From an uncultured Anaerolineaceae bacterium (GTDB lineage Bacteria; Chloroflexota; Anaerolineae; Anaerolineales; E44-bin32), in contig CAZQDE010000004.1 in assembly GCA_964591485.1 (NCBI GenBank), positions 3,150 to 67,149 of the forward strand: a stretch of DNA of 64,000 nt. The letters are read 5' to 3'. Position 1 is the first letter of the stretch, and every line of letters begins with the position of its first letter. Under the pieces are notes generated by a model. It was not told where the DNA came from, ran no database searches, and saw only the letters and a list, made by a program, of their open reading frames with translations. The position numbers and the translations under genes were made by a program. Positions 1 to 64,000 of this stretch are shown here, one piece after another.

Positions 1-216
1 TCAAGGGCATGCTGGAACGAGCCTCCTTTCCGCATTGAATAAGATCTCGCTCATGACTATACCAGACCTGTCCGACTGCACCAACCTGCCGCATCCACAA
101 ATGTCGGCAGGGGCGACTCTCTCCCGGATCACCAGTTTGATGTACACTCGATAGTACAGCAGCCCTGCCAGCAGGTGTGGAAGACACCAAGCCATACACA
201 GGGCACGGAGGCATGT

Positions 217-1764
217 ATGAAGGAGAAGGATCGTCCCACCGCAGAGGGCATTCTTTTTACTGACGAATACCAACTCACCATGGCCCAGCTTTACTTCCGG
301 ATGGGCATGCATGAAACACCTGCGCTCTTTGAACACTTCTTCCGATCCTATCCGGCCTACGGCATGCACCAGGCCGGGTACTGTATAAACGCTGGGTTGG
401 AGTGGTTGCTGGATTGGATGTCCGAGGCGCACTTCCGCGAGGAGGACCTTTCCTATCTGCGGGGCCAGCGCGGCGCGGCCGGAACCCCCATCTTCCAGAA
501 GGATTTCCTTGAATGGCTACGCAAGAACGGCAGCTTCGAAGCCATCTCGTTGCAGGCCATCCCAGAAGGGCGCGTGGTGCACCCCAATGTGCCCCTGACT
601 GTGGTGGAGGGCCCGTTCGCCATGGCCCAAATCTTGGAAACCCCCCTGCTCAACCATCTTAATTACCAATCACTCGTGGCGACCAAGGCCTCCCGCATCC
701 GCGAGGCGGGTCGCGGCCAACTTCTGCTCGAATTCGGATTGCGGCGCGGCCAACACAAAGGGGCCAACGCCGGCGCACGCGCCGCGCTCATCGGCGGTGC
801 AGATTATTCCTCCAACGTGGGGATCTCCCATATCCTCGGCCTGCCCCCCAAGGGGACACATGCCCATAGCATGGTTCAGGCTTTCATCGCGCTGGGAGAG
901 AGCGAGTTGGCCGCCTTCCGTGCCTATGCAGAGGTCTACCCAGATGACTGCCTGCTCCTGGTGGATACGATCGATACGCTGGAGAGCGGGATCCCGAATG
1001 CCATCCGGGTATTCGAGGAGCTCCGCCGCAAGGGTCACCGGCCGGTGGGCATCCGGCTAGATTCAGGAGACCTGGCGCATCTGAGCATTCAGGCCGCCCG
1101 CATGCTCGACCAGGCTGGTTTTCCCGATACCAAAATCGTGCTCTCCAACCAATTGGATGAACTTGTAATCTGGCAGATCATCAGCCAGATCGAAGAGGAG
1201 GCGCCCCGATATGGCGTCGATCCCGATGCCCTCATCACTCGCTTAGTATACGGCGCAGGAACCCGGTTAATCACCTCCCGCGGCCAATCGGCCCTGGACG
1301 GCGTGTATAAGCTGGTCGGGATCTGCAAGGATGGCCATTGGGTCCCAGCGATAAAGATTTCCGAATCGATCGATAAGATCATCAATCCTGGCCACAAGCG
1401 CGCCTGGCGGCTGTATGACCGCCGGGGCATGGCCGACGCCGACTTGCTCAGCCTCGCGGATGAAGACCCACGCCAGATGCCTAAGGTCACGCTACGTCAT
1501 CCCTCCAAGCACTCCGCCTACCGCTCACTGAAGAAGGAAGAGATCTCGGAGGTTGAGCCATTGCTGGTGGAGGTCTTGCGGGATGGCCGGCTGGTCTATG
1601 AAATCCCCTCGCTGGATCAGATGCGCGCGCACCGCCAGGCCGATTTGGAGCGCCTGGATCCTGGCGTCCGGCGCATCATGAATCCCCACATCTACCATGT
1701 CTCGCTCACCCAGCGGCTCTGGGATCTGAAGCAGGAGCTCATCCAGGCACTCGATAACGGCTAG
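217..1764 (+). CDS. pncB: nicotinate phosphoribosyltransferase
   Basis: The translation [27 protein letters not shown]... and its length are typical of NAPRTase. GGAGG lies 6 nt upstream of the ATG at 217; the track start at 175 looks too early. Confidence 0.85.
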
Positions 1765-1937
1765 TGCAACTAAAGCGACAATCACATTATGGAGCGGATG
1801 GCTGAAGAAGAAGTCAATGGCTCTCGATTCCACGCGGCGTTCGAAGCATGGCGCGCGATTGAAATCGCACTACAATTCTGGTTGTTTGGGCCTCTGCCCG
1901 CTCCCATCGCTTCATGCGAGCCAACGAAGGATTTACG

Positions 1938-2753
1938 ATGACCCTGGCCACGATTCAGTCCCTCCATCCTGTGCTGCAGGCCTTGCTCGCCACGCTGTTC
2001 ACATGGGGCCTCACCGCCGTCGGGGCGGCCACAGTTTTTTTCGCCACCCGGGTCGACCGCCGGCTGCTCGACGGCATGCTCGGGTTTGCTGCTGGCGTAA
2101 TGATCGCTGCCAGCTACTGGTCTCTGCTGGCGCCTGCGATCGAAATGTCCGCCGAGGGCTCCATGCCAAAGTGGCTCCCAGCGGTCTCGGGCTTTCTACT
2201 GGGTGGAGCTTTCTTGTGGCTGGCGGACCAGCTCCTGCCGCACATACACCCTAACATCGCCCGCCAGGCGCCGGAGGGCGTCAGCACCACCTGGCGCCGC
2301 AGCGTGTTGCTTGTGATGGCGGTGACGCTGCACAACTTTCCGGAGGGGCTCGCAGTCGGGGTTGCCTTCGGGGCTGTTGCTTATGGGCTCCCCTCCGCAA
2401 GCTTCTCGGGCGCCATCGCCCTGGCACTCGGCATCGGCCTACAAAACCTCCCGGAGGGCCTGGCGATATCCATGCCGCTTCGCGGAGAGGGCTTGTCCCG
2501 GCTGAAGAGCTTCTGGTATGGCCAGCTCTCCGCCGTGGTCGAGCCCATCGCAGGCGTCATCGGGGCCGCAGCGGTGTTGGTCGCCCGCCCGCTCCTGCCA
2601 TATGCACTGAGCTTCGCGGCCGGCGCCATGATCTACGTGGTGGTCGAGGAGCTCGTCCCCGCTTCGCACGACTCGGGCAATGAAGACCTGGCCACCATGT
2701 CAGCCATGCTCGGCTTTGCGGTCATGATGTTGCTCGATGTGGCTTTTGTCTGA
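1938..2753 (+). CDS. ZIP family divalent metal transporter (ZupT/GufA-like)
   Basis: Multi-TM protein with the [10 protein letters not shown] and [12 protein letters not shown] signature helices. The ATG at 1938 (MTLATIQ) is preferred over the track start. Confidence 0.8.
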
Positions 2754-3158
2754 ATGCCAGCATATTCGCCTGCCGCACCCTTCGATCCAGGCACGCGCGC
2801 ATCTGCAGACCACCCTCCGGCCCTGACCCAGCCCGCACAGGCTCTGATTGAACCCCGCCATGCAAAGCGGAGTAAAAGGCATGGGCGCTCACTCGTGCCT
2901 CCTGCCTATATGCAATAGGGAAGTCGTAGCGTGAGAGATGGAAGATCGGCCATTTTCCTTAAGGATTTATTAATCGATTCGGTGTAGAATATACATACGC
3001 AAGATCAGAGAATTCAAAGATCTGCCATTGCGCCGCCTTCCCCCGCCTGGAATGCTCCTGCTTGCATAGTCGTACGGGCAGCCAGAGAGTGTGATGGGGC
3101 ATCTGAACCAGATGCGGGGGTTGCGTGCTGCAAGAAACCGGCACCGGGAGAGTTCGGG

Positions 3159-4373
3159 ATGGTAAAAGCGGACGAGACCACATTCGAATCCTTCTCCGAG
3201 GATGAGCTGCGCACCATCAAGGAACTGGTACAGCTGGGTGAGCAGCAGGGCTTCGTGACATATGAAGACATCCTTGCTCAGTTTCCGGAATCCGAAGCCT
3301 CCATTCCGGTGATCGAGCGCGTCTACGACGCCCTCATGGTGGCGGGCGTCGAGCTCATCGATGAAGATGAGATCACCGCTAAGGAGGCGGATCTGCCCTC
3401 CAACCATAGCCCCCACGAGGAAGAGGAGAATGGCAGCGCCGAAGTCAGCGCCATCGACGCCATCGACACCGGCGACACCGTCGGCCTCTATCTGAGCCAG
3501 GTGGGGCGGGTTCCGTTGCTCACGCGCGATGAGGAGGTGGATCTGGCCAAGCGGATTGAGCGTGGCCGCAACGCCCGGCGCGAACTGGCCAGCCAAACCG
3601 TTTCTGCGGCGCGCAGGGCCAAGCTGAAAGCCTGGATCGAGGACGGCATGGCTGCCCGTGAGCACCTGATCATGGCCAACTCGCGGTTGGTCATCAGCGT
3701 GGCGAAGAAATACGTCGGCCGCGGCGTGCCCATGCTCGACCTCATCCAGGAAGGCCATGTCGGCCTGATGCGGGCCGTCAAGAAATTCGATTACCGCCGG
3801 GGCCACAAATTCTCAACCTACGCCACCTGGTGGATCCGCCAGGCCGTCACGCGGCTCGTCGCCGACCACGGCCGCACGATCCGCATCCCCGTCCACATGG
3901 GTGACCGCATCAACCGCCTGCTGCGCACGCGGCACCGCCTTACGCAGGAACTGGGCCGCGATCCCAATCGCGAGGAGCTGGCCGAAAGTCTAGGCGTCAC
4001 GCCACAGGACGTGGATTATATGTTGCGGGTGGCTCAGCGTCCGCTTTCCCTCGAGCGGCCCACCGAGATGGACAGCGATGCGGTGATCGGGGATTTCATC
4101 GAGGATGAGGAATCGCCTGCTCCGGAAGAGATCACCGTGCAGGAGATCCTCGAGGAGCGCGTGCACGCGATGCTCGAAATGCTCCCCCATCGGGAAGCAC
4201 TCGTCCTCAAGCTGCGCTATGGCCTCGAAAACGGCAGAGTCCACACCTTGAAGGAGATCGGCCAGAAGATGGGCATCACTCGCGAGCGCGTTCGCCAGAT
4301 CGAGGCCCAGGCTTTACGGCGGCTCAGACATCCGGGTTTGCGAAGAGAGCTGGTTGATTTTGTGCGGACCTGA
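3159..4373 (+). CDS. rpoD: primary RNA polymerase sigma-70 factor
   Basis: Contains region 2 ([28 protein letters not shown]), region 3 and the region 4 HTH ([20 protein letters not shown]). The acidic N-terminus resembles region 1.1. Confidence 0.9.
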
Positions 4374-4401
4374 GCATGAACACATACGCTAACCTCAGGT
4401 T

Positions 4402-4428
4402 GGCGCCACCGCGGGTCTCGGTGGCGCC
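4402..4428 (+). terminator. GC-rich hairpin downstream of rpoD
   Basis: Perfect 10-bp stem GGCGCCACCG / CGGTGGCGCC with a 7-nt loop, 29 nt after the rpoD stop. No clean U-tract follows. Confidence 0.4.
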
Positions 4429-4487
4429 GCTTGCTATACGGACAAAGGAGACCACCGACCACCTCGACGAGCCAGTTAAAGGCAGAT

Positions 4488-5012
4488 ATGAAAAATAGCA
4501 AAGCTGATAACCGATCCCACCTCCTCCGCAAGGGCGATTGGGTTGTGCATCATCAATATGGGCCAGGCCGGGTCGTGGGGCGTGAGAAGAAGCTTATCGA
4601 GGGTGTGCCGCTTCACTGTTACCGCATCGAGACATCCAACAGCATCCTGTGGCTCCCCGAGGACTCTGAGTTCAAATCCCGCATTCGTCCGATCGCCTCC
4701 CCAACAACAATGCGGAAAGCCATCCGCATTCTCAAGGGGCCTGCAGACCCCATGCAGTCGGCCTTCCACAAGCGCAGGCAGCGCATCCGGGACGACTCGC
4801 TGGATGGTTCACTGATAAGCACGGCCACCCTAATCCGCGATCTTTGCGGGCGAAAGGGGCGCCGATCGCTCAACGAGAACGAGATGCGCAGCCTTCAGCG
4901 GCTGAGCGATCGGTTCATCCTCGAGTGGTCCTTGAGCCTCGGTTTGCCCCTTGAGGAGGCGCGGCAGGCATTCAACGCCCTAATCCTTGAGGTGCAAGCG
5001 AAGGAGCCATAG
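4488..5012 (+). CDS. CarD/CdnL/TRCF-family RNA polymerase-binding regulator
   Basis: N-terminal KGDWVVHHQYGPGRVVGREKKLIEGVPLHCYRIE...LWLP matches the CarD_CdnL_TRCF domain. ATG at 4488. Confidence 0.7.
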   Translation: MKNSKADNRSHLLRKGDWVVHHQYGPGRVVGREKKLIEGVPLHCYRIETSNSILWLPEDSEFKSRIRPIASPTTMRKAIRILKGPADPMQSAFHKRRQRIRDDSLDGSLISTATLIRDLCGRKGRRSLNENEMRSLQRLSDRFILEWSLSLGLPLEEARQAFNALILEVQAKEP

Positions 5013-5032
5013 CCACCCTCAGAGGTCTCCTG

Positions 5033-5062
5033 CCCGGCGGCGCGGCCATTCTCCCCGCCGGG
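5033..5062. terminator. hairpin between convergent genes
   Basis: CCCGGCGG (5033-5040) pairs with CCGCCGGG (5055-5062). It lies between the carD-like stop and the stop of the minus-strand DUF4129 gene. Confidence 0.35.
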
Positions 5063-5079
5063 TGAGAGCTTTCCCAGCC

Positions 5080-6612
5080 TCAGGAGGACACTGCTGTGTG
5101 CATCCTCCCCAACTCGCGCCGGAGCCGCCTCCCCTCCCGTTTCAGAACCTCCCAGGCCCGCTGCACTTCCCGCACTTCTTCCAGCGCCTCGGGATACTCG
5201 CCATAGCGCACCCGAACATATGCCCTTGTAATCAGGCGGGCTTGACTTTCGTGGCCCTGGAAGAGAGCTTCCAACTTGGGCAGGAATTCAATTGGCGTTT
5301 CCATCGGCAGTCGCGGCTTCCCCAACCGCTCACAAAGGCGCATCAATCGAGCATAGAGCACGCGAATGTGGAGAGCCGCAAGCAGCCCTCGCCGCCGTCT
5401 CACCGCTTCCCAGCTCTCCCGAATCCGGCTCGCGCCCAATGCCAGCGACCGATCCAGCCAGGACCTGCCGGACCGCTCCCCCCGCAATCGCTCTTCTTCG
5501 CGCCGAATCGGGGCGCGTTCCTTTTGCCTTCGCTGTCTCCAGAGGTACCAGGCCAGCCCCACCCCGATAGCAGCCATGATTCCCCAAAGGAGAAAAGGCT
5601 TCCATCGCAGCAGGCTCGGGATCCATCGCCAAAAGCGCTCAAGCAGATTTCCCAGCATATCCAAGACCGACTGGAAGACCTGGATCAACCGCGCCAGGGA
5701 TTCGCCCAAGAACTCGAAGAAGGGCAAATCCGCCAGCCGCAGCTCGATCCAAGGAGCCAACAGCGCCACGAGCAACACCAGCGGCGCGATGAAAAGCAAA
5801 CTGAGGTAGGCCAAAATGCGGATTAGCAGGACGAAGGCCAATGCCACCGGACCCGCAAGGGTTCCGCTGGCCAGCCTTCCAAGGGCGCTTGCGCCCTCCA
5901 CCAGGCCTGCCGCCGCCAGCGCTGGCCCCACGACCCACGCCAGCTGGAAGGCCAATTGGCTGCCGCCCCGCAAATATCCCAGGATCGAGGCCCTGGCGGT
6001 CATCAATGCCATCAACCCTGCAAATAGGAACAAAACGGCCGCAGGCGCCCATGGTTCCGCCAATGCAAGCGCCGTGACCGCCCCAAGCAGCAACATCATG
6101 ACAGTCCCCCACTGGAAATGCCGAAGCACAACCTTAGGCCCGATCCAGAGCCCAGCGATGCCCACGCCTCGCAGCCAAACAAAGGCGGCCAGCATGAACA
6201 CCAGCAAATCTGGAGGCAAGTAGCGATCCTGATCGGCAAGAGCACTTTGCATGTTGACCAACATATCCCCCCATGTCAGTGCCTTGCCCGGATATTGAAA
6301 CAGCTTGAGGGCCAGCAAGAAGCTCAGCGGAAAGAACACCAGAAGCCCAATTCGCCGCCACAACGCCGGCATGGCGCGCAACAGGCTGATCCGCGCTGCG
6401 GCATAGATGGCGGCCAGCAGGCCGAATACAAGGCCAAAGGCTTGAAAGATCCCCAGCTCGCGCGCACGCGGCAAGAAATGCAGGCTCCAGGCTGCCAGCC
6501 AACTGGCATCCATGAGCAACAGGAGCAGGGCGCTGGATTCCCGCCAGGGGCGCCTGGCCGCTTGGCCTGGCGTTCCTTTCCTGCGCAGCTCACCGCTGCC
6601 GGTATCCATCAT
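5080..6612 (-). CDS. polytopic membrane protein with C-terminal DUF4129 domain
   Basis: Many TM helices, then a C-terminal ETPIEFLPKLEALF...ITRAYVRVRYGEYPEALEE block typical of DUF4129. Last gene of the MoxR operon. Confidence 0.65.
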   Translation of the reverse strand: MMDTGSGELRRKGTPGQAARRPWRESSALLLLLMDASWLAAWSLHFLPRARELGIFQAFGLVFGLLAAIYAAARISLLRAMPALWRRIGLLVFFPLSFLLALKLFQYPGKALTWGDMLVNMQSALADQDRYLPPDLLVFMLAAFVWLRGVGIAGLWIGPKVVLRHFQWGTVMMLLLGAVTALALAEPWAPAAVLFLFAGLMALMTARASILGYLRGGSQLAFQLAWVVGPALAAAGLVEGASALGRLASGTLAGPVALAFVLLIRILAYLSLLFIAPLVLLVALLAPWIELRLADLPFFEFLGESLARLIQVFQSVLDMLGNLLERFWRWIPSLLRWKPFLLWGIMAAIGVGLAWYLWRQRRQKERAPIRREEERLRGERSGRSWLDRSLALGASRIRESWEAVRRRRGLLAALHIRVLYARLMRLCERLGKPRLPMETPIEFLPKLEALFQGHESQARLITRAYVRVRYGEYPEALEEVREVQRAWEVLKREGRRLRRELGRMHTAVSS

Positions 6613-6703
6613 CTCAGCCCCTCACCTGATCCCGCCGGCAGAAGAACAAAGCTGACTTGCTTCCCCCCAAGTCCCCTGCACTCCTGGACTTTGGATCACC
6701 GTG

Positions 6704-8215
6704 CTATCGCGCCGATCGGGCGTCCATCCGCCGGATTCGCCGCCAGGCCTCGGCGACGGCCTGGATCTCCTTGCGCGTCTCGGGATAGGCTCCATAGCGG
6801 ACTTTGAGGTAGGCCCGTGTAATGGTCCGGAGCTCAGCCTCTCCCGCCGGGAAGAGCTCGCGCAACTGGGGCAGGAACTCCAGGGGCGTGAGGGAAGGCT
6901 CGCGGGGGACACCCAACCGGGTACTCCGTTGGAGCAATTGCGCATAGATCCGCCGCACCCGCGCCGCAGCCAGCGCACGCGCCGCTGGGCTCAGCCTCGT
7001 CCCACCCCCCGTCGCCCCCGTGACGCCCTGCCACAGTGAACGAAGGAAGGCCCGGAAGCCAGTTTGCGTTTCCCTCATCTCGCCAGCGAGCGGATTCGGG
7101 CTGCTTTGCCAGACTCGCCGTCGTCGCAAAGCCAGGCCAACGCCAAGCGCCAGGGCCGCCAGAGCCAAAGCGATCAGCAGCGCGTTGAGCGCCGATGCTA
7201 GCGTCTGGCCCCAGGGCACCGGCTCCACGTCCGATATGAGGCTCTGCACGCCACCCCGGAGAACGGTCGGGTCAAGCAGGGTCTGGGGAAACTCCGGGGC
7301 CTCTTCCAGCATGGGCGAGATCCGGCTCCAGATCCACGCCAGGCCACGGAAAATCAACATCAGCAAAGGCTGCAGCAGGATCCCCACCACACCCACCAGC
7401 CAGGCAGCGATGAGGGCGAATATGGCCCCGATCAGCGCAGACAGGGGGGCGCCCACCAAAACGGCCAGTGCCAAGGAGACCGAGACCAGCGCGCCCGCGG
7501 CGATGACCACACTCCCGCCCCAGGTCCGGCTCAACGGCAAAGCCCGGCCGCCGCGCACACGGCTTTGTGCTGAGAGGCGCGCCGCGCCCATAGCCAGGAG
7601 CCCGGCGAGCAGGAAGGTGAGCATTTCGCCCGTGGGCAAGGCTCTCCCCAGGCTGGCACCAGCCAGGCCAATGCCCAGCAAGAGCAGCAGCCCGCGCTGG
7701 AACTCGCGCTGGACTCTACGCGGCCCTGCCCAGTGGCGTGCGAGCGTGATCCCCTGCATCCATAAGAGAATGACTGCGAGCGTGAGATAGAATGCCGGCC
7801 GCAATAGGAAGGTCAAATCCGCAAAATTGCGCAAGAAGCGCAGGGCCAGCCCGCCGGGTGCGGCCAGCGAGCCCGGGTACAACAGGATCCCTGCATGCAG
7901 ATAGATCCATACCGCCAGGGTGCCCAAGAACAGGAAGCGCTCCGCAGAAGCGTTCAGCCGCAACGCCTCGACCAGCCGCTCCACGCCGAAGGCGCTCAGG
8001 CCAACGGCGAAAAAGAGCGCCCCGGCAATCACGAAACCGGCCGCTGCCTGCACCCCTGCAGCCATCACGTAGGCCGCCGACACCCAGCTCGCCGTCATGC
8101 CCAGCATCATGCAGGCCGTGAGGGCTTGCCAGCGTGCCCGATGCGGGCTTTGCGCTGATGCTTCCTGCGTAGAAGGATCCAGAAGGCTATTGCCCAGTGT
8201 GTGCTCAGCCTGCAT
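6704..8215 (-). CDS. polytopic membrane protein with C-terminal DUF4129 domain (paralogue)
   Basis: Same architecture as the neighbouring gene, with C-terminal LTPLEFLPQLRELF...ITRAYLKVRYGAYPETRKE. The start is ambiguous (8254 or 8215) and overlaps the end of the DUF58 gene. Confidence 0.65.
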   Translation of the reverse strand: MQAEHTLGNSLLDPSTQEASAQSPHRARWQALTACMMLGMTASWVSAAYVMAAGVQAAAGFVIAGALFFAVGLSAFGVERLVEALRLNASAERFLFLGTLAVWIYLHAGILLYPGSLAAPGGLALRFLRNFADLTFLLRPAFYLTLAVILLWMQGITLARHWAGPRRVQREFQRGLLLLLGIGLAGASLGRALPTGEMLTFLLAGLLAMGAARLSAQSRVRGGRALPLSRTWGGSVVIAAGALVSVSLALAVLVGAPLSALIGAIFALIAAWLVGVVGILLQPLLMLIFRGLAWIWSRISPMLEEAPEFPQTLLDPTVLRGGVQSLISDVEPVPWGQTLASALNALLIALALAALALGVGLALRRRRVWQSSPNPLAGEMRETQTGFRAFLRSLWQGVTGATGGGTRLSPAARALAAARVRRIYAQLLQRSTRLGVPREPSLTPLEFLPQLRELFPAGEAELRTITRAYLKVRYGAYPETRKEIQAVAEAWRRIRRMDARSAR

Positions 8216-9431
8216 GCAAGCCCCCTTCGGCCGGCTCAAGATCGGCCTCTTCAAACGGCCGGTGGATGCTCAAGATGCCCGGAACCTCCTGGGGCGATCG
8301 CTGGGCCAAGCTCAGCAGAGTGATCCGGCGGTTGTAGCGCTTAATCTCTGCCAACGTGTTCATCAGTTCGGGCGGCGTTACGGCCGTGACCACCATCAGG
8401 CTGGCACCATAGGGTACCTTCGGCATCTCCCGCAGCAGGAACGTCTCGAAGGGCGTCATGACCATCGGGGTGATGCCGGCCAGGGCTTCGAAAAGTCGGC
8501 CAAGCTGCTTGGGTGAACGGCTGGGGGCGATTTTCAAAGGCCGGTCGGCATGGGCCAAGCAGCCATTCGAGAGCAGCCCCACCTGATGCCCTTCCTGGAT
8601 GGCGCGGTAGATCATGGTAGCGGCGGTGCTGATCACATGCTCCAGCAGCTCCGGGTAGACGCCTTCCCAATGGCGGTCGAATGTGCTCGTGTTCAGACAG
8701 ACCATCGTCACCTGGGCAGTCGTGGGCTGGTAGATTTTCACCTGCAACTGACCCGTACGGGCGGTGGCCGGCCAGTGGATATCCCGGAAGCCGTCCTCCG
8801 GCCGGTATTCCCGGATGCCCATCGGCATGGTCGGATCCTCGAAGATCCGCCGCCGCGAGCGCACATCACCGTAGGGATCCTCTGCCGGAAGCTCGAGCCT
8901 CTCCATGGGAAGAAGGGGCGGGAAGACGGCCACATAATCATCCGAGGGGTCCTCGCGGGAAATCTCGTACATCCCGAACACATCCCCGCTCTCGAGCCGG
9001 GCGGGGCCCAGCCGGTAAAGACCGCGTTTGCGCAGCAAGAGGCGGTACTCCCGCCGAGCGGTCTCAAACCATCTCAGGGCGAACACATTCGTCAGCAAAG
9101 CTTGATCCGGTAGATGTGAGGGTGCCAGGACAGTCTCGTCCTCAGGGGCGACAGCCAGCGGCCAGGGGTCCTCCACCCGCAGCCAGGAGAGCGGGAGCGG
9201 CTTCTGGTTCTCGACCTCAATCTGGAGTGGGATCCGTTCTCCCGGAAAGCCGCGCCGGTAATGCAGGCGCCGGCGATAGGAGACGCCGTCCAGGGCATGC
9301 CGCCGCCACAAGGAGACCGCTCCGATCAGGATGCCCAGCGTTGCGGAAAATGTCGTCAGAAACGGCACCTGCAAGAGGGCGCCGAGCAGAAAGATGCCCG
9401 CCAGGAGGGGAAGCCAGCGCTCCGGCTCCAT
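8205..9431 (-). CDS. DUF58 domain protein (vWA-like MoxR partner)
   Basis: Two N-terminal TM helices and the DUF58 signature REYRPEDGFRDIHWPATARTGQLQVKIYQ. Its start lies 1 nt after the MoxR stop. Confidence 0.8.
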   Translation of the reverse strand: MEPERWLPLLAGIFLLGALLQVPFLTTFSATLGILIGAVSLWRRHALDGVSYRRRLHYRRGFPGERIPLQIEVENQKPLPLSWLRVEDPWPLAVAPEDETVLAPSHLPDQALLTNVFALRWFETARREYRLLLRKRGLYRLGPARLESGDVFGMYEISREDPSDDYVAVFPPLLPMERLELPAEDPYGDVRSRRRIFEDPTMPMGIREYRPEDGFRDIHWPATARTGQLQVKIYQPTTAQVTMVCLNTSTFDRHWEGVYPELLEHVISTAATMIYRAIQEGHQVGLLSNGCLAHADRPLKIAPSRSPKQLGRLFEALAGITPMVMTPFETFLLREMPKVPYGASLMVVTAVTPPELMNTLAEIKRYNRRITLLSLAQRSPQEVPGILSIHRPFEEADLEPAEGGLHAG

Positions 9432-9432
9432 A

Positions 9433-10386
9433 TTATTCCTCGACGGGGACCGGCACCGAGTTGACGATATCCGCCACCAGTTCTTCAGGGCTACGGCCCC
9501 GTAGTTGTGCCTGCGGGGAGATCATCAGCCGGTGCATCAGCACGTGAGGCGCCATGAACTTGACATCATCCGGCAAGACATATTCACGCCCCTGGATGGC
9601 GGCCCATGCCTGCGAGGCCTGGTAGAGCGCCAGCGTGGCCCGCGGGCTTGCGCCCAATTCGATCTCCCCATGTTGCCGGGTGGCGCGCGCCACCTCGACC
9701 ACATAATTGCGAACCGAGGCCTCCACGCGGATCTCCTGGCGCGCCCGGATGAGCGCCAGAATCTCCTCGGGCGTGGTCACCGGCTCGAGTACCTCCAGCG
9801 GATCTTCCGTCCGGAACCGCTCCAGGATGGCGTTCTCCTCCTCGGCGCTGGGATAGCCAATTTGCACACATAGCAGAAAGCGGTCGATCTGGGCCTCGGG
9901 CAGCGGGAAGGTGCCCTCCAACTCGACCGGGTTCTGAGTGGCGAGCACCAAGAAGGGGCGCGGCTGGGGCCGGGTGATGCCGTCCACAGTGACCTGGCGC
10001 TCCTGCATCGCTTCCAGCAGGGCCGATTGGGTGCGCGGGGTCGCCCGGTTGATCTCATCCGCCAACAGAACCTGGCTCATCACAGGGCCGGGACGGAATT
10101 CGAACTCCTGTGTCTTCTGATTGAACCAATTCAAGCCGGTGACATCGGAGGGTAGCAAATCAGGCGTGAACTGGATCCGGCGGAAGCTGCAGCCGAGTGA
10201 TCGCGCCAGTGCTCGCGCCATCGTGGTCTTCCCAATGCCAGGCACGTCTTCAATCAGAACATGACCCTCGCAAAGCACTGCGACCATCCCCAATTGGATT
10301 GGCTCGTCCCTGCCGACGATCACCCGCTGGACATTCTCCTGAAGCCGTCGCGCTACTCCTGCAATCCTTTCCAAGGCAAGCTCCAT
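9433..10386 (-). CDS. MoxR-family AAA+ ATPase
   Basis: Walker A GIGKTT, Walker B LLADEINR, and the typical MoxR length and C-terminal lid. Confidence 0.9.
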   Translation of the reverse strand: MELALERIAGVARRLQENVQRVIVGRDEPIQLGMVAVLCEGHVLIEDVPGIGKTTMARALARSLGCSFRRIQFTPDLLPSDVTGLNWFNQKTQEFEFRPGPVMSQVLLADEINRATPRTQSALLEAMQERQVTVDGITRPQPRPFLVLATQNPVELEGTFPLPEAQIDRFLLCVQIGYPSAEEENAILERFRTEDPLEVLEPVTTPEEILALIRARQEIRVEASVRNYVVEVARATRQHGEIELGASPRATLALYQASQAWAAIQGREYVLPDDVKFMAPHVLMHRLMISPQAQLRGRSPEELVADIVNSVPVPVEE

Positions 10387-10503
10387 CTCGGCGATTCGGC
10401 ATACACTATACCAGACGGCCAGGCAAGTTGTTCATCCGCTTTCCTCCTCCGATCCCGCACGTGTACACCCTCGCGGGCCTTATCGTTCGATTGGAATGTA
10501 CCC

Positions 10504-11082
10504 ATGTGGAGCACATCCCTCGCGTGGCTGAAGGACCGCAGCCGCTGGGCTATCCTGATAGCCGCCGTGGCGCTATTGGGCGCCGCCTGGACCGCAGTCT
10601 CCAGCGCCTCACCGCAGGAGACGGCCCAGGGGCGGATCCCCGGTCCTCGCCAGGGCTTCCTGGCCCCGGAATTCGAGCTCGAGTTGCTCGGCGGGGGGTC
10701 CTTCGTGCTCTCGGAGATGCGCGGCTCCCCCCTCACCCTCAACCTATGGGCTTCATGGTGCCCTCCTTGCCGCCGCGAGATGCCGGCGCTCGATGCGGTC
10801 TACGCCGAATACCAGGATCAGCATCTGCAGGTCGTGGGCGTGAACATGACAGCTCAGGATAGCGAGCGCGCCGCGATCGAGTTCGTGCGCGCCATGGGAT
10901 TGCGCTTTCCCATCGCTCTGGATCGGGAGGGGCGTGTGGCGCGCCTTTACCAGATGCGGGCCCTCCCCACAACGTTCTTCATAGATACGCAGGGCGTGGT
11001 CCAGCGGGTCATCGTTGGCGGGCCAATGAGCGAACTCACGTTGCGCAGCGAGATCGAAGCCTTGCTCGCGGCGGTGGATTGA
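10504..11082 (+). CDS. TlpA/ResA-like membrane-anchored thiol:disulfide oxidoreductase
   Basis: Signal anchor followed by a thioredoxin fold with WASWCPPCRREMP. ATG at 10504. Confidence 0.8.
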   Translation: MWSTSLAWLKDRSRWAILIAAVALLGAAWTAVSSASPQETAQGRIPGPRQGFLAPEFELELLGGGSFVLSEMRGSPLTLNLWASWCPPCRREMPALDAVYAEYQDQHLQVVGVNMTAQDSERAAIEFVRAMGLRFPIALDREGRVARLYQMRALPTTFFIDTQGVVQRVIVGGPMSELTLRSEIEALLAAVD

Positions 11083-11083
11083 G

Positions 11084-11836
11084 ATGCACCCTGTATTGCA
11101 AATCGGCCCGCTGGCGCTGCGGCTCCCCGGCCTCTTCCTGCTGCTGGGCGTATGGGCAACGGTGCTGCTTGCCGAGCGCAGAGCCCCACGCGAAGAGATC
11201 CTCTCAGGGGCGCTGAGCAATCTCATCTTCTACACGCTGCTCGCTGGGCTTGTGGGCGCCCGCCTGGGGCACGCGCTGCACTCCCTTCAGCTCTACTTCG
11301 AGAACCCCCTAGGCCTGCTGGCGCTCAGCCCAACCACGCTCTCCTTGCCAGAGGACCTGCTCGCAGCCGGTCTCACGGGCTAGATCTACCGGCATCGCGT
11401 GGGGCTTCCGCTCTGGCCGGCGCTGGACGCCCTGACCCCGGGCCTGGCCGCAGTGATGATCGCCATCGGTCTCGCCCATATCGCATCCGGCGACGCTTTC
11501 GGCTCTCCAGCCGATCTCCCCTGGGCCATTCAGCTCTGGGGTGCCCGCAGGCATCCCACCCAAATCTATGAAACCCTCGCCGCGGCGCTGATCTTCGCCA
11601 GCACCCTGCAAAGGCCCACGCCCTATCCATTCCCTGGATCCGCATTTCTACGCTTTGCAGCCATCACAGCCGCCGCCAGACTCTTCCTGGAGGCCTTCCG
11701 CGGCGACAGCCTCTTGATGTTGGGGGGCATCCGGACGATGCAGGTCGTCAGCCTGGCCGTGCTCATGCTCGCCCTCCTGGGAATGCATCTCCTGGCAACC
11801 AGGCCACAGGTGGCCGATTCCGGAGCCGGGTTGTAG
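11084..11836 (+). pseudogene. lgt: prolipoprotein diacylglyceryl transferase (Lgt)-like, interrupted by in-frame TAG at 11381-11383
   Basis: ORFs 11084-11383 and 11399-11836 share one frame and together read as a single Lgt-like protein, including RHPTQIYE. A single TAG separates them. Confidence 0.6.
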
Positions 11837-11960
11837 GGGAACTGTAAGGGCCAACGACCTGGATCTCAGGCATACTGGGGAGGAAGCCTGGGGTGAACGC
11901 GCCTATCTGGCCGCGTGCCCCCATGCATCCGGCCTTCCACGGTACCCGGCAGGAGCTCGC

Positions 11961-13325
11961 GTGGCACCGATTGACCTTTCTTGGCTTGCGCATCATCTCA
12001 CCGAATGGGGCGGCTTGGCCGCCACCCTTCCGCTCATGGCATGGCTCTCTCAGAAGCGCCGCAAAGGCCGCGGCCGACCCTCCTCCCTTGCCCCCAACCA
12101 GGAACCGGCAAGTTTCGAAGAGCTCAAGCGCGAGGTGGAGCGGCTGCGCTCGGTGCTGCTCATGACCGCCCACCTCAACGCCACCCTGAATTACGAGCGT
12201 GTGCTCGAGACCACGCTCGACCTGGCCAACAGCGCCCTGCAGGGCGACGGCGCCAGCAGTGCGGTGAGCGCGCTGATGCTCTTCTCAAACCACCACCTCT
12301 ATATCGCCGCCGCGCGGGGCCTCCCCCATGCCGATTTGCGGGTCACCCTGCCGGGTGAACACGGAGTGCTTGGGCGCGCACTTGCCAAAGTGCAAACCCA
12401 GCTCTGCACCAACCCCACTGCCGACGAGGAGCTCCGGCGCTTCGCCGCGCTTCACAACACGCGCGTGGCGTTGTGCATCCCGCTGGTCGTGGGACTCGAG
12501 ATGTACGGACTGCTGCTCTTCGCCCATCGGGATGAGAATTTCTTCAGCCGCGACCGGGTCGAATTACTTGAGGCCATCGCTCAACAGGCGATGATTGCGC
12601 TACAGAACGCCCGCCTCTACCGCGATTTGGAGCAGGAGAAAGAGCGCATCGCCGAAATCCAGGAGGAGGCCAGGCGCAAACTCGCGCGCGACTTGCACGA
12701 TGGGCCTACCCAATCCATCGGCGCCATAGCCATGCGGGTCAACTTCGCCCGGCGATTGGTCCAGCGTGATCCCCAGCAGGCCGCCGAGGAGCTTTTCAAG
12801 ATTGAAGAGCTGGCGCGCCGCACCACGAAGGAAATCCGTCAGATGCTCTTCACGCTCAGGCCCTTAGTACTCGAATCCGAGGGCCTGCTGAGCGCGCTGC
12901 ATCAGCTTGCGGAGAAGATGAAGGAGAACCATAACCAGAACGTTATCATCGAGGCCAAGGAAGGCGTGGTCGATGACTTGGAGGTTGGGAAGCAGGGCGT
13001 GATCTTCTTCATCGTGGAGGAAGCAGTGACCAACGCCCGCAAGCACGCCCGGGCCAAGCACATCTGGATCCGGCTGGAGCGCCGGGGCGACCTGCTCTAT
13101 CTGGAGATCCAGGACGATGGGGTGGGGTTCGATGTGGAGAAGGTCGAATCCAACTACAGTCAGCGCGGCAGTCTGGGCATGGTCAATCTGCATGAGCGCG
13201 CCGAGCTTGTGAATGGCATCTTGAAAATCGAGTCACAGCCAGGGCGCGGCACCCGTATCTCCGTGACGATCCCCATGACGATCGAGGCCGCTGAGCGCAT
13301 GCATCGCGCCGGCTTCGCGGCCTAG
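11961..13325 (+). CDS. GAF-domain sensor histidine kinase (HisKA_3 / NarL-partner type)
   Basis: GAF region, H-box LARDLHDGPTQSI, and HATPase_c (EEAVTNARKHA...DDGVGF...GSLGMVNLHERA). No response regulator is adjacent. Confidence 0.8.
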   Translation: MAPIDLSWLAHHLTEWGGLAATLPLMAWLSQKRRKGRGRPSSLAPNQEPASFEELKREVERLRSVLLMTAHLNATLNYERVLETTLDLANSALQGDGASSAVSALMLFSNHHLYIAAARGLPHADLRVTLPGEHGVLGRALAKVQTQLCTNPTADEELRRFAALHNTRVALCIPLVVGLEMYGLLLFAHRDENFFSRDRVELLEAIAQQAMIALQNARLYRDLEQEKERIAEIQEEARRKLARDLHDGPTQSIGAIAMRVNFARRLVQRDPQQAAEELFKIEELARRTTKEIRQMLFTLRPLVLESEGLLSALHQLAEKMKENHNQNVIIEAKEGVVDDLEVGKQGVIFFIVEEAVTNARKHARAKHIWIRLERRGDLLYLEIQDDGVGFDVEKVESNYSQRGSLGMVNLHERAELVNGILKIESQPGRGTRISVTIPMTIEAAERMHRAGFAA

Positions 13326-13445
13326 ACTGCGATTCCCTCCCTTGGCTCGATCCCCCCGGGAAAGGCTCACCACAGAAGGATGCCTTCGCTGAGATGCTGG
13401 GCAGGCGGCCCAGTATCTAATGCGCAGTACCTGCGCGCATCGCGC

Positions 13446-14153
13446 TCAGATTTCCAGCCCGTGCGCCGCGAGCAACTGCTCGTTCCCGAAAAGCTCCGCG
13501 GTCGGGCCGTCGGCCACGATCTGCCCTTCGTCGATCACAATCGTACGTGGGAAGAGCTCTGCCACCATGCGCATGTCGTGTGTCGCCACGAGCATCGTTT
13601 GAGGGAGATGCTGTAGCAATGAAATAAGCTCTCGTCGCCCGCGCGGGTCCAGTCCCGCCGTGGGTTCATCAAGGACCAGGATCTCTGGATCCATCGCTAG
13701 CACCGTGGCAATAGCCACACGTCTCTTTTCCCCCATGCTCAGATGATGGGGGACTCGATCCTCAAAGCCCTCCATTCCCACGGCTGCCAATGCTTGGCCT
13801 ACACGCCGGCGCACCTCGCTTTCTTCCATCCCAAGATGAACGGGCCCGAAGGCTACATCTTCAAACACACGGTGCGAGAAGAGCTGGTCGTCGGGATCCT
13901 GGAACACCAGCCCGACCTGCGCCCGAATCGCGGGTACGTTTTCATCGCGGATCGGTTTCCCGCAGACACACACCTCCCCCTCACCGCGCAAAATCCCGTT
14001 GAGATGCAGGATCAGCGTCGATTTCCCGGAACCATTCGGTCCAACGAGGGCTACCTTCTGACCAGGGGCGATATACAGGCTTACCCCACGCAGCGCCGGC
14101 GTGCCATCCGGATAGCGGTAATGCAGCTCCTTCACATCAATCGTATGGTGCAT
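13446..14153 (-). CDS. cbiO: ECF transporter ATPase (Co/Ni type)
   Basis: Walker A GPNGSGKST, signature LSMGEKRRV, Walker B ILVLDEP. Confidence 0.85.
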   Translation of the reverse strand: MHHTIDVKELHYRYPDGTPALRGVSLYIAPGQKVALVGPNGSGKSTLILHLNGILRGEGEVCVCGKPIRDENVPAIRAQVGLVFQDPDDQLFSHRVFEDVAFGPVHLGMEESEVRRRVGQALAAVGMEGFEDRVPHHLSMGEKRRVAIATVLAMDPEILVLDEPTAGLDPRGRRELISLLQHLPQTMLVATHDMRMVAELFPRTIVIDEGQIVADGPTAELFGNEQLLAAHGLEI

Positions 14154-14156
14154 ACC

Positions 14157-14942
14157 TCACCTGATCAGCATCAGCCCAACCGGCACGGCCAGCAGTACCC
14201 CCGCCATCAGGAGCGCCAGCCAATCGCCCCTTCCCATGTGGAATGCTTGCAGCATGCGCACCTGCCCGGCGTAACCTCGGGAGAGCATGGCTTCGTAGAC
14301 GCGCTCGCTGCGCTCCAAGGACCGCAAGAAAAGGCTCCCGACCATCATCCCGGCCATCCGGCCCTGCCAAAGAAGGGATGGTCTGGAGGGGCCTGTGGCC
14401 TTCGGGCTGCGCGCCGAGCGAGCGCGCAGCATGCGCACGGCTTCGTCCGCCAATATAAAGATGTATCGATACATGAAGCCGATGATGCTCACAAGCGTCG
14501 CCGGAACGCGCAGCACAGACAGCGCCCAGAGAATCTCAGGGAGACGCGTTGTAGCGCTGAGCAGGATGCCCGCCTGAACGGCCAGCCACGTCCGCAAGAG
14601 GATGCTCAAGAATCGCACCAGACCCGGCGCGCTCACCCCCCATCCCACAACCGGCATGGTCCAAACGGTGGGACCAGGCATCAAGAAGGGAATAGGCAAG
14701 GCTGCCAGTATGAACGGCAGCGCTATAAAGGCTCTGCGGAAGGCGTAGAAAGGACCCAGGTTGGAACGCCATGCGAACGCCAGGGCCACAATTTGGAGCA
14801 GCCCAAAGGCCTCCCACTCTCCATCCGGCATGGCCACAGTTGTGAGAATATAGAGCAAAGCCACCACCAGCTTGACGCGGGGGTCAAGCCGGTGGATGGC
14901 GCTCTTTCGGGGACGATAGGCATCAGTCAGGTCGAAGTGCAA
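14157..14942 (-). CDS. cbiQ: ECF transporter transmembrane T component
   Basis: CbiQ-like polytopic protein between cbiM and cbiO. TTG start immediately after the cbiM stop. Confidence 0.8.
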   Translation of the reverse strand: MHFDLTDAYRPRKSAIHRLDPRVKLVVALLYILTTVAMPDGEWEAFGLLQIVALAFAWRSNLGPFYAFRRAFIALPFILAALPIPFLMPGPTVWTMPVVGWGVSAPGLVRFLSILLRTWLAVQAGILLSATTRLPEILWALSVLRVPATLVSIIGFMYRYIFILADEAVRMLRARSARSPKATGPSRPSLLWQGRMAGMMVGSLFLRSLERSERVYEAMLSRGYAGQVRMLQAFHMGRGDWLALLMAGVLLAVPVGLMLIR

Positions 14943-15905
14943 TCACGACTCCCTTGCGTGCTCTCTCCGCACCGCGCCCCGGCCCATAAGCCAGGCGAGC
15001 GCGAAAACCACCAGAGTTCCTAGGAGCACGGCGAGGATCGTTGTCAGCACCTCATTGCGCACAAGGGGAAGCGTGTAATCCGGGAGCAGCTTGAAGGGGG
15101 GCTCAAGTGCAGACCTTAAGAAACCCTGCCGCTCTGCGACGAACTCCAGACCGTCAGGGCTGGCGGAAGCTAATGGAGAGAGAACCGCCACAACCAGCGC
15201 CAGGGAGAGTCCGCCCAGCGTGAAAGCTGCGCCCAGGCGTCCGGGCGCCTCCTCCCCGGCGCGTATCACCTCCGGTCGGGTGACCTCAAGGAGCCCCACG
15301 GCCCCCGTCGTAATGATGCCTTCGCCTAGGCCAATGAGTGCATGCACACCAGCCATGGCGGGCAGCGCCGCACGCAGCGGCGAGGTTCCAGACAAAGCCA
15401 GCTCAAATGCCGTGGCGATAGCGCCCACCATGACAGAGAGCCACGCGCCCGCGAAGGCCGCTGCGAGCCGACTTCTTGGGCCCTCTCCAATCAGCCGTCG
15501 CAGCGAGGCATAGCCCGCATAGCCTGCGAAAGCCGTGAAGACACCCATGTTCAGGATGTTCCATCCCATCGCCAGCAAACCCCCATCCTGGAAAAGCAAC
15601 CCCTGCATTGCGATGACTGCGGTCATGATCAGCGTCGCCGCCCAAGGCCCCATAACTATCGCTGCCAGCGCGCCCCCCAAGAGATGGCCCGAGGTGCCCG
15701 CTGCGATGGGGAAATTGATCGCCTGCGCTGCGAAGATGAACGCCGCCAGCACGCCCATAAGGGGCACCTGACGCTCGCCCAACTGGAGACGCGTCTGCCG
15801 CAATGCGATCACGATGATCGCCAGTGCGATCGCCCAGCCGATGATCGAAACCACCGGTGAGAGAAAGCCGTCTGGGATGTGAAGTGGAGTGCCCGAGAGA
15901 TGCAT
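14943..15905 (-). CDS. cbiM: Ni/Co ECF substrate-capture component CbiM/NikM fused to a C-terminal PDGLE (CbiN-like) region
   Basis: The HIPDGFLSP N-terminal metal-binding motif is preceded by a 7-residue extension (MHLSGTP). The CbiM TM core is followed by SPDGLEFVAERQGF and a final TM helix. Confidence 0.8.
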   Translation of the reverse strand: MHLSGTPLHIPDGFLSPVVSIIGWAIALAIIVIALRQTRLQLGERQVPLMGVLAAFIFAAQAINFPIAAGTSGHLLGGALAAIVMGPWAATLIMTAVIAMQGLLFQDGGLLAMGWNILNMGVFTAFAGYAGYASLRRLIGEGPRSRLAAAFAGAWLSVMVGAIATAFELALSGTSPLRAALPAMAGVHALIGLGEGIITTGAVGLLEVTRPEVIRAGEEAPGRLGAAFTLGGLSLALVVAVLSPLASASPDGLEFVAERQGFLRSALEPPFKLLPDYTLPLVRNEVLTTILAVLLGTLVVFALAWLMGRGAVRREHARES

Positions 15906-15917
15906 GGCTTTGACCTC

Positions 15918-16370
15918 CTAGCGCCTATTTTGCCTACCCGCCGCCTTTCGAGCACAAGCCGGGCAAAGGCCTTCCAACGTGAGATAGTGTTCGTCTAATA
16001 CGTATCCTGTGGAATCGTAAACCCTGGCCGCCAGATGGCGAATGGCCTCGTTGTTAAGCGTCGAGGCCGCCCCGCAATTCCGGCAGACAATATGGCCGTG
16101 GGGATCCCCCGCATCGCGTAGCGCGAAGCGCTTCGGCTGGCCGCTCGGCGAAAGCAGATCAACCATGTCGGCCTTGTGCAGCGATTCCACCGTACGGTAG
16201 ACGGTCGCCAGATTTAGACCTGGCAGGCGCGCGGAAGCCCGTTCAAAGACTTCCTGTGCGCTGATATGCCCTTGCATATGAGCGATCGTCTCGAGGATGA
16301 TCGCCCGCTGAGCCGTGACGCGAAAGCCCTTTTCGCGCATGGCCTTGGCCAAGCGTTGGCCGCACGACAT
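15918..16370 (-). CDS. Fur-family metalloregulator
   Basis: Winged-helix region RVTAQRAIILETI...ATVYRTVESL, then HGHIVCRNCG...CPAC metal sites. It ends 12 nt upstream of cbiM. The ATG at 16370 is preferred. Confidence 0.8.
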   Translation of the reverse strand: MSCGQRLAKAMREKGFRVTAQRAIILETIAHMQGHISAQEVFERASARLPGLNLATVYRTVESLHKADMVDLLSPSGQPKRFALRDAGDPHGHIVCRNCGAASTLNNEAIRHLAARVYDSTGYVLDEHYLTLEGLCPACARKAAGRQNRR

Positions 16371-16532
16371 ATGCAAACCCTCGCTCTTGCGAAGAATTGC
16401 AAATAGCATAGCTTGGATAATCGGTTTCGTCAAGACGGCATCACGCGCGCCCAAACGCGGGGAAGGGTCAAGTGATGGATGGAGGATGGGGATGAGTTCG
16501 CAGTGCGCCGGCCCGGCTCAGAAGCGATTGGG

Positions 16533-16991
16533 CTAAGGCCCCAGCGTCCGCAAGTAGCTCACCAGCTCCCAGATTTCGGCCTCACTAAGCAGAGTCCGCC
16601 AGGCTGGCATCTCGGAGTTGAAGGGCGGAAAGGTGCCCCCCTCAGCGATGCGCCAGTACAGGTAGCCATCGCTGAGCCCCTTCACGCGCCCAGGCGCGGA
16701 AAGATCCGCCGGGGCTGGATCCATGGCTTGGCCTGCGTGACCATCGCCTGCGCCCGCTTTGCCATGACACTGGCTGCATAGCGCCTGGTAGGCCTCGGTG
16801 CCCCTTCGGCGTGCGCCCGGGTCGTCCGGAAATGGGTTCTTCAAATCCCGGTACTCGGCCGGAGGTTCGCCGGGCTGGAGCGTGCCCGTGTCCACGATCA
16901 CCGCCGGCCCCGGCGTACTTTCCGCAGCCTGACCGCAGGCCGCCAGCAAGAGCACTGTTAAGGCCAGGCAGAGCCATTGAGAAAGTTTCAT
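16533..16991 (-). CDS. class I c-type cytochrome, probable lipoprotein
   Basis: Lipobox LLLAAC and haem motif CSQCH with a distal Met region. ATG at 16991. Confidence 0.7.
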   Translation of the reverse strand: MKLSQWLCLALTVLLLAACGQAAESTPGPAVIVDTGTLQPGEPPAEYRDLKNPFPDDPGARRRGTEAYQALCSQCHGKAGAGDGHAGQAMDPAPADLSAPGRVKGLSDGYLYWRIAEGGTFPPFNSEMPAWRTLLSEAEIWELVSYLRTLGP

Positions 16992-17393
16992 CGGACCTTC
17001 CCTCATCGCGGCCGCCCAATCCTAGCCCAGTTTGCCCCCCGCGCCAACCCGATCTCCATTCCTATGGGTTTCCGACCTTCCATGCCGAGGCTCAATCGCG
17101 CTCGACTCTTGAAGCCTATCCCGCTTTGCATCCCGCGCAGGCCATCGCCGGCTACGACAGCTCTATCTGGGCGAAGGACTCCGTTCCCGCGTACCGCTGG
17201 AGGCGCCCTAGCGCACGCACGGACCTCAGATCAGGCCTTTGCGGGGCGCTGCTGAGCGCCCTCCTTGCATTTCCCCCAAGAAAATCGGGCAATTCAGATG
17301 GACATAAGGACAACCTACAAGCCAAAGGGGTGACTTTTCCCACTGTCGATATGCAGACCCTCCCGGCATCATCATAGGCGAGTTCCGATCCGA

Positions 17394-18209
17394 TTGTGCG
17401 GGGGGTGTATCCACGTGAGGGGTCCCGGCGAGGCCGAACGTCCCCTGCGACTTCTTTCTGTCACCCAGGGCAACTGGGGGGAACGCATCGCTCAGAACAT
17501 CGCAGACCACGCTCCGGCGGACTGGGTTGTTCTGACCTGGGCCGCGCCGCGCCTGATCCCTCCGATCGTCGACGACCCCGAGGACTTTCTCCCCTCCGAA
17601 CTGCCACAGGCCGACCTTTTGCTGGCATTGGGTGATGTCCCCGGCTTCGCCCAATTGATCCCCGATATCGCCCGCCTGTGTGGCGCGCAGGCGGTGCTGG
17701 CACCCATCGACCGCAATTCGGCTATGCCGCCTGGGCTGGTATCCCAGGTGCGGACCTGGCTGGAGGAGATGGGTGTCGATTCGCTCTTTCCCAAACCCTT
17801 CTGCTCGCTGACCGAGACCCAGTGCAACCGCTCGCCGTTGGTCAAGACCTACGATATCCCGCTCATCGCCCGCTTCGCCCACCATTTCGGCCGGCCCACC
17901 TTCGAAGTCGCGGTGGAGGGCGATCGCATCGCCCAGGTCCGGGTGGTCCGCGACGCAGCTTGCGGTTGCGCCCGCCACGTCTCCCGGGGTCTGGCCGGCG
18001 AGCGCCTTGAAGATGCCGCCGAGCAGGCCGGCATGCTCCATCATCACTACCCTTGCCTAGCGAGCATGAACCAGGACGGTGATTACAGCGACACACTAAT
18101 GCACGTTTCGGGGAACTTCCTGAAGGATGCCATCCAAGAAGAGGTTTCTAGTTACACCACTATTACGTATCTGCGCCCACACGGACGAAGCGATGACGAA
18201 GGAGAATGA
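17394..18209 (+). CDS. DUF166 (COG1810)-like Cys-containing protein, first gene of the cooS/acs operon
   Basis: Matches my recollection of DUF166: GNWGERI N-terminus, PFCSLTE, FGRPTFEV, VRDAACGCARHVSRGLAG. The start is uncertain (GTG at 17415 is possible). Confidence 0.45.
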   Translation: MCGGCIHVRGPGEAERPLRLLSVTQGNWGERIAQNIADHAPADWVVLTWAAPRLIPPIVDDPEDFLPSELPQADLLLALGDVPGFAQLIPDIARLCGAQAVLAPIDRNSAMPPGLVSQVRTWLEEMGVDSLFPKPFCSLTETQCNRSPLVKTYDIPLIARFAHHFGRPTFEVAVEGDRIAQVRVVRDAACGCARHVSRGLAGERLEDAAEQAGMLHHHYPCLASMNQDGDYSDTLMHVSGNFLKDAIQEEVSSYTTITYLRPHGRSDDEGE

Positions 18210-18213
18210 AGCC

Positions 18214-18549
18214 ATGGAAACGCTAACCCTTGACCTGCCATCCATGTATGCAGATCACCATGTCTTGCGCGTCAGGGATGCCCTGTCTGCTTTGAAAGGC
18301 GTTAAGGATGTCTATGCCAGCTCCGCATGGCAGCAGGTCATGATCTCCTATGATCCAAAGGCGCTTCAAGCGGGTGAGATCGAGGAGGCCCTTAAGTCCG
18401 CAGGATACCCTCCAGGCGAGGGAGGCCCGCCCATTCTTGTGGAGGCCTCAGCCATCAAACGCGATCCACAATGGCAGATCTTGGATTTGCGTATGACCAA
18501 AACCCAGCATGCCGATATAGAGATGTCGGGTGAGTTTCGGCGTTACTAG
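18214..18549 (+). CDS. HMA-fold-like small protein lacking the CxxC metal site
   Basis: The beta-alpha-beta-beta-alpha-beta pattern (TLDLPSMYADHHVLRVRDALSALKGVKDV...ISYDP...IEEALKSAGY) resembles heavy-metal-associated domains, but MYADHH replaces GMxCxxC. AAGGAG lies upstream of the ATG at 18214. Confidence 0.45.
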   Translation: METLTLDLPSMYADHHVLRVRDALSALKGVKDVYASSAWQQVMISYDPKALQAGEIEEALKSAGYPPGEGGPPILVEASAIKRDPQWQILDLRMTKTQHADIEMSGEFRRY

Positions 18550-18567
18550 GATGCGAGGAGACCCATC

Positions 18568-20562
18568 ATGCCCAAGAAAATGAGAACCCCCGAAGAACGA
18601 AGCCGGGACCAAGCCTCGATCGAGATGCTCACCTTCGCCGACGAGGCGGGCTTCGAAACCTCCTTTGCCCGCGCCGATGGCCTTGCACCCTGCCCGATCG
18701 GCAGCGATGGTCTCTGCTGCAAGGTCTGTAGCATGGGTCCCTGCCGGCTCGTCAAGGAGGGTCAAACTGGCATTTGCGGTGCCACTCGTGAGACCGTTGC
18801 GGCCCGCAATTTCGCCCGCATGGTCGCCGCGGGAGCGGCCGCTCACTCCGACCACGGGCGCGATCTCGCCTACACGCTGCTCGCCGCTGCAGAGGGCGAG
18901 GCGCCGGATTACAAGATCCGCGACACTTCCAAGCTCCGTGAGGTGGCCGGCTACCTGGGCGTGGCGACGGAAGGCAAGAGCATTGAAGATCTCGCCCGCG
19001 ATGTGGCCCTTGCATCGCTGAACGAGTTCGGCAAGCCCGCAGGCGAGATCATTTACCTGAATCGAGCGCCGAAGAAGCGGCAGGAGGTCTGGCACAAGCT
19101 CGGTATCGCGCCACGCAATGTGGATCGCGAGATCGTCGAGACGCTGCACCGCACGCATATAGGCAACGATCAGGATGCCGAGCACATCCTTGATCATGCA
19201 TTGCGCTGCGCCCTCGGGGACGGCTGGGGCGGCTCCATGCTGGCAACCGACCTCTCGGATATCCTCTTCGGCACGCCAGCCCCTCTTCTCGCGGAGTCCA
19301 ACCTCGGCGTACTCCGGGACGATGAAGTCAACATCATCGTGCACGGGCACGAGCCCACGCTATCCGAGATGATTGTCGCCGCGGCCCAGGATCCCGAGCT
19401 CATCGAGTATGCCAAGAGCAAGGGCGCCAAGGGCATAACATTGGGCGGCATCTGCTGCACGGCAAACGAAACGTTGATGCGCCAAGGCGTCCCCCTGGTA
19501 GGCAACTTCCTTCAGCAAGAATTGGCCTTGCTCACTGGCGCGGTCGAGGCCATGGTCGTCGACATTCAGTGCATCATGCAGGGGATTGTGAAGCTCGCTG
19601 ACCAGTTCCACACCGAGATCATCACCACTTCGCGCAAGGCCAAGATTACGGGCGCCACACATATCGAGTTCGAAGAGCATGCCGCCATGGAAACCGCCAA
19701 GGAAATTGTGCGGCGGGCTTGCGATCGCTTCCCCAAGCGGGGCGAAACCCGCATTCCGGACTACCGGAGCGAACTCGTCCCTGGGTTCTCGCACGAATAC
19801 ATCAACTACGCGCTTGGCGGCTATTACCGCGGCTCACTCCGGCCACTCAACGATGCCATTATGGCTGGGCGCATCCAAGGCGTAGTCGCCAATATCGGCT
19901 GCAATAATGCCCGCATCTGCCACGACGAGCTCCACCGCTACGTAGTCACTGAGTTCGTCAAGAACGATATCCTCGTTGTTGAAACCGGTTGTGGTGCCAT
20001 CGCGAGCGCCAAGCAGGGTTACATGACCCCTGAAGCCGCGCTTGAGCACGCTGGCCCCGGCCTGCGCGAGGTCTGCGAGACCGTCGGCATCCCGCCTGTG
20101 CTCCATATGGGATCCTGCGTGGACAATTCACGTATCCTGACCGTCCTCGCTCAGATGGCCACCGAGGGTGGGTTGGGCAACGACATCAGCGACATCCCCG
20201 CCGTGGGCATGGCGCCCGAATGGATGAGCGAGAAGGCAATCTCGATCGCGACGTACTGCGTCGCTTCAGGCGCCTACGTCATCATGGGCCACCACAGCCC
20301 CGTTGCCGGGGTGGAAGAAGTCACCCGGCTCATCTCCGATGGCTGGGAGGCCAAAGTGGGCGGGCGCATGGAGTTCATCAGCGAGGCCGATGAGATCGTC
20401 CGCAGGGCAATCGCCCACATCCACAAGAAGCGCGAGGCGCTCGGCCTGCCCGAATACGACCCCTCCAAATGGGGCAAGAGCGGGGACTGGAGAATGCAAC
20501 AGCTAATTGAACTTCCCTTGCCGGAGCGCATCGAAGCCGCCTACGGCAACATCGCCAACTAG
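18568..20562 (+). CDS. cooS: anaerobic Ni,Fe carbon monoxide dehydrogenase catalytic subunit
   Basis: The N-terminal CPIGSDGLCCKVCSMGPCRL cluster motifs and 664-aa length are typical of CooS/AcsA. Confidence 0.95.
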   Translation: MPKKMRTPEERSRDQASIEMLTFADEAGFETSFARADGLAPCPIGSDGLCCKVCSMGPCRLVKEGQTGICGATRETVAARNFARMVAAGAAAHSDHGRDLAYTLLAAAEGEAPDYKIRDTSKLREVAGYLGVATEGKSIEDLARDVALASLNEFGKPAGEIIYLNRAPKKRQEVWHKLGIAPRNVDREIVETLHRTHIGNDQDAEHILDHALRCALGDGWGGSMLATDLSDILFGTPAPLLAESNLGVLRDDEVNIIVHGHEPTLSEMIVAAAQDPELIEYAKSKGAKGITLGGICCTANETLMRQGVPLVGNFLQQELALLTGAVEAMVVDIQCIMQGIVKLADQFHTEIITTSRKAKITGATHIEFEEHAAMETAKEIVRRACDRFPKRGETRIPDYRSELVPGFSHEYINYALGGYYRGSLRPLNDAIMAGRIQGVVANIGCNNARICHDELHRYVVTEFVKNDILVVETGCGAIASAKQGYMTPEAALEHAGPGLREVCETVGIPPVLHMGSCVDNSRILTVLAQMATEGGLGNDISDIPAVGMAPEWMSEKAISIATYCVASGAYVIMGHHSPVAGVEEVTRLISDGWEAKVGGRMEFISEADEIVRRAIAHIHKKREALGLPEYDPSKWGKSGDWRMQQLIELPLPERIEAAYGNIAN

Positions 20563-20574
20563 GGAGAGAGAGCC

Positions 20575-22860
20575 ATGTCACGCTACATCGCGACACGCGC
20601 TATCCGGGGGGCCAATGCCATCGTCGCCGAAGCGCAAGCCATGCTTGCCCGGGCGATCGAGGAGAAGGGTCCAGACACCCCGGTCGCCTTCCCGAATACC
20701 GCTTACTACCTGCCGGTCATCCTGGGCATGCTCGGCCATGAGGTCACCAAGCTAGCCGACCTCGAACCGGTCCTCGAGCACGCCAAGAAGTTGCTCCATC
20801 CCCTGCCCGATGGAAGGGCTTGGACCCCCTATCTAGGCGAAACGCTCGACTCGGGCATGGCGACGCTGCTCGCAGAGGAGACCATTGAAGCCATCCGCTT
20901 CGTCTACGGCGAGGAACCCCAGCCCTATCCCGGTCTTGAGCTCGCCGGGGCCACAGCTTTCACGAGTCCTGACAACGGCAAGGCTGCGCAAGCAGATGGA
21001 CACCTGAATGGCCCCATTGACGACATCCAGCTCCGCTCCTGGGGCATCCAGCTCGTCGACGGCCGCATGCCCGGCTTCGCCGCCATCGTGGGCGCGGCCC
21101 GCTCGAATGAGGCTGCCGTCGCCATCGTGCGCGAATTGCAGCAGCGGAATATCCTCACCTTCCTGGTGGGCAACGTCAACGGACGCTCAATCATCGATCA
21201 GCTCGTAGAAGAGGGCGTCGAGATGGGCTACGATACGTACATCGTGCCCTTCAGTCGTGACACCATCGGTGCCATCTACCCGCTGGGCTTTGCCACGCGC
21301 TCGGCGCTTACCTTCGGCGGCATGAAGGGAGGGCAATGGCGCAAGATCCTGCTCTATAACAAGTTCCGCGTCTTTGCCTTTGTCCTCGCGCTGGGGGAAG
21401 TGGATGACCTCAAATACGCCACAGCCGCCGGGGCGATCTCTTACGGCTTCCCGGTGATCGCTGATACGGTGATACCCGAAATCCTGCCCACGGGGGTCAC
21501 GCGCTACGAACACGTCATCTCCATGCCCTGGAACGAGATTGATGGCGAGACCGATCAAGAGAAGGCCGCCAAGCTCGTCCAGAAGGCCATCGAGGTGCGC
21601 GGTGTAAAGGTCAAGATCAGCGAAGTACCCGTGCCGGTTCCCTATGGCTCGGCCTTCGAGGGCGAGGTCGTCCGCCGCGCCGACATGCGGGTCGAATTCG
21701 GCGGCAAGAACAGCCGCGCCTTTGAGTATCTATTCATGACCAAGATGGACGAGATCGACGATGGCAAGATCGAGCTCATCGGCCCGGACTTTGAGGAGAT
21801 CGAAGAAGGCGGCTCGATGGACCTGGGTATCCTCGTCAAGGTGGCCGGCCGCAAGATGGAGAGGGACTTCGAACCCGTCCTCGAGCGCCAGATTCACTAC
21901 TTCATCAACGGCGCCTCAGGCATCCAGCACATCGGCCAGCGGGACATCACCTGGATCCGCATCAGCAAGACCGCCGCCGAGAAGGGATTCAATCTGAAGC
22001 ACTTCGGCGACATCTTGCACGCCCGTTTCCACGAGGATTTCGGAACCATCGTCGATAAGGTCGAAGTAACCATCATCACTGATCCCGACTTGCATACCGA
22101 ATGGCTTGAAAAGGCCCGCGTCGCCTACGAGGAGCGCAACGAGCGCATGGGCGCCATGACCGACGAGAGCGTGGAAGAGTTCTATTCCTGCACACTTTGC
22201 CAGTCCTTCGCGCCCGACCATGTCTGCATCGTCAGCCCACAGCGGCTTGGTCTTTGTGGTGCCTATAACTGGCTCGACTGCAAGGCTTCCTACCAGATCA
22301 ATCCCACCGGCCCCAATCAGCCCATTGTCAAGGGCCAATGCTACGATCCCGTCAAGGGTTACTTTGATGGCGTAAATGCCTACGCCAAGCAAGCCTCGCA
22401 TGGCAGCGTCGAGATGGTCGCCATGTACTCCATCATGGAGAACCCCATGACAGCCTGCGGCTGCTTCGAATGCATCGCCATGCTCATCCCCGAGGCCAAC
22501 GGGATCATGATCGTCAGCCGGGAGGACACCAGCATGACACCCGCTGGCATGACCTTCTCAACCCTGGCGGGCATGGCTGGCGGGGGGTTGCAAACCCCCG
22601 GCGTCATGGGGCACGGCAAGTTCTACATCACCAGCCCCAAGTTCATCTCGGCCGACGGAGGCTTCAAGCGCGTGGTCTGGATGTCCTCGATCTTGAAGCA
22701 GCAGATGGCCGAACAACTCAAGCAGGTGGCCGAACGTGAGGGCGACCCGGACCTGATCGACAAGATCGCCGATGAGACGATCTGCACCGATGTGGAAGGC
22801 TTGCTCGCCTTCCTGAGCGAGAAGGGCCATCCGGCTCTCGAGATGGAGCCCATGATCTAG
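20575..22860 (+). CDS. acsB: acetyl-CoA synthase (CO-methylating), bacterial AcsB type
   Basis: A-cluster motifs CTLCQSFAPDHVCIV...LCGA and ACGCFE. At 761 aa it includes the bacterial N-terminal domain. Confidence 0.95.
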   Translation: MSRYIATRAIRGANAIVAEAQAMLARAIEEKGPDTPVAFPNTAYYLPVILGMLGHEVTKLADLEPVLEHAKKLLHPLPDGRAWTPYLGETLDSGMATLLAEETIEAIRFVYGEEPQPYPGLELAGATAFTSPDNGKAAQADGHLNGPIDDIQLRSWGIQLVDGRMPGFAAIVGAARSNEAAVAIVRELQQRNILTFLVGNVNGRSIIDQLVEEGVEMGYDTYIVPFSRDTIGAIYPLGFATRSALTFGGMKGGQWRKILLYNKFRVFAFVLALGEVDDLKYATAAGAISYGFPVIADTVIPEILPTGVTRYEHVISMPWNEIDGETDQEKAAKLVQKAIEVRGVKVKISEVPVPVPYGSAFEGEVVRRADMRVEFGGKNSRAFEYLFMTKMDEIDDGKIELIGPDFEEIEEGGSMDLGILVKVAGRKMERDFEPVLERQIHYFINGASGIQHIGQRDITWIRISKTAAEKGFNLKHFGDILHARFHEDFGTIVDKVEVTIITDPDLHTEWLEKARVAYEERNERMGAMTDESVEEFYSCTLCQSFAPDHVCIVSPQRLGLCGAYNWLDCKASYQINPTGPNQPIVKGQCYDPVKGYFDGVNAYAKQASHGSVEMVAMYSIMENPMTACGCFECIAMLIPEANGIMIVSREDTSMTPAGMTFSTLAGMAGGGLQTPGVMGHGKFYITSPKFISADGGFKRVVWMSSILKQQMAEQLKQVAEREGDPDLIDKIADETICTDVEGLLAFLSEKGHPALEMEPMI

Positions 22861-22871
22861 GCGGCGATAGT

Positions 22872-22969
22872 GGGATCAGGGATCGGTGGTTAGGGATCAG
22901 GCGCGGATTCTTGCGATGACACCCCCCACAAGGAACTCACCTGATCCCTGATCCCGGATCCCTGATCCC
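22872..22969. repeat. long imperfect inverted repeat built from GGGATCAG octamers (7 GATC sites) between acsB and acsD
   Basis: The left arm 22872-22901 matches the reverse complement of the right arm 22940-22969 at 26 of 30 positions. A 38-nt loop separates them. Confidence 0.6.
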
Positions 22970-23004
22970 CTTTCATCCGCTTGTATCCGGAGGAAGCATC
23001 AATC

Positions 23005-23979
23005 ATGAGCGTCGAAATCCCTAAAGAAAGCTGGACGGGCTCGGTGCGCGAAATCACCATCGGCGCCACCGCCGAGGAGGGTGGCACGCGCACCCACACC
23101 GTCACCATCGGGGGGGAGACCACCATGCCCTACCTGCACTTCGAGGGCTCAATTCCACACCACCCGGCGCTGGCGATCGAGATTGTAGACCGCAAGCCGG
23201 ATGACTGGTCCCCCTTGCTGGAGAAGGTCTGGGGGGAGACCATGAATGACCCCGCGGCCTGGGCCAAGGCGGCGGAGGAGGCAGGCGCAGATATGATTTA
23301 CCTGCAGCTCAGCCTCACCACAGCCGATGGCCAACCCAATACACCCGAGAACGCCCGCGCCGTGGTGCGCAAGGTGCTCGATGCCACCGGCATTCCCCTG
23401 GGGGTGGCTGGGCCCGGCCAGGCCGATGTGGATAACGAACTGCTTGTAGCGGTCGCCGAGGAGGCCAAGGGGGAGCGCATCTTGCTGGGAATCTGCGAGG
23501 AGGGCAACTACCGCACCATCGTCGCCACCGCTATGGCCAACGATCACCTGGTGCAGTCCAAGACCCCGATGGACGTGAATCTCTCCAAGCAGCTCGTGAT
23601 CCTCATCAATGATATGGGCATGCCCTTGGAGCGCATCGTCATGGACCCCACGACGGGGGCCCTGGGCTATGGGATCGAATACGGCTACTCCGTCATGGAG
23701 CGACTGCGCATGGCCGCCCTCCAAGGCGACAAGATGACGCAGCAGCCCATGCTCGTCGACCCCGGCGCTGAGACCTGGAAAGTCAAGGAATCCAAGGTCG
23801 GCGAAGGAGTGCCCGAATCTTGGGGCGACTGGGAGCGCCGGGCTCTGGATTGGGAGGCGCTCACCGCCGCTGCCCTGGTTCATTCCGGCGCGGATTTGCT
23901 CATCCTGCGCCATCCCGAATCGGTCCGGCGAGTGCGCGGGCTCCTCAATGCCTTGATGAACCCCGAAACGGCAGCCTAG
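23005..23979 (+). CDS. acsD: corrinoid iron-sulfur protein small subunit
   Basis: TIM-barrel CdhD/AcsD-like sequence (WTGSVREITIGAT...). GGAGGAAG lies upstream of the ATG at 23005. Confidence 0.9.
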   Translation: MSVEIPKESWTGSVREITIGATAEEGGTRTHTVTIGGETTMPYLHFEGSIPHHPALAIEIVDRKPDDWSPLLEKVWGETMNDPAAWAKAAEEAGADMIYLQLSLTTADGQPNTPENARAVVRKVLDATGIPLGVAGPGQADVDNELLVAVAEEAKGERILLGICEEGNYRTIVATAMANDHLVQSKTPMDVNLSKQLVILINDMGMPLERIVMDPTTGALGYGIEYGYSVMERLRMAALQGDKMTQQPMLVDPGAETWKVKESKVGEGVPESWGDWERRALDWEALTAAALVHSGADLLILRHPESVRRVRGLLNALMNPETAA

Positions 23980-23997
23980 GCAAGGTGGAGGTCAACC

Positions 23998-25344
23998 ATG
24001 GCGCTTTCTGGTCTTGAGATCTACAAACTCCTGCCGAAAACAAACTGCAAGGATTGCGGTTATCCCACCTGCCTGGCCTTCGCCATGAAGCTGGCTGCCA
24101 AGCAGGCGGAATTGAAGGATTGCCCCCACGTGAGCGAGGAGGCCGCCGCCAAGCTGGAGGCCGCCTCCGCACCGCCTATCCGGCTGGTAACCATCGAGGC
24201 CGAGGCGGGCAAGGTGGAAACCGGCAACGAGACCGTGCTGTTCCGCCACGAGAAGAAATTCTTCCATAAGCCGGGGCTCTTTGTGCGCGTGCGCGATAGT
24301 GAACCCGCGGATGCCATCCAGGAGATGGTCGCCGCCGCAGACGCCTACCACACGGATTATGTCGGCATCAGCCTCGTCTTGGACGGCTTCGCCATCGAAG
24401 CGGCTTCCGGCAACCCAGCCACCTTCAAGCAAGCAGTGGCAGCCGTTCGAGCGGCCTCGAAGAAACCCCTGATCCTCCTGGCCTCGGATCCTGAAACCGC
24501 CAAGGCCGGGCTGGAGGCCGCCGAGGGCACTCGTCCGCTGCTCTATGCAGCCGATGAGGGCAATTGGGAAGCCATGGCAGAAGTCGCCAAGAGCGCAGGC
24601 GTGCCGCTGACCGTCCGGGCCCCCGAGCTCGATACCCTCGCCGACCTGACGGAGAAGATCAAGGAGCGAGGCATCGAGGACATGGTCCTCGATCCGGAGC
24701 CCAAGGGCTACCTCGACTCACTTGAAACCTTCACCATCCTGCGTCGATTGGCGCTGAATAACTTCCGCTCCTTGGGCTATCCTCTGATTGGCTTCGCGGG
24801 CGGCAAAGAGGGGGTGGACGAGACCCTGCTCGCCGGGCAATACATCGCCAAGTACGCGGGCTTCATTGTGCTCGACAGCTTCGAGCCGGCCAGCCTCTAT
24901 GCGCTGCTGGTGCTGCGTGAAAACATCTACACTGATCCGCAGAAACCCATTCAGGTGCAGCCCGGCATCTACGAAATCAACCAGCCCGATGGTGATGCCC
25001 CCTTGATGGTCACCACAAATTTCTCCATCACCTACTTCTCCGTCGCCAACGAGGTGGAGGGCTCCGGATGGCCAGGGTGGCTGCTCGTCGCCGACGCCGA
25101 GGGCATGAGCGTGCTCACGGCCTGGGCGGCCGGCAAGTTCGACGCCGAGCGCATCGCAAAGGACGTCAAGGCCTTCAATGTGGAGGAGAAGGTCAAGCAC
25201 CGCAAGTTGATCATCCCAGGCCATGTCTCGGTGCTCTCCGGCGAACTGGAGGAGGAGCTCCCAGGCTGGGAGATTATGGTCGGCCCGCGGGAGGCGGTCG
25301 ACATCGGCCCCTTCCTGAAGGCCATGTGGACGAACGGGAAATAG
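23998..25344 (+). CDS. acsC: corrinoid iron-sulfur protein large subunit
   Basis: N-terminal [4Fe-4S] motif CKDCGYPTCLAFAMKLAAKQAELKDCP and a C-terminal corrinoid-binding domain. Confidence 0.95.
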   Translation: MALSGLEIYKLLPKTNCKDCGYPTCLAFAMKLAAKQAELKDCPHVSEEAAAKLEAASAPPIRLVTIEAEAGKVETGNETVLFRHEKKFFHKPGLFVRVRDSEPADAIQEMVAAADAYHTDYVGISLVLDGFAIEAASGNPATFKQAVAAVRAASKKPLILLASDPETAKAGLEAAEGTRPLLYAADEGNWEAMAEVAKSAGVPLTVRAPELDTLADLTEKIKERGIEDMVLDPEPKGYLDSLETFTILRRLALNNFRSLGYPLIGFAGGKEGVDETLLAGQYIAKYAGFIVLDSFEPASLYALLVLRENIYTDPQKPIQVQPGIYEINQPDGDAPLMVTTNFSITYFSVANEVEGSGWPGWLLVADAEGMSVLTAWAAGKFDAERIAKDVKAFNVEEKVKHRKLIIPGHVSVLSGELEEELPGWEIMVGPREAVDIGPFLKAMWTNGK

Positions 25345-25356
25345 CATCCAGGCTTG

Positions 25357-25388
25357 GAGGGGAGGGCGGTTTGCAAACCGTCCTCCTC
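25357..25388 (+). other. intra-operon stem-loop after acsC
   Basis: Perfect palindrome CGGTTTGCAAACCG flanked by GGAGG / CCTCC arms, 13 nt after the acsC stop. No U-tract follows. Confidence 0.35.
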
Positions 25389-25479
25389 TCACGGGCTGCC
25401 CGGGGGGCACCTTCGGGCTCTCGCCCCAAAGCCTGCGATGCTCCGAGGCGGTCTTCTAGATCCCAGAGACGGTTAGGCA

Positions 25480-27435
25480 GTGGCGACACATACGATACGA
25501 TTGCTACCGGCTGATATCCGCGTGGAAGTTCCCACCGGGACCCTGCTTTCCGAGGCCATCGCCCTGGGCGGACAAGAATTGAACCAGCCCTGCGGCGGCC
25601 AGGGACGCTGCGGCCGCTGCGCCGTGCTCGTTGAAGAGGGCACGGTTCGCCGACGCTCCACCATCCGCCTTTCTGCCGACGACATGGCAGCCGGCTGGGC
25701 GTTGGCCTGCCAGTCAGTGGTCGAAGGCGATGCGACCATCACCATCCCCGAGCAAGAGCGCGTCGAGCGGCGCCTCGTCACTGAGCACACAGCCCGTAAG
25801 ATCGAAGTCCCCTTCGAGTACGATCCCGCCAAATCCCAGGCGGTGCAAACCTTTCAGTTGCGGCTGGACCCTCCCTCGCTGGATGACAACCTCGACGACC
25901 TCAGCCGCCTGCAGCGTGCACTCGGACGCCAGGGATACGCTCCGGTGGATATGCCTCTGGGGCTGCTCCGGCGCCTGGGACCGGTTCTGCGCGAGAGCGA
26001 CTGGGCACCGCACATTCTGCTCGAGGCCCAGATGCCCGGCGGCGGACCGGCGCGCCTGATCGATCTCGCAAGCCAGCCCTTCGAGCCCACCGGCCTGGCC
26101 ATCGACATTGGCACCACCACCGTCACCGCGTATCTGGTCGATCTGCTGACCGGGCAGGTGCGGGCTACGGCCGCCGAATACAACGGCCAGATCGCCCGCG
26201 GCGAAGATGTCATTTCGCGCATCATCTATGCCAGCAAGGGCGACGGGCTCCAGGAGCTGGGGCGTCTGATGAGAGAGACCCTCGCCACCCTGCTCGAACG
26301 CCTGAAACGCCGCACCGGCGTCCCGCCCGAAGCGATCCACAAGGCCACGGTGGTCGGCAACACGACCATGATCCATCTCTTCCTGGGCCTGCCACCCGAG
26401 TCGATCCGGCTGACCCCCTATATCCCTGCCGCCAACCAGCCGAAGCCCTACCTGGCCTCCGAGCTCGACCTGCCGCTTCACCCTCACGCCTCGGTCGACT
26501 GCCTGCCAGGGGTAGCATCCTATGTGGGCGCGGATATCACCGCCGGTGTTCTGGCCTCCAGCATGACGGACGACGATAGGCTGAGCCTCTTCATCGATGT
26601 GGGCACGAACGGGGAAACCGTGCTCGGCAGCCGCGATTGGCTGCTCACCTGCGCCTGCTCAGCCGGCCCGGCCTTCGAGGGCGCCGGCGTGGTCGATGGC
26701 ATGCGCGCCACCGAGGGCGCCATTGAGGAGGTTTGGGTCCATTCGCAAACCTACGAGCCCACCTACCGCGTGATCGGCGGCGGGAAGCCACGCGGCCTCT
26801 GCGGTTCCGGGCTGATCTCGCTGCTGGCGGAGCTCTTCGTGACCGGAGTGATCGATCGAGGCGGGAACGTCAAGCTCAACCTGGACACGCCGCGTGTGCG
26901 TGAGGGCGAGCATGGCCCCGAGTACGTCGTAGCCTGGGCCGATGAAACCGCCACCGGCCGGGATATCGCCCTCACCAAGGTGGATGTCGAGAACCTCCTG
27001 CGTGCCAAGGCTGCCATCTACGCCGGGTATAGCGTGCTTGCGAATGGCGTGGGGGTCGATCTGGCCGATGTGCAGCAGGTGCTGATCGGGGGCGCGTTCG
27101 GTAAGTATATTAATGTCGAGAACGCGGTCAAAATCGGCCTACTTCCTGATCTGCCCTGGGATCGTTTCCACTTCCTCGGCAACACGGCCGTGCTTGGAGC
27201 ATATTTGGCCCTGCTTTCCCAGGAAGCACGGCAGCGGGTGAAGGAAATCGCCGAGCGCATGACCTACGTTGAGCTCTCGGCGGATAACACCTTCTATGAT
27301 GCCTTTATGGCAGCGCTCTTCCTGCCTCACACCGACATTGCCCGCTTCCCAAGCGTCGCCGAAACCTGGGAACGCCAGGGGACGGCTTCGCAGCCGACGG
27401 CCGCTACGAACATGAAAGAGCAATCAGATGGTTAA
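25480..27435 (+). CDS. acsV: corrinoid activation/regeneration protein (RACo/AcsV; 2Fe-2S ferredoxin + ASKHA ATPase)
   Basis: N-terminal plant-type ferredoxin motif CGGQGRCGRCAV and ASKHA motifs (DIGTTTV, DVGTNGE). GTG start. Confidence 0.85.
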   Translation: MATHTIRLLPADIRVEVPTGTLLSEAIALGGQELNQPCGGQGRCGRCAVLVEEGTVRRRSTIRLSADDMAAGWALACQSVVEGDATITIPEQERVERRLVTEHTARKIEVPFEYDPAKSQAVQTFQLRLDPPSLDDNLDDLSRLQRALGRQGYAPVDMPLGLLRRLGPVLRESDWAPHILLEAQMPGGGPARLIDLASQPFEPTGLAIDIGTTTVTAYLVDLLTGQVRATAAEYNGQIARGEDVISRIIYASKGDGLQELGRLMRETLATLLERLKRRTGVPPEAIHKATVVGNTTMIHLFLGLPPESIRLTPYIPAANQPKPYLASELDLPLHPHASVDCLPGVASYVGADITAGVLASSMTDDDRLSLFIDVGTNGETVLGSRDWLLTCACSAGPAFEGAGVVDGMRATEGAIEEVWVHSQTYEPTYRVIGGGKPRGLCGSGLISLLAELFVTGVIDRGGNVKLNLDTPRVREGEHGPEYVVAWADETATGRDIALTKVDVENLLRAKAAIYAGYSVLANGVGVDLADVQQVLIGGAFGKYINVENAVKIGLLPDLPWDRFHFLGNTAVLGAYLALLSQEARQRVKEIAERMTYVELSADNTFYDAFMAALFLPHTDIARFPSVAETWERQGTASQPTAATNMKEQSDG

Positions 27436-27477
27436 GTGCCTTGATGAGGTAGCTTTCGAGATAGGAGCTAGTTCGAG

Positions 27478-28245
27478 ATGACGAAGACTATTGCCCTGGC
27501 GGGGAAAGGCGGCACCGGCAAGACCACCGTGTCGGCGCTCCTGATCCGGTCGCTGCTGGAGCGGGTCGGCGGTCCGATCCTGGCCATAGACGCCGATCCC
27601 TCCACCAACCTGCATCTGGCGCTGGGCCTGCCCATGCCCGCCACGGTGGGCGAAATTCGGGAAGCGATGGCCCAAGATACCACCTCCAGCAGCCCGGCGG
27701 GTGGCATGAGCCGCCTGGATTACCTCAAACACGAGATTCGCATGGTGCTGGAGGAGGGCGAGCAGATCGACCTGCTGGCCATGGGCCGGCCGGAGGGCCA
27801 GGGCTGCTACTGCGCCGCCAATCATCTGCTGCGAACCATCATCGACGATTACGCCCGCCATTACCCCTTCGTCGTGGTGGACAACGAGGCCGGCATGGAG
27901 CATATCAGCCGCCGAACAACCCGGGATGTCGACGTCTTGCTCGTCGTCAGCGATCCGACGCTGCGGGGCATCAAGGCGGCCGAAAGCATCATGCAGCTGG
28001 CCCGCGAATTGGAAATCAACGTCCATCGCATGCTCCTGATCTTGAACCGCGTGCAGGACGAGTTGCCCGCGCCGCTTCAGGAAGCCATCCAGAGCATCGA
28101 TGGCGAGGTTGGCGCCATCATTCCCGCCGACCCCAAAGTCAACGAGCTCGACGCGCTTGGCGAACCGCTGATTCATCTCAACGGCCAATCCCCGGCCTAT
28201 AAGGTCGTGGATGCGCTCACCGAGCGGATTCTCGCCTCGCTATAG
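27478..28245 (+). CDS. cooC: CODH/ACS nickel-insertion ATPase (CooC/AcsF family)
   Basis: Deviant Walker A GKGGTGKTT and the CxC nickel motif GQGCYCAAN. Confidence 0.9.
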   Translation: MTKTIALAGKGGTGKTTVSALLIRSLLERVGGPILAIDADPSTNLHLALGLPMPATVGEIREAMAQDTTSSSPAGGMSRLDYLKHEIRMVLEEGEQIDLLAMGRPEGQGCYCAANHLLRTIIDDYARHYPFVVVDNEAGMEHISRRTTRDVDVLLVVSDPTLRGIKAAESIMQLARELEINVHRMLLILNRVQDELPAPLQEAIQSIDGEVGAIIPADPKVNELDALGEPLIHLNGQSPAYKVVDALTERILASL

Positions 28246-28285
28246 CCTTGCCTCCCGCCCGTGGGGGCCGACGAGGAGTTGATCC

Positions 28286-29209
28286 ATGTACAAGATCGGC
28301 GAAAATATCCATATCGTGTCACCTAAAGTCAAGGAGGCCTTGAAGGAACGCGACGGTGCTTTCTTCGTTGACCTGGCGCGCAAACAGAAGGAAGCCGGGG
28401 CGGATGCCATTGACCTCAACATCGGCCCCCGCAAGAAGGATGGCCCTGAAGTGGTGGAATTCCTGCTGGATTGCATGCAAGAGGCCGTCCCCGGGATGAC
28501 GATATCCTTCGACACCACCAACCTGACCGCCATCGAAACCGGCCTCCAGCGCTGGGGCTCCAACGCCATCGTGAACAGCACCTCGGCCGAGCCCGAGCGC
28601 CTTGAAAACGTCCCGCCGGTCGCCGCCAATTATGGAGCCAAACTCATCGCTCTTTGCATGGAGAAGAGCGGCATCCCGGTCAGCGCCGATGCCCGCATCG
28701 CCATCGCCATGGAGAAGCTCATCCCCCGGGCGATAGAGGTGGGCATCCCGATGGAGAACCTGCTCATCGACCCCCTGATTCTCACCGTCTCGGGGTGTCA
28801 GGAGTATGTGCCGGAAGCGGTTGAGACGGTGCGTATGATCAAGATGGTCATGGACCCGCCGCCGATGACGGTCGTTGGGCTCTCGAACGTCTCCAACCAA
28901 GTACCACACGAGATGCGCCCGCTCATCAACCGCGTCTACATGGTGATGCTGATGGGCGCTGGTTTGGATGCCGCTATCCTGGATCCCTTGGACAAGGAAC
29001 TGATGGACACCATCGCGGCCGTCGAGAAGCGGGACGAGAGTACACCAACAAAAGCGCTTTACTTAAAACTCCATGACGCCGTTGCGGCCATGGAAGAACT
29101 CCAACCCGATGAGGTCGACATGTCCGATCCGGAACAGGCTGCTATCTGGAAAACCGTTCAGATCCTGTTGAACAAAGTCATCTACACCGATTCCTATCTA
29201 CAGTTCTAA
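28286..29209 (+). CDS. acsE: methyltetrahydrofolate:corrinoid/iron-sulfur protein methyltransferase
   Basis: Pterin-binding TIM-barrel sequence (IGENIH...AGADAIDLNIGP...) at the position expected in an acs cluster. Confidence 0.9.
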   Translation: MYKIGENIHIVSPKVKEALKERDGAFFVDLARKQKEAGADAIDLNIGPRKKDGPEVVEFLLDCMQEAVPGMTISFDTTNLTAIETGLQRWGSNAIVNSTSAEPERLENVPPVAANYGAKLIALCMEKSGIPVSADARIAIAMEKLIPRAIEVGIPMENLLIDPLILTVSGCQEYVPEAVETVRMIKMVMDPPPMTVVGLSNVSNQVPHEMRPLINRVYMVMLMGAGLDAAILDPLDKELMDTIAAVEKRDESTPTKALYLKLHDAVAAMEELQPDEVDMSDPEQAAIWKTVQILLNKVIYTDSYLQF

Positions 29210-29293
29210 GCGACGGGTCTCGCCGGGGGCGAGACCCCTTTCGCGTTGATCCCATACCCGCAGAATTCGGGACAAACAAAGGAGGGTCCACTG

Positions 29294-30655
29294 ATGGCCA
29301 AAAAGGCCCAGCAACTCAGCGTGGAGGAGCTCTTGGCGAAAGCCAAGAAGCCCTCGGAGGACGCCATGGTGATGCACCCCTTCTACCGCGGCAAGGTGGA
29401 AGTGGCGCTCAAGTGCTGCGTCCGTGATTTCAACGATTTCGCCATCTGGTACACGCCCGGTGTGGCAGCCCCCTGCCGGGCAATCGCCGAGGATCCCGAA
29501 CTGGTGTATGAGCACACTCATAAAGGTAACACCGTTGCCGTCGTATCCGATGGCACCCGCGTGCTCGGCCTGGGGGACATTGGGCCCAAGGCCGGCCTCC
29601 CGGTGATGGAAGGCAAGGCGCTGCTCTATAAGTATTTGGGGGGCGTGGATGCCTGGCCTATCATGCTGGACACGAAGGACCCAGACAAGATCATCGAAAC
29701 CGTGCTGCTGATTCAACCCGGATTTGGCGGCGTGAACCTGGAGGACATTTCCCAGCCCAAATGCTTCCGGGTTCTCGACACGCTGCGCGAACGGGCCGAG
29801 ATCCCGGTTTGGCACGACGACCAGCAAGGCACCGCCACGGTCACCTTGGCTGGCCTGAAGAATGCCCTCAAGATCGTGGGCAAGAAGCTAGAGGATGTGC
29901 AGATCACCTTCGTCGGCTCCGGCGCCTCCAATGTGGCCTGCGCCCGGCTGATCTTCGCTTCCGGCGCCACGCCCGGCCTGTGCCGTGTGGTCGACAGCAA
30001 GGGAATCTTGCACAAGGGCCGCAGCGACATCGAACTGCGCAAGGCCGAGTATGTCGACAAATGGAAGTTCTGCCAGATCACCAACGAGGAGGGGCGCCAG
30101 GGCGGGATCCCCGAGGCCCTGGAGGGCGCGGATGTGGTCATTGCCCTCTCCAAACCCGGCCCAGGCACGCTCCTGCCGGAGTGGATCGAGAAGATGGCAA
30201 AGGACCCCATTGTCTTCGCCTGCGCCAACCCCATCCCCGAGATCTGGCCCTGGGAGGCGAAGGAGGCGGGCGCGGCGGTGATCGCCACAGGCCGCTCCGA
30301 TTTCCCCAATCAGGTCAATAACTCGCTCGGGTTCCCGGGTATCTTCCGCGGGACGCTGGACGTCCGCGCCTCGACCATCACCGATGAGATGTGCATCGCC
30401 GCGGCCGATGCCCTTGCCAGCATGGCCGAAGAGAAAGGCCTCGACCCGGACTATATCCTCCCCAACATGGATGAATGGCAGGTGTTCCCGCGCGAAGCCG
30501 CGGCGGTGGCAGTCAAGGCCGTCGAGCAGGGCCTCGCTCGCATTCCCATGACCTATGAGGAGGAGTTCCAGAACGCCGAGACCATCATCGCCCGCTCCCG
30601 CAAGCTCACCGAAACGATGATGGCCGAGGGCTTCATCGCCCCCTGCGATCAGTAA
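29294..30655 (+). CDS. NAD(P)-dependent malic enzyme (short, MaeB N-terminal type)
   Basis: [30 protein letters not shown] and [10 protein letters not shown] dinucleotide motifs. GGAGGG lies upstream of the ATG at 29294. Confidence 0.9.
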
Positions 30656-30680
30656 GTCGGAATAGGAGCAGGGCTTCTGG

Positions 30681-31000
30681 GTGGAGACCGTCCATGGCCA
30701 TGATCACACCCGCGAACTAGTAGTCACCAAGCACGGGCACCAGCTCGAGCTCGATGCCAACACCTTCTTCGTCGAGCTCGATCTGGTGCCACAATCGCAG
30801 ATTGTCGCTGACCTGGTGGAGCGCGATCCCCAGGGGCATATCATGGTGAACGCCCGCAGCCGCATCTCTATGGAGGGCCTCTTCGCCGCCGGAGACGTCA
30901 CCGAGTCATCGTCGAGCGAGTCCTCATCGCCGTCGCCGAGGGCGCCGAAACGGCACTTATGGCCTACGAGTACCTGCTCGGCAAAGCCGACCAGCCTCGC
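30681..31000 (+). pseudogene. relic of a thioredoxin reductase-like flavoprotein (C-terminal ~100 codons, frameshifted)
   Basis: Frame 1 reads ...FFVELDLVPQ...GHIMVNARSRISMEGLFAAGDVT. After about 30900 the homologous continuation VERVLIAVAEGAETALMAYEYLLGK is in another frame. The N-terminal FAD/NADPH domains are absent. Confidence 0.6.
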
Positions 31001-31033
31001 ACGCCGATAGGTTCGACCGGGCGAAGTTCATCC

Positions 31034-31076
31034 CCCGCCCCTGGTGATTTCCGGCACTATGGTCACCGGGGGCGGG
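31034..31076 (+). terminator. strong hairpin after the trxB relic / malic enzyme
   Basis: CCCGCCCCTGGTGA (31034-31047) pairs with TCACCGGGGGCGGG (31063-31076) at 13 of 14 bp, with a 15-nt loop. There is no U-tract. Confidence 0.35.
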
Positions 31077-31160
31077 AGGCTAGCATCTCGGATGAGAATT
31101 GCCTGAAAATTCTGTCGCCGCTGTGCCGGGCATGGCGGCGCCCTGGATGGAGTCAACCGG

Positions 31161-34100
31161 ATGCAACCCCCCACCAATGTCACCACCCTCCCCGGGGCTA
31201 ACGGCAAGGAAACCGCCGACAGCGTGCTGGTGATCGGCGGAGGCGTCGGTGGGATGCGCGCCGCCATCGATCTGGCGGAAGCCGGCATCCATGCCTACCT
31301 GCTGGAGTCCACCCCCTCACTGGGGGGACGTGTGGCCCAATTGGGTTTCATGTTCCCGACCCACGATTGCGTGCTCTGCCGTGGGACCTCCGATCACGGC
31401 TTCGGTTGCACCCGCCCCTCCATTACGCCTGCCCTGCTCGATCATAACCGTCACCCTAACGTTACCGTGCTCACCTCCTCTGATTTGGTAAGCTGCGAAG
31501 GAGAGGCCGGGGACTTCCGAGCCCGCATCCGCCAACGTCCGCAATATGTGGACCCGGCGCTTTGCACCAACTGCGGCCGCTGCGCGGAGGTTTGCCCCGA
31601 ATCGCGTCTGAGCGACTTCCAGCTTCGCCTTAGCACCCGCAAGGCAATCGACAAGTCGGCACCACGCTCCGTCCCCAACGCCTTTTACCTTCTGGAGCCC
31701 ACGGAACGCTGTGCGGATTGCGGTGCCTGCGTAGAGGTCTGCCCCACCCACGCCATCGACCTGAACGCCCAGCCTCGCGAGCTCGAGATCCATGTCGGCG
31801 CCGTGATCCTCGCCATGGGGTTCCAGCCCTTTGATCCGGTCGAAATGCCGGAACTTGGCTATGGCCGCATCCCCAATGTAATCACCTCGATGCAATACGA
31901 GCGTCTGGCCTCCCGCTCAGGCCCCACAGAGGGCATCGTACGGCGCATCTCTGATGGAGAAATCCCCCGGCGGATTGCCTGGCTGCAATGCGTAGGCTCA
32001 CGCGATCAGCGCAACGCATATTGCTCCTCCATTTGCTGCATGTACGCCACGAAGGAGGCCATGCTCGCCAAACAGCGCATCCCCGAGGTCGAATGTGCCA
32101 TCTTCACAATGGATGAGCGGGCCTTCAACAAAGAGTACAACCTCTACTACGAGCAAGCGCGCGATCTCTATGGTATCCACTACTATCGCTGTCGGATCTC
32201 GGGAGTGGAGGAGGACCCCGAGACCGGTGAGATCATTCTGCGATACCCCACGGGCCGCGCCCACGAGGAATCCGCGCCGGGGCAGGGTCCGATCCGCGAG
32301 GAGCGATTCGATCTCCTGGTCCTGGCGGTGGGCATCCGTCCGCCCTCGAAGGCGGTCGAAACCGCCCGTATCCTGGGCATCCAACTGAATCAGTTCGGCT
32401 TCTGCGAGACGGATAAATTCGCCCCGCTGGCCACCTCACGCCCTGGGATCTTCGTCTGCGGCGCCTTCGCCTCGCCCAAAGAGATTGCCGAGACCATTCT
32501 CGATGCCTCCGGCGCGGCGGCGGAGGCCATGCGCCTGCTGCGCGAGCATATCGGCGAGCGGCACTTCAGCCGGGCCCAGCCCTTTGTAAGCCAGGACGGC
32601 TTCACCGAGGAGCACAATGCTGCCGAGCCGCCTGCCATTGCGGTGGCACTCTGCGGTTGCGCCGGCGAGATCTCGGAGGTCATCGATCTGGATCGGGTCG
32701 CAGATGCAGCCGGCCGCCTTCCAGATGTGGTGGCCATCCAGCGGATGCCGCTGGCCTGTTTCCAGCCGGGCAGCACTCAGCTGCGCAGCTGGCTTGAATC
32801 CAGCGGTGCCAATCGCCTGGTCGTGGGCGCCTGCAGCCACCGCACACACGAGCCCTTCTTCCAGCGGCTCGTGGCCGAAGCGGGCCTGAATCCCTACTTT
32901 CTGGAGCTGGTCAACCTGCGCGAGCATTGCGCCTGGGTGCATGCCGATGACCCCGAAGGCGCCACCCATACCGCCATCGAACTGATCCGAATGGGCATTC
33001 ATCGGGCCCGGCAATCACAGCCGATCCACAAGCTTGCGCGGCAACCCGCGCTGGCCGCCCTGGTTATCGGCGGTGGAGTCAGCGGCATGACGGCAGCCTT
33101 GGCCATCGCCGACGCCGGTTTCGATGTCCATCTGGTTGAGCGCCAGGGCGAGTTGGGCGGCAACCTACACCACATCTATTACGTCGCCGAGGGCGAAAAT
33201 CCACAGCGACTCCTACGGGATCTCGTCAACCGCGTGGTCTCTCACGAGCGCATTCATCACTACCTGAATACCGAGGTTCAATCCCACACCGGCAGTGTGG
33301 GGGACTTTCGCGCTCGTCTGGTCACTCGCCGTCCCGAAGGGACCACCCTCGAGACGGAGATCCGCCACAGCGTCGTTATCCTGGCCACCGGCGCCAAGGA
33401 GGCCCGCGGCGGCGCTTATTGCCTCGGCAAGGATCCGCGTATCCTCCGCCAGACCGAGCTGGAAGAAGTGCTCACCCACCATCCCGAGCGCATCACCCAG
33501 ATGAAATGCGTTGTGATGATTCAGTGCGTCAAACCCGAGGATGGGGTCGATTATTGCTCACGCATCTGCTGCACCAACACGCTGAAGAACGCGCTGCGAT
33601 TGAAGATGCTCAACCCCGATTGCCAGGTGGTGATCCTCTACAAGAACATCATCACCTACGGCTTCCGCGAGCAGTACTATCTGGAGGCCCGGCGCCGAGG
33701 GGTGCTGTTCGTCCGCTACACAGAGGACCAGCCGCCCGATGTGCGCCTGCAGATGAGCGGGGCGCGCGAGAAGCTGACCGTATCTGTCCCGGAGCACATC
33801 TTTGGCCGGACGCTCGAATTTGAGCCTGACCTGCTGGCCTTGAGCATGCCTATCGTGCCCTCGCGCGGAACGCGTGCGCTGGCGGAGATGCTCAACCTGC
33901 CACTCTCCCGCGAAGGTTTCTTCCTCGAGACCCACCTGAAGATGCGCCCTATGGAGTTCCACGACGAGGGCATCTATCTTGCCGGCATGGCGCACTACCC
34001 CAAGTTCATCGAGGAATCTATCACCCACGCCCTGGCCTGTGCCGGGCGGGCCATCACGGTGCTGAGCCGACCCCAGCTGCACTTCGGCGGCGTGGTCGCG

Positions 34101-34361
34101 GAGGTCGATGCCAGCCGCTGCACCGGCTGCCTGACCTGCGTGCGCACCTGCCCCTTCGGGATCCCCGAGATGCGCTACGATCAATCCGGCGTCGGCGGCC
34201 TGGGAGGTGCTGCCTGGATCGATCCCGCCCGCTGCCAAGGCTGTGGCACCTGCACCGCAGAATGCCCTGCGAAAGCGATACAGCTCCGGCATTACCGGGA
34301 TGAACAGATTCGCATCGGGCTCGGTACTTGGGCCCAGCATACGGAGGCCGCGCATGGCTGA
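31161..34361 (+). CDS. hdrA: tandem double-HdrA-like flavo-iron-sulfur protein (no GltD insert)
   Basis: Two FAD motifs (VLVIGGGVGGMRAA; ALVIGGGVSGMTAA), ferredoxin CxxCxxCxxxCP motifs, HdrA signatures (LQCVGSRD, CSxICC), and a C-terminal dicluster ferredoxin. Confidence 0.85.
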   Translation: MQPPTNVTTLPGANGKETADSVLVIGGGVGGMRAAIDLAEAGIHAYLLESTPSLGGRVAQLGFMFPTHDCVLCRGTSDHGFGCTRPSITPALLDHNRHPNVTVLTSSDLVSCEGEAGDFRARIRQRPQYVDPALCTNCGRCAEVCPESRLSDFQLRLSTRKAIDKSAPRSVPNAFYLLEPTERCADCGACVEVCPTHAIDLNAQPRELEIHVGAVILAMGFQPFDPVEMPELGYGRIPNVITSMQYERLASRSGPTEGIVRRISDGEIPRRIAWLQCVGSRDQRNAYCSSICCMYATKEAMLAKQRIPEVECAIFTMDERAFNKEYNLYYEQARDLYGIHYYRCRISGVEEDPETGEIILRYPTGRAHEESAPGQGPIREERFDLLVLAVGIRPPSKAVETARILGIQLNQFGFCETDKFAPLATSRPGIFVCGAFASPKEIAETILDASGAAAEAMRLLREHIGERHFSRAQPFVSQDGFTEEHNAAEPPAIAVALCGCAGEISEVIDLDRVADAAGRLPDVVAIQRMPLACFQPGSTQLRSWLESSGANRLVVGACSHRTHEPFFQRLVAEAGLNPYFLELVNLREHCAWVHADDPEGATHTAIELIRMGIHRARQSQPIHKLARQPALAALVIGGGVSGMTAALAIADAGFDVHLVERQGELGGNLHHIYYVAEGENPQRLLRDLVNRVVSHERIHHYLNTEVQSHTGSVGDFRARLVTRRPEGTTLETEIRHSVVILATGAKEARGGAYCLGKDPRILRQTELEEVLTHHPERITQMKCVVMIQCVKPEDGVDYCSRICCTNTLKNALRLKMLNPDCQVVILYKNIITYGFREQYYLEARRRGVLFVRYTEDQPPDVRLQMSGAREKLTVSVPEHIFGRTLEFEPDLLALSMPIVPSRGTRALAEMLNLPLSREGFFLETHLKMRPMEFHDEGIYLAGMAHYPKFIEESITHALACAGRAITVLSRPQLHFGGVVAEVDASRCTGCLTCVRTCPFGIPEMRYDQSGVGGLGGAAWIDPARCQGCGTCTAECPAKAIQLRHYRDEQIRIGLGTWAQHTEAAHG

Positions 34362-34584
34362 AACGGCTCACGCAGACAGCAACGGTCGCTTCCATGCCTC
34401 CTTAGAGGAGACCCTTTGCGATGGCCGCGGGCTTTGCTTCCCGGTCTGCAAACATGGTGCCTTGCTCACCGTGCCGGGTGAACGCATGCCCTTGGTGGAC
34501 GCATATGACTGCACGGGTTGCGGCGACTGCGTGACTACTTGTCCCACCGGGGCACTGCAAATCCAATCCAGGATCCGGGTATGA
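34354..34584 (+). CDS. small 4Fe-4S ferredoxin-like protein
   Basis: 76 codons containing CTGCGDCVTTCP plus CDGRGLCFPVC. Its ATG overlaps the hdrA stop (ATGGCTGA) and its stop overlaps the mvhD start (ATGA). Confidence 0.55.
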   Translation: MAETAHADSNGRFHASLEETLCDGRGLCFPVCKHGALLTVPGERMPLVDAYDCTGCGDCVTTCPTGALQIQSRIRV

Positions 34585-35015
34585 CCGACCCATCCAAGTT
34601 TTCCCCCGAAATCACCCTCTTCACATGTATCTATTGTGGCTACATGGCCGCCGATACGGCTGGCGCGCTGCGCCAGAGCTACCCCGCAAACGTGAAGATC
34701 GTCCGTCTCCCTTGCACCGGCAAGGCCGATGTTCAATACTTGCTGGACGCCTTCGAAGAGGGCGCCGATGGCGTCATGATCGTTGCCTGCAGCTTGGGCA
34801 ATTGCCATCATGAGCATGGCAACGAACGCGCCACCGCCCGTGTCGAACGCACCAAGGCGCTGCTCGCCTCCATCGGCCTTGAGCCGGAGCGTCTTGCCAT
34901 ATACTATGTATCGGGCGGGATGGGCGCGACCTTCGCCGAGAACATCCGGGCGATGACCGCGCAACTGCAGGAACTCGGGCCCAGCCCGCTGAAAGTTCCC
35001 GCCCAAAAGGCCTAG
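34581..35015 (+). CDS. mvhD: MvhD (methyl-viologen-reducing hydrogenase delta subunit)-like protein, Cys form
   Basis: FTCIYCGY...LPCTGK...GADGVMIVACSLGNCHH aligns with the other two MvhD copies in the window. Confidence 0.85.
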   Translation: MTDPSKFSPEITLFTCIYCGYMAADTAGALRQSYPANVKIVRLPCTGKADVQYLLDAFEEGADGVMIVACSLGNCHHEHGNERATARVERTKALLASIGLEPERLAIYYVSGGMGATFAENIRAMTAQLQELGPSPLKVPAQKA

Positions 35016-35073
35016 TACGACATTCACCGACGCCTATGCGGCCTGAGCTGAAGCGCTCCATGGTGGCCGCGGC

Positions 35074-38000
35074 TCAATAGTCCAGTTCTCTCCCCAGGAT
35101 CATCAAGGAGAGTGCGAAGACTCTGCCAGCTTCTTCCAGCTGCTTCTCGTCAATCCGGTCGGGAGTGTCCTCCCTAGTTGCGGAGATCGTCTCCCACCCT
35201 GCCCGTGAGATGATGATGCGCGGAACCTGCTCGCCGCTCTCAAGCCCGCTGCCATCCCGGAATAGCCTCCCCACATCCATACTCTCGCGCACCAGACTCA
35301 CGGAAACACCTTGACGAGCTGCTGCGCGCTCGAAGAGCTGCGCCAGGCGCAGGCTTCCAAATGACTTCACCTCCAGATCCGAGCCACCCGAGCCAACGGC
35401 CCGCACTTCGATTACACCTTTGAGATCATAGAACCGGTCGAAACCATGCTTCGAGACGAGAAACTGCCCAACATCCTCCGCCGAAACCTGGCCACCACCC
35501 TCCCAGCCCTCACCGCTATAGGCGACGAAGAGAAAGGTGCGGTAAGGTTGGTATCCCGTTTCCTGGAGTGCGCGGATGGCCTCCAGCATCACGGCCACAC
35601 CGCTGGCATTGTCGCTGGCGCATGGAAGCGATTGCTGCCCCAGGGGAGCAGGCGGGCAGTCATATTTGGCCAACACCACAAACAGCTCTTGGTCCATGCC
35701 CTCGTATTCGTTGCTCACTACGCCCTGAAGATGGCCAATGACGTTCATAGTGGGAACGTTCTCATGATTCACACCTTGGATATCGATAACCGCCTCAACG
35801 CCAAGGTCAATCTCAAGTCTTTCCTCCTCTCCGAGCTCCAGGAAGGCCTGGCGCAATTCCCGCACCGTCTTCCCAGCGGGTTCCAGCAGTCGATTGGCCA
35901 CCACCTCACTCACCCATAGAGCTGGCGCCTCTCTCCCCCCTGCCGGGAATGGAGAAAGTGCATAATGCTGTTGCAGGACCTCCGGCGATGCGGCGATGAC
36001 CAGCGCGCCGCCATGAGGGATCTGGTCCAGATAGAACATATCCTCTTCAAAGACCAGCAGGATTTGATCGCGGAAATCCAAATCTTCCAGGTCATAATAG
36101 CGGTAGCCGAGCTGAGTATAGGAACGCACCCTTCCGAGGCCCAGGAATCGAAACGGTGCCGCAGCGTGTCCGGCGATGGTGTTCCTGCTTGGATAGACGT
36201 TGAAATCTTCTTGAAATCGCAACGGCTCCCCGCCGTCATTCAATTGGAGAACAGGTTGGGCTGCCAGCACTTGAAAATCCCGCCGGCGCGGCTGAAAATA
36301 GGTGAAGGTTTCACCCGCGGGTTGCAGCCCAAGACGTTCGAAGCTCTCGGCGATCCATTCCGCCGCAACCTGCAGGCCCAAGGTTCCGAGGTTGCGTCCT
36401 TCCGCCGCGGGCGCCGTCAAAGCCTCGATATCGACCTTTGCCGCCTTTCCCTCGAAGGTACGGGCATTCTGCTGATAGGCCACGATCGATCCGGTGCTCC
36501 CCTGGATCCAGAAGATCGCCGCCACCAGCCCTGCAGCCAACGCCAAGGTATAGCGATTGAGTATCCGCATCACATGGACCCCAACCTGATCAATCAACTT
36601 TCGAATACCCTCTCCGAAAAGATTGAACGCAAGGATCGCACCGAAGAACGCCAGTCCGGGATAGAGACCCATCCATGGGTAGCCCCTCGCATATGTGCGC
36701 ACATTGCTCAGAAGCGACCCCCACTCGGGTACATCCGAATAATGAAATAGAGGCGCCATCCACTCCAGCTCAGCGAAGATCCCGCCCCCGATGAAAATGC
36801 CCACAAAACCCAGCTCCCCCAAGAGCATGAGCGCGGCGCCCATTTCGATCGTCGTGATCGAAACCAGCGAAGGCAACAGGTTGGGCCAGATGTGCCGCGT
36901 GATGATCCCGATGGAGGAAGTTCCGACCGCCGCAGCGCTCTCGACAAATTCCGCCGGCCTAAGGCGCATTACTTCCGCCCGCACAAATTGTATGATCTCC
37001 CCCCATCCCACCAGGCTCAGGGCCAGGATGAAAGGGGGCATCCCATTTCGAATATTGAAGGCCAGGATAAGCACCATGGCCAGGAGCAGGGCCGGGAAAG
37101 CCGCCAGCACCTCCACCAGCGCCAAGGCCAAGCGGTCAATCCAGCTCCCGCTCCACCATCCTGCCAACGCGCCCAGGGCCGTTCCAAGCACCAGCCTTCC
37201 CAGCACCGACAGGGCGGCGAGCAGCATGGTTTGACGCGCTCCGGCCATAATGAGGCTCATGAGGTCCCGTCCCAAGAGATCGGTCCCCAATGGGTAAGTC
37301 TCACTTGGCGGAAAAGGAGGCACAGAAAACTCTCCATTCCCCAAGACGAGACCCCTAGTGGTATAGGGGGAATGTGGGGTTAAGGAGGCCCCAAAGAGCA
37401 CTAGGAAGATGAGCCCCAGCACAAGCAGCCCCCCCAGCATCAACCCTGGGTTGCCCAAGGTGGCTCGGGCCCACAGTCGGCGCGGCATGCGTCTAGTCTC
37501 ATCAAGCTCCTCCAGGCGCATGCCCTTGGCGAGTTCGGCCAAGGGTGGCAATCCGTCTTCGTCTCGCCCTCGTGCGATCAGGTGTCCCAGCCTCGAGCGC
37601 CTCACGATTCCCCATATTGCTTCCGGGATCTCTCTCAGAGCATCGCCAATGCGACCACGGGCGCGCCGAACATCCGCACTTCCCTGGCCCCGCAAACGAG
37701 GGTCACAAAGCCCGTAGCTTGCCTCCAAGAGCAAGTTCACCAGCAGGAAGGCCGCCACTAGGCAGAGCAGCATCCCAGCCGCGAAATCAGCCTCATTCGT
37801 CGCGATGGCCTTCAGCAGGTAGAAGCCCAGGCCCTGCCAGCCGAAGAAGTACTCAACCACCGGGAGGCTGATGAGCGAATAGCGCAAAGCCACGCCGATA
37901 GTTGTCAGAACCGGCACGGCGGCGTTGCGCATCACATGCTTCCCAAGGATCCAGGCCGGTGTCAGGCCCTTGCTGTGGGCGGTGCGTATGTACTCCTGAT

Positions 38001-38835
38001 CAAGGATTTCTGCGAAGCAGACATTCGCAACGCGAGCAATCTGTGCCAGCGGACGCGCTGCCAATACCAGTATGGGGAGCACTAGATGGGCATCCCACCC
38101 CATTCCGCCTACAGGAAGGACCGTTCGCCCTGTGGCTTGGGTCAGTCGGATGACCAGCATCTGCAACAGCAGCGCTACGAAAAAACTGGGAAGCGACATT
38201 CCTATCGAGGAGAGCAAAACGATGGGAAGAGACCAGAGAGCCCTCCTCCCTCGCGCGCTCCATAACCCCAGAGGCAGACCCAAAAGCGCAGCCAGCGCCA
38301 GGGCGCCAAATAGCAGCGCAAAGCTGCGCCCCACAATCTCAGGAAGAATCTCCAGAACAGGCCTGGGCAGACGTGAGAAGCCATATTCGCCCGTCTCACC
38401 CAGATCGCCATGGGAGAGACGCAGCACATACGCCCCTGTGCGCTCTATGGCGGAAGCTGCGGCCGCATCGAAGGGCTGTCCACTTGCCATCCCCAACCCA
38501 AAGAAGGTCAGCCAGAGGACCGCCAGGCAGGTCAGGATGACCATGCTCGCCCGGCCCGTGAGCAGACCGAGCCATCTCCGGATGGCCGCCGCCTTTACTA
38601 GCGTTCTTGTCTGTGGCGGCCGGGGGGCCTGCCCTGGAATCGCAGGGATGATCGCCTCGGTGGGCTGAATACCTGGGGATGTGTGTCCGCGGGGTTCCAC
38701 TCGGATGAGCCGACGGAATCGCGCTACCGGGTCTTCTTCTGTGGTTTCGGGATGGCTTGGCATGACGGCGCTCGATTCACGTTTGACTCCTATGCATGCG
38801 CAACTCCAGTCTCGAGAATGCGACTTCCGAGGCAC
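35074..38835 (-). CDS. fusion protein: DppB/OppB-like permease + DppC/OppC-like permease + C-terminal M28-peptidase-like domain
   Basis: Permease 1 has EYIRTAHSKGLTPAWILGKHVMRNAAVP. Permease 2 has FVESAAAVGTSSIGIITRHIWPNLLP. The C-terminal part contains ASDNASGVAVMLEAIRAL (M28-like). The true start may be the second ATG at 38763. Confidence 0.75.
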   Translation of the reverse strand: MPRKSHSRDWSCACIGVKRESSAVMPSHPETTEEDPVARFRRLIRVEPRGHTSPGIQPTEAIIPAIPGQAPRPPQTRTLVKAAAIRRWLGLLTGRASMVILTCLAVLWLTFFGLGMASGQPFDAAAASAIERTGAYVLRLSHGDLGETGEYGFSRLPRPVLEILPEIVGRSFALLFGALALAALLGLPLGLWSARGRRALWSLPIVLLSSIGMSLPSFFVALLLQMLVIRLTQATGRTVLPVGGMGWDAHLVLPILVLAARPLAQIARVANVCFAEILDQEYIRTAHSKGLTPAWILGKHVMRNAAVPVLTTIGVALRYSLISLPVVEYFFGWQGLGFYLLKAIATNEADFAAGMLLCLVAAFLLVNLLLEASYGLCDPRLRGQGSADVRRARGRIGDALREIPEAIWGIVRRSRLGHLIARGRDEDGLPPLAELAKGMRLEELDETRRMPRRLWARATLGNPGLMLGGLLVLGLIFLVLFGASLTPHSPYTTRGLVLGNGEFSVPPFPPSETYPLGTDLLGRDLMSLIMAGARQTMLLAALSVLGRLVLGTALGALAGWWSGSWIDRLALALVEVLAAFPALLLAMVLILAFNIRNGMPPFILALSLVGWGEIIQFVRAEVMRLRPAEFVESAAAVGTSSIGIITRHIWPNLLPSLVSITTIEMGAALMLLGELGFVGIFIGGGIFAELEWMAPLFHYSDVPEWGSLLSNVRTYARGYPWMGLYPGLAFFGAILAFNLFGEGIRKLIDQVGVHVMRILNRYTLALAAGLVAAIFWIQGSTGSIVAYQQNARTFEGKAAKVDIEALTAPAAEGRNLGTLGLQVAAEWIAESFERLGLQPAGETFTYFQPRRRDFQVLAAQPVLQLNDGGEPLRFQEDFNVYPSRNTIAGHAAAPFRFLGLGRVRSYTQLGYRYYDLEDLDFRDQILLVFEEDMFYLDQIPHGGALVIAASPEVLQQHYALSPFPAGGREAPALWVSEVVANRLLEPAGKTVRELRQAFLELGEEERLEIDLGVEAVIDIQGVNHENVPTMNVIGHLQGVVSNEYEGMDQELFVVLAKYDCPPAPLGQQSLPCASDNASGVAVMLEAIRALQETGYQPYRTFLFVAYSGEGWEGGGQVSAEDVGQFLVSKHGFDRFYDLKGVIEVRAVGSGGSDLEVKSFGSLRLAQLFERAAARQGVSVSLVRESMDVGRLFRDGSGLESGEQVPRIIISRAGWETISATREDTPDRIDEKQLEEAGRVFALSLMILGRELDY

Positions 38836-39026
38836 AGGGCGCTATGGGTCATAGGATATACCAATCTGCGCGCCCGTTCGGGTTTCGCTCCAGCACATGC
38901 TCGGGACCTGGCATCCTCTTGCGCCTGGCTTGCCCAATCGGGAGCCAATTGGCACTATCATTAATGGGCTATTTCGGGAATAATGATAGTACCAATGACC
39001 TTACTGGACCCAAGGATACACGGACG

Positions 39027-40553
39027 ATGATGAGGATCCCACTCGACCGGGAAAGCGAAATCCCGCTCTATCGGCAGATCCAGCGATTCCTGGCTGAGCA
39101 GATTCAAGCCGGCTCGCTGTCTCCCGACACACGTCTGCCCGCGACCAGGGAGCTCGCCGCGGCATTGGGGGTCGGCCGCATCACCGTCGCCAATGCCTAC
39201 GCCGAGTTGCAGGCCGATGGCCTGATCTATACACGCCCTGGCAGTGGCACATTCGTGGCATCCCCACTCATACCCTTGGGCTCGCGAAACGCAAAACAAG
39301 CCACGCTCACCGATTGGCCACTCTGGCAGCAGAGCCTCCTGGCGCGAACATGGCACCCTGCATACCAGCACCTGCGCGAGATACTCTCTGAGATCGACCA
39401 TCCGGATCCGATATCCTTCGCTGCCGGGCTAGGCGCTCCAGAGTTCTTCCCGGCGGAGGAATTCAGGAAATCACTGAACGCCGCAATGCGCCGTGAGGGC
39501 CAGGCCTGCTTCGATTATGGCGATCGTGCTGGCTACCCCCCGCTCCGCGAGGATGTGGCGCGCATACTCAGCAACCAGGGCATCCCTAGCTCACCCGACG
39601 AGGTGCTCATTACGAATGGCTCCCAGCAGGCCATCAGCCTTGTCGCCCGATTGCTGATCAGGCCCGGCGATGCCGTGCTGGTGGAAAGCCCGACCTACAT
39701 CAACGCCATCGACCTCTTCCGCTCGATGGATATTCGCGTCATCGGCATTCCCATGGATGAGCAGGGCATGGATCTCCATGCCGCGGAGGAGGCGCTCAGC
39801 GTGCATCGCCCCCGCCTGATTTACACCATGCCAACATTTCAAAACCCCACGGGGATCTGCATGAGTGGGCATCGTCGTCGGCAATTGATCGAATTGGCTC
39901 ACCGCTTCCAGGTGCCTATTCTGGAGGATGATTGCTTCGGGGATCTGCGTTACGAGGGTCCTGCGCTGCCAGCGCTGAAGGCACTCGACCCTGATGGCTA
40001 TGTGATCTACGTTAACACGTTTTCGAAAATCCTTATGCCCGGATTGAGAATTGGCTACCTGGTCGCCTCTGGCCCGGTATATAGCCGACTACTTGACTGC
40101 AAGAATGTCCTCGACCTTGCCACCAGCCAGCCCATCCAGCGGGGTCTACAGGCCTACATCTCTGTCGGCCGCTATCAGACCCATCTGCGCCGCGCCTGCC
40201 GCGTATACCGCCAGCGCCGCGATGCCGCTCTGGAGGCACTCGCTTCCCATATGCCCACGGGCGTGCGTTGGCTTGTCCCGAGGGGAGGGCTTTTCCTTTG
40301 GCTTGAGCTTCCAGATCCTTGGAGCGCCGATGACCTCTTTCCAGTCGCCGCTGCAGAGGGGGTGGTCTTTGCGCCCGGTTCTCACTTCTTCCCCGCCGAA
40401 CGCAGCCAGCCCTGTCTGCGGCTCAATTTCGTGATCCATCCACCAGAGCGCGCTCGCGAAGGGATAAAGCGACTGGGGATCGCCATGCACAAGTGGATGC
40501 AAGGGTTGCGACCTTCGCATCGCGAAATGCCCGACCGGCGCGTTGCGGTCTGA
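39027..40553 (+). CDS. MocR/PdxR-type regulator (GntR wHTH fused to a fold-type I aminotransferase domain)
   Basis: IPLYRQIQRFLAEQI...LPATRELAAALGVGRITVANAY, then an aminotransferase domain (YGDRAGYPPLRE...TFSK). ATG at 39027. Confidence 0.85.
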   Translation: MMRIPLDRESEIPLYRQIQRFLAEQIQAGSLSPDTRLPATRELAAALGVGRITVANAYAELQADGLIYTRPGSGTFVASPLIPLGSRNAKQATLTDWPLWQQSLLARTWHPAYQHLREILSEIDHPDPISFAAGLGAPEFFPAEEFRKSLNAAMRREGQACFDYGDRAGYPPLREDVARILSNQGIPSSPDEVLITNGSQQAISLVARLLIRPGDAVLVESPTYINAIDLFRSMDIRVIGIPMDEQGMDLHAAEEALSVHRPRLIYTMPTFQNPTGICMSGHRRRQLIELAHRFQVPILEDDCFGDLRYEGPALPALKALDPDGYVIYVNTFSKILMPGLRIGYLVASGPVYSRLLDCKNVLDLATSQPIQRGLQAYISVGRYQTHLRRACRVYRQRRDAALEALASHMPTGVRWLVPRGGLFLWLELPDPWSADDLFPVAAAEGVVFAPGSHFFPAERSQPCLRLNFVIHPPERAREGIKRLGIAMHKWMQGLRPSHREMPDRRVAV

Positions 40554-40574
40554 GAAAACGTTGTGAGGTGCGAT

Positions 40575-40820
40575 ATGCTGACCTTCCGAGATGTTGCGGT
40601 CGATTCGGCCCACCGGGCGGCCATGATGGAGGAGGCGGAACGCGAACGTCTGATCCGTGCGCTGGAAAACGAGCGCCGCGGCACGCGGCCGATCGGCTTG
40701 CGCCTCCGCCTCTATATCGCAAGCCGCTTGCTCGCCTGGGGCTGGGCACTGATACGGCAAGCCGAGGTTCAGGGCGTGCTGATCGCGTTAGGCACGCAGA
40801 ACGGCCGCAGCGCATACTAG
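40575..40820 (+). CDS. hypothetical small protein with one hydrophobic helix
   Basis: ORF only; no family recognised. GAGGTG lies shortly upstream of the ATG. Confidence 0.25.
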   Translation: MLTFRDVAVDSAHRAAMMEEAERERLIRALENERRGTRPIGLRLRLYIASRLLAWGWALIRQAEVQGVLIALGTQNGRSAY

Positions 40821-40975
40821 CGCAAGCCATGGTTTGCGATTGTCTGGACCACTGGGCCGAGTGAACCTTAGCGAGCCTTGCTATGTAGATTCATTGCACG
40901 AGCTGCGGCCATATTGCCGCTCGCGTGCCCATTTCCCGGGCACACCCGTTCGCTAAACGCGGAAAGGATCCTCCG

Positions 40976-41707
40976 ATGACCACGCCATCACGAGGTGAAA
41001 GGTTGCGAACGCTGATCGAAGACACCCGCAAGGTGTTGCTCGAGGTGTGGGAAGGACTCCCACCAGTGCAGCAGGAAGCTCGCGGCGAGATCGACCACTG
41101 GGCGCCAAAGGATCACCTCGCCCACGTCGCATTTTGGGATGCCCGAACCCTCGCTCGCCTGAAGCATATCCTCGGCGGGCCGGCGCCTGAAGCCTTGGAA
41201 GAGCATTTCCAGGAAACCAACGAGCGAGTCTTCCGTGAGCATGCAACTCGCCCTGCGTCTGAGATCATCTCCTGGCTCGAAACGGTTTACGAAGACCTGC
41301 TCACGGCACTCGACCGGCTTCCAGACGAGACACTCGAGGATCGCCAGCGCTTTCCCTGGACCGCAGGCCGGCCCCTCTGGCAGAGCCTGGTTTTCACGCC
41401 TGTGTACCATGCCATCCATCACGTCTGCGATGTGCTGGCCGATCAGGCAAAGATCGAGGAGGCCAGAGCACTCCAGGAGGAGTACGCCGAGCGGATGGCC
41501 GCCCTCGATCCAGCGTCATCCTGGCAGGGCACGGTGGAGTACAATCTGGCCTGTTTCTATGCCCTCCACAACCTGCCACAAGCAGCGCTTGACTGCCTCG
41601 CCTCAGCCTTTGCCCAGAACCCAGACCTGATCGATTGGTCGAAGCAAGACCCCGACTTGGATTCGCTGCGGAGTCACCCGACCTTCCAGGCTCTCATAGA
41701 AGGATGA
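40976..41707 (+). CDS. DinB-like four-helix-bundle domain protein with C-terminal TPR-like tail
   Basis: A His-bearing helix pattern (KDHLAHVAFWD...YHAIHHVCD) is followed by NLACFYALHNLPQAALDCLASAF...DPDLDSLRSHPTFQALI. Confidence 0.5.
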   Translation: MTTPSRGERLRTLIEDTRKVLLEVWEGLPPVQQEARGEIDHWAPKDHLAHVAFWDARTLARLKHILGGPAPEALEEHFQETNERVFREHATRPASEIISWLETVYEDLLTALDRLPDETLEDRQRFPWTAGRPLWQSLVFTPVYHAIHHVCDVLADQAKIEEARALQEEYAERMAALDPASSWQGTVEYNLACFYALHNLPQAALDCLASAFAQNPDLIDWSKQDPDLDSLRSHPTFQALIEG

Positions 41708-41954
41708 GAAATCCAGTCCTCGGTCCAAACCGCCCAGGCTGCTTTTATTGCCAAAGGACCAAGAAAGTCGGAGCGCCATGCGCGGCGCCCCGGCGTGATT
41801 TTTTCGGGGCTTCAATAGACGCGAGGCCTTGGGCAGCGTCCGCCTCGGCCGGCGCTCAGCCGCAACCACCTCCTAGCGGCCCCCGCTTAATCTCCAGTTT
41901 CAAGCGCGGCTTATATTCGAGTTCGTATGCGTGCGGATCGGGTTCGGCAGCGGG

Positions 41955-42320
41955 CTAGTTGTCACCCAGCGCGGCATCGAAGGCATATTGCAGCTCTTCC
42001 TGGCTCGCAGCGCCCCTGAAATGAATGCGCATATCTTCTCCCGCGAAGATTCCGCCCCCCATGAAAATGCCCACGAAACCCAGCTCCCCCAAGAGCATGA
42101 GCACGGCGCCTATTTCGATCGCCGTAATCTAAACCAGCGAAGGCAACAGGTTGGGCCAGATGTGCCGCGTGATGATCCCGATGGAGGAAGTTCCGACCGC
42201 CGCAGCGCTCTCGGCAAATTCCGCCGGCCTAAGGCGCATTACTTCCGCCCGTACTAATTGCATGATCTTCCTCTATCCCACCAGGCTCAGGGCCAGGATG
42301 AAAGAGAGCATCTCATTCCG
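41955..42320 (-). pseudogene. gene fragment: ~275-bp copy of the DppC-like part of the 35074-38835 gene with an in-frame stop, joined to an unrelated 3' tail
   Basis: 42043-42320 aligns without gaps to 36773-37050 (offset 5270). About 19 mismatches by eye, and the core 36861-36980 has 1 mismatch. TCG in the parent is TAG in the copy (42129-42131, minus strand). Confidence 0.7.
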
Positions 42321-42381
42321 AACTTGGATGCGCGCATAGGTTCCATCAACATGGAATTCTCGATAGCCTGCCCAGACCAGC

Positions 42382-42717
42382 CTAAGACTCCGAGTCCATT
42401 AACTCAGCCTTGCGTACCCATTGATCCCGCATGACCGCCCGAAGCAGATCGAGGGCCTCGATCAAACGGCGATCGGCCAGCCGGTAAACGACCGATGTGC
42501 CCTCACGCGTGGCCGTCACAAGACCTCGCTCCCGAAGAATCTTCAAGTGCCGGGAGATGGTCGGCTGGGTTGCAGCCAGGGTCTTGGTCAATTCGGTCAC
42601 GTTCTTGGGACCCGCGTCGAGTGCGTACAGGATCAGCAATCGGCGGGCATCGGCGAGCGCGAAGCAGAAATCTGCATGCAGGCGGGTGACCTCCTCGGCC
42701 AGTTGTGGGTTATGCAT
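42382..42717 (-). CDS. ArsR/SmtB family transcriptional repressor
   Basis: ALADARRLLILYAL...NVTELTKTLAATQPTISRHLKILRERGLV is a typical ArsR wHTH. Confidence 0.85.
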   Translation of the reverse strand: MHNPQLAEEVTRLHADFCFALADARRLLILYALDAGPKNVTELTKTLAATQPTISRHLKILRERGLVTATREGTSVVYRLADRRLIEALDLLRAVMRDQWVRKAELMDSES

Positions 42718-42733
42718 GTCTATTCACCTATCC

Positions 42734-42769
42734 TTATATAGATATATTGCCGATCGTGACAATTATCAC
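42734..42769 (-). promoter_or_regulatory. candidate arsR promoter with overlapping palindromic operator
   Basis: Minus strand reads TTGTCA-N16/17-TATATA(A) just upstream of the arsR ATG. The imperfect palindrome GTGACAATTATCAC (42756-42769, 12 of 14) overlaps the -35 element, inside an AT-rich island in GC-rich DNA. Confidence 0.4.
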
Positions 42770-42918
42770 AAGCTTTGGCTGCACAGCCTAGGAAAAGGTG
42801 TCATCTCTCTTAGCGACAGATGTCATCCGGTGTCTTACAGCCAATCCCGGCGCCGGCTGATGCGATGGCAGAGTGCCTTAATTCGAGGTAGCATGGGCCT
42901 GGCTGCCACCGTCAGACC

Positions 42919-44355
42919 ATGGCTTTCGGCAGCCAGCAGCGGAGAGCTTGGATGCCACCGTCACTGGCTCTTGGATGGATATCACAGAAGGCGCGAGCCC
43001 GCCTTGGGCTCATTCTCCTGCTGCTATGTTGCAGCAGCCTGCTTGCTTCTACCCCCACGCCCCATCCCGTGGTGAGCTTCGATCCGCCTCTCACGGTCAA
43101 CGAATTCCCTCGCCAGCTCAGCTTCCACACGACTGCCCGCAGCCAAGGCGCCCCGATTACGGAGGCCTGGCTGCTTTTCTACCCGCGTGACGAAATGACC
43201 ACACCTGTGGTCGAGCGGGTTCAATTGGAGGTACAAGCTGGCGAGATCGTCGGGCTCAGCTACACCTGGGAAACGGAGGATCGCCTGGTCGTTCCCGGTA
43301 TGCCGATCGTATATTGGTGGGAAGTCGAGGACTCCTTGGGACGAAGGGCGAGGAGCGACGAGCACACCCTCCGCTATGAAGACACACGCTTCAACTGGCA
43401 GGTCTACGAGACCGAAGCTCTCTCACTCTGGCTGCATGACCAGCCCGAGAGCCTCGGTGAGTATGCCTTCACCCTCGCGCAGGAAGCGCTCCAGGCCCAA
43501 TCCGAACTCTACGGAACCTCCCTACGATTCCCCATCCGCATTCTGCTCTACAACAGCTTCCAGGAATTCGCCGAGTACCATGCCCGGGTCTCTGAAAACG
43601 TTGGCGGCGAGGCCTACACCGGATTCGGGATCACAGCCCAGATCTTGCCCTCCGAATCCTACCGCCAATCGTGGCTCCCGCAGGTCATTCCACATGAGAT
43701 CTCGCACCTGTATTTCCGCCAGCTGACCTTTCACCCTGCCGGCCAAGAGCCTCCTAGCTGGCTGAACGAGGGCCTATCGGTCTACAACGAGCAGGCCGAT
43801 CAGAGCCACATGATGCAGATCGCCCTGGCCGTCGCCGCGGATGGCCGGCTCCGGCCGCTGACCGCCTTGAGCGGCAGCTTCGGCCCCTATGATCCGGAAG
43901 GCTTCTACCAAGCCTACGCGGAGAGCTATAGCGCCGTAGTCTTCCTGCTCGAAACCTATGGCGCCCAGGCGCTCGCCGATCTGATCCAGGCCTATGGGCA
44001 AGGACTCAGCACCGACGAGGCCTTTAAGGCTGCCCTGGGCATGGATCTGGGCGCCTTCCAGAATGCGTGGGCGGAATGGCTCGGCGCAGCCCAGCCCTTC
44101 GCGCCAACCCCCACCGCGCTGGTCTGGCCCACCCCGGGATTGCCACCGACGCGAACCCCGACCTCGGTCGCGGCCCAGCCGACGCCCACGCCGAAGGCGC
44201 CCCCCCTGCCTTCCACTCCAGACAAGGACGAACCGCAGTTTGCCTCGGGGATCCGTCTGCCTTGTCTGGCCGGTGCCATCCCGGTGGCCATGATCGCAAC
44301 CGGGGCTTACGGCCTGGGCAAACGGCGCCTGCACTATCCTCGGCGACGCGACTGA
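42919..44355 (+). CDS. MA-clan (gluzincin-like) metallopeptidase with Pro/Thr-rich linker and C-terminal TM anchor
   Basis: Signal/anchor at the N-terminus, HEISHLYF (HExxH) followed by WLNEGLSVYNE, then PTPTALVWPTPGLPPTRTPTS...PTPTPKAPP and a terminal hydrophobic helix. Confidence 0.7.
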   Translation: MAFGSQQRRAWMPPSLALGWISQKARARLGLILLLLCCSSLLASTPTPHPVVSFDPPLTVNEFPRQLSFHTTARSQGAPITEAWLLFYPRDEMTTPVVERVQLEVQAGEIVGLSYTWETEDRLVVPGMPIVYWWEVEDSLGRRARSDEHTLRYEDTRFNWQVYETEALSLWLHDQPESLGEYAFTLAQEALQAQSELYGTSLRFPIRILLYNSFQEFAEYHARVSENVGGEAYTGFGITAQILPSESYRQSWLPQVIPHEISHLYFRQLTFHPAGQEPPSWLNEGLSVYNEQADQSHMMQIALAVAADGRLRPLTALSGSFGPYDPEGFYQAYAESYSAVVFLLETYGAQALADLIQAYGQGLSTDEAFKAALGMDLGAFQNAWAEWLGAAQPFAPTPTALVWPTPGLPPTRTPTSVAAQPTPTPKAPPLPSTPDKDEPQFASGIRLPCLAGAIPVAMIATGAYGLGKRRLHYPRRRD

Positions 44356-44454
44356 GGCACTTCCGGCCAGTGTGCACCAAGCCAGCGAGCTGCGGGTTCA
44401 GATCTCCGCCAGCCAATAGCCACGCTAGCCTGAGTCCAATACAAGTCACTTGGC

Positions 44455-44483
44455 TTGTCAGACGCCCTTACAAGTGATATAAA
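44455..44483 (+). promoter_or_regulatory. near-consensus sigma-70 promoter upstream of satD
   Basis: TTGTCA (44455-44460), N17, extended -10 TGaTATAAA (44475-44483), 33 nt upstream of the ATG. Flanked by ACAAGTCACTTG / CAAGTGA repeats at 44441-44477. Confidence 0.5.
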
Positions 44484-44515
44484 TTGTATCGGGCTGGCCT
44501 TCAGATGGAGAACAG

Positions 44516-45187
44516 ATGCAGATTGAGGCCGAGCGGCTGTATGCCGTATTAACGGGCGACGTGATCGGATCCTCCCGCCTGGGCGAGGCCCCTCGCCGCA
44601 ATCTCCACGAGGCGCTGCAGTTCGCGGGCCGGGATCTCCGCAGGTGGTTCGGGGATGATGTTCCGTTTCCCCCTGCCATTTTTCGAGGCGATAGCTGGCA
44701 GCTCGTTGTCGCGAAACCCGCACGTTCCCTGCGCGTCGGGCTCTATTTCCGAGTCTGGTTGCGGGCGCGCATGCAGGCCCGCGATATCGACACCCGCTTT
44801 GCGATCGGCATCGGCACTCTAGACTTTATCCCCGGCGAAGATCTTTCCGGCGGTGATGGAGAGGCTTTCCGCCGCTCAGGCCAGGCGCTGGAGCGCTTGC
44901 CGCGTGGCTCCCGCATGGGGCTGGCTCTGCATCCCGACATCGATGTCCTTGACCTTCGGGTGATCCTCGATCTGGTCGATATTCAAGCGCGGCGATGGTC
45001 GGACCGCCAGGCACGGGCAATCGCAGGCGCATTGCTGGGCTGGACCCAGGCGCAGACCGCCCGGGAGCTGTTTGCGCCCCCGATCAGCCAGCAGGCGATC
45101 GCACAGCATCTAAGCCGGGCCGGCTGGCGGGCCATCAGCCAGGCCATGACTTACTTCGAGAGCCGCCTGGAGGCGCTGGAAGCCTAG
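44516..45187 (+). CDS. SatD family protein (N-terminal GDVIGS domain, C-terminal HTH)
   Basis: LYAVLTGDVIGSSRL...FRGDSWQLVV resembles SatD. The C-terminal WSDRQARAIAGALLGWTQAQTARELFAPPISQQAIAQHL looks like an HTH. Confidence 0.55.
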   Translation: MQIEAERLYAVLTGDVIGSSRLGEAPRRNLHEALQFAGRDLRRWFGDDVPFPPAIFRGDSWQLVVAKPARSLRVGLYFRVWLRARMQARDIDTRFAIGIGTLDFIPGEDLSGGDGEAFRRSGQALERLPRGSRMGLALHPDIDVLDLRVILDLVDIQARRWSDRQARAIAGALLGWTQAQTARELFAPPISQQAIAQHLSRAGWRAISQAMTYFESRLEALEA

Positions 45188-45239
45188 ATCCGCGGCTCTC
45201 GAGCACCGCGCTGGCCGGACGGCTTGGAGGCATTGCATT

Positions 45240-46013
45240 ATGCCACCCCTGCTGACGCTCGTCCTCCCGCTCTTCTCGGCTTACTTTTTGGCGGAATTTG
45301 TGCTCACGCAGGATCGAGAGGGCGAGACCTCGGGCCTTCGGCGCGTCCTGTCCCGCGCAGCCATCGCGGCCATACTCAGCTACCTCCTGGCCGGACGCTG
45401 GCGCGCCTGGCCCATCCCGGCCGCCGTCCTTCTGCTCCACGGGCTCATCGATGGTCTCTCGATCCGCCAGCAGGCTCGCCGTCTGCCGAGCTTTCTGGCC
45501 GAGCACGCTGCCCACTTCTTCGCCCTCATTCTGATCGCCTTGCTCCCCCTGATCTTTCCCGCCATGCGCCCCGCCTTCCGCCCCGACGCGCCCTGGCTCC
45601 GTCCGGCCTACTTCTCCCTGTTGGCGCTGCTCTCTGGGATTCTGCTCACTGTGCAGGCTGGCGGTCAGTTGATCGGATGGGTGGTGGAGCCCTTCATCGA
45701 CCAAATGCAGGCAGCCCGCCGGGCCCTCGAGCCTGAAGGCCTGGAGGGGCAGGACCTTATCCGCCAGGGCTTTGCTCGAGGCGGACGCCTTATCGGGCAA
45801 CTCGAGCGGGCCTTGATCCTGCTCTTCGTGCTCATGGATCAACCTTCGGGCGTGGGGTTTCTCATCGCCGCAAAATCGCTGCTGCGCTTCGGGGAGGTTC
45901 GCGAGGGGGCAAACCGCATGGAGGCCGAGTACATCATCATCGGCACACTGGCGAGCTTCCTGTTCGGCCTGATCATCGCCTATGGAACTCGCTGGATTCT
46001 TTCCCTGTTGTAG
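45240..46013 (+). CDS. DUF3307 (SatC-like) membrane protein
   Basis: Polytopic membrane protein with an N-terminal FSAYFLAEFVLTQ motif resembling the DUF3307 HxxADFxxQ region. It is adjacent to satD, as in sat operons. Confidence 0.5.
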   Translation: MPPLLTLVLPLFSAYFLAEFVLTQDREGETSGLRRVLSRAAIAAILSYLLAGRWRAWPIPAAVLLLHGLIDGLSIRQQARRLPSFLAEHAAHFFALILIALLPLIFPAMRPAFRPDAPWLRPAYFSLLALLSGILLTVQAGGQLIGWVVEPFIDQMQAARRALEPEGLEGQDLIRQGFARGGRLIGQLERALILLFVLMDQPSGVGFLIAAKSLLRFGEVREGANRMEAEYIIIGTLASFLFGLIIAYGTRWILSLL

Positions 46014-46052
46014 ACTGACCGTGAGGCAACCATCTAAGACGTGGAGGCTGAA

Positions 46053-46358
46053 ATGTACGCCATCGCCGATGTCAGCATGACGCCGTTGGGTGTGGGGCTT
46101 TCGCTCTCGGCATACATCGCCGCCTGTGAGGAAATCTTCCAGGAGGCCGGATTGAGGCCGCGTCTGCATGCCTACGGAACCAATGTGGAGGGTGATTGGG
46201 ATTTGGTGTTCGCAGCCATCAAGCGCTGTCACGAACGCTTGCATGCGATGGGCGTGCCCAGAATATCAACAACCATCAAGGTCGGCACCCGCACCGACCG
46301 TCCCCAGACCGGAGAGGATAAGATTGAGAGTGTGCAGCGCAGGCTGGGCGCGCGCTGA
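46053..46358 (+). CDS. MTH1187/YkoF family thiamine-binding-like protein
   Basis: The ~100-aa sequence MYAIADVSMTPLGVG...HAYGTNVEGDWDLV...STTIKVGTRTD is typical of the DUF77/MTH1187 fold. Confidence 0.8.
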   Translation: MYAIADVSMTPLGVGLSLSAYIAACEEIFQEAGLRPRLHAYGTNVEGDWDLVFAAIKRCHERLHAMGVPRISTTIKVGTRTDRPQTGEDKIESVQRRLGAR

Positions 46359-46455
46359 GTCGAAAGACCATTCCCGATATTCGTGCCTTCAGGATAGAAT
46401 GAATACAGGGGTGTCAGGAACGAGCACCGTGCCCCGAGTCGAACGCTGAGGATCG

Positions 46456-47442
46456 ATGCCGACCAATCTGCCGCCGGAATACTACAAGATCGAGGAGCAG
46501 TTCCGCGAGGCCAAGACGCCACGCGAGAAGATCGATCTTCTCGAGGAGATGCTCAGCGTCATCCCCAAACACAAGGGGACCGATCATCTGCGCGCCGACC
46601 TGCGCCGCAAGCTCTCCAAGCTCAAGGACGCCGCTCAGGCCCGCAGCAAGGTCGGCCGCGCCTCATCGATTTTCTCCATCGACAAGGAGGGTGCCGGCAC
46701 GGCCGTCTTGGTGGGTCCTGCCAACACCGGCAAGTCTTCGCTGGTCGCGGCCCTGACCAACGCCGACCCCGAAGTTGCTCCCTACCCCATGACCACCTGG
46801 AAACCCACCCCGGGCATGATGCCGATCGAGAACATCCAGGTGCAGTTGATCGATACACCCCCGTTGGATCGCGAGTTCGTCGAATCCGAGATGATGGACA
46901 TGATCCGGCGGTCCGATTTGATCCTGCTCATCGTCGATTTACAGGCTTTCCCAGTCGAACAGCTTGAGACCTCCGCGGCCTTTCTCGAAAGTCATCGCAT
47001 CGTGCCAGCCTTCCGCAGCGATTCGTACCCTCAGGACCGCCGATGGAGCCACCGTCCATTCTTGGTGCTAGTCAACAAATGCGATAATGAAAGCCTGCTC
47101 CCGGATTTCGAGGCTTTCTGCGAGCTAAGCGGGGAGGGCTGGCCGTGCCTGCCCATCTCGGCCACAACGGGCTTCGGCGTGGAGGCCTTCAAGCAAGCCA
47201 CATACGAAGCCCTGGGAATCATGCGCATCTATTCCAAGGCGCCCGGCCGCGAGCCCGACTTGAGCGCCCCCTTCGTGCTCAAGAAGGGCAGCACGGTGGA
47301 AGAGTTCGCTGCCAAGGTGCACCAGGATTTCGCCAAGAATCTCAAAGCCGCCCGCGTCTGGGGCAGCGGCGACTTTGAGGGCCAGATGGTCAGCAGGGAT
47401 TATATGCTCCACGAGGGCGACATCGTGGAGCTTCGAATCTGA
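46456..47442 (+). CDS. DRG/Rbg-type OBG-family GTPase with C-terminal TGS domain
   Basis: N-terminal helical segment ...HKGTDHLRADLRRKLSKLK, G1 GPANTGKSS, NKCD, and a C-terminal MRIYSKAPGREPD...TVEEFAAKVHQDFAKNLKAARVWG...GDIVEL block that parallels eukaryotic and archaeal DRG. Confidence 0.8.
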   Translation: MPTNLPPEYYKIEEQFREAKTPREKIDLLEEMLSVIPKHKGTDHLRADLRRKLSKLKDAAQARSKVGRASSIFSIDKEGAGTAVLVGPANTGKSSLVAALTNADPEVAPYPMTTWKPTPGMMPIENIQVQLIDTPPLDREFVESEMMDMIRRSDLILLIVDLQAFPVEQLETSAAFLESHRIVPAFRSDSYPQDRRWSHRPFLVLVNKCDNESLLPDFEAFCELSGEGWPCLPISATTGFGVEAFKQATYEALGIMRIYSKAPGREPDLSAPFVLKKGSTVEEFAAKVHQDFAKNLKAARVWGSGDFEGQMVSRDYMLHEGDIVELRI

Positions 47443-47460
47443 GGCCTTTCTCCCCCGAGG

Positions 47461-47976
47461 CTACGAACGCCGGTCGAAGTAGATGCTCTTGCCCGTCACC
47501 GATAGCGGGATTCCCATGACGAAGTCGGCGTCGATCAACCCCAGCTCACGTGCCACGACCCCCACGCGATACATGATGCGGTTATCCACATTGAGCATGC
47601 CAGCCACTTTAACCGCCGAGCCTAGCGCAATGCCCATATCCAACACACGCAGCGCGCACTGAGGCCCTTTGAATTCGCCCTCGTGCGTGTTAATCTTGAC
47701 GCAGGCTTCCTCGCCACAGGCGCCGCAATTCAGATCCGCGACTTCGGCATCCTTGATGCCGATCAGGACCACGGCGCCTGAGTCAAGCACGTTGCGGCCG
47801 TCACGATCCCAGTTCGTTCGGCCATGCCGCTCGCCATAGGCAATCATCCCTTCACCCAGACGGCGCAAGTCCTCCCCCGCCACGGTGCTCACAACCACGA
47901 AGTCATCCCCCTTGGTCTTTGGCGCGGTAGTGGCGGCAATCTCCATCAACTCAGCAACGGTGTCCAACGCGGTCAT
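47461..47976 (-). CDS. DUF2148 ferredoxin-domain protein
   Basis: AATTAPKTKGDDF...NCGACGEEAC...GIALGSAVK is typical of DUF2148. Confidence 0.7.
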   Translation of the reverse strand: MTALDTVAELMEIAATTAPKTKGDDFVVVSTVAGEDLRRLGEGMIAYGERHGRTNWDRDGRNVLDSGAVVLIGIKDAEVADLNCGACGEEACVKINTHEGEFKGPQCALRVLDMGIALGSAVKVAGMLNVDNRIMYRVGVVARELGLIDADFVMGIPLSVTGKSIYFDRRS

Positions 47977-48130
47977 CTCGTCCTCCCTGAAGCACTTCTG
48001 GCCATTGGTCTGGGGATACTATTATGTCGATGCGGCCGGACCTTGGCAAGCCTGGGCTTGGCTGGCGCCGGGCCCTTGGAGAATCGGCTCGACTATGCCA
48101 GAATCCTGATCCAACCATGAACCTTCCCGA

Positions 48131-48661
48131 ATGGGAGCGAGAGAGACGATGAATCTGCTGCGGGTATTGGTGGGGGCATTCCTGCTGGGCTTTGGCCGTA
48201 GTCTATACTGGCTGTTCGTCGGCGGAGTTGGCTTCCTGGCCGCGAACACGCTCGCAAGCCGCCTGCTGGAGGGATCGCCGCGCATGCTGGTATTGGCGAT
48301 CGCTGTGGCCGCAGGGCTTCTGGGCGCTCTGCTCGCCATCCTCCTGCAGAAATTCGCCGTAGGCCTGGCGGGCTTCCTGGCTGGCGGCTACTTTTTCGTC
48401 ATCCTGCTCGATCTCCTGAGACTGGATTACGGCCCGGCGGCATGGATCCTGTTCGTCGTTGGCGGCTTCCTGGGCACGATCCTGGTTGCTGCTCTTTTCG
48501 AAGTCTCGCTGATCTTTCTATCCTCGCTCAGCGGCGCGCTGCTGATCGCGCAGTCCTTTCAGTCGACGCCCGTCCAGAACGCTTTGCTCATCTCCGGCTG
48601 CCTATTGGCAGGGGTCATCATTCAATCGGTTCTGCTGGTCGGGGAAAAACGCGAGGCCTGA
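48131..48661 (+). CDS. small polytopic membrane protein (DUF4203-like?)
   Basis: About five hydrophobic helices. An alternative ATG lies at 48149. The family assignment is weak. Confidence 0.45.
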   Translation: MGARETMNLLRVLVGAFLLGFGRSLYWLFVGGVGFLAANTLASRLLEGSPRMLVLAIAVAAGLLGALLAILLQKFAVGLAGFLAGGYFFVILLDLLRLDYGPAAWILFVVGGFLGTILVAALFEVSLIFLSSLSGALLIAQSFQSTPVQNALLISGCLLAGVIIQSVLLVGEKREA

Positions 48662-48831
48662 TCGTAGACGAGTGCGCCCCTAAAACGGACGAAGTTTATC
48701 CGGTCTGTGGGTGACATCCTGCACTGGAGCCACCAGAGACCCGCAACCTATGATTAGTGACAAGACGGCGAGCCCATAGCTGAGGCGATTCTCCCCACAA
48801 TTGAGGCTCCTAGCCATGGGAGGGGCGCTCC

Positions 48832-51800
48832 GTGACGGACGGTGCGCAGGCAGACGCCCTCGGATTGGCGAATCCGACCGGCGACCACGCGCCCGTGGGC
48901 GCAGTCATGGTCGTCGGTGGTGGCATTGCCGGCATGCAGGCCAGCCTCGATCTGGCCGACCAGGGCTTTCGCGTCTTCCTGGTTGAGAACAAGTCCGCCA
49001 TCGGCGGCCATATGGCGCAGCTCGATAAGACCTTCCCCACCAACGACTGCGCCATGTGCACCATCAGCCCCAAACTGGTTGAAACCGGGCGGCACCTCAA
49101 CATCGACGTACTGGTGGATCGTGAAGTGCTGCGTGTCGATGGGCAGGCCGGCGATTTCACCGTCACTCTGAGGCGCAAACCGCGCTATATCGACCTGGAG
49201 AAATGCGTCGGCTGCGGGGATTGCGCCGACGTCTGTCCGATCGTCATCCCAGACCCCTTCAACGAGGGGCTATCTCAGCGGCATGCGGCCTTTAAGCTCT
49301 ACCCGCAGGCCGTCCCCAATGCCTACGCCATCGAGAAGCTCGGCATTTCCCCCTGCCGAGACGCCTGCCCTGCCGGCCAGCGCGCCCAGGGTTACATCGC
49401 CCTCATTCGCGAGGGACGATATGAGGACGCGCTGCGTGTTATCAAGGAAGACAATCCCTTCCCCGGCATCTGTGGCCGTATCTGCAACCACCGCTGTGAG
49501 GATGCCTGCAACCGTGGCTTGCTGGATGAGCCCATCAACATCCGCGCCCTCAAGCGATTCGTGACCGACAAAGTCTACGCCAAGCCGCGCGAGCCGCGCC
49601 CGCCGGCAGAGATCACGCAGGAGAAGCGCGTGGCGATCATCGGCGCCGGTCCGTGCGGCCTCACCGCCGCCCAGGACCTGGCCAAGCTGGGCTACCCGGT
49701 GGCCATCTTCGAGGCCCTGCCAGTGGCTGGCGGCATGCTGCGGGTGGGCGTTCCCGAATATCGCCTGCCCGCTGAGATCATCGATCGGGAAGTGGCCGAT
49801 ATCCTCGACCTGGGGATCGAACTCCGTCTGAACACCATGGTCGAGGATTTGGACGAAGTCTTCGATGAAGGCTTCGACGCCGTCTTGATCGCGGTCGGCG
49901 CCCATGAGGGGATTCGTCTGCCAATCCCGGGCGCCGACCTCGACGGCGTGTTGATCAACACCCGCTTCCTGCGCGATGTGCGCCTGGGCAACCCTCCACC
50001 GCTGGGGGAGAAGGTCTTGGTCCTTGGCGGCGGAAACGTGGCTATCGACTGCGCCCGCACCGCAGTCAGGCTGGGTGCGGAGGTCCATCTGGCCTGTCTG
50101 GAATCACGCCAGGGGATGCCCTGCCATCCCTGGGAGGCCGATGCGGCCGAGGAGGAGGGCGTCACCATCCATCCCGACCGCAGCTTCTTGCGCATCGTCG
50201 CCGACGAAAATGGGCGCGCCGCCGGCGTGGAGTGTGCCAAGGTTACCCACTTTGAATTCGACCACGAGGGCCGCCTCTCGGTCGAAACGGAACCCGACTC
50301 CGAGCACATCCTCGAGGCCGACACGGTGATCTTCTCCGTGGGCCAGCGCGCCGGCTTGGCGTTCATCCCGGACGACGCTGGCGTGGGTATCACCCGCCAG
50401 CGAACCATCGCCATCAACCCCAACACCATGGCCGCCACCCGGCCAGGCGTCTTCGCCGCCGGCGATAGCGTTTCGGGGACGGCCTTCGTGATCGAGGCGG
50501 TGGCCTCCGGCCACAAGGCGTCTGAAGCAATCCACCGCTACCTCCAAGGCGAGGATCTCGAATTGCCTCCCAAGCCGGAGTTGCCGGTGGTCAAGTTCAC
50601 CCGCGCCGAACTTCAGCAGCGGGTGCTCGAGGGCGAGCTTAGACCCAAGCCCCGCGTTCCCATGCCAGAGCTTCCGCCGGAGCAACGCCGGGCGAACTTC
50701 GCGGAAGTCGAGCGCGGCTATACCGATGAATTGGCCCAGGAGGAGGCCGCCCGCTGCCTGGCCTGCGCCGTATGCTCTGAGTGCCTCTCCTGCGTGTATG
50801 CCTGCGGCCGGGAGGCCATCGATCACGATATGGTGGCCGTGGAGGAGCAGATCCAGGTGGGAGCCATCGTGCTCGCACCGGGGTATCAGGTCTACCATGC
50901 CGAACTCTCCCAGGAATATGGGCTCGGCCGTTACCCGAATGTGATCACGGCGCTGCAACTGGAGCGCCTGCTTTCGGCCTCCGGGCCCACCGGCGGCCAC
51001 GTCACCCGCCCCTCCGATGGGGAGCCCGCCCGCAAGATTGCCTTCCTGCAATGCGTAGGCTCACGCGACCAGAGCCATGACTACTGCTCGGCTGTCTGCT
51101 GCATGTACGCCGCCAAAGAGGCGGTGATGATCAAGGAGCACGATTCGCAGGCCCAGGTGCATGTCTTCATGATGGACATGCGGGCCTTCAGCAAGGGCTA
51201 TGAAGGTTATTACCGCCGTGCGCGCGAGCAGTACGGCATCGAGTACACTCGCTGCCGCATCTCCTCCCTGCGCGAGGATCCCGAGACTGGGGACCTGGTC
51301 GTCCGCTACCGGCGCGAATCGTCCTCCGGCATCGAGATGTTGGAGGAAACCTTCGACCTGGTGGTTCTTTCGGTGGGTATGGAGATCTCCGACTCGGTCA
51401 AGCAACTCGGCCGCGACCTGGGAATCGAGCTGGACGAATATGGCTTCTGCCATACCGCCTTCTTTGACCCGCTGCAGACCACTCGGCCGGGCATCTACGC
51501 AGCCGGGCCCTTCCGGGAGCCAAAGGACATCCCCGAGACCGTGATCGATGCCAGCGGCGCGGCGGCGCAGGCGGCCGAGTTGCTGGCGGCCTCGCGGTTC
51601 ACGCTCACCCGCAAAGCCGAATTCCCGCCTGAGCGCGACATTCGCGGCGAGCCGCCACGCATCGGCGTCTTCGTCTGCCATTGCGGCTCGAATATCGGTG
51701 GCTATCTGGACGTGCCTGAGGTGGCCGAATACGCCCTCAGCCTGCCGGGTGTGGTCCATGCGGAGGACAATCTCTACACCTGCTCCCAAGACAGCATCGC

Positions 51801-53397
51801 CCATATTACCGAGCAGGTAAAAGAGCTGGGGCTCAACCGGGTCGTCGTGGCCTCTTGCACGCCCATCACGCACGCCCCGCTCTTCCAGGACTCGATTCGC
51901 GCTGCAGGGTTGAATCCGGCCATGTTCGAGATGGCCAACATCCGCAATCAGTGTTCATGGGTGCACTCCAACGACTGGGAGGCCGCCACCCGCAAAGCCA
52001 AGGACCTGGTGCGTATGGCCGTCGCCCGGGCCAGCACGCTGGAGCCGATCCACACAACCTCTGTGCCCGTCGAGGCCCAGGCGCTGGTGGTGGGCGGGGG
52101 CGCAGCTGGAATGACGGCGGCCCTATCCCTGGCACAGAGCGGCTTCGAAGTTCACCTAGTCGAGAAAGAAGCCGAGCTCGGCGGCAACTTGCGCAGGGTC
52201 CGCTACCTTCTTGATGGACAGGATCCCCGCGCTTTTCTGGACGAGACGATTGAACGTGTGCAGGCCGAGTCACGCATTCACCTGCACTTGGGCAGCGAGG
52301 TGCAACAGACCAGCGGCTTCATGGGCCGTTTCACCTCGATCCTGAGGACTCCCCAGGGCGAGGAGCCGATCCGCCACGGTGTGACGATCCTGGCCACCGG
52401 CGCCCAAGAATATCGCGGCGGCGAGTATGGCTATGGGACACACCCGCGAGTGCTCACCGGCCTGGAGTTCGAGAGCATGCTGGCGCATGCTGAGCAGCCG
52501 GATGTGCCGCTGGAGGACCAGGCCAGGGCCGCCTGGGAGGCGATCGGCGGACAATTGCCATCTGAAGTGGCCATGATCCTTTGCGTAGGCCCAGCGGACA
52601 GGTTCTGCAGCCGGATATGCTGCACAACCGCTCTGAAGAACGCCCTCGAACTCAAGCGCCAGCGCCCCGATGCCCGGGTCTTTGTGCTCTTCAAGGATAT
52701 CCGCACCTATGGCTTCAAAGAGCGCCTCTACACCGAGGCCCGCCGGCAGGGTGTCGTCTTCCTGCGCTACGATGACGAAACTCAGCCGGTGGCAGAGTTC
52801 CTGAACGGCCGGCTCAAGCTGGTGGCGCACGACCCGCAACTCGGCCAGGACATCACAATTTCGCCCGACCTACTGGTGCTCAGCAACCCGATCGTGCCCT
52901 CGCCAGATAGCCGGGACCTCGCCAGCACGTTCAAGGTTCCGGTGGACGCCGATGGCTTCTTCCTCGAAGCCCATGTGAAGCTGCGGCCGGTCGACTTCGC
53001 CTCCGACGGCCTCTTCATGGCCGGGATGGCCCACTACCCTAAGATGCTGGATGAGACCCTGGTCCAGGCTCGCGCCGCCGCCGCCCGCGCCGCACGGGTC
53101 CTCTCCCAGCGGGCCCTCACCGCGGGAGGCATCGTCGCCCGGGTGATCGCGGAGAAATGCGTCGGCTGCCTGACCTGCGTACGCGTATGCCCCTTCGATG
53201 TGCCCCAGGTCCAGCCCGATTTTGCTGGTGTGGGCGGGATTCAAGGTGCGGCCTTTATCGAGCCCACGATCTGCCAGGGCTGCGGAAGCTGCGCCGCAGA
53301 ATGTCCAGCCAAGGCCATCGAATTGATTCACTACCGCGACGACCAGATCATGATCAAGCTGGATGCCCTACTCCTAGGAGCGAAGAGTCCGTTATGA
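48832..53397 (+). CDS. hdrA: HdrL-like giant flavo-FeS protein: HdrA-like module with inserted GltD/NfnB-like NAD(P)H oxidoreductase + second full HdrA module
   Basis: 1521 aa. N-terminal FAD motif VMVVGGGIAGMQAS. GltD-like insert at ~49345-50600 (CRDACPAGQRAQGYIALI...NPFPGICGRICNHRCEDAC...IIGAGPCGLTAA...VFAAGD). HdrA signatures LQCVGSRD/CSAVCC, then a second FAD motif LVVGGGAAGMTAA and a C-terminal dicluster ferredoxin. GTG start with GGGAGGGG upstream. Confidence 0.85.
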   Translation: MTDGAQADALGLANPTGDHAPVGAVMVVGGGIAGMQASLDLADQGFRVFLVENKSAIGGHMAQLDKTFPTNDCAMCTISPKLVETGRHLNIDVLVDREVLRVDGQAGDFTVTLRRKPRYIDLEKCVGCGDCADVCPIVIPDPFNEGLSQRHAAFKLYPQAVPNAYAIEKLGISPCRDACPAGQRAQGYIALIREGRYEDALRVIKEDNPFPGICGRICNHRCEDACNRGLLDEPINIRALKRFVTDKVYAKPREPRPPAEITQEKRVAIIGAGPCGLTAAQDLAKLGYPVAIFEALPVAGGMLRVGVPEYRLPAEIIDREVADILDLGIELRLNTMVEDLDEVFDEGFDAVLIAVGAHEGIRLPIPGADLDGVLINTRFLRDVRLGNPPPLGEKVLVLGGGNVAIDCARTAVRLGAEVHLACLESRQGMPCHPWEADAAEEEGVTIHPDRSFLRIVADENGRAAGVECAKVTHFEFDHEGRLSVETEPDSEHILEADTVIFSVGQRAGLAFIPDDAGVGITRQRTIAINPNTMAATRPGVFAAGDSVSGTAFVIEAVASGHKASEAIHRYLQGEDLELPPKPELPVVKFTRAELQQRVLEGELRPKPRVPMPELPPEQRRANFAEVERGYTDELAQEEAARCLACAVCSECLSCVYACGREAIDHDMVAVEEQIQVGAIVLAPGYQVYHAELSQEYGLGRYPNVITALQLERLLSASGPTGGHVTRPSDGEPARKIAFLQCVGSRDQSHDYCSAVCCMYAAKEAVMIKEHDSQAQVHVFMMDMRAFSKGYEGYYRRAREQYGIEYTRCRISSLREDPETGDLVVRYRRESSSGIEMLEETFDLVVLSVGMEISDSVKQLGRDLGIELDEYGFCHTAFFDPLQTTRPGIYAAGPFREPKDIPETVIDASGAAAQAAELLAASRFTLTRKAEFPPERDIRGEPPRIGVFVCHCGSNIGGYLDVPEVAEYALSLPGVVHAEDNLYTCSQDSIAHITEQVKELGLNRVVVASCTPITHAPLFQDSIRAAGLNPAMFEMANIRNQCSWVHSNDWEAATRKAKDLVRMAVARASTLEPIHTTSVPVEAQALVVGGGAAGMTAALSLAQSGFEVHLVEKEAELGGNLRRVRYLLDGQDPRAFLDETIERVQAESRIHLHLGSEVQQTSGFMGRFTSILRTPQGEEPIRHGVTILATGAQEYRGGEYGYGTHPRVLTGLEFESMLAHAEQPDVPLEDQARAAWEAIGGQLPSEVAMILCVGPADRFCSRICCTTALKNALELKRQRPDARVFVLFKDIRTYGFKERLYTEARRQGVVFLRYDDETQPVAEFLNGRLKLVAHDPQLGQDITISPDLLVLSNPIVPSPDSRDLASTFKVPVDADGFFLEAHVKLRPVDFASDGLFMAGMAHYPKMLDETLVQARAAAARAARVLSQRALTAGGIVARVIAEKCVGCLTCVRVCPFDVPQVQPDFAGVGGIQGAAFIEPTICQGCGSCAAECPAKAIELIHYRDDQIMIKLDALLLGAKSPL

Positions 53398-53873
53398 TTG
53401 ATTTCGAGCCCCAAATCGTCGCCTTCTGCTGCACGCATTGCGCCTACAACGCGGCCGATCTCGCCGGGAGCCTGCGCTTTCAGTATCCCCCGGCGATCAA
53501 GATCATCCAGGTGCTTTGCAGCGGCCGGGTGGATGTGATCCACCTGCTGCGGGCCTTCGAAGACGGTGCCGACGGCGTGCTCGTCGCCGGTTGACTGCCC
53601 GGCGACTGTCATTACCTGGAAGGTAATGTCAACGCCAGACGCAGGGTAGACTACACGCGGCAATTGCTTGAGGAAATCGGGCTCGAAGGGCAGCGCTTGC
53701 AGATGATCAACGTGTCGTCCGCCATGGCCGGAGAGTTCGCATTCGCCGCGGCTGAATTAACGGCCGCGATCCAGCAATTGGGGCCCAGCCCGCTGCGGGA
53801 AAATGGGCCGGCGCCGCAACCCGCTGGGGACCGGGAACCGTCCCCGCATGTGGAGCATGATGGCACAGATTGA
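53394..53873 (+). CDS. mvhD: MvhD-like protein with in-frame TGA (putative selenocysteine, codon 67)
   Basis: ORFs 53157-53594 and 53664-53873 share one frame, and the reading frame stays open after the TGA at 53592-53594. GADGVLVAG-TGA-LPGDCHY aligns with GADGVMVAGCLEGDCHF and GADGVMIVACSLGNCHH in the two paralogues. The ATG overlaps the stop of the upstream gene (ATGA). Confidence 0.7.
53601..53636 (+). promoter_or_regulatory. candidate bacterial SECIS hairpin
   Basis: Begins 7 nt after the TGA. Lower stem GGCG/CGCC, upper perfect 7-bp stem CATTACC/GGTAATG, apical loop UGGAA. The first loop G lies 24 nt after the TGA. Confidence 0.5.
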
Positions 53874-55089
53874 GGATCTTACCCGCTTTGATCTATTCAC
53901 CGATCTCCCCGAATCGGCCGTGGAGCGTATTGCGGCGTTGGCCCATCCCGAGGAGTATCCACGCGACGCGTGGATCTTCAACGAGGGGGAAGCCGCCGAG
54001 AAGCTTTACCTGATCTTGCGGGGCAAAGTCTCGCTCGAGAAACGCGTCCAATTAGGCAGGACCGGCACACCTCGCCAGGCCGTTATCAGCATCGTTGGGC
54101 CCTGGCACGCCATTGGCTGGTCAAGCCTAGTGCCCCCGTACGCGTACACCTCATCCGGTCTCTGTCTCGAAGACACGGCTGTCCTTGCCATACAGGGCGA
54201 GGAGCTGCGGGCCTTGATGAGCGCCGAGCCTGAGATCGGCTTCAAGATCTTCCACCGGGTGGCTTCGATCGTACGCGCCCGCATGGTGAGCGCCACCTCC
54301 ACGCTGACCTACTTCCTCTCGATCGTCTCGCACGAACTCAAGCGGCCGCTTGCCGCTGTCGAAAATTATCTGCAAGTCCTGCTGGGAGGCTACGCCGGAA
54401 ATCTGACCCCCAAGCAGCAGCGGCTGCTCGAACGCAGCGTGCTCCGCCTCACTGACTTGCGCCATCTAATCAGCGATCTGCTCGATTTCGCTCGCATCCA
54501 GCCGGATCAGATCCGCGCCGATTTCGAGTGGGTGAACCCGGCGGAGGTGGGCGCCGAGGCGCTTGAAGAGGTGCGGCTGGCGGCCAGCCAGAAGAACATG
54601 CGCCTGAAGGCTATCGGCGCCACAGAATTCCAGCCCCTCGTCGCCGCCCGCCGGCGCCTTCGCCAAGTGATCTCCAACTTGCTGGCCAATGCCATCAAGT
54701 TCTCACCGGAGGGGAGCACGGTCACGCTTGCCGCACACGAGAGGCCGGATTCACTCGTGATCGAGGTGATGGACGAGGGAATTGGGATCCCAGCCGAGGA
54801 TCAACCTCATATCTTCGAAGATTTTTTCCGCGCCAGCAACGCGGCCGAATTCGGGGGGGCCGGACTGGGACTTTCGATCGCCAAGAAGATCATCGATGCC
54901 CATGAAGGACGCATCGAGGTCGAAAGCCCGTACCTGCCGGATAAGAGCGGCACCAAGTTCACCGTCATCATCCCCCGCACGCTCAGTCTGCCCCGCGATC
55001 GCGCCAATCAAGGGTCCGATCTAGAAGCGGCGGCGCCCATCCGCCAGCAGGGGGAGGCTGGCGCTCAGGGCGCACCAGGGGATGCATGA
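53860..55089 (+). CDS. cyclic-nucleotide-binding-domain sensor histidine kinase
   Basis: CAP_ED-like N-terminus (FDLFTDLPESAV...IFNEGEAAEKLYLILRGKV), H-box SIVSHELKRPL, and HATPase_c (NLLANAIKF...DEGIGIP...GGAGLGLSIAKKI). The start is ambiguous (53848, 53857 or 53860) and overlaps the mvhD end. Confidence 0.8.
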   Translation: MAQIEDLTRFDLFTDLPESAVERIAALAHPEEYPRDAWIFNEGEAAEKLYLILRGKVSLEKRVQLGRTGTPRQAVISIVGPWHAIGWSSLVPPYAYTSSGLCLEDTAVLAIQGEELRALMSAEPEIGFKIFHRVASIVRARMVSATSTLTYFLSIVSHELKRPLAAVENYLQVLLGGYAGNLTPKQQRLLERSVLRLTDLRHLISDLLDFARIQPDQIRADFEWVNPAEVGAEALEEVRLAASQKNMRLKAIGATEFQPLVAARRRLRQVISNLLANAIKFSPEGSTVTLAAHERPDSLVIEVMDEGIGIPAEDQPHIFEDFFRASNAAEFGGAGLGLSIAKKIIDAHEGRIEVESPYLPDKSGTKFTVIIPRTLSLPRDRANQGSDLEAAAPIRQQGEAGAQGAPGDA

Positions 55090-55090
55090 G

Positions 55091-55864
55091 ATGAGCGAGA
55101 AGCCTTATATCCTGATCGCCGACGACGATCCCGATATCCTGGAAGGGATCACTGCGGTTCTCGAAAGCAAGCCCTACCGGCTGGCCACGGCCAAGGATGG
55201 ACTGGAATGCATGCAGCGCATCCGCGAGGAAACGCCGGACCTGCTGATCCTGGACATGATGATGCCACGCATGGATGGCTTCGCCGTAATCCTGGAACTG
55301 CGTTCTGACCCGCAGTACGCCGGACTGCCGGTCATCATCCTTACCACCGTCGTGGAGGATGCCGCCTACCGCCGTTACGAACTTGAGACCGGCGCCGCCA
55401 TGGAGGCACAGGCCTACATCGAGAAGCCGGCCTCTCCAGAAGAGCTGCTCCGCCATGTGAGCGCCATCGTCGAACAGCCTTATATCATTGTGGCGGATGA
55501 TGATCCGGACGTTCTCGAGGCTGTGCGCACCATCCTCGAGAGCCAGCCGTACCAGGTGGCAACCGCCAGGGATGGCGAGAAATGCCTCGAGATGGTCCGC
55601 AAGCGCAAGCCCGATCTGCTGCTGCTCGACCTGCTCATGCCACGCATGGATGGCTTCGCCGTCATCCGGGAGCTGCGCAGCGAACCAGCCTACGCCGACC
55701 TTCCCATCCTGGTGCTCACCACAGTGGTCGAGGATGCCAGCCGGCGACGCTACGAACTCGAGACGGGGCGGGATATGGCCGTCCACGCCTATTTACAGAA
55801 ACCGGTCGCGCCCGATCAGTTGCTCACCCGCGTGGCCGAGGCGCTCAAGAAGGTGACGGCATGA
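55091..55864 (+). CDS. stand-alone tandem receiver (REC-REC) response regulator
   Basis: Two clearly paralogous REC domains (ILIADDDPD...DLLILDMMMPRMDGFAV and IIVADDDPD...DLLLLDLLMPRMDGFAV). There is no output domain, and the stop overlaps the next ATG (ATGA). Confidence 0.85.
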   Translation: MSEKPYILIADDDPDILEGITAVLESKPYRLATAKDGLECMQRIREETPDLLILDMMMPRMDGFAVILELRSDPQYAGLPVIILTTVVEDAAYRRYELETGAAMEAQAYIEKPASPEELLRHVSAIVEQPYIIVADDDPDVLEAVRTILESQPYQVATARDGEKCLEMVRKRKPDLLLLDLLMPRMDGFAVIRELRSEPAYADLPILVLTTVVEDASRRRYELETGRDMAVHAYLQKPVAPDQLLTRVAEALKKVTA

Positions 55865-58800
55865 GCGAGTCCCGGAATCCCCGCCAGCCGACCGGAGCCG
55901 TGCTGGTGGTTGGCGGCGGCATCGCCGGCATGCAGGCCAGCCTTGATCTGGCCGAGCAGGGATTCCGCGTCCACCTTGTCGAGAGCAAATCTGCCATTGG
56001 CGGACACATGGCCCAGCTCGATAAGACCTTCCCGACCAACGATTGTGCCATGTGCATCATGAGCCCCAAGTTGGTCGAGACCGGCCGGCACTTGAATATC
56101 GACCTTTATGTCGACAGCGAAGTGGTCAGCCTCGAGGGCGAGGTCGGCCGGTTCGTGGCCAAGCTGCACCGCAAGCCCCGCTATGTGGATCTCGAGCGCT
56201 GTGTGGGTTGCGGCGATTGTGAGGCGGTTTGCCCGGTCAGCCTGCCTGACATCTACAACGAGCAACTCACCGCCCGCAAGGCAATCTACAAGCTCTACCC
56301 CCAGGCCGTTCCCAACGCCTACGCCATCGAAAAGCTCGGTGTTGCCCCTTGCCGTCACGCATGCCCGGCCGATCAGCGCGCCCAAGGGTACATCGCCCTG
56401 ATCGCGCAGGGGCGCTACCGGGAGGCTTTCCGCGTCATCAAGGAAGACAACCCCTTCCCGAGCGTCTGCGGCCGCACGTGCCACCACCCCTGCGAGGGGC
56501 ACTGCACCCGGGCGCTCATCGATGAAGCGGTGAGCATCATGGCCCTAAAGCGCTTCGTGGTCGACTATGCACTGGCCTATGGTCGCGAGCGGGTCGAGCC
56601 CGCGGCGCGCACCCGCCCCGAGTGGGTAGCCGTTGTCGGCGCCGGCCCGGCCGGCCTCACTGCCGCGCACGACCTCGCCAAACTGGGTTATGGCGTCACC
56701 GTCTATGAAGCCCTGCCCGTCGCCGGCGGGATGATGCGGGTGGGCATCCCCGCCCACCGGCTGCCCAAGGGCGTTCTCCAGCAAGACATCGATGACATCC
56801 TGGCTTTGGGCATCAACCTGAAGACCAACTCGCCGGTCGACGACCCCGCCGCCCTGCTCAAGGAGGGATATGATGCCGTCTGCCTGGCGACGGGAATCTC
56901 GACCCGCGACCGCTCGCTGGGCGTGGATGGCGAGCAAGCGGAGGGGGTGATGTCGGCGGCCACCTTCCTGCGCAAGGTCAATCTTGGCGAGCCTGTGACC
57001 GTGGGGGAGCGCGTGGCGGTCGTGGGTGGTGGGATTACCGCGCTGGACGCCGCCGCCGTGGCCCGCCGTCTCGGCGCCCGCGAAGTCCATCTGGCGCTCG
57101 ACCGCCCGCGCGGCGAGTTGCCCGCCTACCACTGGGAGATGGCCGCCGTCGAAGCCGAGGGCATCCACCTGTTCGAGCACACCACTCTCACCCGCATCCT
57201 CACCCAGGAGGGCCGTGTGGCCGGTGTGGAATTGGCCAGGACCGGCAAGGGCATGACCGTAGATGAAAAGGGGCGCCGCAGGCCCCGCGTGCTTCCAGAG
57301 ACGATCTTCACCCTGGCGGTCGACACGGTCATCGGCACCATCGGCCAGCAATCGGATCTGAGCTTCCTCGATCCCCGCTTCGATGAACTCGAGGCCGATC
57401 AAGACACCCTGGCGAGCGAGATTCCGGGCCTATTTGTCGTGGGCGGACGAAAGACCGGCGCCAGCTATATCGTGGAGGCCATCGCCCTAGGACACCGTGT
57501 GGCGCGCTCGATCCACGCTTACCTGCAAGGTGAAAGCCCCGGCGCAATCGAAGAGCCTCGGCCGAGCCCGGTGAAGCTGGACCGTGAGCAGGCGACGCGC
57601 CTGTACGCGCTCGATCCAGCCAGGGCCTTGCCGCGGCAGGAACCCGCTCTGCTGCCCATTGAGGAGCGAGTGACCAGTTTCCGCGAAGTGGTTCTCGGCC
57701 TGACCGAGCGGCAGGCCCGCGCCGAAGCCCAGCGTTGCCTCCAATGTGGCCTTTGCGCGGAATGTCTGGAGTGTGTGTATGCCTGCGGCACCGATGCCAT
57801 CGATCACAACATGCAGCCGCAGGAAATCGAGCTCGAAGTCGGCGCGGTCATCCTCGCCCCGGGGTATGAGGCCTACCGGGCAGAGCTCTCGCAGGAGTAC
57901 GGCTTTGGCCGCTACCCCAACGTCATCACCTCGCTGCAACTGGAGCGGCTGCTCTCGGCCTCCGGCCCCACCGAAGGCCACGTCCTGCGGCCCTCGGATG
58001 GACGCCCCGCCCGCAAGGTGGCATTCCTGCAGTGCGTGGGCTCGCGCGACCAGGAGCATGACTACTGCTCCGCTGTCTGCTGCATGTACGCCGCCAAAGA
58101 GGCCATCCTCATCCGTGAACATGACCCTCAAGCAGAGGTGCGCATCTTTATGATGGACGTGCGCGCCTTCAGCAAGGGCTACGAAGAGTATTACCGGCGA
58201 GCCCAAGAGCAATACGGCATCCAGTTCACCCGCTGCCGCGTCTCCGAGATCAAAGAAGATCCGCAGACCCACGAGCTCATCCTGCGCCATGCCGGGCCGG
58301 CCCTTGAGGGTCCCGGTGCCCGTTCCGCCGCAGAGCGCATGTCCGAAGAACGCTTCGACCTCGTGGTGCTGGCCGTGGGCATGGAGATCTCCCCGAAAGT
58401 CCAGGAGCTCGGCCGGCGGCTCGGCGTGGAACTCGACCGCTATGGCTTCTGCGCCACCACCACCTTCCAGCCGATCGAGACTTCCCGCCCAGGCATCTAC
58501 GCCGTGGGACCCTTCCGCGAGCCCAAGGACATCCCCGAGTCCGTGATCGACGCCTCCGCCGCCGCGGCGATGGCCGGGGGCCACCTGGCGGCCGCACGGG
58601 GACTGCTGACCCGGGAACCGAGTTACCCGCCAGAAAAGGATGTTACCGGTGAATCCCCCCGGGCGGGCATCTTCGTCTGCCACTGCGGATCGAACATCGC
58701 CGGCTACCTGGACGTGCAGGCGCTTACCGCCTACGCCGCCAGCTTACCGAACGTGGTTCACGCCGAGGACTTGCTATACGCATGTTCTCAGGATAGCACC

Positions 58801-60426
58801 GCCAAGATCCGCGAGCGCATCCGCGAGCACAACCTGAACCGGGTGATCGTGGCCTCCTGCACCCCTCTCACGCACGGCCCTCTTTTCCAGGATGTTATTC
58901 GGGCCGAGGGCCTGAACGAGCACCTCTTCGCCATGGCCAACATCCGCAATCATTGCTCTTGGGTCCATTCAAGCGATCGGGCGATGGCCACCGAGAAGGC
59001 CAAGGACCTGATCCGCATGGCGCTGGGGCGGGCCTTGGCCCTCGAACCGTTGCACCGCCAACCAACCCCTATCCGGCAATCGGCGCTTGTTCTTGGCGGA
59101 GGCGTGGCAGGTATGAGCGCCGCGCTGGCCATCGCCGAGGGTGGTTTTGAGGTCGATCTTGTTGAGCGGGAAGCCGTTCTGGGCGGCCAGCTTAGGCAAA
59201 TCCACCTCGGACTGCCGGGCGTCTCCGAGGGCGAGAGCGCCGACCCGGCGGACCTTCTGGAGGACATGATCTCCCGGGTTGAGAAGCATGCAAGCATCCA
59301 GGTTCACCTCGAGAGCGAATTGGTTGAATCGCGCGGCTTCGCCGGCAATTTCACCTCCCTAATCGAGCATAGGAATGGGGAGCGGCGGGAGATCGATCAT
59401 GGTGCCACAATCGTGGCTATCGGCGGCGCAGAATTCCGCGGCGACACCTATGGATATGGAACTCACGATCGCATCCTGACTCAACGGGACTTCGAGGCCC
59501 TTCTCGCCGCCGAGATGAACCCCATCCCCCGAGATCAGGGCCCCTCTCTAGAATTGAAGGATGTGCGTCAGGTTGTGATGATCCAATGTGTGGGGCCGGC
59601 GGAGACGGTATGCGCCCGAACCTGCTGCACGGTGACGCTGAAGAACGCCTTGCACTTCAAGCGCCGTCACCCCCAGGCGCAGGTGGCCATCATTCACAAG
59701 GACCTGCGTGTCTATGGGTTCAAGGAACGCCTCTACCGCCAGGCGCTCGATGCGGGCATTCTCTTCATCCGCCGCTCCAATGGCGAGCGACCCATGGTGG
59801 CGTTCGACCATCCCGAGGGCATCCTCAGCGTTCAGATCCTGGATGCTATCCTCCGAGAGACCATCACACTCCAGCCGGACTTGGTAGTGCTCTCCATGCC
59901 TATGGTGCCCGCCAAGGGAAGCCGGGAGCTGGCAAGCCGCTTGAAGGTTCCCGTCGATATGGAGGGCTGGTTCCTGGAGGCACATGTCAAACTGCGGCCG
60001 GTGGACTTCGCCAGCGAGGGCATCTTCCTCGCCGGCGCAGCCCATTATCCCAAGCTACTTGATGAATCCATCGTCCAGGCGCAGGCTGCCGCCTCACGGG
60101 CCATGCGGTTGCTGGCCAGAGAGAGCGTCCCAACGGGAGGCGCCATCGCCCGCGTTGACCCCTCTGCTTGTGTGGCCTGCCTGACCTGCGTGCGCATCTG
60201 TCCCTATGGTGTCCCGCGCATCGATGAGAGTGCAGTGGGGGCCGGCGGCATCCAGGGAGCTGCCTACATCGAACCAAGCGTATGCCAGGGTTGTGGAACG
60301 TGCGTGGGGGAATGCCCGGCGTATGCGATTGAACTGCTCCACTACCGCCATAGCCAGGTGGAGAAGGAGGTCATCGCCCTGCTCCGTCCCGAGGAGATCT
60401 GGACAAGCAGCGAGGTGGGATCATGA
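55861..60426 (+). CDS. hdrA: HdrL-like giant flavo-FeS protein, paralogue of 48832-53397 (same architecture, same length)
   Basis: 1521 aa from the ATG at 55861 (MSESRNPRQPTGAVLVVGGGIAGMQAS). Collinear with the paralogue, including the GltD-like insert. The 93 extra N-terminal codons in the track ORF lie over the REC gene in another frame. Confidence 0.85.
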   Translation: MSESRNPRQPTGAVLVVGGGIAGMQASLDLAEQGFRVHLVESKSAIGGHMAQLDKTFPTNDCAMCIMSPKLVETGRHLNIDLYVDSEVVSLEGEVGRFVAKLHRKPRYVDLERCVGCGDCEAVCPVSLPDIYNEQLTARKAIYKLYPQAVPNAYAIEKLGVAPCRHACPADQRAQGYIALIAQGRYREAFRVIKEDNPFPSVCGRTCHHPCEGHCTRALIDEAVSIMALKRFVVDYALAYGRERVEPAARTRPEWVAVVGAGPAGLTAAHDLAKLGYGVTVYEALPVAGGMMRVGIPAHRLPKGVLQQDIDDILALGINLKTNSPVDDPAALLKEGYDAVCLATGISTRDRSLGVDGEQAEGVMSAATFLRKVNLGEPVTVGERVAVVGGGITALDAAAVARRLGAREVHLALDRPRGELPAYHWEMAAVEAEGIHLFEHTTLTRILTQEGRVAGVELARTGKGMTVDEKGRRRPRVLPETIFTLAVDTVIGTIGQQSDLSFLDPRFDELEADQDTLASEIPGLFVVGGRKTGASYIVEAIALGHRVARSIHAYLQGESPGAIEEPRPSPVKLDREQATRLYALDPARALPRQEPALLPIEERVTSFREVVLGLTERQARAEAQRCLQCGLCAECLECVYACGTDAIDHNMQPQEIELEVGAVILAPGYEAYRAELSQEYGFGRYPNVITSLQLERLLSASGPTEGHVLRPSDGRPARKVAFLQCVGSRDQEHDYCSAVCCMYAAKEAILIREHDPQAEVRIFMMDVRAFSKGYEEYYRRAQEQYGIQFTRCRVSEIKEDPQTHELILRHAGPALEGPGARSAAERMSEERFDLVVLAVGMEISPKVQELGRRLGVELDRYGFCATTTFQPIETSRPGIYAVGPFREPKDIPESVIDASAAAAMAGGHLAAARGLLTREPSYPPEKDVTGESPRAGIFVCHCGSNIAGYLDVQALTAYAASLPNVVHAEDLLYACSQDSTAKIRERIREHNLNRVIVASCTPLTHGPLFQDVIRAEGLNEHLFAMANIRNHCSWVHSSDRAMATEKAKDLIRMALGRALALEPLHRQPTPIRQSALVLGGGVAGMSAALAIAEGGFEVDLVEREAVLGGQLRQIHLGLPGVSEGESADPADLLEDMISRVEKHASIQVHLESELVESRGFAGNFTSLIEHRNGERREIDHGATIVAIGGAEFRGDTYGYGTHDRILTQRDFEALLAAEMNPIPRDQGPSLELKDVRQVVMIQCVGPAETVCARTCCTVTLKNALHFKRRHPQAQVAIIHKDLRVYGFKERLYRQALDAGILFIRRSNGERPMVAFDHPEGILSVQILDAILRETITLQPDLVVLSMPMVPAKGSRELASRLKVPVDMEGWFLEAHVKLRPVDFASEGIFLAGAAHYPKLLDESIVQAQAAASRAMRLLARESVPTGGAIARVDPSACVACLTCVRICPYGVPRIDESAVGAGGIQGAAYIEPSVCQGCGTCVGECPAYAIELLHYRHSQVEKEVIALLRPEEIWTSSEVGS

Positions 60427-60887
60427 GCGTGCAAGCCAGTCCACCGCTGCATATTGTTGCCTTCTGTTGCCATTATTGCGCCTATGCCGCTGCGGATCTG
60501 GCGGGCGTGCTGCGGCTCCAGTATCCAGCCACGGCGCGCATCGTGGAGATTCCATGTGCCGGAAGGTTGGATGCGCTGGAAGTGCTGCACACCTTCGAGC
60601 ACGGAGCGGATGGCGTGATGGTCGCGGGTTGCCTGGAGGGGGACTGCCACTTCCAATCCGGCAACCTGAATGCCAAACGACGGGTGGATTTCATTCGCGG
60701 GCTGCTGGAGCAGATTGGACTCGAGCCCGAGCGGCTGGAGATGTTCAACCTCTCCTCCGCCATGGCAAGGCGATTTGCGGAGATCGTTGAGCAGATGGCC
60801 TCCCAGATTCAAGCGCTGGGCCCAAGCCCGCTCCGCAAACAAGCCCGCTCACAACCTGAAACCATAATGGAGAGTCACACCCCATGA
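60423..60887 (+). CDS. mvhD: MvhD-like protein, Cys form
   Basis: IVAFCCHYCAY...IPCAGR...GADGVMVAGCLEGDCHF. The start overlaps the upstream stop (ATGA). Confidence 0.85.
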   Translation: MSVQASPPLHIVAFCCHYCAYAAADLAGVLRLQYPATARIVEIPCAGRLDALEVLHTFEHGADGVMVAGCLEGDCHFQSGNLNAKRRVDFIRGLLEQIGLEPERLEMFNLSSAMARRFAEIVEQMASQIQALGPSPLRKQARSQPETIMESHTP

Positions 60888-60960
60888 GAACCTACAAACC
60901 ACAATGGCAAGCGGCTGCGCCCTCAGACGCTAGGGCCCTAGGCTGCAAGGAGGGAAGGTT

Positions 60961-61647
60961 ATGATCATCGCCGAGCAGAAGCCCTTGGAAGAAATCCGAG
61001 GACTGATAGGTGAAGCAGAGAAGGTGCTGGTAGTGGGCTGCGGCACCTGTGTCACGGTTTGCTTCGCAGGCGGCGAGAAGGAAGCCGGTATCCTGGCAAC
61101 CAGCCTGCGCATGGCCTCCAAGCTCGAGGGCCAGCCTAAGGAAGTGACCCACACGACCGTTCAGCGCCAATGCGAATGGGAGTACATCGACCCGCTGCGC
61201 GATCAGATTGCGCAAGCGGATGCCGTGCTTTCAATCGGCTGCGGGATCGGGGTCCAGGCCTTGGCCGAGCGTTTCCCGGAGGCTATCGTGCTGCCCGGTT
61301 TGAATACCACCTTCTTGGGCCTGCCGGTCGAGCAAGGGATTTGGGAGGAGCGCTGCGCGGCCTGTGGTTCCTGCATCCTAGGCCTCACAGGCGGGATCTG
61401 CCCCATCGCCCGCTGCGCCAAGCAGCTGCTCAATGGCCCTTGCGGGGGCTCCCAGAACGGAGTCTGCGAGATCAACCCTGATACGCCCTGCGCTTGGCAG
61501 CTTATCTATGACCGGCTGAAAGCCCAGGGCCGCCTGCATCTGCTGATGGAGATCCAACCCGCCAAGGATTGGTCCACCAGCCGGGATGGGGGACCCCGCA
61601 AGATTACACGCGAAGACCTGCGTCTGCAGGCCGAACAATCCGAGTAG
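60961..61647 (+). CDS. metV: MetV (MTHFR-associated Cys-rich / FeS subunit)
   Basis: VVGCGTCVTVCFAGG...SIGCGIGVQ...CAACGSCILGLTGGICPIARCAKQLLNGPCGG is typical of MetV. AAGGAGGG lies upstream. Confidence 0.85.
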   Translation: MIIAEQKPLEEIRGLIGEAEKVLVVGCGTCVTVCFAGGEKEAGILATSLRMASKLEGQPKEVTHTTVQRQCEWEYIDPLRDQIAQADAVLSIGCGIGVQALAERFPEAIVLPGLNTTFLGLPVEQGIWEERCAACGSCILGLTGGICPIARCAKQLLNGPCGGSQNGVCEINPDTPCAWQLIYDRLKAQGRLHLLMEIQPAKDWSTSRDGGPRKITREDLRLQAEQSE

Positions 61648-61665
61648 GCGCGAAGGAGCCAAGCC

Positions 61666-62682
61666 ATGAGCGAAGACCGAACCAATGGATACAAATCCGG
61701 ATCGCGCCTGGAGCGGGTGCTCAAGGCCGGCCACTTCGCCGTAACGGCCGAGTTGGGACCCCCGCAAAGCGCCGACGGCGAGGTCATCCGCAAGAAGGCC
61801 GCCCAGCTCAAGGGCTACTGCGATGCCGTGAACATCACCGACAATCAGACCGCCATCGTGCGCATGTCCAGCATCGGCGCCGGCACGATCGTGGTCCAGG
61901 AAGGCCTGGAGCCCATCATCCAGATGACCTGCCGCGACCGCAACCGGCTGGCGATCCAATCCGACTTGATGGGTGCCTATGCGCTCGGCATGCGCAACGT
62001 GCTTTGCCTGACAGGCGATCACCAATCCTTCGGCAACCACCCCACCGCCAAGAACGTGCACGACCTGGACTCGCTGCAGCTGGTTCAGATGGTGGTCAAG
62101 CTGCGGGATGAGCACCAGTTCCAATGTGGGGATGAGGTGAAGGGCATCGAGCCCAGGTTCTTCGTGGGCGCGGCGGCCAACCCCTTCGGGGACCCCTTCG
62201 AGTGGCGTCCCTACCGTCTGGCGAAGAAGGTTCAGGCCGGCGCCAACTTCATCCAGACCCAGCTGATCTACAATGTGCCTCGCTTCGAGGAGTACATGGC
62301 CAAGGTGCGCGAGCTAGGATTGCATGAGAAGGTGTACATCCTGGCGGGCATCGGTCCCTTGAAATCCCCCGGCATGGCCCGCTACATGCGCGACCAAGTG
62401 CCCGGCCTGGATGTGCCCACCGAATTCGTCGATCGCATGACCGCTGCCGCCGCGGGCATCGACAAGGAAGACAAGAAGGCCCGCTCCCAGGCCTGGCGGC
62501 AGGAGGGCATCCGCGTCGCCATCGAGCTGATAGAGCAGATGAAGCAAATCGAGGGTGTTGCAGGCGTGCACATCATGGCCATCGAGTGGGAGAAGGCAGT
62601 TAAACCCATCGTGGAGGGCGCCGGCCTCTACCCGCGCCCGGAGCCTGAAGCGCTGCCAAGCGCCTCGGCAAGCGAAGAGTGA
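61666..62682 (+). CDS. metF: methylenetetrahydrofolate reductase
   Basis: FAVTAELGPP...AVNITDNQTAIVRMSS...CRDRN match MTHFR TIM-barrel motifs. Confidence 0.9.
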   Translation: MSEDRTNGYKSGSRLERVLKAGHFAVTAELGPPQSADGEVIRKKAAQLKGYCDAVNITDNQTAIVRMSSIGAGTIVVQEGLEPIIQMTCRDRNRLAIQSDLMGAYALGMRNVLCLTGDHQSFGNHPTAKNVHDLDSLQLVQMVVKLRDEHQFQCGDEVKGIEPRFFVGAAANPFGDPFEWRPYRLAKKVQAGANFIQTQLIYNVPRFEEYMAKVRELGLHEKVYILAGIGPLKSPGMARYMRDQVPGLDVPTEFVDRMTAAAAGIDKEDKKARSQAWRQEGIRVAIELIEQMKQIEGVAGVHIMAIEWEKAVKPIVEGAGLYPRPEPEALPSASASEE

Positions 62683-62689
62683 GGCCTTT

Positions 62690-64000
62690 ATGGAGACTCA
62701 ATTGAGTACCCGGCTGGCAGAGCGTATCCGCCAGGCTACCGGTGAGAATGTCTTCCTCTGCTATCACTGCGCAAAATGCACCTCCGGCTGTCCGCTGATG
62801 GAGCACTTCGATCTGGCGCCCAATCAGGTCATGCGCGCCGCGCAACTCGGCCTGGAAGACATGATCTTCGAAAGCAAGACCCCGTGGCTCTGTGCCTCCT
62901 GCCAGACCTGCACCACACGCTGCCCCCAAGGCCTGGACATCGCCAAGGTGATGGACTTCATCGTCGGGGAGGCGATGGCCAGAGGTATCGAGCCCAAGGT
63001 TCCCACCGTGGCGCTCTTCAATAAGGTTTTCCTGCGGGATGTGAACATTCTCGGCCGTTCATATGAGTTGGGCCTGATGGCGGAGATGAACCTGCGCACC
63101 AAGCAGCCCCTGAAGGACATCGATCTGGGCATAGAGATGATCAAGCATCGCAAGATTCATCTCTTCCCAGAGATCGTCCGGAGGCGACGCAAGGCGCCAC
63201 TCGCTCCGGCTTCACGCCCACCCAACGAGATCGGCTATTACCCCGGATGCTCCTTGCACGGCATGGCTCGGGAGTTCGACCTCTCGGCCCGGGCCACGCT
63301 GGAAGCCCTCGATCTCGTGCCAGTGGAGCCAGAGGGATGGGTCTGCTGCGGCTCGACGCCCGCGCACCGGGTGGACCACAAGCTGGCCACCCGCCTGCCG
63401 TTGGAGAGTTTGATCCTTGTGGAGCAAGAGGGGCTCTCTGAGGTCACGCTGCCCTGCGCGGCCTGCTTTAACCGCTTCCGTTCGGCCGTGCGGGATCTCA
63501 GGCTCGACCCCGACCTCAAACAAGAGCTCGACCACGAGCTGGGCTATAGTTACCAGGACAGCGTGGCTGTGGTCTCGCTCATCGATTTGATAATTGAACG
63601 TGCCGGTGTCGAGGGCGTGCGTGAGAGGGTCCGGCTGCCGCTCGACGGGCTCAAGGTTGCCTGCTACTACGGCTGCTTGCTCACTCGCCCTCCTGCGGTC
63701 ACTGGGGCCAAGGATCCCGAATACCCAATGTCGATGGACCATCTGATGCAGGCACTGGGTGCAGAGACGGTGGACTGGGATTACAAGGTCGCCTGTTGCG
63801 GCGCTTCCCTTTCGCTCACTCACACAGAAATCGTCCTCGAGATGAGCCAGGCGATCCTCGAGAATGCCAGGGCCCGCGGGGCCGACTTGGTCGCGGTTGC
63901 CTGCCCGCTCTGCCATACCAATCTGGATGGCCGCCAAACACAAATGCCGATCGAGACTCCGGTTCCGGTGTTCTACTTTACGCAGCTCATGGCAGTGGCC
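62690..64000 (+). CDS. hdrB: fused HdrC-HdrB-like protein (HdrD-like), 3'-truncated by the window edge
   Basis: My own translation from the ATG at 62690 is open to 64000 (437 codons). N-terminal CYHCAKCTSGCP and CASCQTCTTRCP (HdrC-like), then two CCG domains (YPGCSLHG...WVCCGS...CAAC; YYGCLL...VACCGAS...CPLC). It is absent from the supplied track because there is no stop in the window. Confidence 0.8.
   Translation, partial: METQLSTRLAERIRQATGENVFLCYHCAKCTSGCPLMEHFDLAPNQVMRAAQLGLEDMIFESKTPWLCASCQTCTTRCPQGLDIAKVMDFIVGEAMARGIEPKVPTVALFNKVFLRDVNILGRSYELGLMAEMNLRTKQPLKDIDLGIEMIKHRKIHLFPEIVRRRRKAPLAPASRPPNEIGYYPGCSLHGMAREFDLSARATLEALDLVPVEPEGWVCCGSTPAHRVDHKLATRLPLESLILVEQEGLSEVTLPCAACFNRFRSAVRDLRLDPDLKQELDHELGYSYQDSVAVVSLIDLIIERAGVEGVRERVRLPLDGLKVACYYGCLLTRPPAVTGAKDPEYPMSMDHLMQALGAETVDWDYKVACCGASLSLTHTEIVLEMSQAILENARARGADLVAVACPLCHTNLDGRQTQMPIETPVPVFYFTQLMAVA

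Follow-up and report, generated by a model that had tools for sequence, protein, structure and literature searches.

Why would a methylenetetrahydrofolate (methylene-THF) reductase operon carry two HdrL-MvhD modules, one with a selenocysteine (Sec) codon and the other with a cysteine codon at the same site of mvhD, and what would a sensor kinase and a receiver protein be doing between them? The arrangement lies in a stretch of 64,000 nucleotides (hereafter, the window) for which a first-pass annotation had proposed a selenium- or redox-responsive isoenzyme switch. The reading that seems to us the best one, at a probability of roughly 0.55, is that one MetVF serves two bifurcating modules that are not equivalent, with a two-component pair dedicated to tuning them by non-transcriptional means.

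Organization and context of the locus

Eight genes in a single string, the last two being metVF, make up the locus, which is listed here together with two further gene clusters of the window and the hairpin discussed below.

18568..29209, + strand: CODH/ACS cluster (CODH, ACS, two CFeSP subunits, RACo, a CooC-like ATPase and a methyltransferase)
31161..35015, + strand: third Hdr module (Pfam/NCBIfam and synteny in relatives)
48832..53397, + strand: hdrL-A (open reading frame (ORF) and translation, 1521 aa from the first GTG; Pfam and NCBIfam domains)
53394..53873, + strand: mvhD-A, Sec-type MvhD with a FlpD domain (MvhD/VhuD family, PF02662); in-frame TGA at 53592-53594
53601..53636, + strand: SECIS-like hairpin inside mvhD-A, 3' of the UGA (fold and conservation)
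53857..55089, + strand: cytoplasmic histidine kinase (Pfam cNMP_binding, i.e., a CAP/cNMP-like sensor, HisKA and HATPase_c)
55091..55864, + strand: REC-REC response regulator (two Pfam Response_reg stretches; alternative start 55082)
55861..60426, + strand: hdrL-B (1521 aa), paralogue of hdrL-A, B clade
60423..60887, + strand: mvhD-B, Cys-type MvhD with TGC at 60630-60632 and without the SECIS hairpin
60961..61647, + strand: metV (PF12225, MTHFR-associated small subunit; kept downstream in relatives)
61666..62682, + strand: metF (PF02219, methylenetetrahydrofolate reductase)

The presence, shared direction and positions of the six genes that make up the two modules and the pair between them, as first annotated, were confirmed from ORFs, domains and junctions, with ATGA stop/start overlaps read directly at 53394, 55861 and 60423, and the junction at 55082-55091 read likewise; metV and metF continue in the same direction. 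The equal length reported for the two HdrL proteins (1521 aa each) does follow from the coordinates, but it depends on the choice of start codon and carries no meaning; for hdrL-A, relatives align from residue 1 of the first-GTG start. The kinase ORF spans 53803-55089 with alternative starts at 53803, 53848 and 53860, and, by homology, the start used is likely the ATG at 53857 or 53860, either of which would overlap the stop of mvhD-A. No CCG-domain subunits (hdrB or hdrC) were found by Pfam among the eight genes at 48832-62682. Pattern scans of 47400-63400 for sigma-70 promoters and terminators, which are uninformative for Chloroflexota, returned no more sites than shuffled sequences and none on the + strand between genes, and internal promoters within the string are possible.

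The CODH/ACS cluster indicates that the organism has the Wood-Ljungdahl pathway. We read the locus as an operon of that pathway in an uncultured bacterium of the Anaerolineae (Chloroflexota), its closest loci being those of Anaerolineales and Anaerolineae metagenome-assembled genomes (MAGs) at 76-82% identity. The earlier suggestion that the modules feed MetVF agrees with their position immediately 5' of metVF, on a stretch of genome where the CODH/ACS cluster is found too. The third Hdr module consists of a “short” double-HdrA gene lacking the NfnB-like insert (31161-34361) together with an mvhD of Cys type (34518-35015), a pair that in relatives sits just upstream of hdrL (synteny in the comparison loci L008, L012, L017, L028 and others). 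The sole tRNA call in the window, a tRNA-Leu inside this third mvhD ORF, is probably spurious, and neither selA, selB and selD nor a tRNA-Sec was found within the 64-kb window by the tRNA search and Pfam scans.

The two HdrL paralogues differ in their NAD(P)H domain

That the two modules are paralogous is borne out by 56% identity between hdrL-A and hdrL-B over 1513 aa (E = 0, far beyond chance) and 59% identity between MvhD-A and MvhD-B, with mvhD lying directly 3' of both hdrL genes (ATGA at 53394 and 60423; FlpD match in both products). Both HdrL copies are Cys-type, and in both the HdrA/HdrA2 models match on either side of an NfnB/GltD-like insert at about residues 160-660, past which hdrL-A, whose inserted NAD(P)H/FAD domain spans about residues 170-640, continues with a second HdrA-like half. 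In both copies the insert can be aligned over its full length, the Fer4_20 cluster domain and the two Rossmann folds included, with the NfnB, StnA and GltD-type NADPH domains (PDB 4ylf, 5jca, 8oh5, 9bov, 9n5u), the closest solved relatives of the hdrL-A insert being the NfnB-like chains 9bov, 9n5u, 8oh5 and 4ylf. Unlike these enzymes, however, which have “YRR” at the NADPH site, copy A has “CLE” there and copy B “LDR”.

In the phylogeny, hdrL-A (“ACLESR” type) falls within the A clade and hdrL-B within the B clade, each with 100% bootstrap, and all 32 of the 32 residues diagnostic of the B clade lie within residues 212-630, i.e., in the NfnB/GltD-like NAD(P)H domain. This NAD(P)H/FAD domain is altered in hdrL-B, which reads GGGITALDAAAVA, LALDRPRGE and LFVVGG, has a 7-residue deletion, and has lost both Asn and Arg from GGGNxAxDxAR as well as the Asp from the flavin motif AAGD. 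Outside the insert the cofactor motifs are intact in both copies, both of which have been retained over deep divergence. From the acidic residue of “CLE”, found where NADPH enzymes have “YRR”, we infer module A to be NADH-linked, and copy B would descend from “YRR” (NADPH-type) forms, these assignments drawing on alignment with NADPH enzymes of known structure and on a rule of thumb for Rossmann folds. With NADPH-type ancestors and a remodelled site (“LDR”, lost motif residues), module B is then unlikely to be equivalent to module A; as “LDR” is ambiguous and FAD/NAD(P)H motif residues are gone in the copy of the window, its insert may even be inactive rather than re-specified.

A selenocysteine codon with its own hairpin

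The UGA of mvhD-A is, judging from the conserved hairpin and the synonymous codons described below, a genuine Sec codon with a SECIS hairpin of its own, much as the first-pass annotation had supposed for the TGA. The FlpD Pfam match runs across it (profile 1-123/123; residues 8-130), and it aligns with the Cys of 35 Cys-type homologues as well as with that of mvhD-B, so that the claimed contrast of one Sec-type and one Cys-type module (TGA at 53592-53594 vs TGC at 60630-60632) stands as a contrast at the same site. The hairpin core, CAUUACC-UGGAA-GGUAAUG at 53610-53628, starts 18 nt past the first base of the UGA, and the fold of 53585-53660 has an energy of -29.7 kcal/mol (z = -2.5). AUUACC-loop-GGUAAU is present at 38 of the 39 distinct TGA-type mvhD sites and at none of the 35 Cys-type ones; the synonymous codons within it are fixed in TGA-type genes only (CAT 39/39 vs 17/35, GGT 38/39 vs 5/35, AAT 39/39 vs 12/35). 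No Rfam family matched anywhere in the window at the gathering threshold, and hence none of the curated models for SECIS elements or riboswitches fits. Public gene calls cut this MvhD short at the UGA (66 aa).

A soluble kinase and a receiver-only regulator

The sensor part of the kinase is a cNMP_binding fold (PF00027, E = 4.7e-10, residues 35-125). A canonical cyclic-nucleotide phosphate-binding cassette has Gly-Glu followed by Arg-Ser/Thr-Ala; the corresponding stretch of the kinase, compared by eye in a sequence alignment, reads G-W/F-S-S/T-L and then Y/H-T/S-x-S/T, without the Glu and the Arg. SHELK (the H-box), NLLANAIKF, DEGIGI and GLGLSI are invariant in nine kinase orthologues (the one of the window and eight aligned to it), and DDD, D, T and K are all present in each of the two receiver domains, so that kinase and receivers keep all of their catalytic residues.

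Each REC domain of the REC-REC protein carries the signature LTTVVEDA(A/S)xRRYELETG, and no DNA-binding output domain was found in it by Pfam or NCBIfam, the PhoB/OmpR-type matches covering the receiver part alone. A hidden Markov model of this receiver subfamily gives 90-110 bits for stand-alone REC genes near metF at 11 Desulfobacterota loci, vs at most 57 bits for every other REC ORF in the same loci; by this profile evidence, the subfamily of the receiver occurs alongside hdrL-mvhD-metVF in Desulfobacterota as well.

Recurrence of the layout and history of the duplication

All comparison sequences are from MAGs or metagenome contigs, and some of the metagenome loci counted below are near-duplicates of one population. 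The tandem with two-component genes recurs in nine further Anaerolineae genomes (besides the window, L017, L026, L028, L030, L020/L043, L027, L032, L037 and L012), while 18 loci have a single hdrL-mvhD-metVF without two-component genes in between. Of 80 metagenome loci anchored on the kinase, 72 are readable and all 72 have this layout or its met-interleaved variant (49 with mvhD upstream and hdrL downstream, 17 with mvhD upstream and then the contig end, four with hdrL downstream and two interleaved with metV/metF; the other eight are too short), and in none of the 80 was the kinase seen in a context other than hdrL/met clusters. The kinase/receiver pair is thus a fixed part of the layout, both in the nine genomes and in some 70 metagenome contigs, and it does travel with the duplication. 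Variants comprise an interleaved form with two-component genes flanking metF (L023, L058, L154, L155) and extended loci in which another kinase and more REC genes are present (L137, L143, L145, L148, L149, L165, L166).

The first mvhD has TGA in every genome locus and in 64/64 of the metagenome loci where it can be read; the second, readable in 20 metagenome loci, has Cys in 12 and TGA in eight. The combination of Sec first and Cys second is that of the window, L028, L030 and 12 metagenome loci, and Sec/Sec tandems are found in the genomes L017, L027, L037 and L020/L043. Phylogeny points to the two modules being products of an old duplication, as the B clade includes lineages far from that of the window, and Sec is the mvhD state in the deeper B lineages. 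Since the Sec/Sec loci have the same layout and the same regulators, the duplication and the recruitment of the regulators predate the change from Sec to Cys, and the Cys of mvhD-B is, on this distribution, a late and lineage-restricted substitution. A third group of second copies, of the “YRR” type (L017, L026, L037, L160), forms no supported clade (bootstrap 17), and a single clade of “YRR”-type second copies (L016, L017, L026, L033, L037) has likewise a bootstrap of only 17, for which reason one duplication for all of the tandem loci is not claimed; gene conversion is possible. A second module hidden in gaps was considered for two loci and rejected, as the 5.9-kb gap of L011 and the 2-kb gap of L015 hold unrelated genes.

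Comparison with known systems

HdrL-MvhD has been described from Desulfobacterium autotrophicum and other Desulfobacterota (Strittmatter et al. 2009, PMC2702500; Syntrophobacter fumaroxidans proteome, PMC5947623). As there, the large HdrL protein is HdrA-like, a GltD/NfnB-like NAD(P)H domain has been inserted into it, and mvhD always follows its gene; as in many of those loci, metV-metF comes next. Here, however, the module is present as a tandem of two, separated by a two-component pair. The site of Sec differs too, being MvhD in Anaerolineae, whose HdrL has Cys, and usually HdrL in Desulfobacterota (DCAM-U, 35/45 sites), whose metVF-linked MvhD has Cys.

Moorella thermoacetica and Sporomusa ovata have a MetFV-HdrABC-MvhD methylene-THF reductase (described in PMC5736913 and PMC9430772), with which the locus shares metV and metF adjoining an HdrA-type gene and mvhD in a Wood-Ljungdahl organism, and presumably also the role of coupling methylene-THF reduction to a second redox reaction. 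It differs in having no hdrB/hdrC, in an HdrL with its own NAD(P)H domain in place of HdrA, in the duplication of the module and in the embedded signalling genes.

Of the same phylum, pathway and gene families are the hdr-mvhD-metVF clusters of marine Chloroflexi (DscP3, An-B22 and the SM23 bins; Sewell et al. 2017, PMC5736913), in which, according to a remark in that paper, a two-component system called phoBR flanks metF_1. The belief that regulators embedded in such an operon are unknown elsewhere does not survive this remark, nor the commonness of the layout in Anaerolineae. The receivers here, unlike what the name “phoBR” implies, are receiver-only and not PhoB-type transcription factors, and the passages of PMC5736913 on MvhD and selenocysteine mention neither a tandem hdrL whose copies have kinase and receiver between them nor whether mvhD is of Sec type. 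In the literature searched on HdrL and on MvhD/MetF with kinases or regulators, no description of the layout was found beyond the phoBR remark.

What the embedded pair might control

Under the reading preferred here, each HdrL-MvhD would couple the oxidation of a pyridine nucleotide to the reduction of methylene-THF by the shared MetVF, probably also driving ferredoxin reduction via flavin-based bifurcation, with the reverse reaction being possible as well. The soluble kinase would sense an intracellular ligand through its CAP-like domain, seemingly without the residues contacting cyclic nucleotides, and phosphorylate the REC-REC protein, which, having no DNA-binding output, would most likely act by protein contact, the probable target being the Hdr/Met complex and the probable effect the setting of the module or direction used. 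The Cys of mvhD-B would lower the selenium demand of module B and would not be what the regulators were recruited for. A more specific version, which we put forward only tentatively and at well under even odds, has the phosphorylated receiver bind HdrL-MvhD-MetVF and pick either the NADH-type or the NADPH-derived module, or the direction, a mode of control that would be old enough to be shared, in a single-REC form, with the hdrL-mvhD-metVF of Desulfobacterota.

A receiver-only regulator can, however, also feed a phosphorelay ending in an unlinked transcription factor, and the REC-REC protein might be an intermediate or a sink in such a relay, with a DNA-binding regulator encoded elsewhere setting the expression of the whole operon by redox, energy or C1 status. 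The intact catalytic residues of the kinase and of both receiver domains would suit this, and the extended loci with their second kinase and additional REC genes suggest multi-step signalling; yet in none of about 90 such loci is there an Hpt protein or a DNA-binding regulator, and the occurrence of the receiver subfamily alone next to metF in Desulfobacterota fits a direct enzyme partner better, which makes the relay unlikely, if still a serious contender.

The selenium-responsive switch, in which the kinase/receiver pair would switch the expression of Sec and Cys isoenzymes by selenium supply, fares worse. In Methanococcus, the members of the Vhu/Vhc and Fru/Frc pairs are transcribed separately, under the control of a DNA-binding regulator that responds to selenium. 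The locus does resemble them (they are also mentioned in PMC2702500) in having paralogous subunits with Sec vs Cys at the same position, the MvhD/VhuD family included, and Sec/Cys replacement among Hdr/Mvh paralogues was speculated upon in the D. autotrophicum genome paper (PMC2702500); the Sec/Cys contrast at the same MvhD residue in the window, L028, L030 and 12 metagenome loci speaks for such a switch. Unlike those pairs, however, the locus is one contiguous gene string, whose overlapping or abutting stops and starts leave no intergenic gaps for separate promoters, and its only regulators are a kinase and a response regulator without a DNA-binding domain. The contrast, moreover, is missing from many loci of this layout, at least four genomes and eight metagenome loci being Sec/Sec with the same regulators, and is thus not conserved across paired loci and younger than the regulators; the HdrL paralogues differ at the 32 clade-diagnostic positions of the NAD(P)H domain and not merely at the Sec site; and the selenium need of module A would remain in any case. 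The switch, as originally proposed, is therefore improbable.

Another way of involving selenium would be for the UGA itself to act as the sensor: left undecoded under selenium shortage, it would end mvhD-A translation about 280 nt early and, given that the kinase start overlaps the mvhD-A stop, uncouple the translation of kinase and receiver, so that Sec decoding would set the regulator level. The mvhD-A/kinase junction is indeed overlapping or very short, and the mvhD preceding the two-component genes is the one with invariable TGA; as the mvhD of most single-copy Anaerolineae loci is TGA too, however, the association may simply reflect ancestry, and this view, in which the coupling of translation is supposed, is to be rated a little lower still.

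That the duplication is functionally redundant and the pair a passenger controlling unrelated targets, as a close relative of copy A (L007) could suggest by going from mvhD-A straight to metVF without regulators or copy B, is hardly credible, because 72/72 readable kinase-anchored loci lie inside hdrL/met clusters, the cofactor motifs outside the insert are kept in both copies across deep divergence, and L007, rejected as proof of dispensability since its contig passes from mvhD-A to the region upstream of metV inside a stretch matching neither, may be a deletion or just an assembly join across the repeated mvhD.

Implications

In anoxic sediments, Anaerolineae rank with the most abundant bacteria. 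The operon described here is a widespread one in which two HdrL modules differ systematically only in the pyridine-nucleotide domain, and which has a private sensor kinase and a receiver-only regulator of a subfamily also found beside metF in sulfate reducers. Seen at the level of sequence, this suggests dual NADH and NADPH coupling, and a bifurcating complex that would be controlled post-translationally, and so gives concrete hypotheses to test. For comparative work, the locus also provides a clean example of a SECIS element in bacteria and of the replacement of Sec by Cys within one gene family.

The operon and its genomic setting

Eight co-directional genes occupy positions 48832-62682 (+) of the window, in which two HdrL-MvhD modules (A and B), with a two-component pair between them, precede metVF:

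48832-53397 (+), hdrL-A, 1521 aa
53394-53873 (+), mvhD-A, with an in-frame TGA at 53592-53594
53803-55089 (+), histidine kinase ORF with cNMP_binding, HisKA and HATPase_c domains; likely start at 53857 or 53860 by homology
55082 or 55091 to 55864 (+), REC-REC protein, two receiver domains and no other domain
55861-60426 (+), hdrL-B, 1521 aa
60423-60887 (+), mvhD-B, TGC where mvhD-A has TGA
60961-61647 (+), metV, PF12225
61666-62682 (+), metF, PF02219

The gene layout, overlaps and paralogy described in the first-pass annotation all hold, as direct reading of the sequence recovers the ATGA stop/start overlaps at 53394, 55861 and 60423 and the kinase/receiver junction at 55082-55091, and the paralogues are 56% (HdrL-A versus HdrL-B, across 1513 residues) and 59% (MvhD-A versus MvhD-B) identical; the equal length of the HdrL proteins, to which it also pointed, is decided by the choice of start codon and is without meaning. 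While HdrL/MvhD/MetVF clusters are of a known kind, the one described here differs in its duplicated module and embedded two-component pair.

Elsewhere in the window, a complete CODH/ACS gene cluster is followed by a malic enzyme gene (29246-30655) and a third Hdr module:

18568-29209, CODH/ACS cluster: CODH, ACS, two CFeSP subunits, RACo activator, CooC-like ATPase, pterin-binding methyltransferase
31161-35015, third Hdr module: double HdrA of 1066 aa lacking the NfnB-like NAD(P)H insert, with a Cys-type mvhD
34207-34584, small ferredoxin-like ORF in the third Hdr module
34518-35015, mvhD of the third module, Cys-type (ACSLGNCHH)

The host is a Wood-Ljungdahl organism whose methylene-THF reductase closes the operon. 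The double HdrA and mvhD pair lies directly upstream of hdrL in relatives, and in the window ~13.8 kb of unrelated genes lie between them. A tRNA-Leu(caa) called by ARAGORN at 34828-34913 (-) is probably a false positive, since it falls wholly within, and antisense to, the well-supported ORF of the third mvhD. Other neighbours include an unusually large 1253-aa ORF (35074-38835, -) in which ABC-permease domains are combined with an M28 peptidase domain; its start is overlapped on the opposite strand by the gene for a MocR-like GntR-aminotransferase regulator (38796-40553, +). A DUF2148 ferredoxin-domain gene (47461-47976, -) sits just upstream of the operon. A cluster at 5080-10386 (-), made up of a MoxR-type AAA ATPase, DUF58 and a pair of DUF4129 genes, and a separate GAF-HisKA_3 kinase near it (11961-13325, +) are unrelated to the operon finding.

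A selenocysteine codon in mvhD-A

The TGA of mvhD-A had been taken for a selenocysteine codon, and this is borne out by an FlpD domain match that continues across it, by its alignment with a conserved Cys of mvhD-B and many homologues, and by a hairpin 3' of it (core at 53610-53628), which no Rfam model covers. When 39 distinct TGA-type mvhD sites were compared with 35 distinct Cys-type ones from the Chloroflexota and Desulfobacterota loci analysed, the core hairpin AUUACC-loop-GGUAAU was present at 38/39 of the former and 0/35 of the latter, and synonymous hairpin codons were fixed in the TGA-type genes only (CAT, 39/39 versus 17/35; GGT, 38/39 versus 5/35; AAT, 39/39 versus 12/35). Hairpin and codon fixation, both seen in TGA-type genes only, bear the signature of a functional SECIS, and the mvhD-A TGA encodes selenocysteine. 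No Sec machinery was found within the 64-kb window.

Public gene calls on contigs identical to the window (L001-L006, from JGI 3300021469/3300021489, SRR7051266 and others) stop mvhD-A at the UGA, leaving a 66-aa stub and ~200 nt uncalled, so that the MvhD-A selenoprotein is systematically mis-annotated in these data. An identical receiver protein is encoded, in an unchanged gene order, by short contigs from JGI 3300021469, 3300021489 and several SRA runs, and the nearest relatives in a scan of one genome per species (76-82% identity) are Anaerolineales and Anaerolineae MAGs.

Desulfobacterota loci (L046-L086, e.g., L051 at 10220 and L060 at 10175) carry Sec in HdrL itself (FPTNDCAM-TGA at 35/45 sites) and a metVF-linked MvhD with Cys, whereas the Anaerolineae show the reverse, with Cys in HdrL and Sec in MvhD; the selenium site of the module has thus moved between subunits across phyla.

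A recurrent architecture

Mapping the eight proteins onto 80 HdrL-anchored genome loci revealed the tandem hdrL-mvhD-[two-component genes]-hdrL-mvhD-metVF order in nine further species-level Anaerolineae genomes, either with the kinase followed by REC-REC (the window, L017, L026, L028, L030, L020/L043) or with a single REC followed by the kinase (L027, L032, L037, L012), while 18 of these loci have a single hdrL-mvhD-metVF without two-component genes between. A search of metagenome contigs with an alignment of nine kinase orthologues yielded 80 loci (kinases 50-73% identical), some of them near-duplicates of one population, so that the counts overstate the independent cases.

Context of the kinase gene in the 80 metagenome loci
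mvhD upstream and hdrL downstream: 49
mvhD upstream, contig end after: 17
hdrL downstream only: 4
interleaved with metV/metF: 2
both sides too short: 8

As none of the 80 kinases lies in any other context, the kinase and receiver pair is a dedicated component of the hdrL-mvhD-metVF gene cluster, and the layout recurs instead of being an isolated case. The pair does travel with the duplication, which the first-pass annotation had put forward as a check, but its statement that such embedded regulators were not known elsewhere has to be dropped, given the nine further genomes and the earlier note by Sewell et al. 2017 (PMC5736913) that metF is flanked by two-component genes in the single-cell genome of a marine Chloroflexi member. 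L023, L058, L154 and L155 have that interleaved form, with the kinase and two REC genes set among two metV/metF pairs.

Two variants deserve mention. Seven loci (L137, L143, L145, L148, L149, L165, L166; e.g., L145 7994-11528) have an extended insert between both hdrL genes, made up of a REC, a second and more remote kinase, the kinase orthologue and another REC. In L007 (8250-9992), among the closest copy-A relatives at 77% identity, mvhD-A runs directly to metV-metF over a junction of ~170 nt matching neither flank in the nearest relatives, so that either kinase, REC, hdrL-B and mvhD-B have truly been deleted or the assembly was joined wrongly at the repeated mvhD.

History and divergence of the two copies

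The mvhD before the regulators has TGA in 64/64 readable metagenome loci, and the second mvhD has Cys in 12 and TGA in 8; of the genomes, Sec/Cys is the state of the window, L028 and L030, and Sec/Sec that of L017, L027, L037 and L020/L043. Neighbour-joining trees unite the second copies of the window, L028, L030, L027, L032, L043 and L024 in a B clade with 100% bootstrap, whose deeper members in an 87-sequence tree are Sec and whose crown has Cys for the most part, apart from one well-supported subclade with Sec. Deeper B lineages with Sec, together with Sec/Sec loci that have the regulators, show that duplication and regulators were already present when Sec was used by both modules; the Cys state arose afterwards, within a section of a single lineage. 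The phylogeny of the copies proposed earlier does place the duplication before the Cys change, and the Sec/Cys contrast is not tied to the layout.

What does distinguish the copies is confined to one region: of the alignment columns where non-B sequences agree on one residue and the B clade on another, all 32 fall in HdrL-A residues 212-630, the NfnB/GltD-like insert, and none in the HdrA-like parts.

Differences between copy A and the B clade
NAD(P)H Rossmann motif: copy A GGGNVAIDCARTA; B clade GGGITALDAAAVA
End of second strand: copy A HLACLESR; B clade LALDRPRGE
Flavin motif: copy A VFAAGD; B clade LFVVGG
Length: copy A as reference; B clade with a 7-residue deletion

The closest solved structures of the insert are NfnB-type chains (9bov, 9n5u, 8oh5, 4ylf, 5jca), followed by glutamate synthase small subunits; 9bov and 9n5u have GGGNTAMD-ART and then YRR at the aligned positions. 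The chain 9n5u is named NfnA, and among the remoter matches are chains with the names glutamate synthase [NADPH] and dihydropyrimidine dehydrogenase [NADP(+)]. In the set of 87 HdrL sequences, the first tandem copy always has the acidic "CLE" (sole exception, L137), and the second has canonical "YRR" or, in the crown B clade, the window included, derived "LDR". In Rossmann folds, a preference for NADH usually goes with an acidic residue at the end of the second strand, and one for NADPH with arginines at that place; by this rule, copy A looks NADH-linked and copy B looks descended from NADPH-linked forms, although these specificities are predictions from sequence, and copy B as it stands in the window may have changed its specificity or be degenerate in part.

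What the two-component pair might do

No membrane segment is among the domains recognised in the kinase. Its H-box and ATPase motifs do not vary across nine orthologues, and its CAP-like sensor appears, in an alignment read by eye, to lack the Glu and Arg with which cyclic nucleotides are contacted. Both receiver domains retain the acceptor Asp, Thr and Lys, and each carries an unusual conserved stretch, LTTVVEDA(A/S)xRRYELETG, similar to one in a stand-alone 125-aa REC gene at or near metF in Desulfobacterota hdrL-mvhD-metVF loci. An HMM built from 87 Chloroflexi receiver domains scores the 11 stand-alone proteins at 90-110 bits and all other REC-containing ORFs in those loci at ≤57 bits, so that one receiver subfamily accompanies the HdrL-MvhD-MetVF module in two phyla.

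No DNA-binding domain was found in the receiver. Receiver-only regulators generally work through protein contact or as phosphorelay steps, and the reading favoured here is that REC-REC would act directly on the Hdr/Met complex; a phosphorelay reaching an unlinked transcription factor is the less likely course, at perhaps one chance in five. The selenium-responsive Sec/Cys switch of the first-pass annotation does not survive the comparison and is improbable: the two copies do differ in this respect in the window, but the same regulators accompany Sec/Sec pairs (in the four genomes named and in 8 metagenome loci), module A would still require selenium, and a transcriptional version is opposed by the lack of a DNA-binding domain and of intergenic gaps to hold separate promoters. 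Sensing of selenium through UGA-dependent translational coupling is more doubtful still, and redundant modules with the regulators as mere passengers are hardly credible.

The best explanation, slightly more likely than not, is that one MetVF serves both HdrL-MvhD bifurcating modules, which are not equivalent, and that the use of A and B is tuned by a private two-component pair with a receiver-only regulator. In this scheme the architecture, the Sec codon, the age of the duplication, the place where the copies diverge and the receiver subfamily are established; the nucleotide specificities and the way in which the receiver acts are predicted, and the enzymatic coupling of HdrL-MvhD to MetVF is proposed on the model of the Moorella and Sporomusa complexes (PMC5736913, PMC9430772). 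For anaerobic bioenergetics, the finding is of moderate to high interest, as it turns the questions of what feeds MetVF, and how this is controlled, into specific experiments.

Follow-up and report, generated by a model that had tools for sequence, protein, structure and literature searches.

We asked whether the TGA at positions 53592-53594 of the window (the whole stretch of 64,000 nucleotides analysed here) ends a gene or is read as selenocysteine (Sec). As read directly from the sequence, this TGA is in frame with an ATG at 53394 and with a stop codon at 53871-53873, and apart from it the gene on the forward strand (53394-53873; 159 codons plus stop) is intact and of full length. The list of open reading frames breaks it in two, 53157-53594 and 53664-53873, whereas a sequence-only reading had proposed that both parts belong to a single mvhD gene (FlpD/MvhD family) with a probable Sec codon at a conserved cysteine position. 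The analyses described below bear out this proposal. The TGA is almost certainly a genuine Sec codon, and we put the probability at about 0.93 that 53394-53873 encodes a Sec-containing MvhD, a [2Fe-2S] electron-transfer subunit that partners HdrA-type flavoproteins, with a SECIS element inside the gene.

With Cys substituted at the TGA, the read-through product matches the Pfam profile PF02662 from end to end (residues 8-130 on positions 1-123 of 123; E = 2e-47; 160.7 bits compared to a cutoff of 22.3), confirming that the frame stays open and homologous as far as 53873. Moreover, MvhD and VhuD chains in the PDB match residues 3-136 with E values of 4e-42 to 4e-33. The TGA is codon 67, which lies in the context VAG-U-LPGDCHYLEGNVNAR in the predicted product. 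In the alignment the same column holds Cys in both paralogues of the window (34581-35012 and 60423-60884) and the second Sec (X) of Methanococcus maripaludis VhuD (PDB 9sfi_K). Of the Cys set of the family, the gene encodes C13, C16, C42 and C72, with the UGA in the place of the remaining one at position 67. Based on the conservation of these positions, and because the accessory Cys16 is termed a non-ligand in PMC13580544, the [2Fe-2S] cluster is predicted to be held by C13, C42, U67 and C72.

We then surveyed codon 67 in other genomes. Four independent assemblies of the same population, with 99.8-99.99% identity to the window, share the sequence TGACTGCCCGGCGACTGTCATTACCTGGAAGGTAATG without exception, and thus agree on the TGA. 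In species-representative genomes codon 67 is TGA in 77 of 80 cases and TGT in the other three. The UGA-bearing species-level relatives are nearly all binned Chloroflexota, mainly Anaerolineales or Anaerolineae, and in each of them the downstream frame is open and conserved. The invariant downstream residues A+14, R+17, G+29, R+34, S+41, A+43, F+48 and G+63 have a synonymous entropy of 1.0-2.3 bits. Residues that are fixed while their codons vary indicate that translation continues past the UGA, and the protein sequence 3' of it is under purifying selection across the species-level relatives.

The sequence-only reading had also placed a SECIS-like hairpin at 53601-53636, with a 7-bp upper stem, a UGGAA loop and the first loop G 24 nt after the TGA. 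In the window these upper features are all present: CATTACC/TGGAA/GGTAATG spans 53610-53628, and the first loop G (53618) lies 24 nt past the A of the TGA. Across relatives, only the 6-bp stem ATTACC/GGTAAT and a U-A or U-G closing pair are conserved, corresponding to an apical hairpin AUUACC/GGUAAU with the loop UGGAA at 53611-53627 on the forward strand, in which U and A can pair and leave GGA. The seventh pair, C53610:G53628 in the window, forms in about half of the relatives. The lower stem of the proposed hairpin (53601-53604 with 53633-53636) is not conserved. The extended fold around the apical hairpin (53595-53649, forward strand), whose lower stems join 53595-53604 with 53633-53649, is specific to the window; the lower, outer helix shows 61% pairing among relatives, with covariation not above that of controls, and is not conserved.

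Folding of a 59-nt segment gives a minimum free energy (MFE) of -24.6 kcal/mol (z = -3.36), and none of 200 shuffled sequences folds equally well. The 17-mer of the hairpin, searched with up to 3 mismatches, occurs once in the window versus 0.04 occurrences expected by chance. According to the rules for bacterial SECIS (bSECIS) elements given in PMC13188914, the loop has the form N1-G-(G or U)-N-N2 with N1 and N2 able to pair, the upper stem has 4-16 bp, the spacing is 16-37 nt and the MFE is at or below -7.5 kcal/mol. The element in the window has the loop U-G-G-A-A, a stem of 6-7 bp, a spacing of 22 nt and, over 45 nt, an MFE of -17.4 kcal/mol. It conforms to all of these rules, as had been suggested from its geometry, and 60 of 62 relatives likewise reach -7.5 kcal/mol or below. 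Neither a gathering-threshold Rfam search of the whole window nor a search of 53400-53900 at E ≤ 10 returned SECIS or any other credible family.

The element is also constrained at the level of its nucleotides. Codons +6 to +8, +10 and +11 after the UGA (CAT TAC CTG and GGT AAT) are free of synonymous variation in all 62 sequences compared, and CAT, GGT and AAT all end in T, though window genes have 64-84% G+C at third positions. Other conserved codons of the gene are, in the same 62 sequences, synonymously saturated, unlike the five degenerate codons of the stem. The covarying stem positions that had been looked for in orthologues were not found, since the apical stem is invariant, including its wobble positions, in all 62 sequences; the structural support thus comes from suppressed synonymous variation in place of compensatory changes. 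Furthermore, the 17 nt are identical, save for one variable loop base, in every hairpin-bearing relative examined (78 genome loci and the fetched loci of Cys forms).

The hairpin is also coupled to the UGA. When metagenomes were scanned with the hairpin as the query and the third base of codon 67 left free, the codon upstream was TGA in 122 of 123 matches and TGT in one, with neither TGC nor TGG among them. Of the TGA matches, 117 have enough sequence for the downstream frame to be judged, and in every one of these it stays open for 60 codons or more. Among the hairpin-bearing genome loci, TGA is found in 77 of 78.

Could the UGA nevertheless be a true stop, so that the gene is a pseudogene or a truncated gene whose only product is a 66-residue fragment? 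Gene callers did give a 66-aa FlpD fragment in all four assemblies, the very mis-annotation by automated pipelines that had been predicted, and the Sec machinery was not found in the available DNA of about 80 kb. Pfam and NCBIfam searches detected no selA, selB or selD among the approximately 40 genes of the window or in about 15 kb of sister-contig flanks, and tRNA-Sec was absent from the ARAGORN results for the 64-kb window and for 60 related loci. ARAGORN made a single call, for a tRNA-Leu within an MvhD paralogue, which Rfam did not support, and an AIRS-family protein encoded beyond the window is HypE (432 bits) instead of SelD (46 bits). SelB has been reported in single-cell genomes of Anaerolineales and in Anaerolinea thermophila (PMC4959059). 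The comparative data speak clearly against truncation. The UGA is kept at the same codon, with the frame open downstream, in 77 species and 122 metagenome contigs, decay would not preserve invariant residues on saturated synonymous sites, and a 66-residue product would be deprived of the predicted ligand Cys72 and of half of the fold. We therefore consider truncation very unlikely.

In favour of an error of sequencing or assembly, or of a genetic code such as 4 or 25 that assigns UGA to Trp or Gly, some public translations imply such a reading: Trp stands at codon 67 in 14 of the best 120 database homologues, next to single cases of Gly, Arg and Val. The agreement of four independent assemblies argues against an error, and homologues align Cys at this codon, not Trp or Gly. 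Moreover, TGA is the commonest ordinary stop of the window, ending 17 of 34 genes, so that the code is the standard one. In L086, the only Trp entry for which the DNA was fetched, the codon is TGA and the deposited protein is not a table 11 translation; its Trp hence stems from the code chosen by the gene caller. Taken together, error and altered code have next to no probability. The Trp at the predicted ligand position 72 of L085 (P0001) is a separate matter: it is encoded by TGG rather than TGA, the coverage of the contig is 3x, and either an error or decay of this copy is the probable cause.

With the UGA still read as Sec, the 17-nt element might be kept mainly, or additionally, for a role outside Sec decoding. 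One candidate role is that of a DNA palindrome (ATTACC-N5-GGTAAT) to which a dimeric regulator would bind, for instance the adjoining response regulator; another is that of an RNA pause or stability element that aids Fe-S insertion. The element is indeed a perfect 6-bp inverted repeat with a 5-bp spacer, and a pair of histidine kinase and response regulator genes lies directly downstream, both here and in relatives. All ten DNA-verified Cys forms with the HYLEGN motif retain the exact hairpin codons CAT TAC CTG GAR GGT AAT, despite a mutual identity of only 55-90% and a third-position identity of 0.31-0.84 (mostly 0.4-0.6). Sec decoding alone may therefore not account for the constraint on the nucleotides. 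On the other hand, the Cys forms are scattered, and the nearest neighbours of most Cys forms are Sec forms with 82-93% amino-acid identity. This fits repeated recent conversion of Sec to Cys that leaves a remnant SECIS, a situation already described (PMC1794560, Fig. 4). In addition, hairpin-bearing genes overwhelmingly carry TGA in metagenomes and genomes alike, the hairpin is lost in more distant Cys homologues (L050, L073 and the paralogues of the window), and it agrees exactly with the SECIS rules in both position and loop. A dual hairpin is thus improbable.

Somewhat broader, and still unlikely, is the proposition that the hairpin is more than a SECIS in one of two ways: as a Sec-independent operator palindrome or co-translational pause element, or as a sign of frequent, reversible switching between Sec and Cys that needs the replacement of Asp71 by Glu, which is found in half of the at least eight scattered lineages that swapped Sec for Cys and kept the hairpin unchanged. 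In the case of switching, Asp71Glu may be a second-shell compensation specific to the Sec-to-Cys change at a [2Fe-2S] ligand, and the lineages would provide a natural experiment on the effect of selenium in the MvhD/VhuD cluster.

For decoding as Sec, we propose that SelB, together with GTP and Sec-tRNA(Sec), would bind the apical hairpin AUUACC-UGGAA-GGUAAU inside the coding sequence, 22 nt downstream of the UGA, and that this binding would recode the UGA from stop to Sec, yielding a protein of 159 residues. As residue 67 is a putative ligand, one of four, of the [2Fe-2S] cluster, selenium would tune this relay cluster.

The likely partner is encoded directly upstream (48832-53397, forward strand) by an HdrL-type gene for a 1521-aa HdrA into which a GltD-like NAD(P)H/FAD module is inserted. 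Its product scores 936 bits with NCBIfam HdrA2 (below the cutoff of 1100 bits) and 540 bits with the NAD(P)-binding model PRK12771, and it matches Pfam Fer4_20, Pyr_redox_2 and Fer4. The ATG of mvhD overlaps the stop codon of this gene (ATGA), and the two genes are probably translationally coupled. Together, MvhD and the HdrA/GltD fusion would make up a module that is linked to NAD(P)H and probably bifurcates electrons by a flavin-based mechanism; it belongs to the Wood-Ljungdahl, MetVF and HdrCB neighbourhood of this Anaerolineales (Chloroflexota) bacterium. Further downstream on the same strand follow a cNMP-binding histidine kinase (53803-55089; Pfam cNMP_binding, HisKA, HATPase_c) and a response regulator (55082-55864; Pfam Response_reg). 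This pair (53803-55864) sits between two HdrL-MvhD modules, a layout that recurs in the loci L081-L084 and L087. The second module (55861-60887) is paralogous and consists of another HdrL-type gene (55861-60426; 1521 aa as called in L081) and a Cys-type mvhD (60423-60887) that, with CAC TTC CAA TCC GGC AAC at the corresponding codons, has no hairpin. The Cys-type pair lies 2 kb downstream of the Sec gene and adjoins metV (60961-61647; PF12225) and metF (61666-62682; PF02219), both on the forward strand; a 463-aa HdrC/HdrB-like HdrCB fusion, seen in L081, follows just past the end of the window. The MvhD attached to MetVF is thus the Cys copy, and not the Sec-MvhD as had been claimed, since the latter comes after another HdrL-type gene farther upstream.

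Neither here nor in about 210 related loci does HdrL show an in-frame UGA, and tblastn searches of these loci with HdrL1, HdrL2, HdrA3, MetV and MetF revealed no recurrent stop at a Cys. A motif scan for Sec-FdhA gave only noise. We also considered the TrxR-like frame at 30681-31010, which shares the frame of 31161, as the N-terminal part of an HdrA split by UGA, and rejected it because two stops intervene and the intervening sequence is non-homologous. A generic scan of the window for frames split by TGA was noisy at 62% G+C, and its sole credible case was 53592.

How does this gene compare to known systems? M. maripaludis VhuD shares fold and family with the MvhD of the window (E = 9e-37 over residues 5-135), each links to HdrA as a [2Fe-2S] subunit (PMC13518236), and one of the two Sec residues of VhuD stands exactly at the UGA position, in the motif AG-U-x-x-x-x-C. 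However, VhuD is archaeal and has its SECIS in the 3' UTR, whereas the hairpin described here is in the coding sequence. The other Sec of VhuD occupies the Cys16 position, which is Cys in the window. VhuD connects HdrABC with a [NiFeSe] hydrogenase or with Fdh, whereas the MvhD analysed here comes after an HdrL fusion of the NAD(P)H type and no hydrogenase is encoded next to it. The score with the VhuD equivalog model NF045873 (152.5 bits, below the cutoff of 215) likewise marks it as a family member, not a VhuD orthologue. Parallels are also found in Syntrophobacter fumaroxidans, with its FrhD/MvhD selenoproteins, and in Desulfobacterium autotrophicum HRM2, in which the Sec proteins MvhD1, 2, 3 and 5 directly follow HdrA or HdrL, as here, and HdrL is a fusion of HdrA with a glutamate-synthase-like part that has an NADH site (PMC2702500). 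Moreover, there as here, Sec and Cys paralogues coexist in a single genome of an anaerobe with the Wood-Ljungdahl pathway (PMC2702500; PMC1794560). D. autotrophicum and S. fumaroxidans belong to the Deltaproteobacteria, and their HdrA/HdrL partners include proteins that contain Sec themselves, while the HdrL of the window is free of in-frame UGA. The Moorella cluster shares the neighbourhood, comprising an HdrA-type gene, MvhD, MetV, MetF, a fused HdrCB and an inserted two-component system (PMC5736913). The Moorella MvhD is a Cys protein, as is the MetVF-adjacent copy here, the Sec copy being located in the duplicated upstream HdrL module.

The notable novelty attributed to the locus was overstated. 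FrhD/MvhD is among the largest bacterial selenoprotein families, with members in S. fumaroxidans (PMC1794560), D. autotrophicum provides the precedent of Sec-MvhD after HdrL (PMC2702500), and SelB is reported from Anaerolineales (PMC4959059), so the novelty is small: the Sec-MvhD is well supported yet ordinary and reveals no new mechanism. What the analysis adds is breadth, as one scan extends a known selenoprotein family over many Chloroflexota lineages (77 species-level genomes); a paper on Anaerolineae describes FlpD with four conserved Cys and makes no mention of Sec in MvhD. Since the gene is systematically mis-called in public data, as 66-aa fragments or, in the one entry checked at the DNA level, with Trp, metabolic reconstructions of Wood-Ljungdahl Anaerolineales miss or distort one subunit of the HdrL/MvhD electron-transfer modules and overlook a need for selenium. 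Finally, bSECIS elements of different genes are said to share little sequence, whereas the element of the window is near-identical across the hairpin-bearing relatives examined. It is also a very clean SECIS, defined by its sequence, and can serve as a pattern in searches.

The mvhD gene at 53394-53873 (+) starts with an ATG that overlaps the stop codon of the upstream gene (ATGA). Its frame ends at the stop codon 53871-53873 and is interrupted only by the TGA at codon 67 (53592-53594), where the mechanical ORF list breaks, as the sequence-only reading had stated. With Cys substituted at the TGA, the product covers the FlpD/MvhD profile PF02662 from its first to its last position (E 2e-47), in line with the earlier claim that the frame stays open and homologous, and solved MvhD/VhuD chains align gap-free over residues 3-136 (E 4e-42 to 4e-33). 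As had been claimed, the alignment column of the TGA contains Cys in both remaining MvhD copies of the window (34581-35015 and 60423-60887). Moreover, the two X residues (selenocysteines) of 9sfi_K, the VhuD of M. maripaludis, align with Cys16 and codon 67 of the window protein. Because a VhuD selenocysteine aligns with codon 67, the UGA occupies a position known to carry Sec in the MvhD/VhuD family. The original sequence observation is confirmed, and we consider it very likely (probability about 0.93) that the TGA codon specifies selenocysteine.

Downstream of the UGA, the apical hairpin CAUUACC-UGGAA-GGUAAUG (53610-53628, (+)) lies inside a larger fold (-24.6 kcal/mol, z = -3.36). The 7-bp stem and UGGAA loop described previously are present in the window, but in 62 distinct relatives conservation is limited to the 6-bp stem AUUACC/GGUAAU and a U-A/U-G closing pair. 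The seventh C:G pair is formed in about half of them, and the lower stems show neither conservation nor covariation above controls. The decisive evidence for the hairpin is synonymous-site constraint: the codons CAT TAC CTG (GAA/GAG) GGT AAT are free of synonymous variation in all 62 sequences, and the remaining conserved mvhD codons are all close to maximal codon entropy. T is the last base of three of the fixed codons, though third-position G+C in the window genes is 64-84%. The bacterial SECIS model has a loop N1-G-[G|U]-N-N2 with N1/N2 pairing and a spacing of 16-37 nt (PMC13188914). UGGAA matches this loop, its N1 and N2 being pairing-capable, the upper stem of 6-7 bp is allowed and the hairpin lies 22 nt from the UGA, so that the claimed SECIS geometry holds for each published constraint. 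The minimum free energy of a 45-nt segment is -17.4 kcal/mol, and 60/62 relatives are at or below -7.5. When metagenomes were scanned with the hairpin as pattern, leaving the third base of codon 67 unconstrained, 122 TGA, 1 TGT and 0 TGC/TGG were recovered; the frame stays open for at least 60 codons past the UGA in each of the 117 TGA matches that are long enough. The UGA lies in the 8-nt loop of a perfect 8-bp inverted repeat, GTCGCCGG/CCGGCGAC (53583-53590, 53599-53606). This repeat and the lower SECIS stem compete with each other, and the repeat is impossible in relatives in which Leu-Glu-Gly-Asp replaces Leu-Pro-Gly-Asp after the UGA.

The TGA might reflect a sequencing or assembly error, a pseudogene or a different genetic code. 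At least 22 contigs from independent metagenome assemblies encode the window MetF protein, and the four that were fetched match the window at 99.8-99.99% identity across 12.3 kb. The TGA and the identical downstream hairpin recur in all four of these sister assemblies, which rules out an error; in each, gene calling gave a FlpD fragment of 66 aa, the mis-annotation that had been predicted. A species scan (one genome per GTDB species) used back-translated peptides, including DCHYLEGN, as queries, which enriches for the amino-acid motif and not for particular codons. It returned 80 loci with 54-92% protein identity to the query, nearly all binned Chloroflexota and mostly Anaerolineales or Anaerolineae. 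Codon 67 is TGA in 77 and TGT in three of them. The covarying stem positions that had been proposed as a check do not occur, the apical stem being invariant. Many residues 3' of the UGA are invariant and their codons synonymously saturated, which shows purifying selection on a translated product and, together with the 77 TGA loci, rules out a pseudogene. Finally, TGA is the ordinary stop codon used most often in the window (17/34 genes), so the standard code with site-specific recoding applies and a different code is ruled out. In public entries the Sec position is W in 14 of the 120 best database homologues and G, R or V in single ones (L086:396-854, P0003, P0004, P0006, P0007, P0009, P0012 and others). 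For L086, the one entry checked, the DNA reads TGA and the table 11 translation differs from the deposited protein, so its Trp comes from a gene caller using a UGA=Trp code.

Ten DNA-verified Cys forms (TGC/TGT) with the HYLEGN motif, from loci L028, L085, L087 (two genes) and L211-L216, were compared with window positions 53607-53627. All ten retain the exact hairpin codons despite 55-90% mutual identity and largely saturated third positions, as would be expected if the element had a second role. However, the nearest neighbours of most of them are Sec forms (82-93% identity), and the hairpin is lost in more distant Cys homologues; we regard a second role as unlikely. Given these neighbours, Sec appears to have been converted to Cys at least eight times independently, and the hairpins of the Cys forms look like remnant SECIS elements. 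Residue 71 is Glu rather than Asp in 5/10 Cys forms versus 0/77 UGA forms (Fisher p = 7e-6). In the window, codon 71 is GAC (53604-53606), and Asp71 adjoins the putative ligand Cys72; the Asp71 of the M. marburgensis protein is in contact with an unidentified ligand that lies between the Cys pair of HdrA and the cluster of MvhD (PMC13580544). The change to Glu may be a second-shell compensation for S replacing Se. In the close relative L087 (Logan ERR11489086_931), both cluster MvhD genes (10001-10474 and 16655-17113) have Cys codons and the hairpin, whereas the MetV-proximal copy of the window lacks it. The gene at L085:1226-1657, on a 3x-coverage contig, has TGC at codon 67 and TGG (Trp) at ligand position 72, which is either an error or a sign of a decaying copy.

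By analogy with established bacterial Sec insertion, SelB with GTP and Sec-tRNA(Sec) would bind the apical minihelix while the ribosome nears the UGA, and would then deliver Sec there. No sel genes or tRNA-Sec were found in the window and roughly 15 kb of additional flanking sequence; a neighbouring AIRS-family protein is HypE and not SelD. SelB has been reported from single-cell genomes of Anaerolineales and from A. thermophila, and Sec-FdhA from Anaerolineae (PMC4959059, PMC5736913). Cys is conserved family-wide at positions 13, 16, 42, 67 and 72, position 12 being variable, and Cys16 is described as an extra non-ligand Cys between cluster and FAD (PMC13580544). We therefore infer that Sec67 is one of the four [2Fe-2S] ligands.

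The window contains a complete acs/CODH cluster (18568-29209) and an HdrA-like gene with a Cys-MvhD (31161-35015). Further downstream, two tandem paralogous HdrL-type HdrA/GltD fusions of 1521 aa are found: the first (48832-53397) is followed by the Sec-MvhD, a cNMP-binding histidine kinase and a response regulator, the second (55861-60426) by a Cys-MvhD, MetV and MetF. Just past the window lie an HdrCB fusion, a gene of the aldehyde:ferredoxin oxidoreductase (AFOR) family, hypE, hypD, hypC and hypF. Contrary to the earlier description of a Sec-MvhD attached to MetVF, this order shows that the MetVF neighbour is the Cys copy and that the Sec copy follows the upstream HdrL-type gene. No in-frame UGA at a Cys position was found in HdrL, HdrA or MetVF homologues from about 210 loci. 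The tandem Sec/Cys layout recalls the selenium-dependent Vhu/Vhc backup pairs of Methanococcus. About 106 bp of the histidine kinase gene (54561-54666) are absent from one of the four sister assemblies (L083, JGI 3300033148), where the kinase is called at 394 instead of 428 aa and has no recorded Pfam match. Within or next to the Hdr/MetVF cluster, two small proteins of 176 aa (48131-48661, (+)) and 117 aa (L081:12424-12777, in another sister assembly) have no Pfam or NCBIfam match.

FrhD/MvhD was the third-largest bacterial selenoprotein family by 2006, in a study that reported conversions of Sec to Cys and remnant SECIS elements as well (PMC1794560), and PF02662 is listed as a selenoprotein family in current reviews (PMC13188914). 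The four Sec-mvhD genes of D. autotrophicum all follow hdrA or hdrL (PMC2702500), much as the window gene follows an HdrL-type gene. We found no literature report that names Sec-MvhD in Chloroflexota, and a paper on the hdr-mvhD-metVF genes of Anaerolineae does not mention it (PMC5736913). The case had been called notable; it extends a known type to a further phylum, and its novelty is modest.

Elsewhere in the window, ARAGORN calls an 86-nt tRNA-Leu(CAA) at 34828-34913 (-), opposite the MvhD paralogue at 34581-35015; it is probably a false positive, since the whole window has no tRNA match in Rfam. Directly 5' of the HdrA-like gene at 31161, a 109-aa ORF (30681-31010, (+)) resembles the C-terminal quarter of thioredoxin reductase/AhpF alone, followed by a Ser-rich tail, and looks like a gene remnant. 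The 1253-aa ORF at 35074-38835 (-) is an unusual fusion of two ABC-permease (BPD_transp_1) stretches and a C-terminal M28 peptidase domain.
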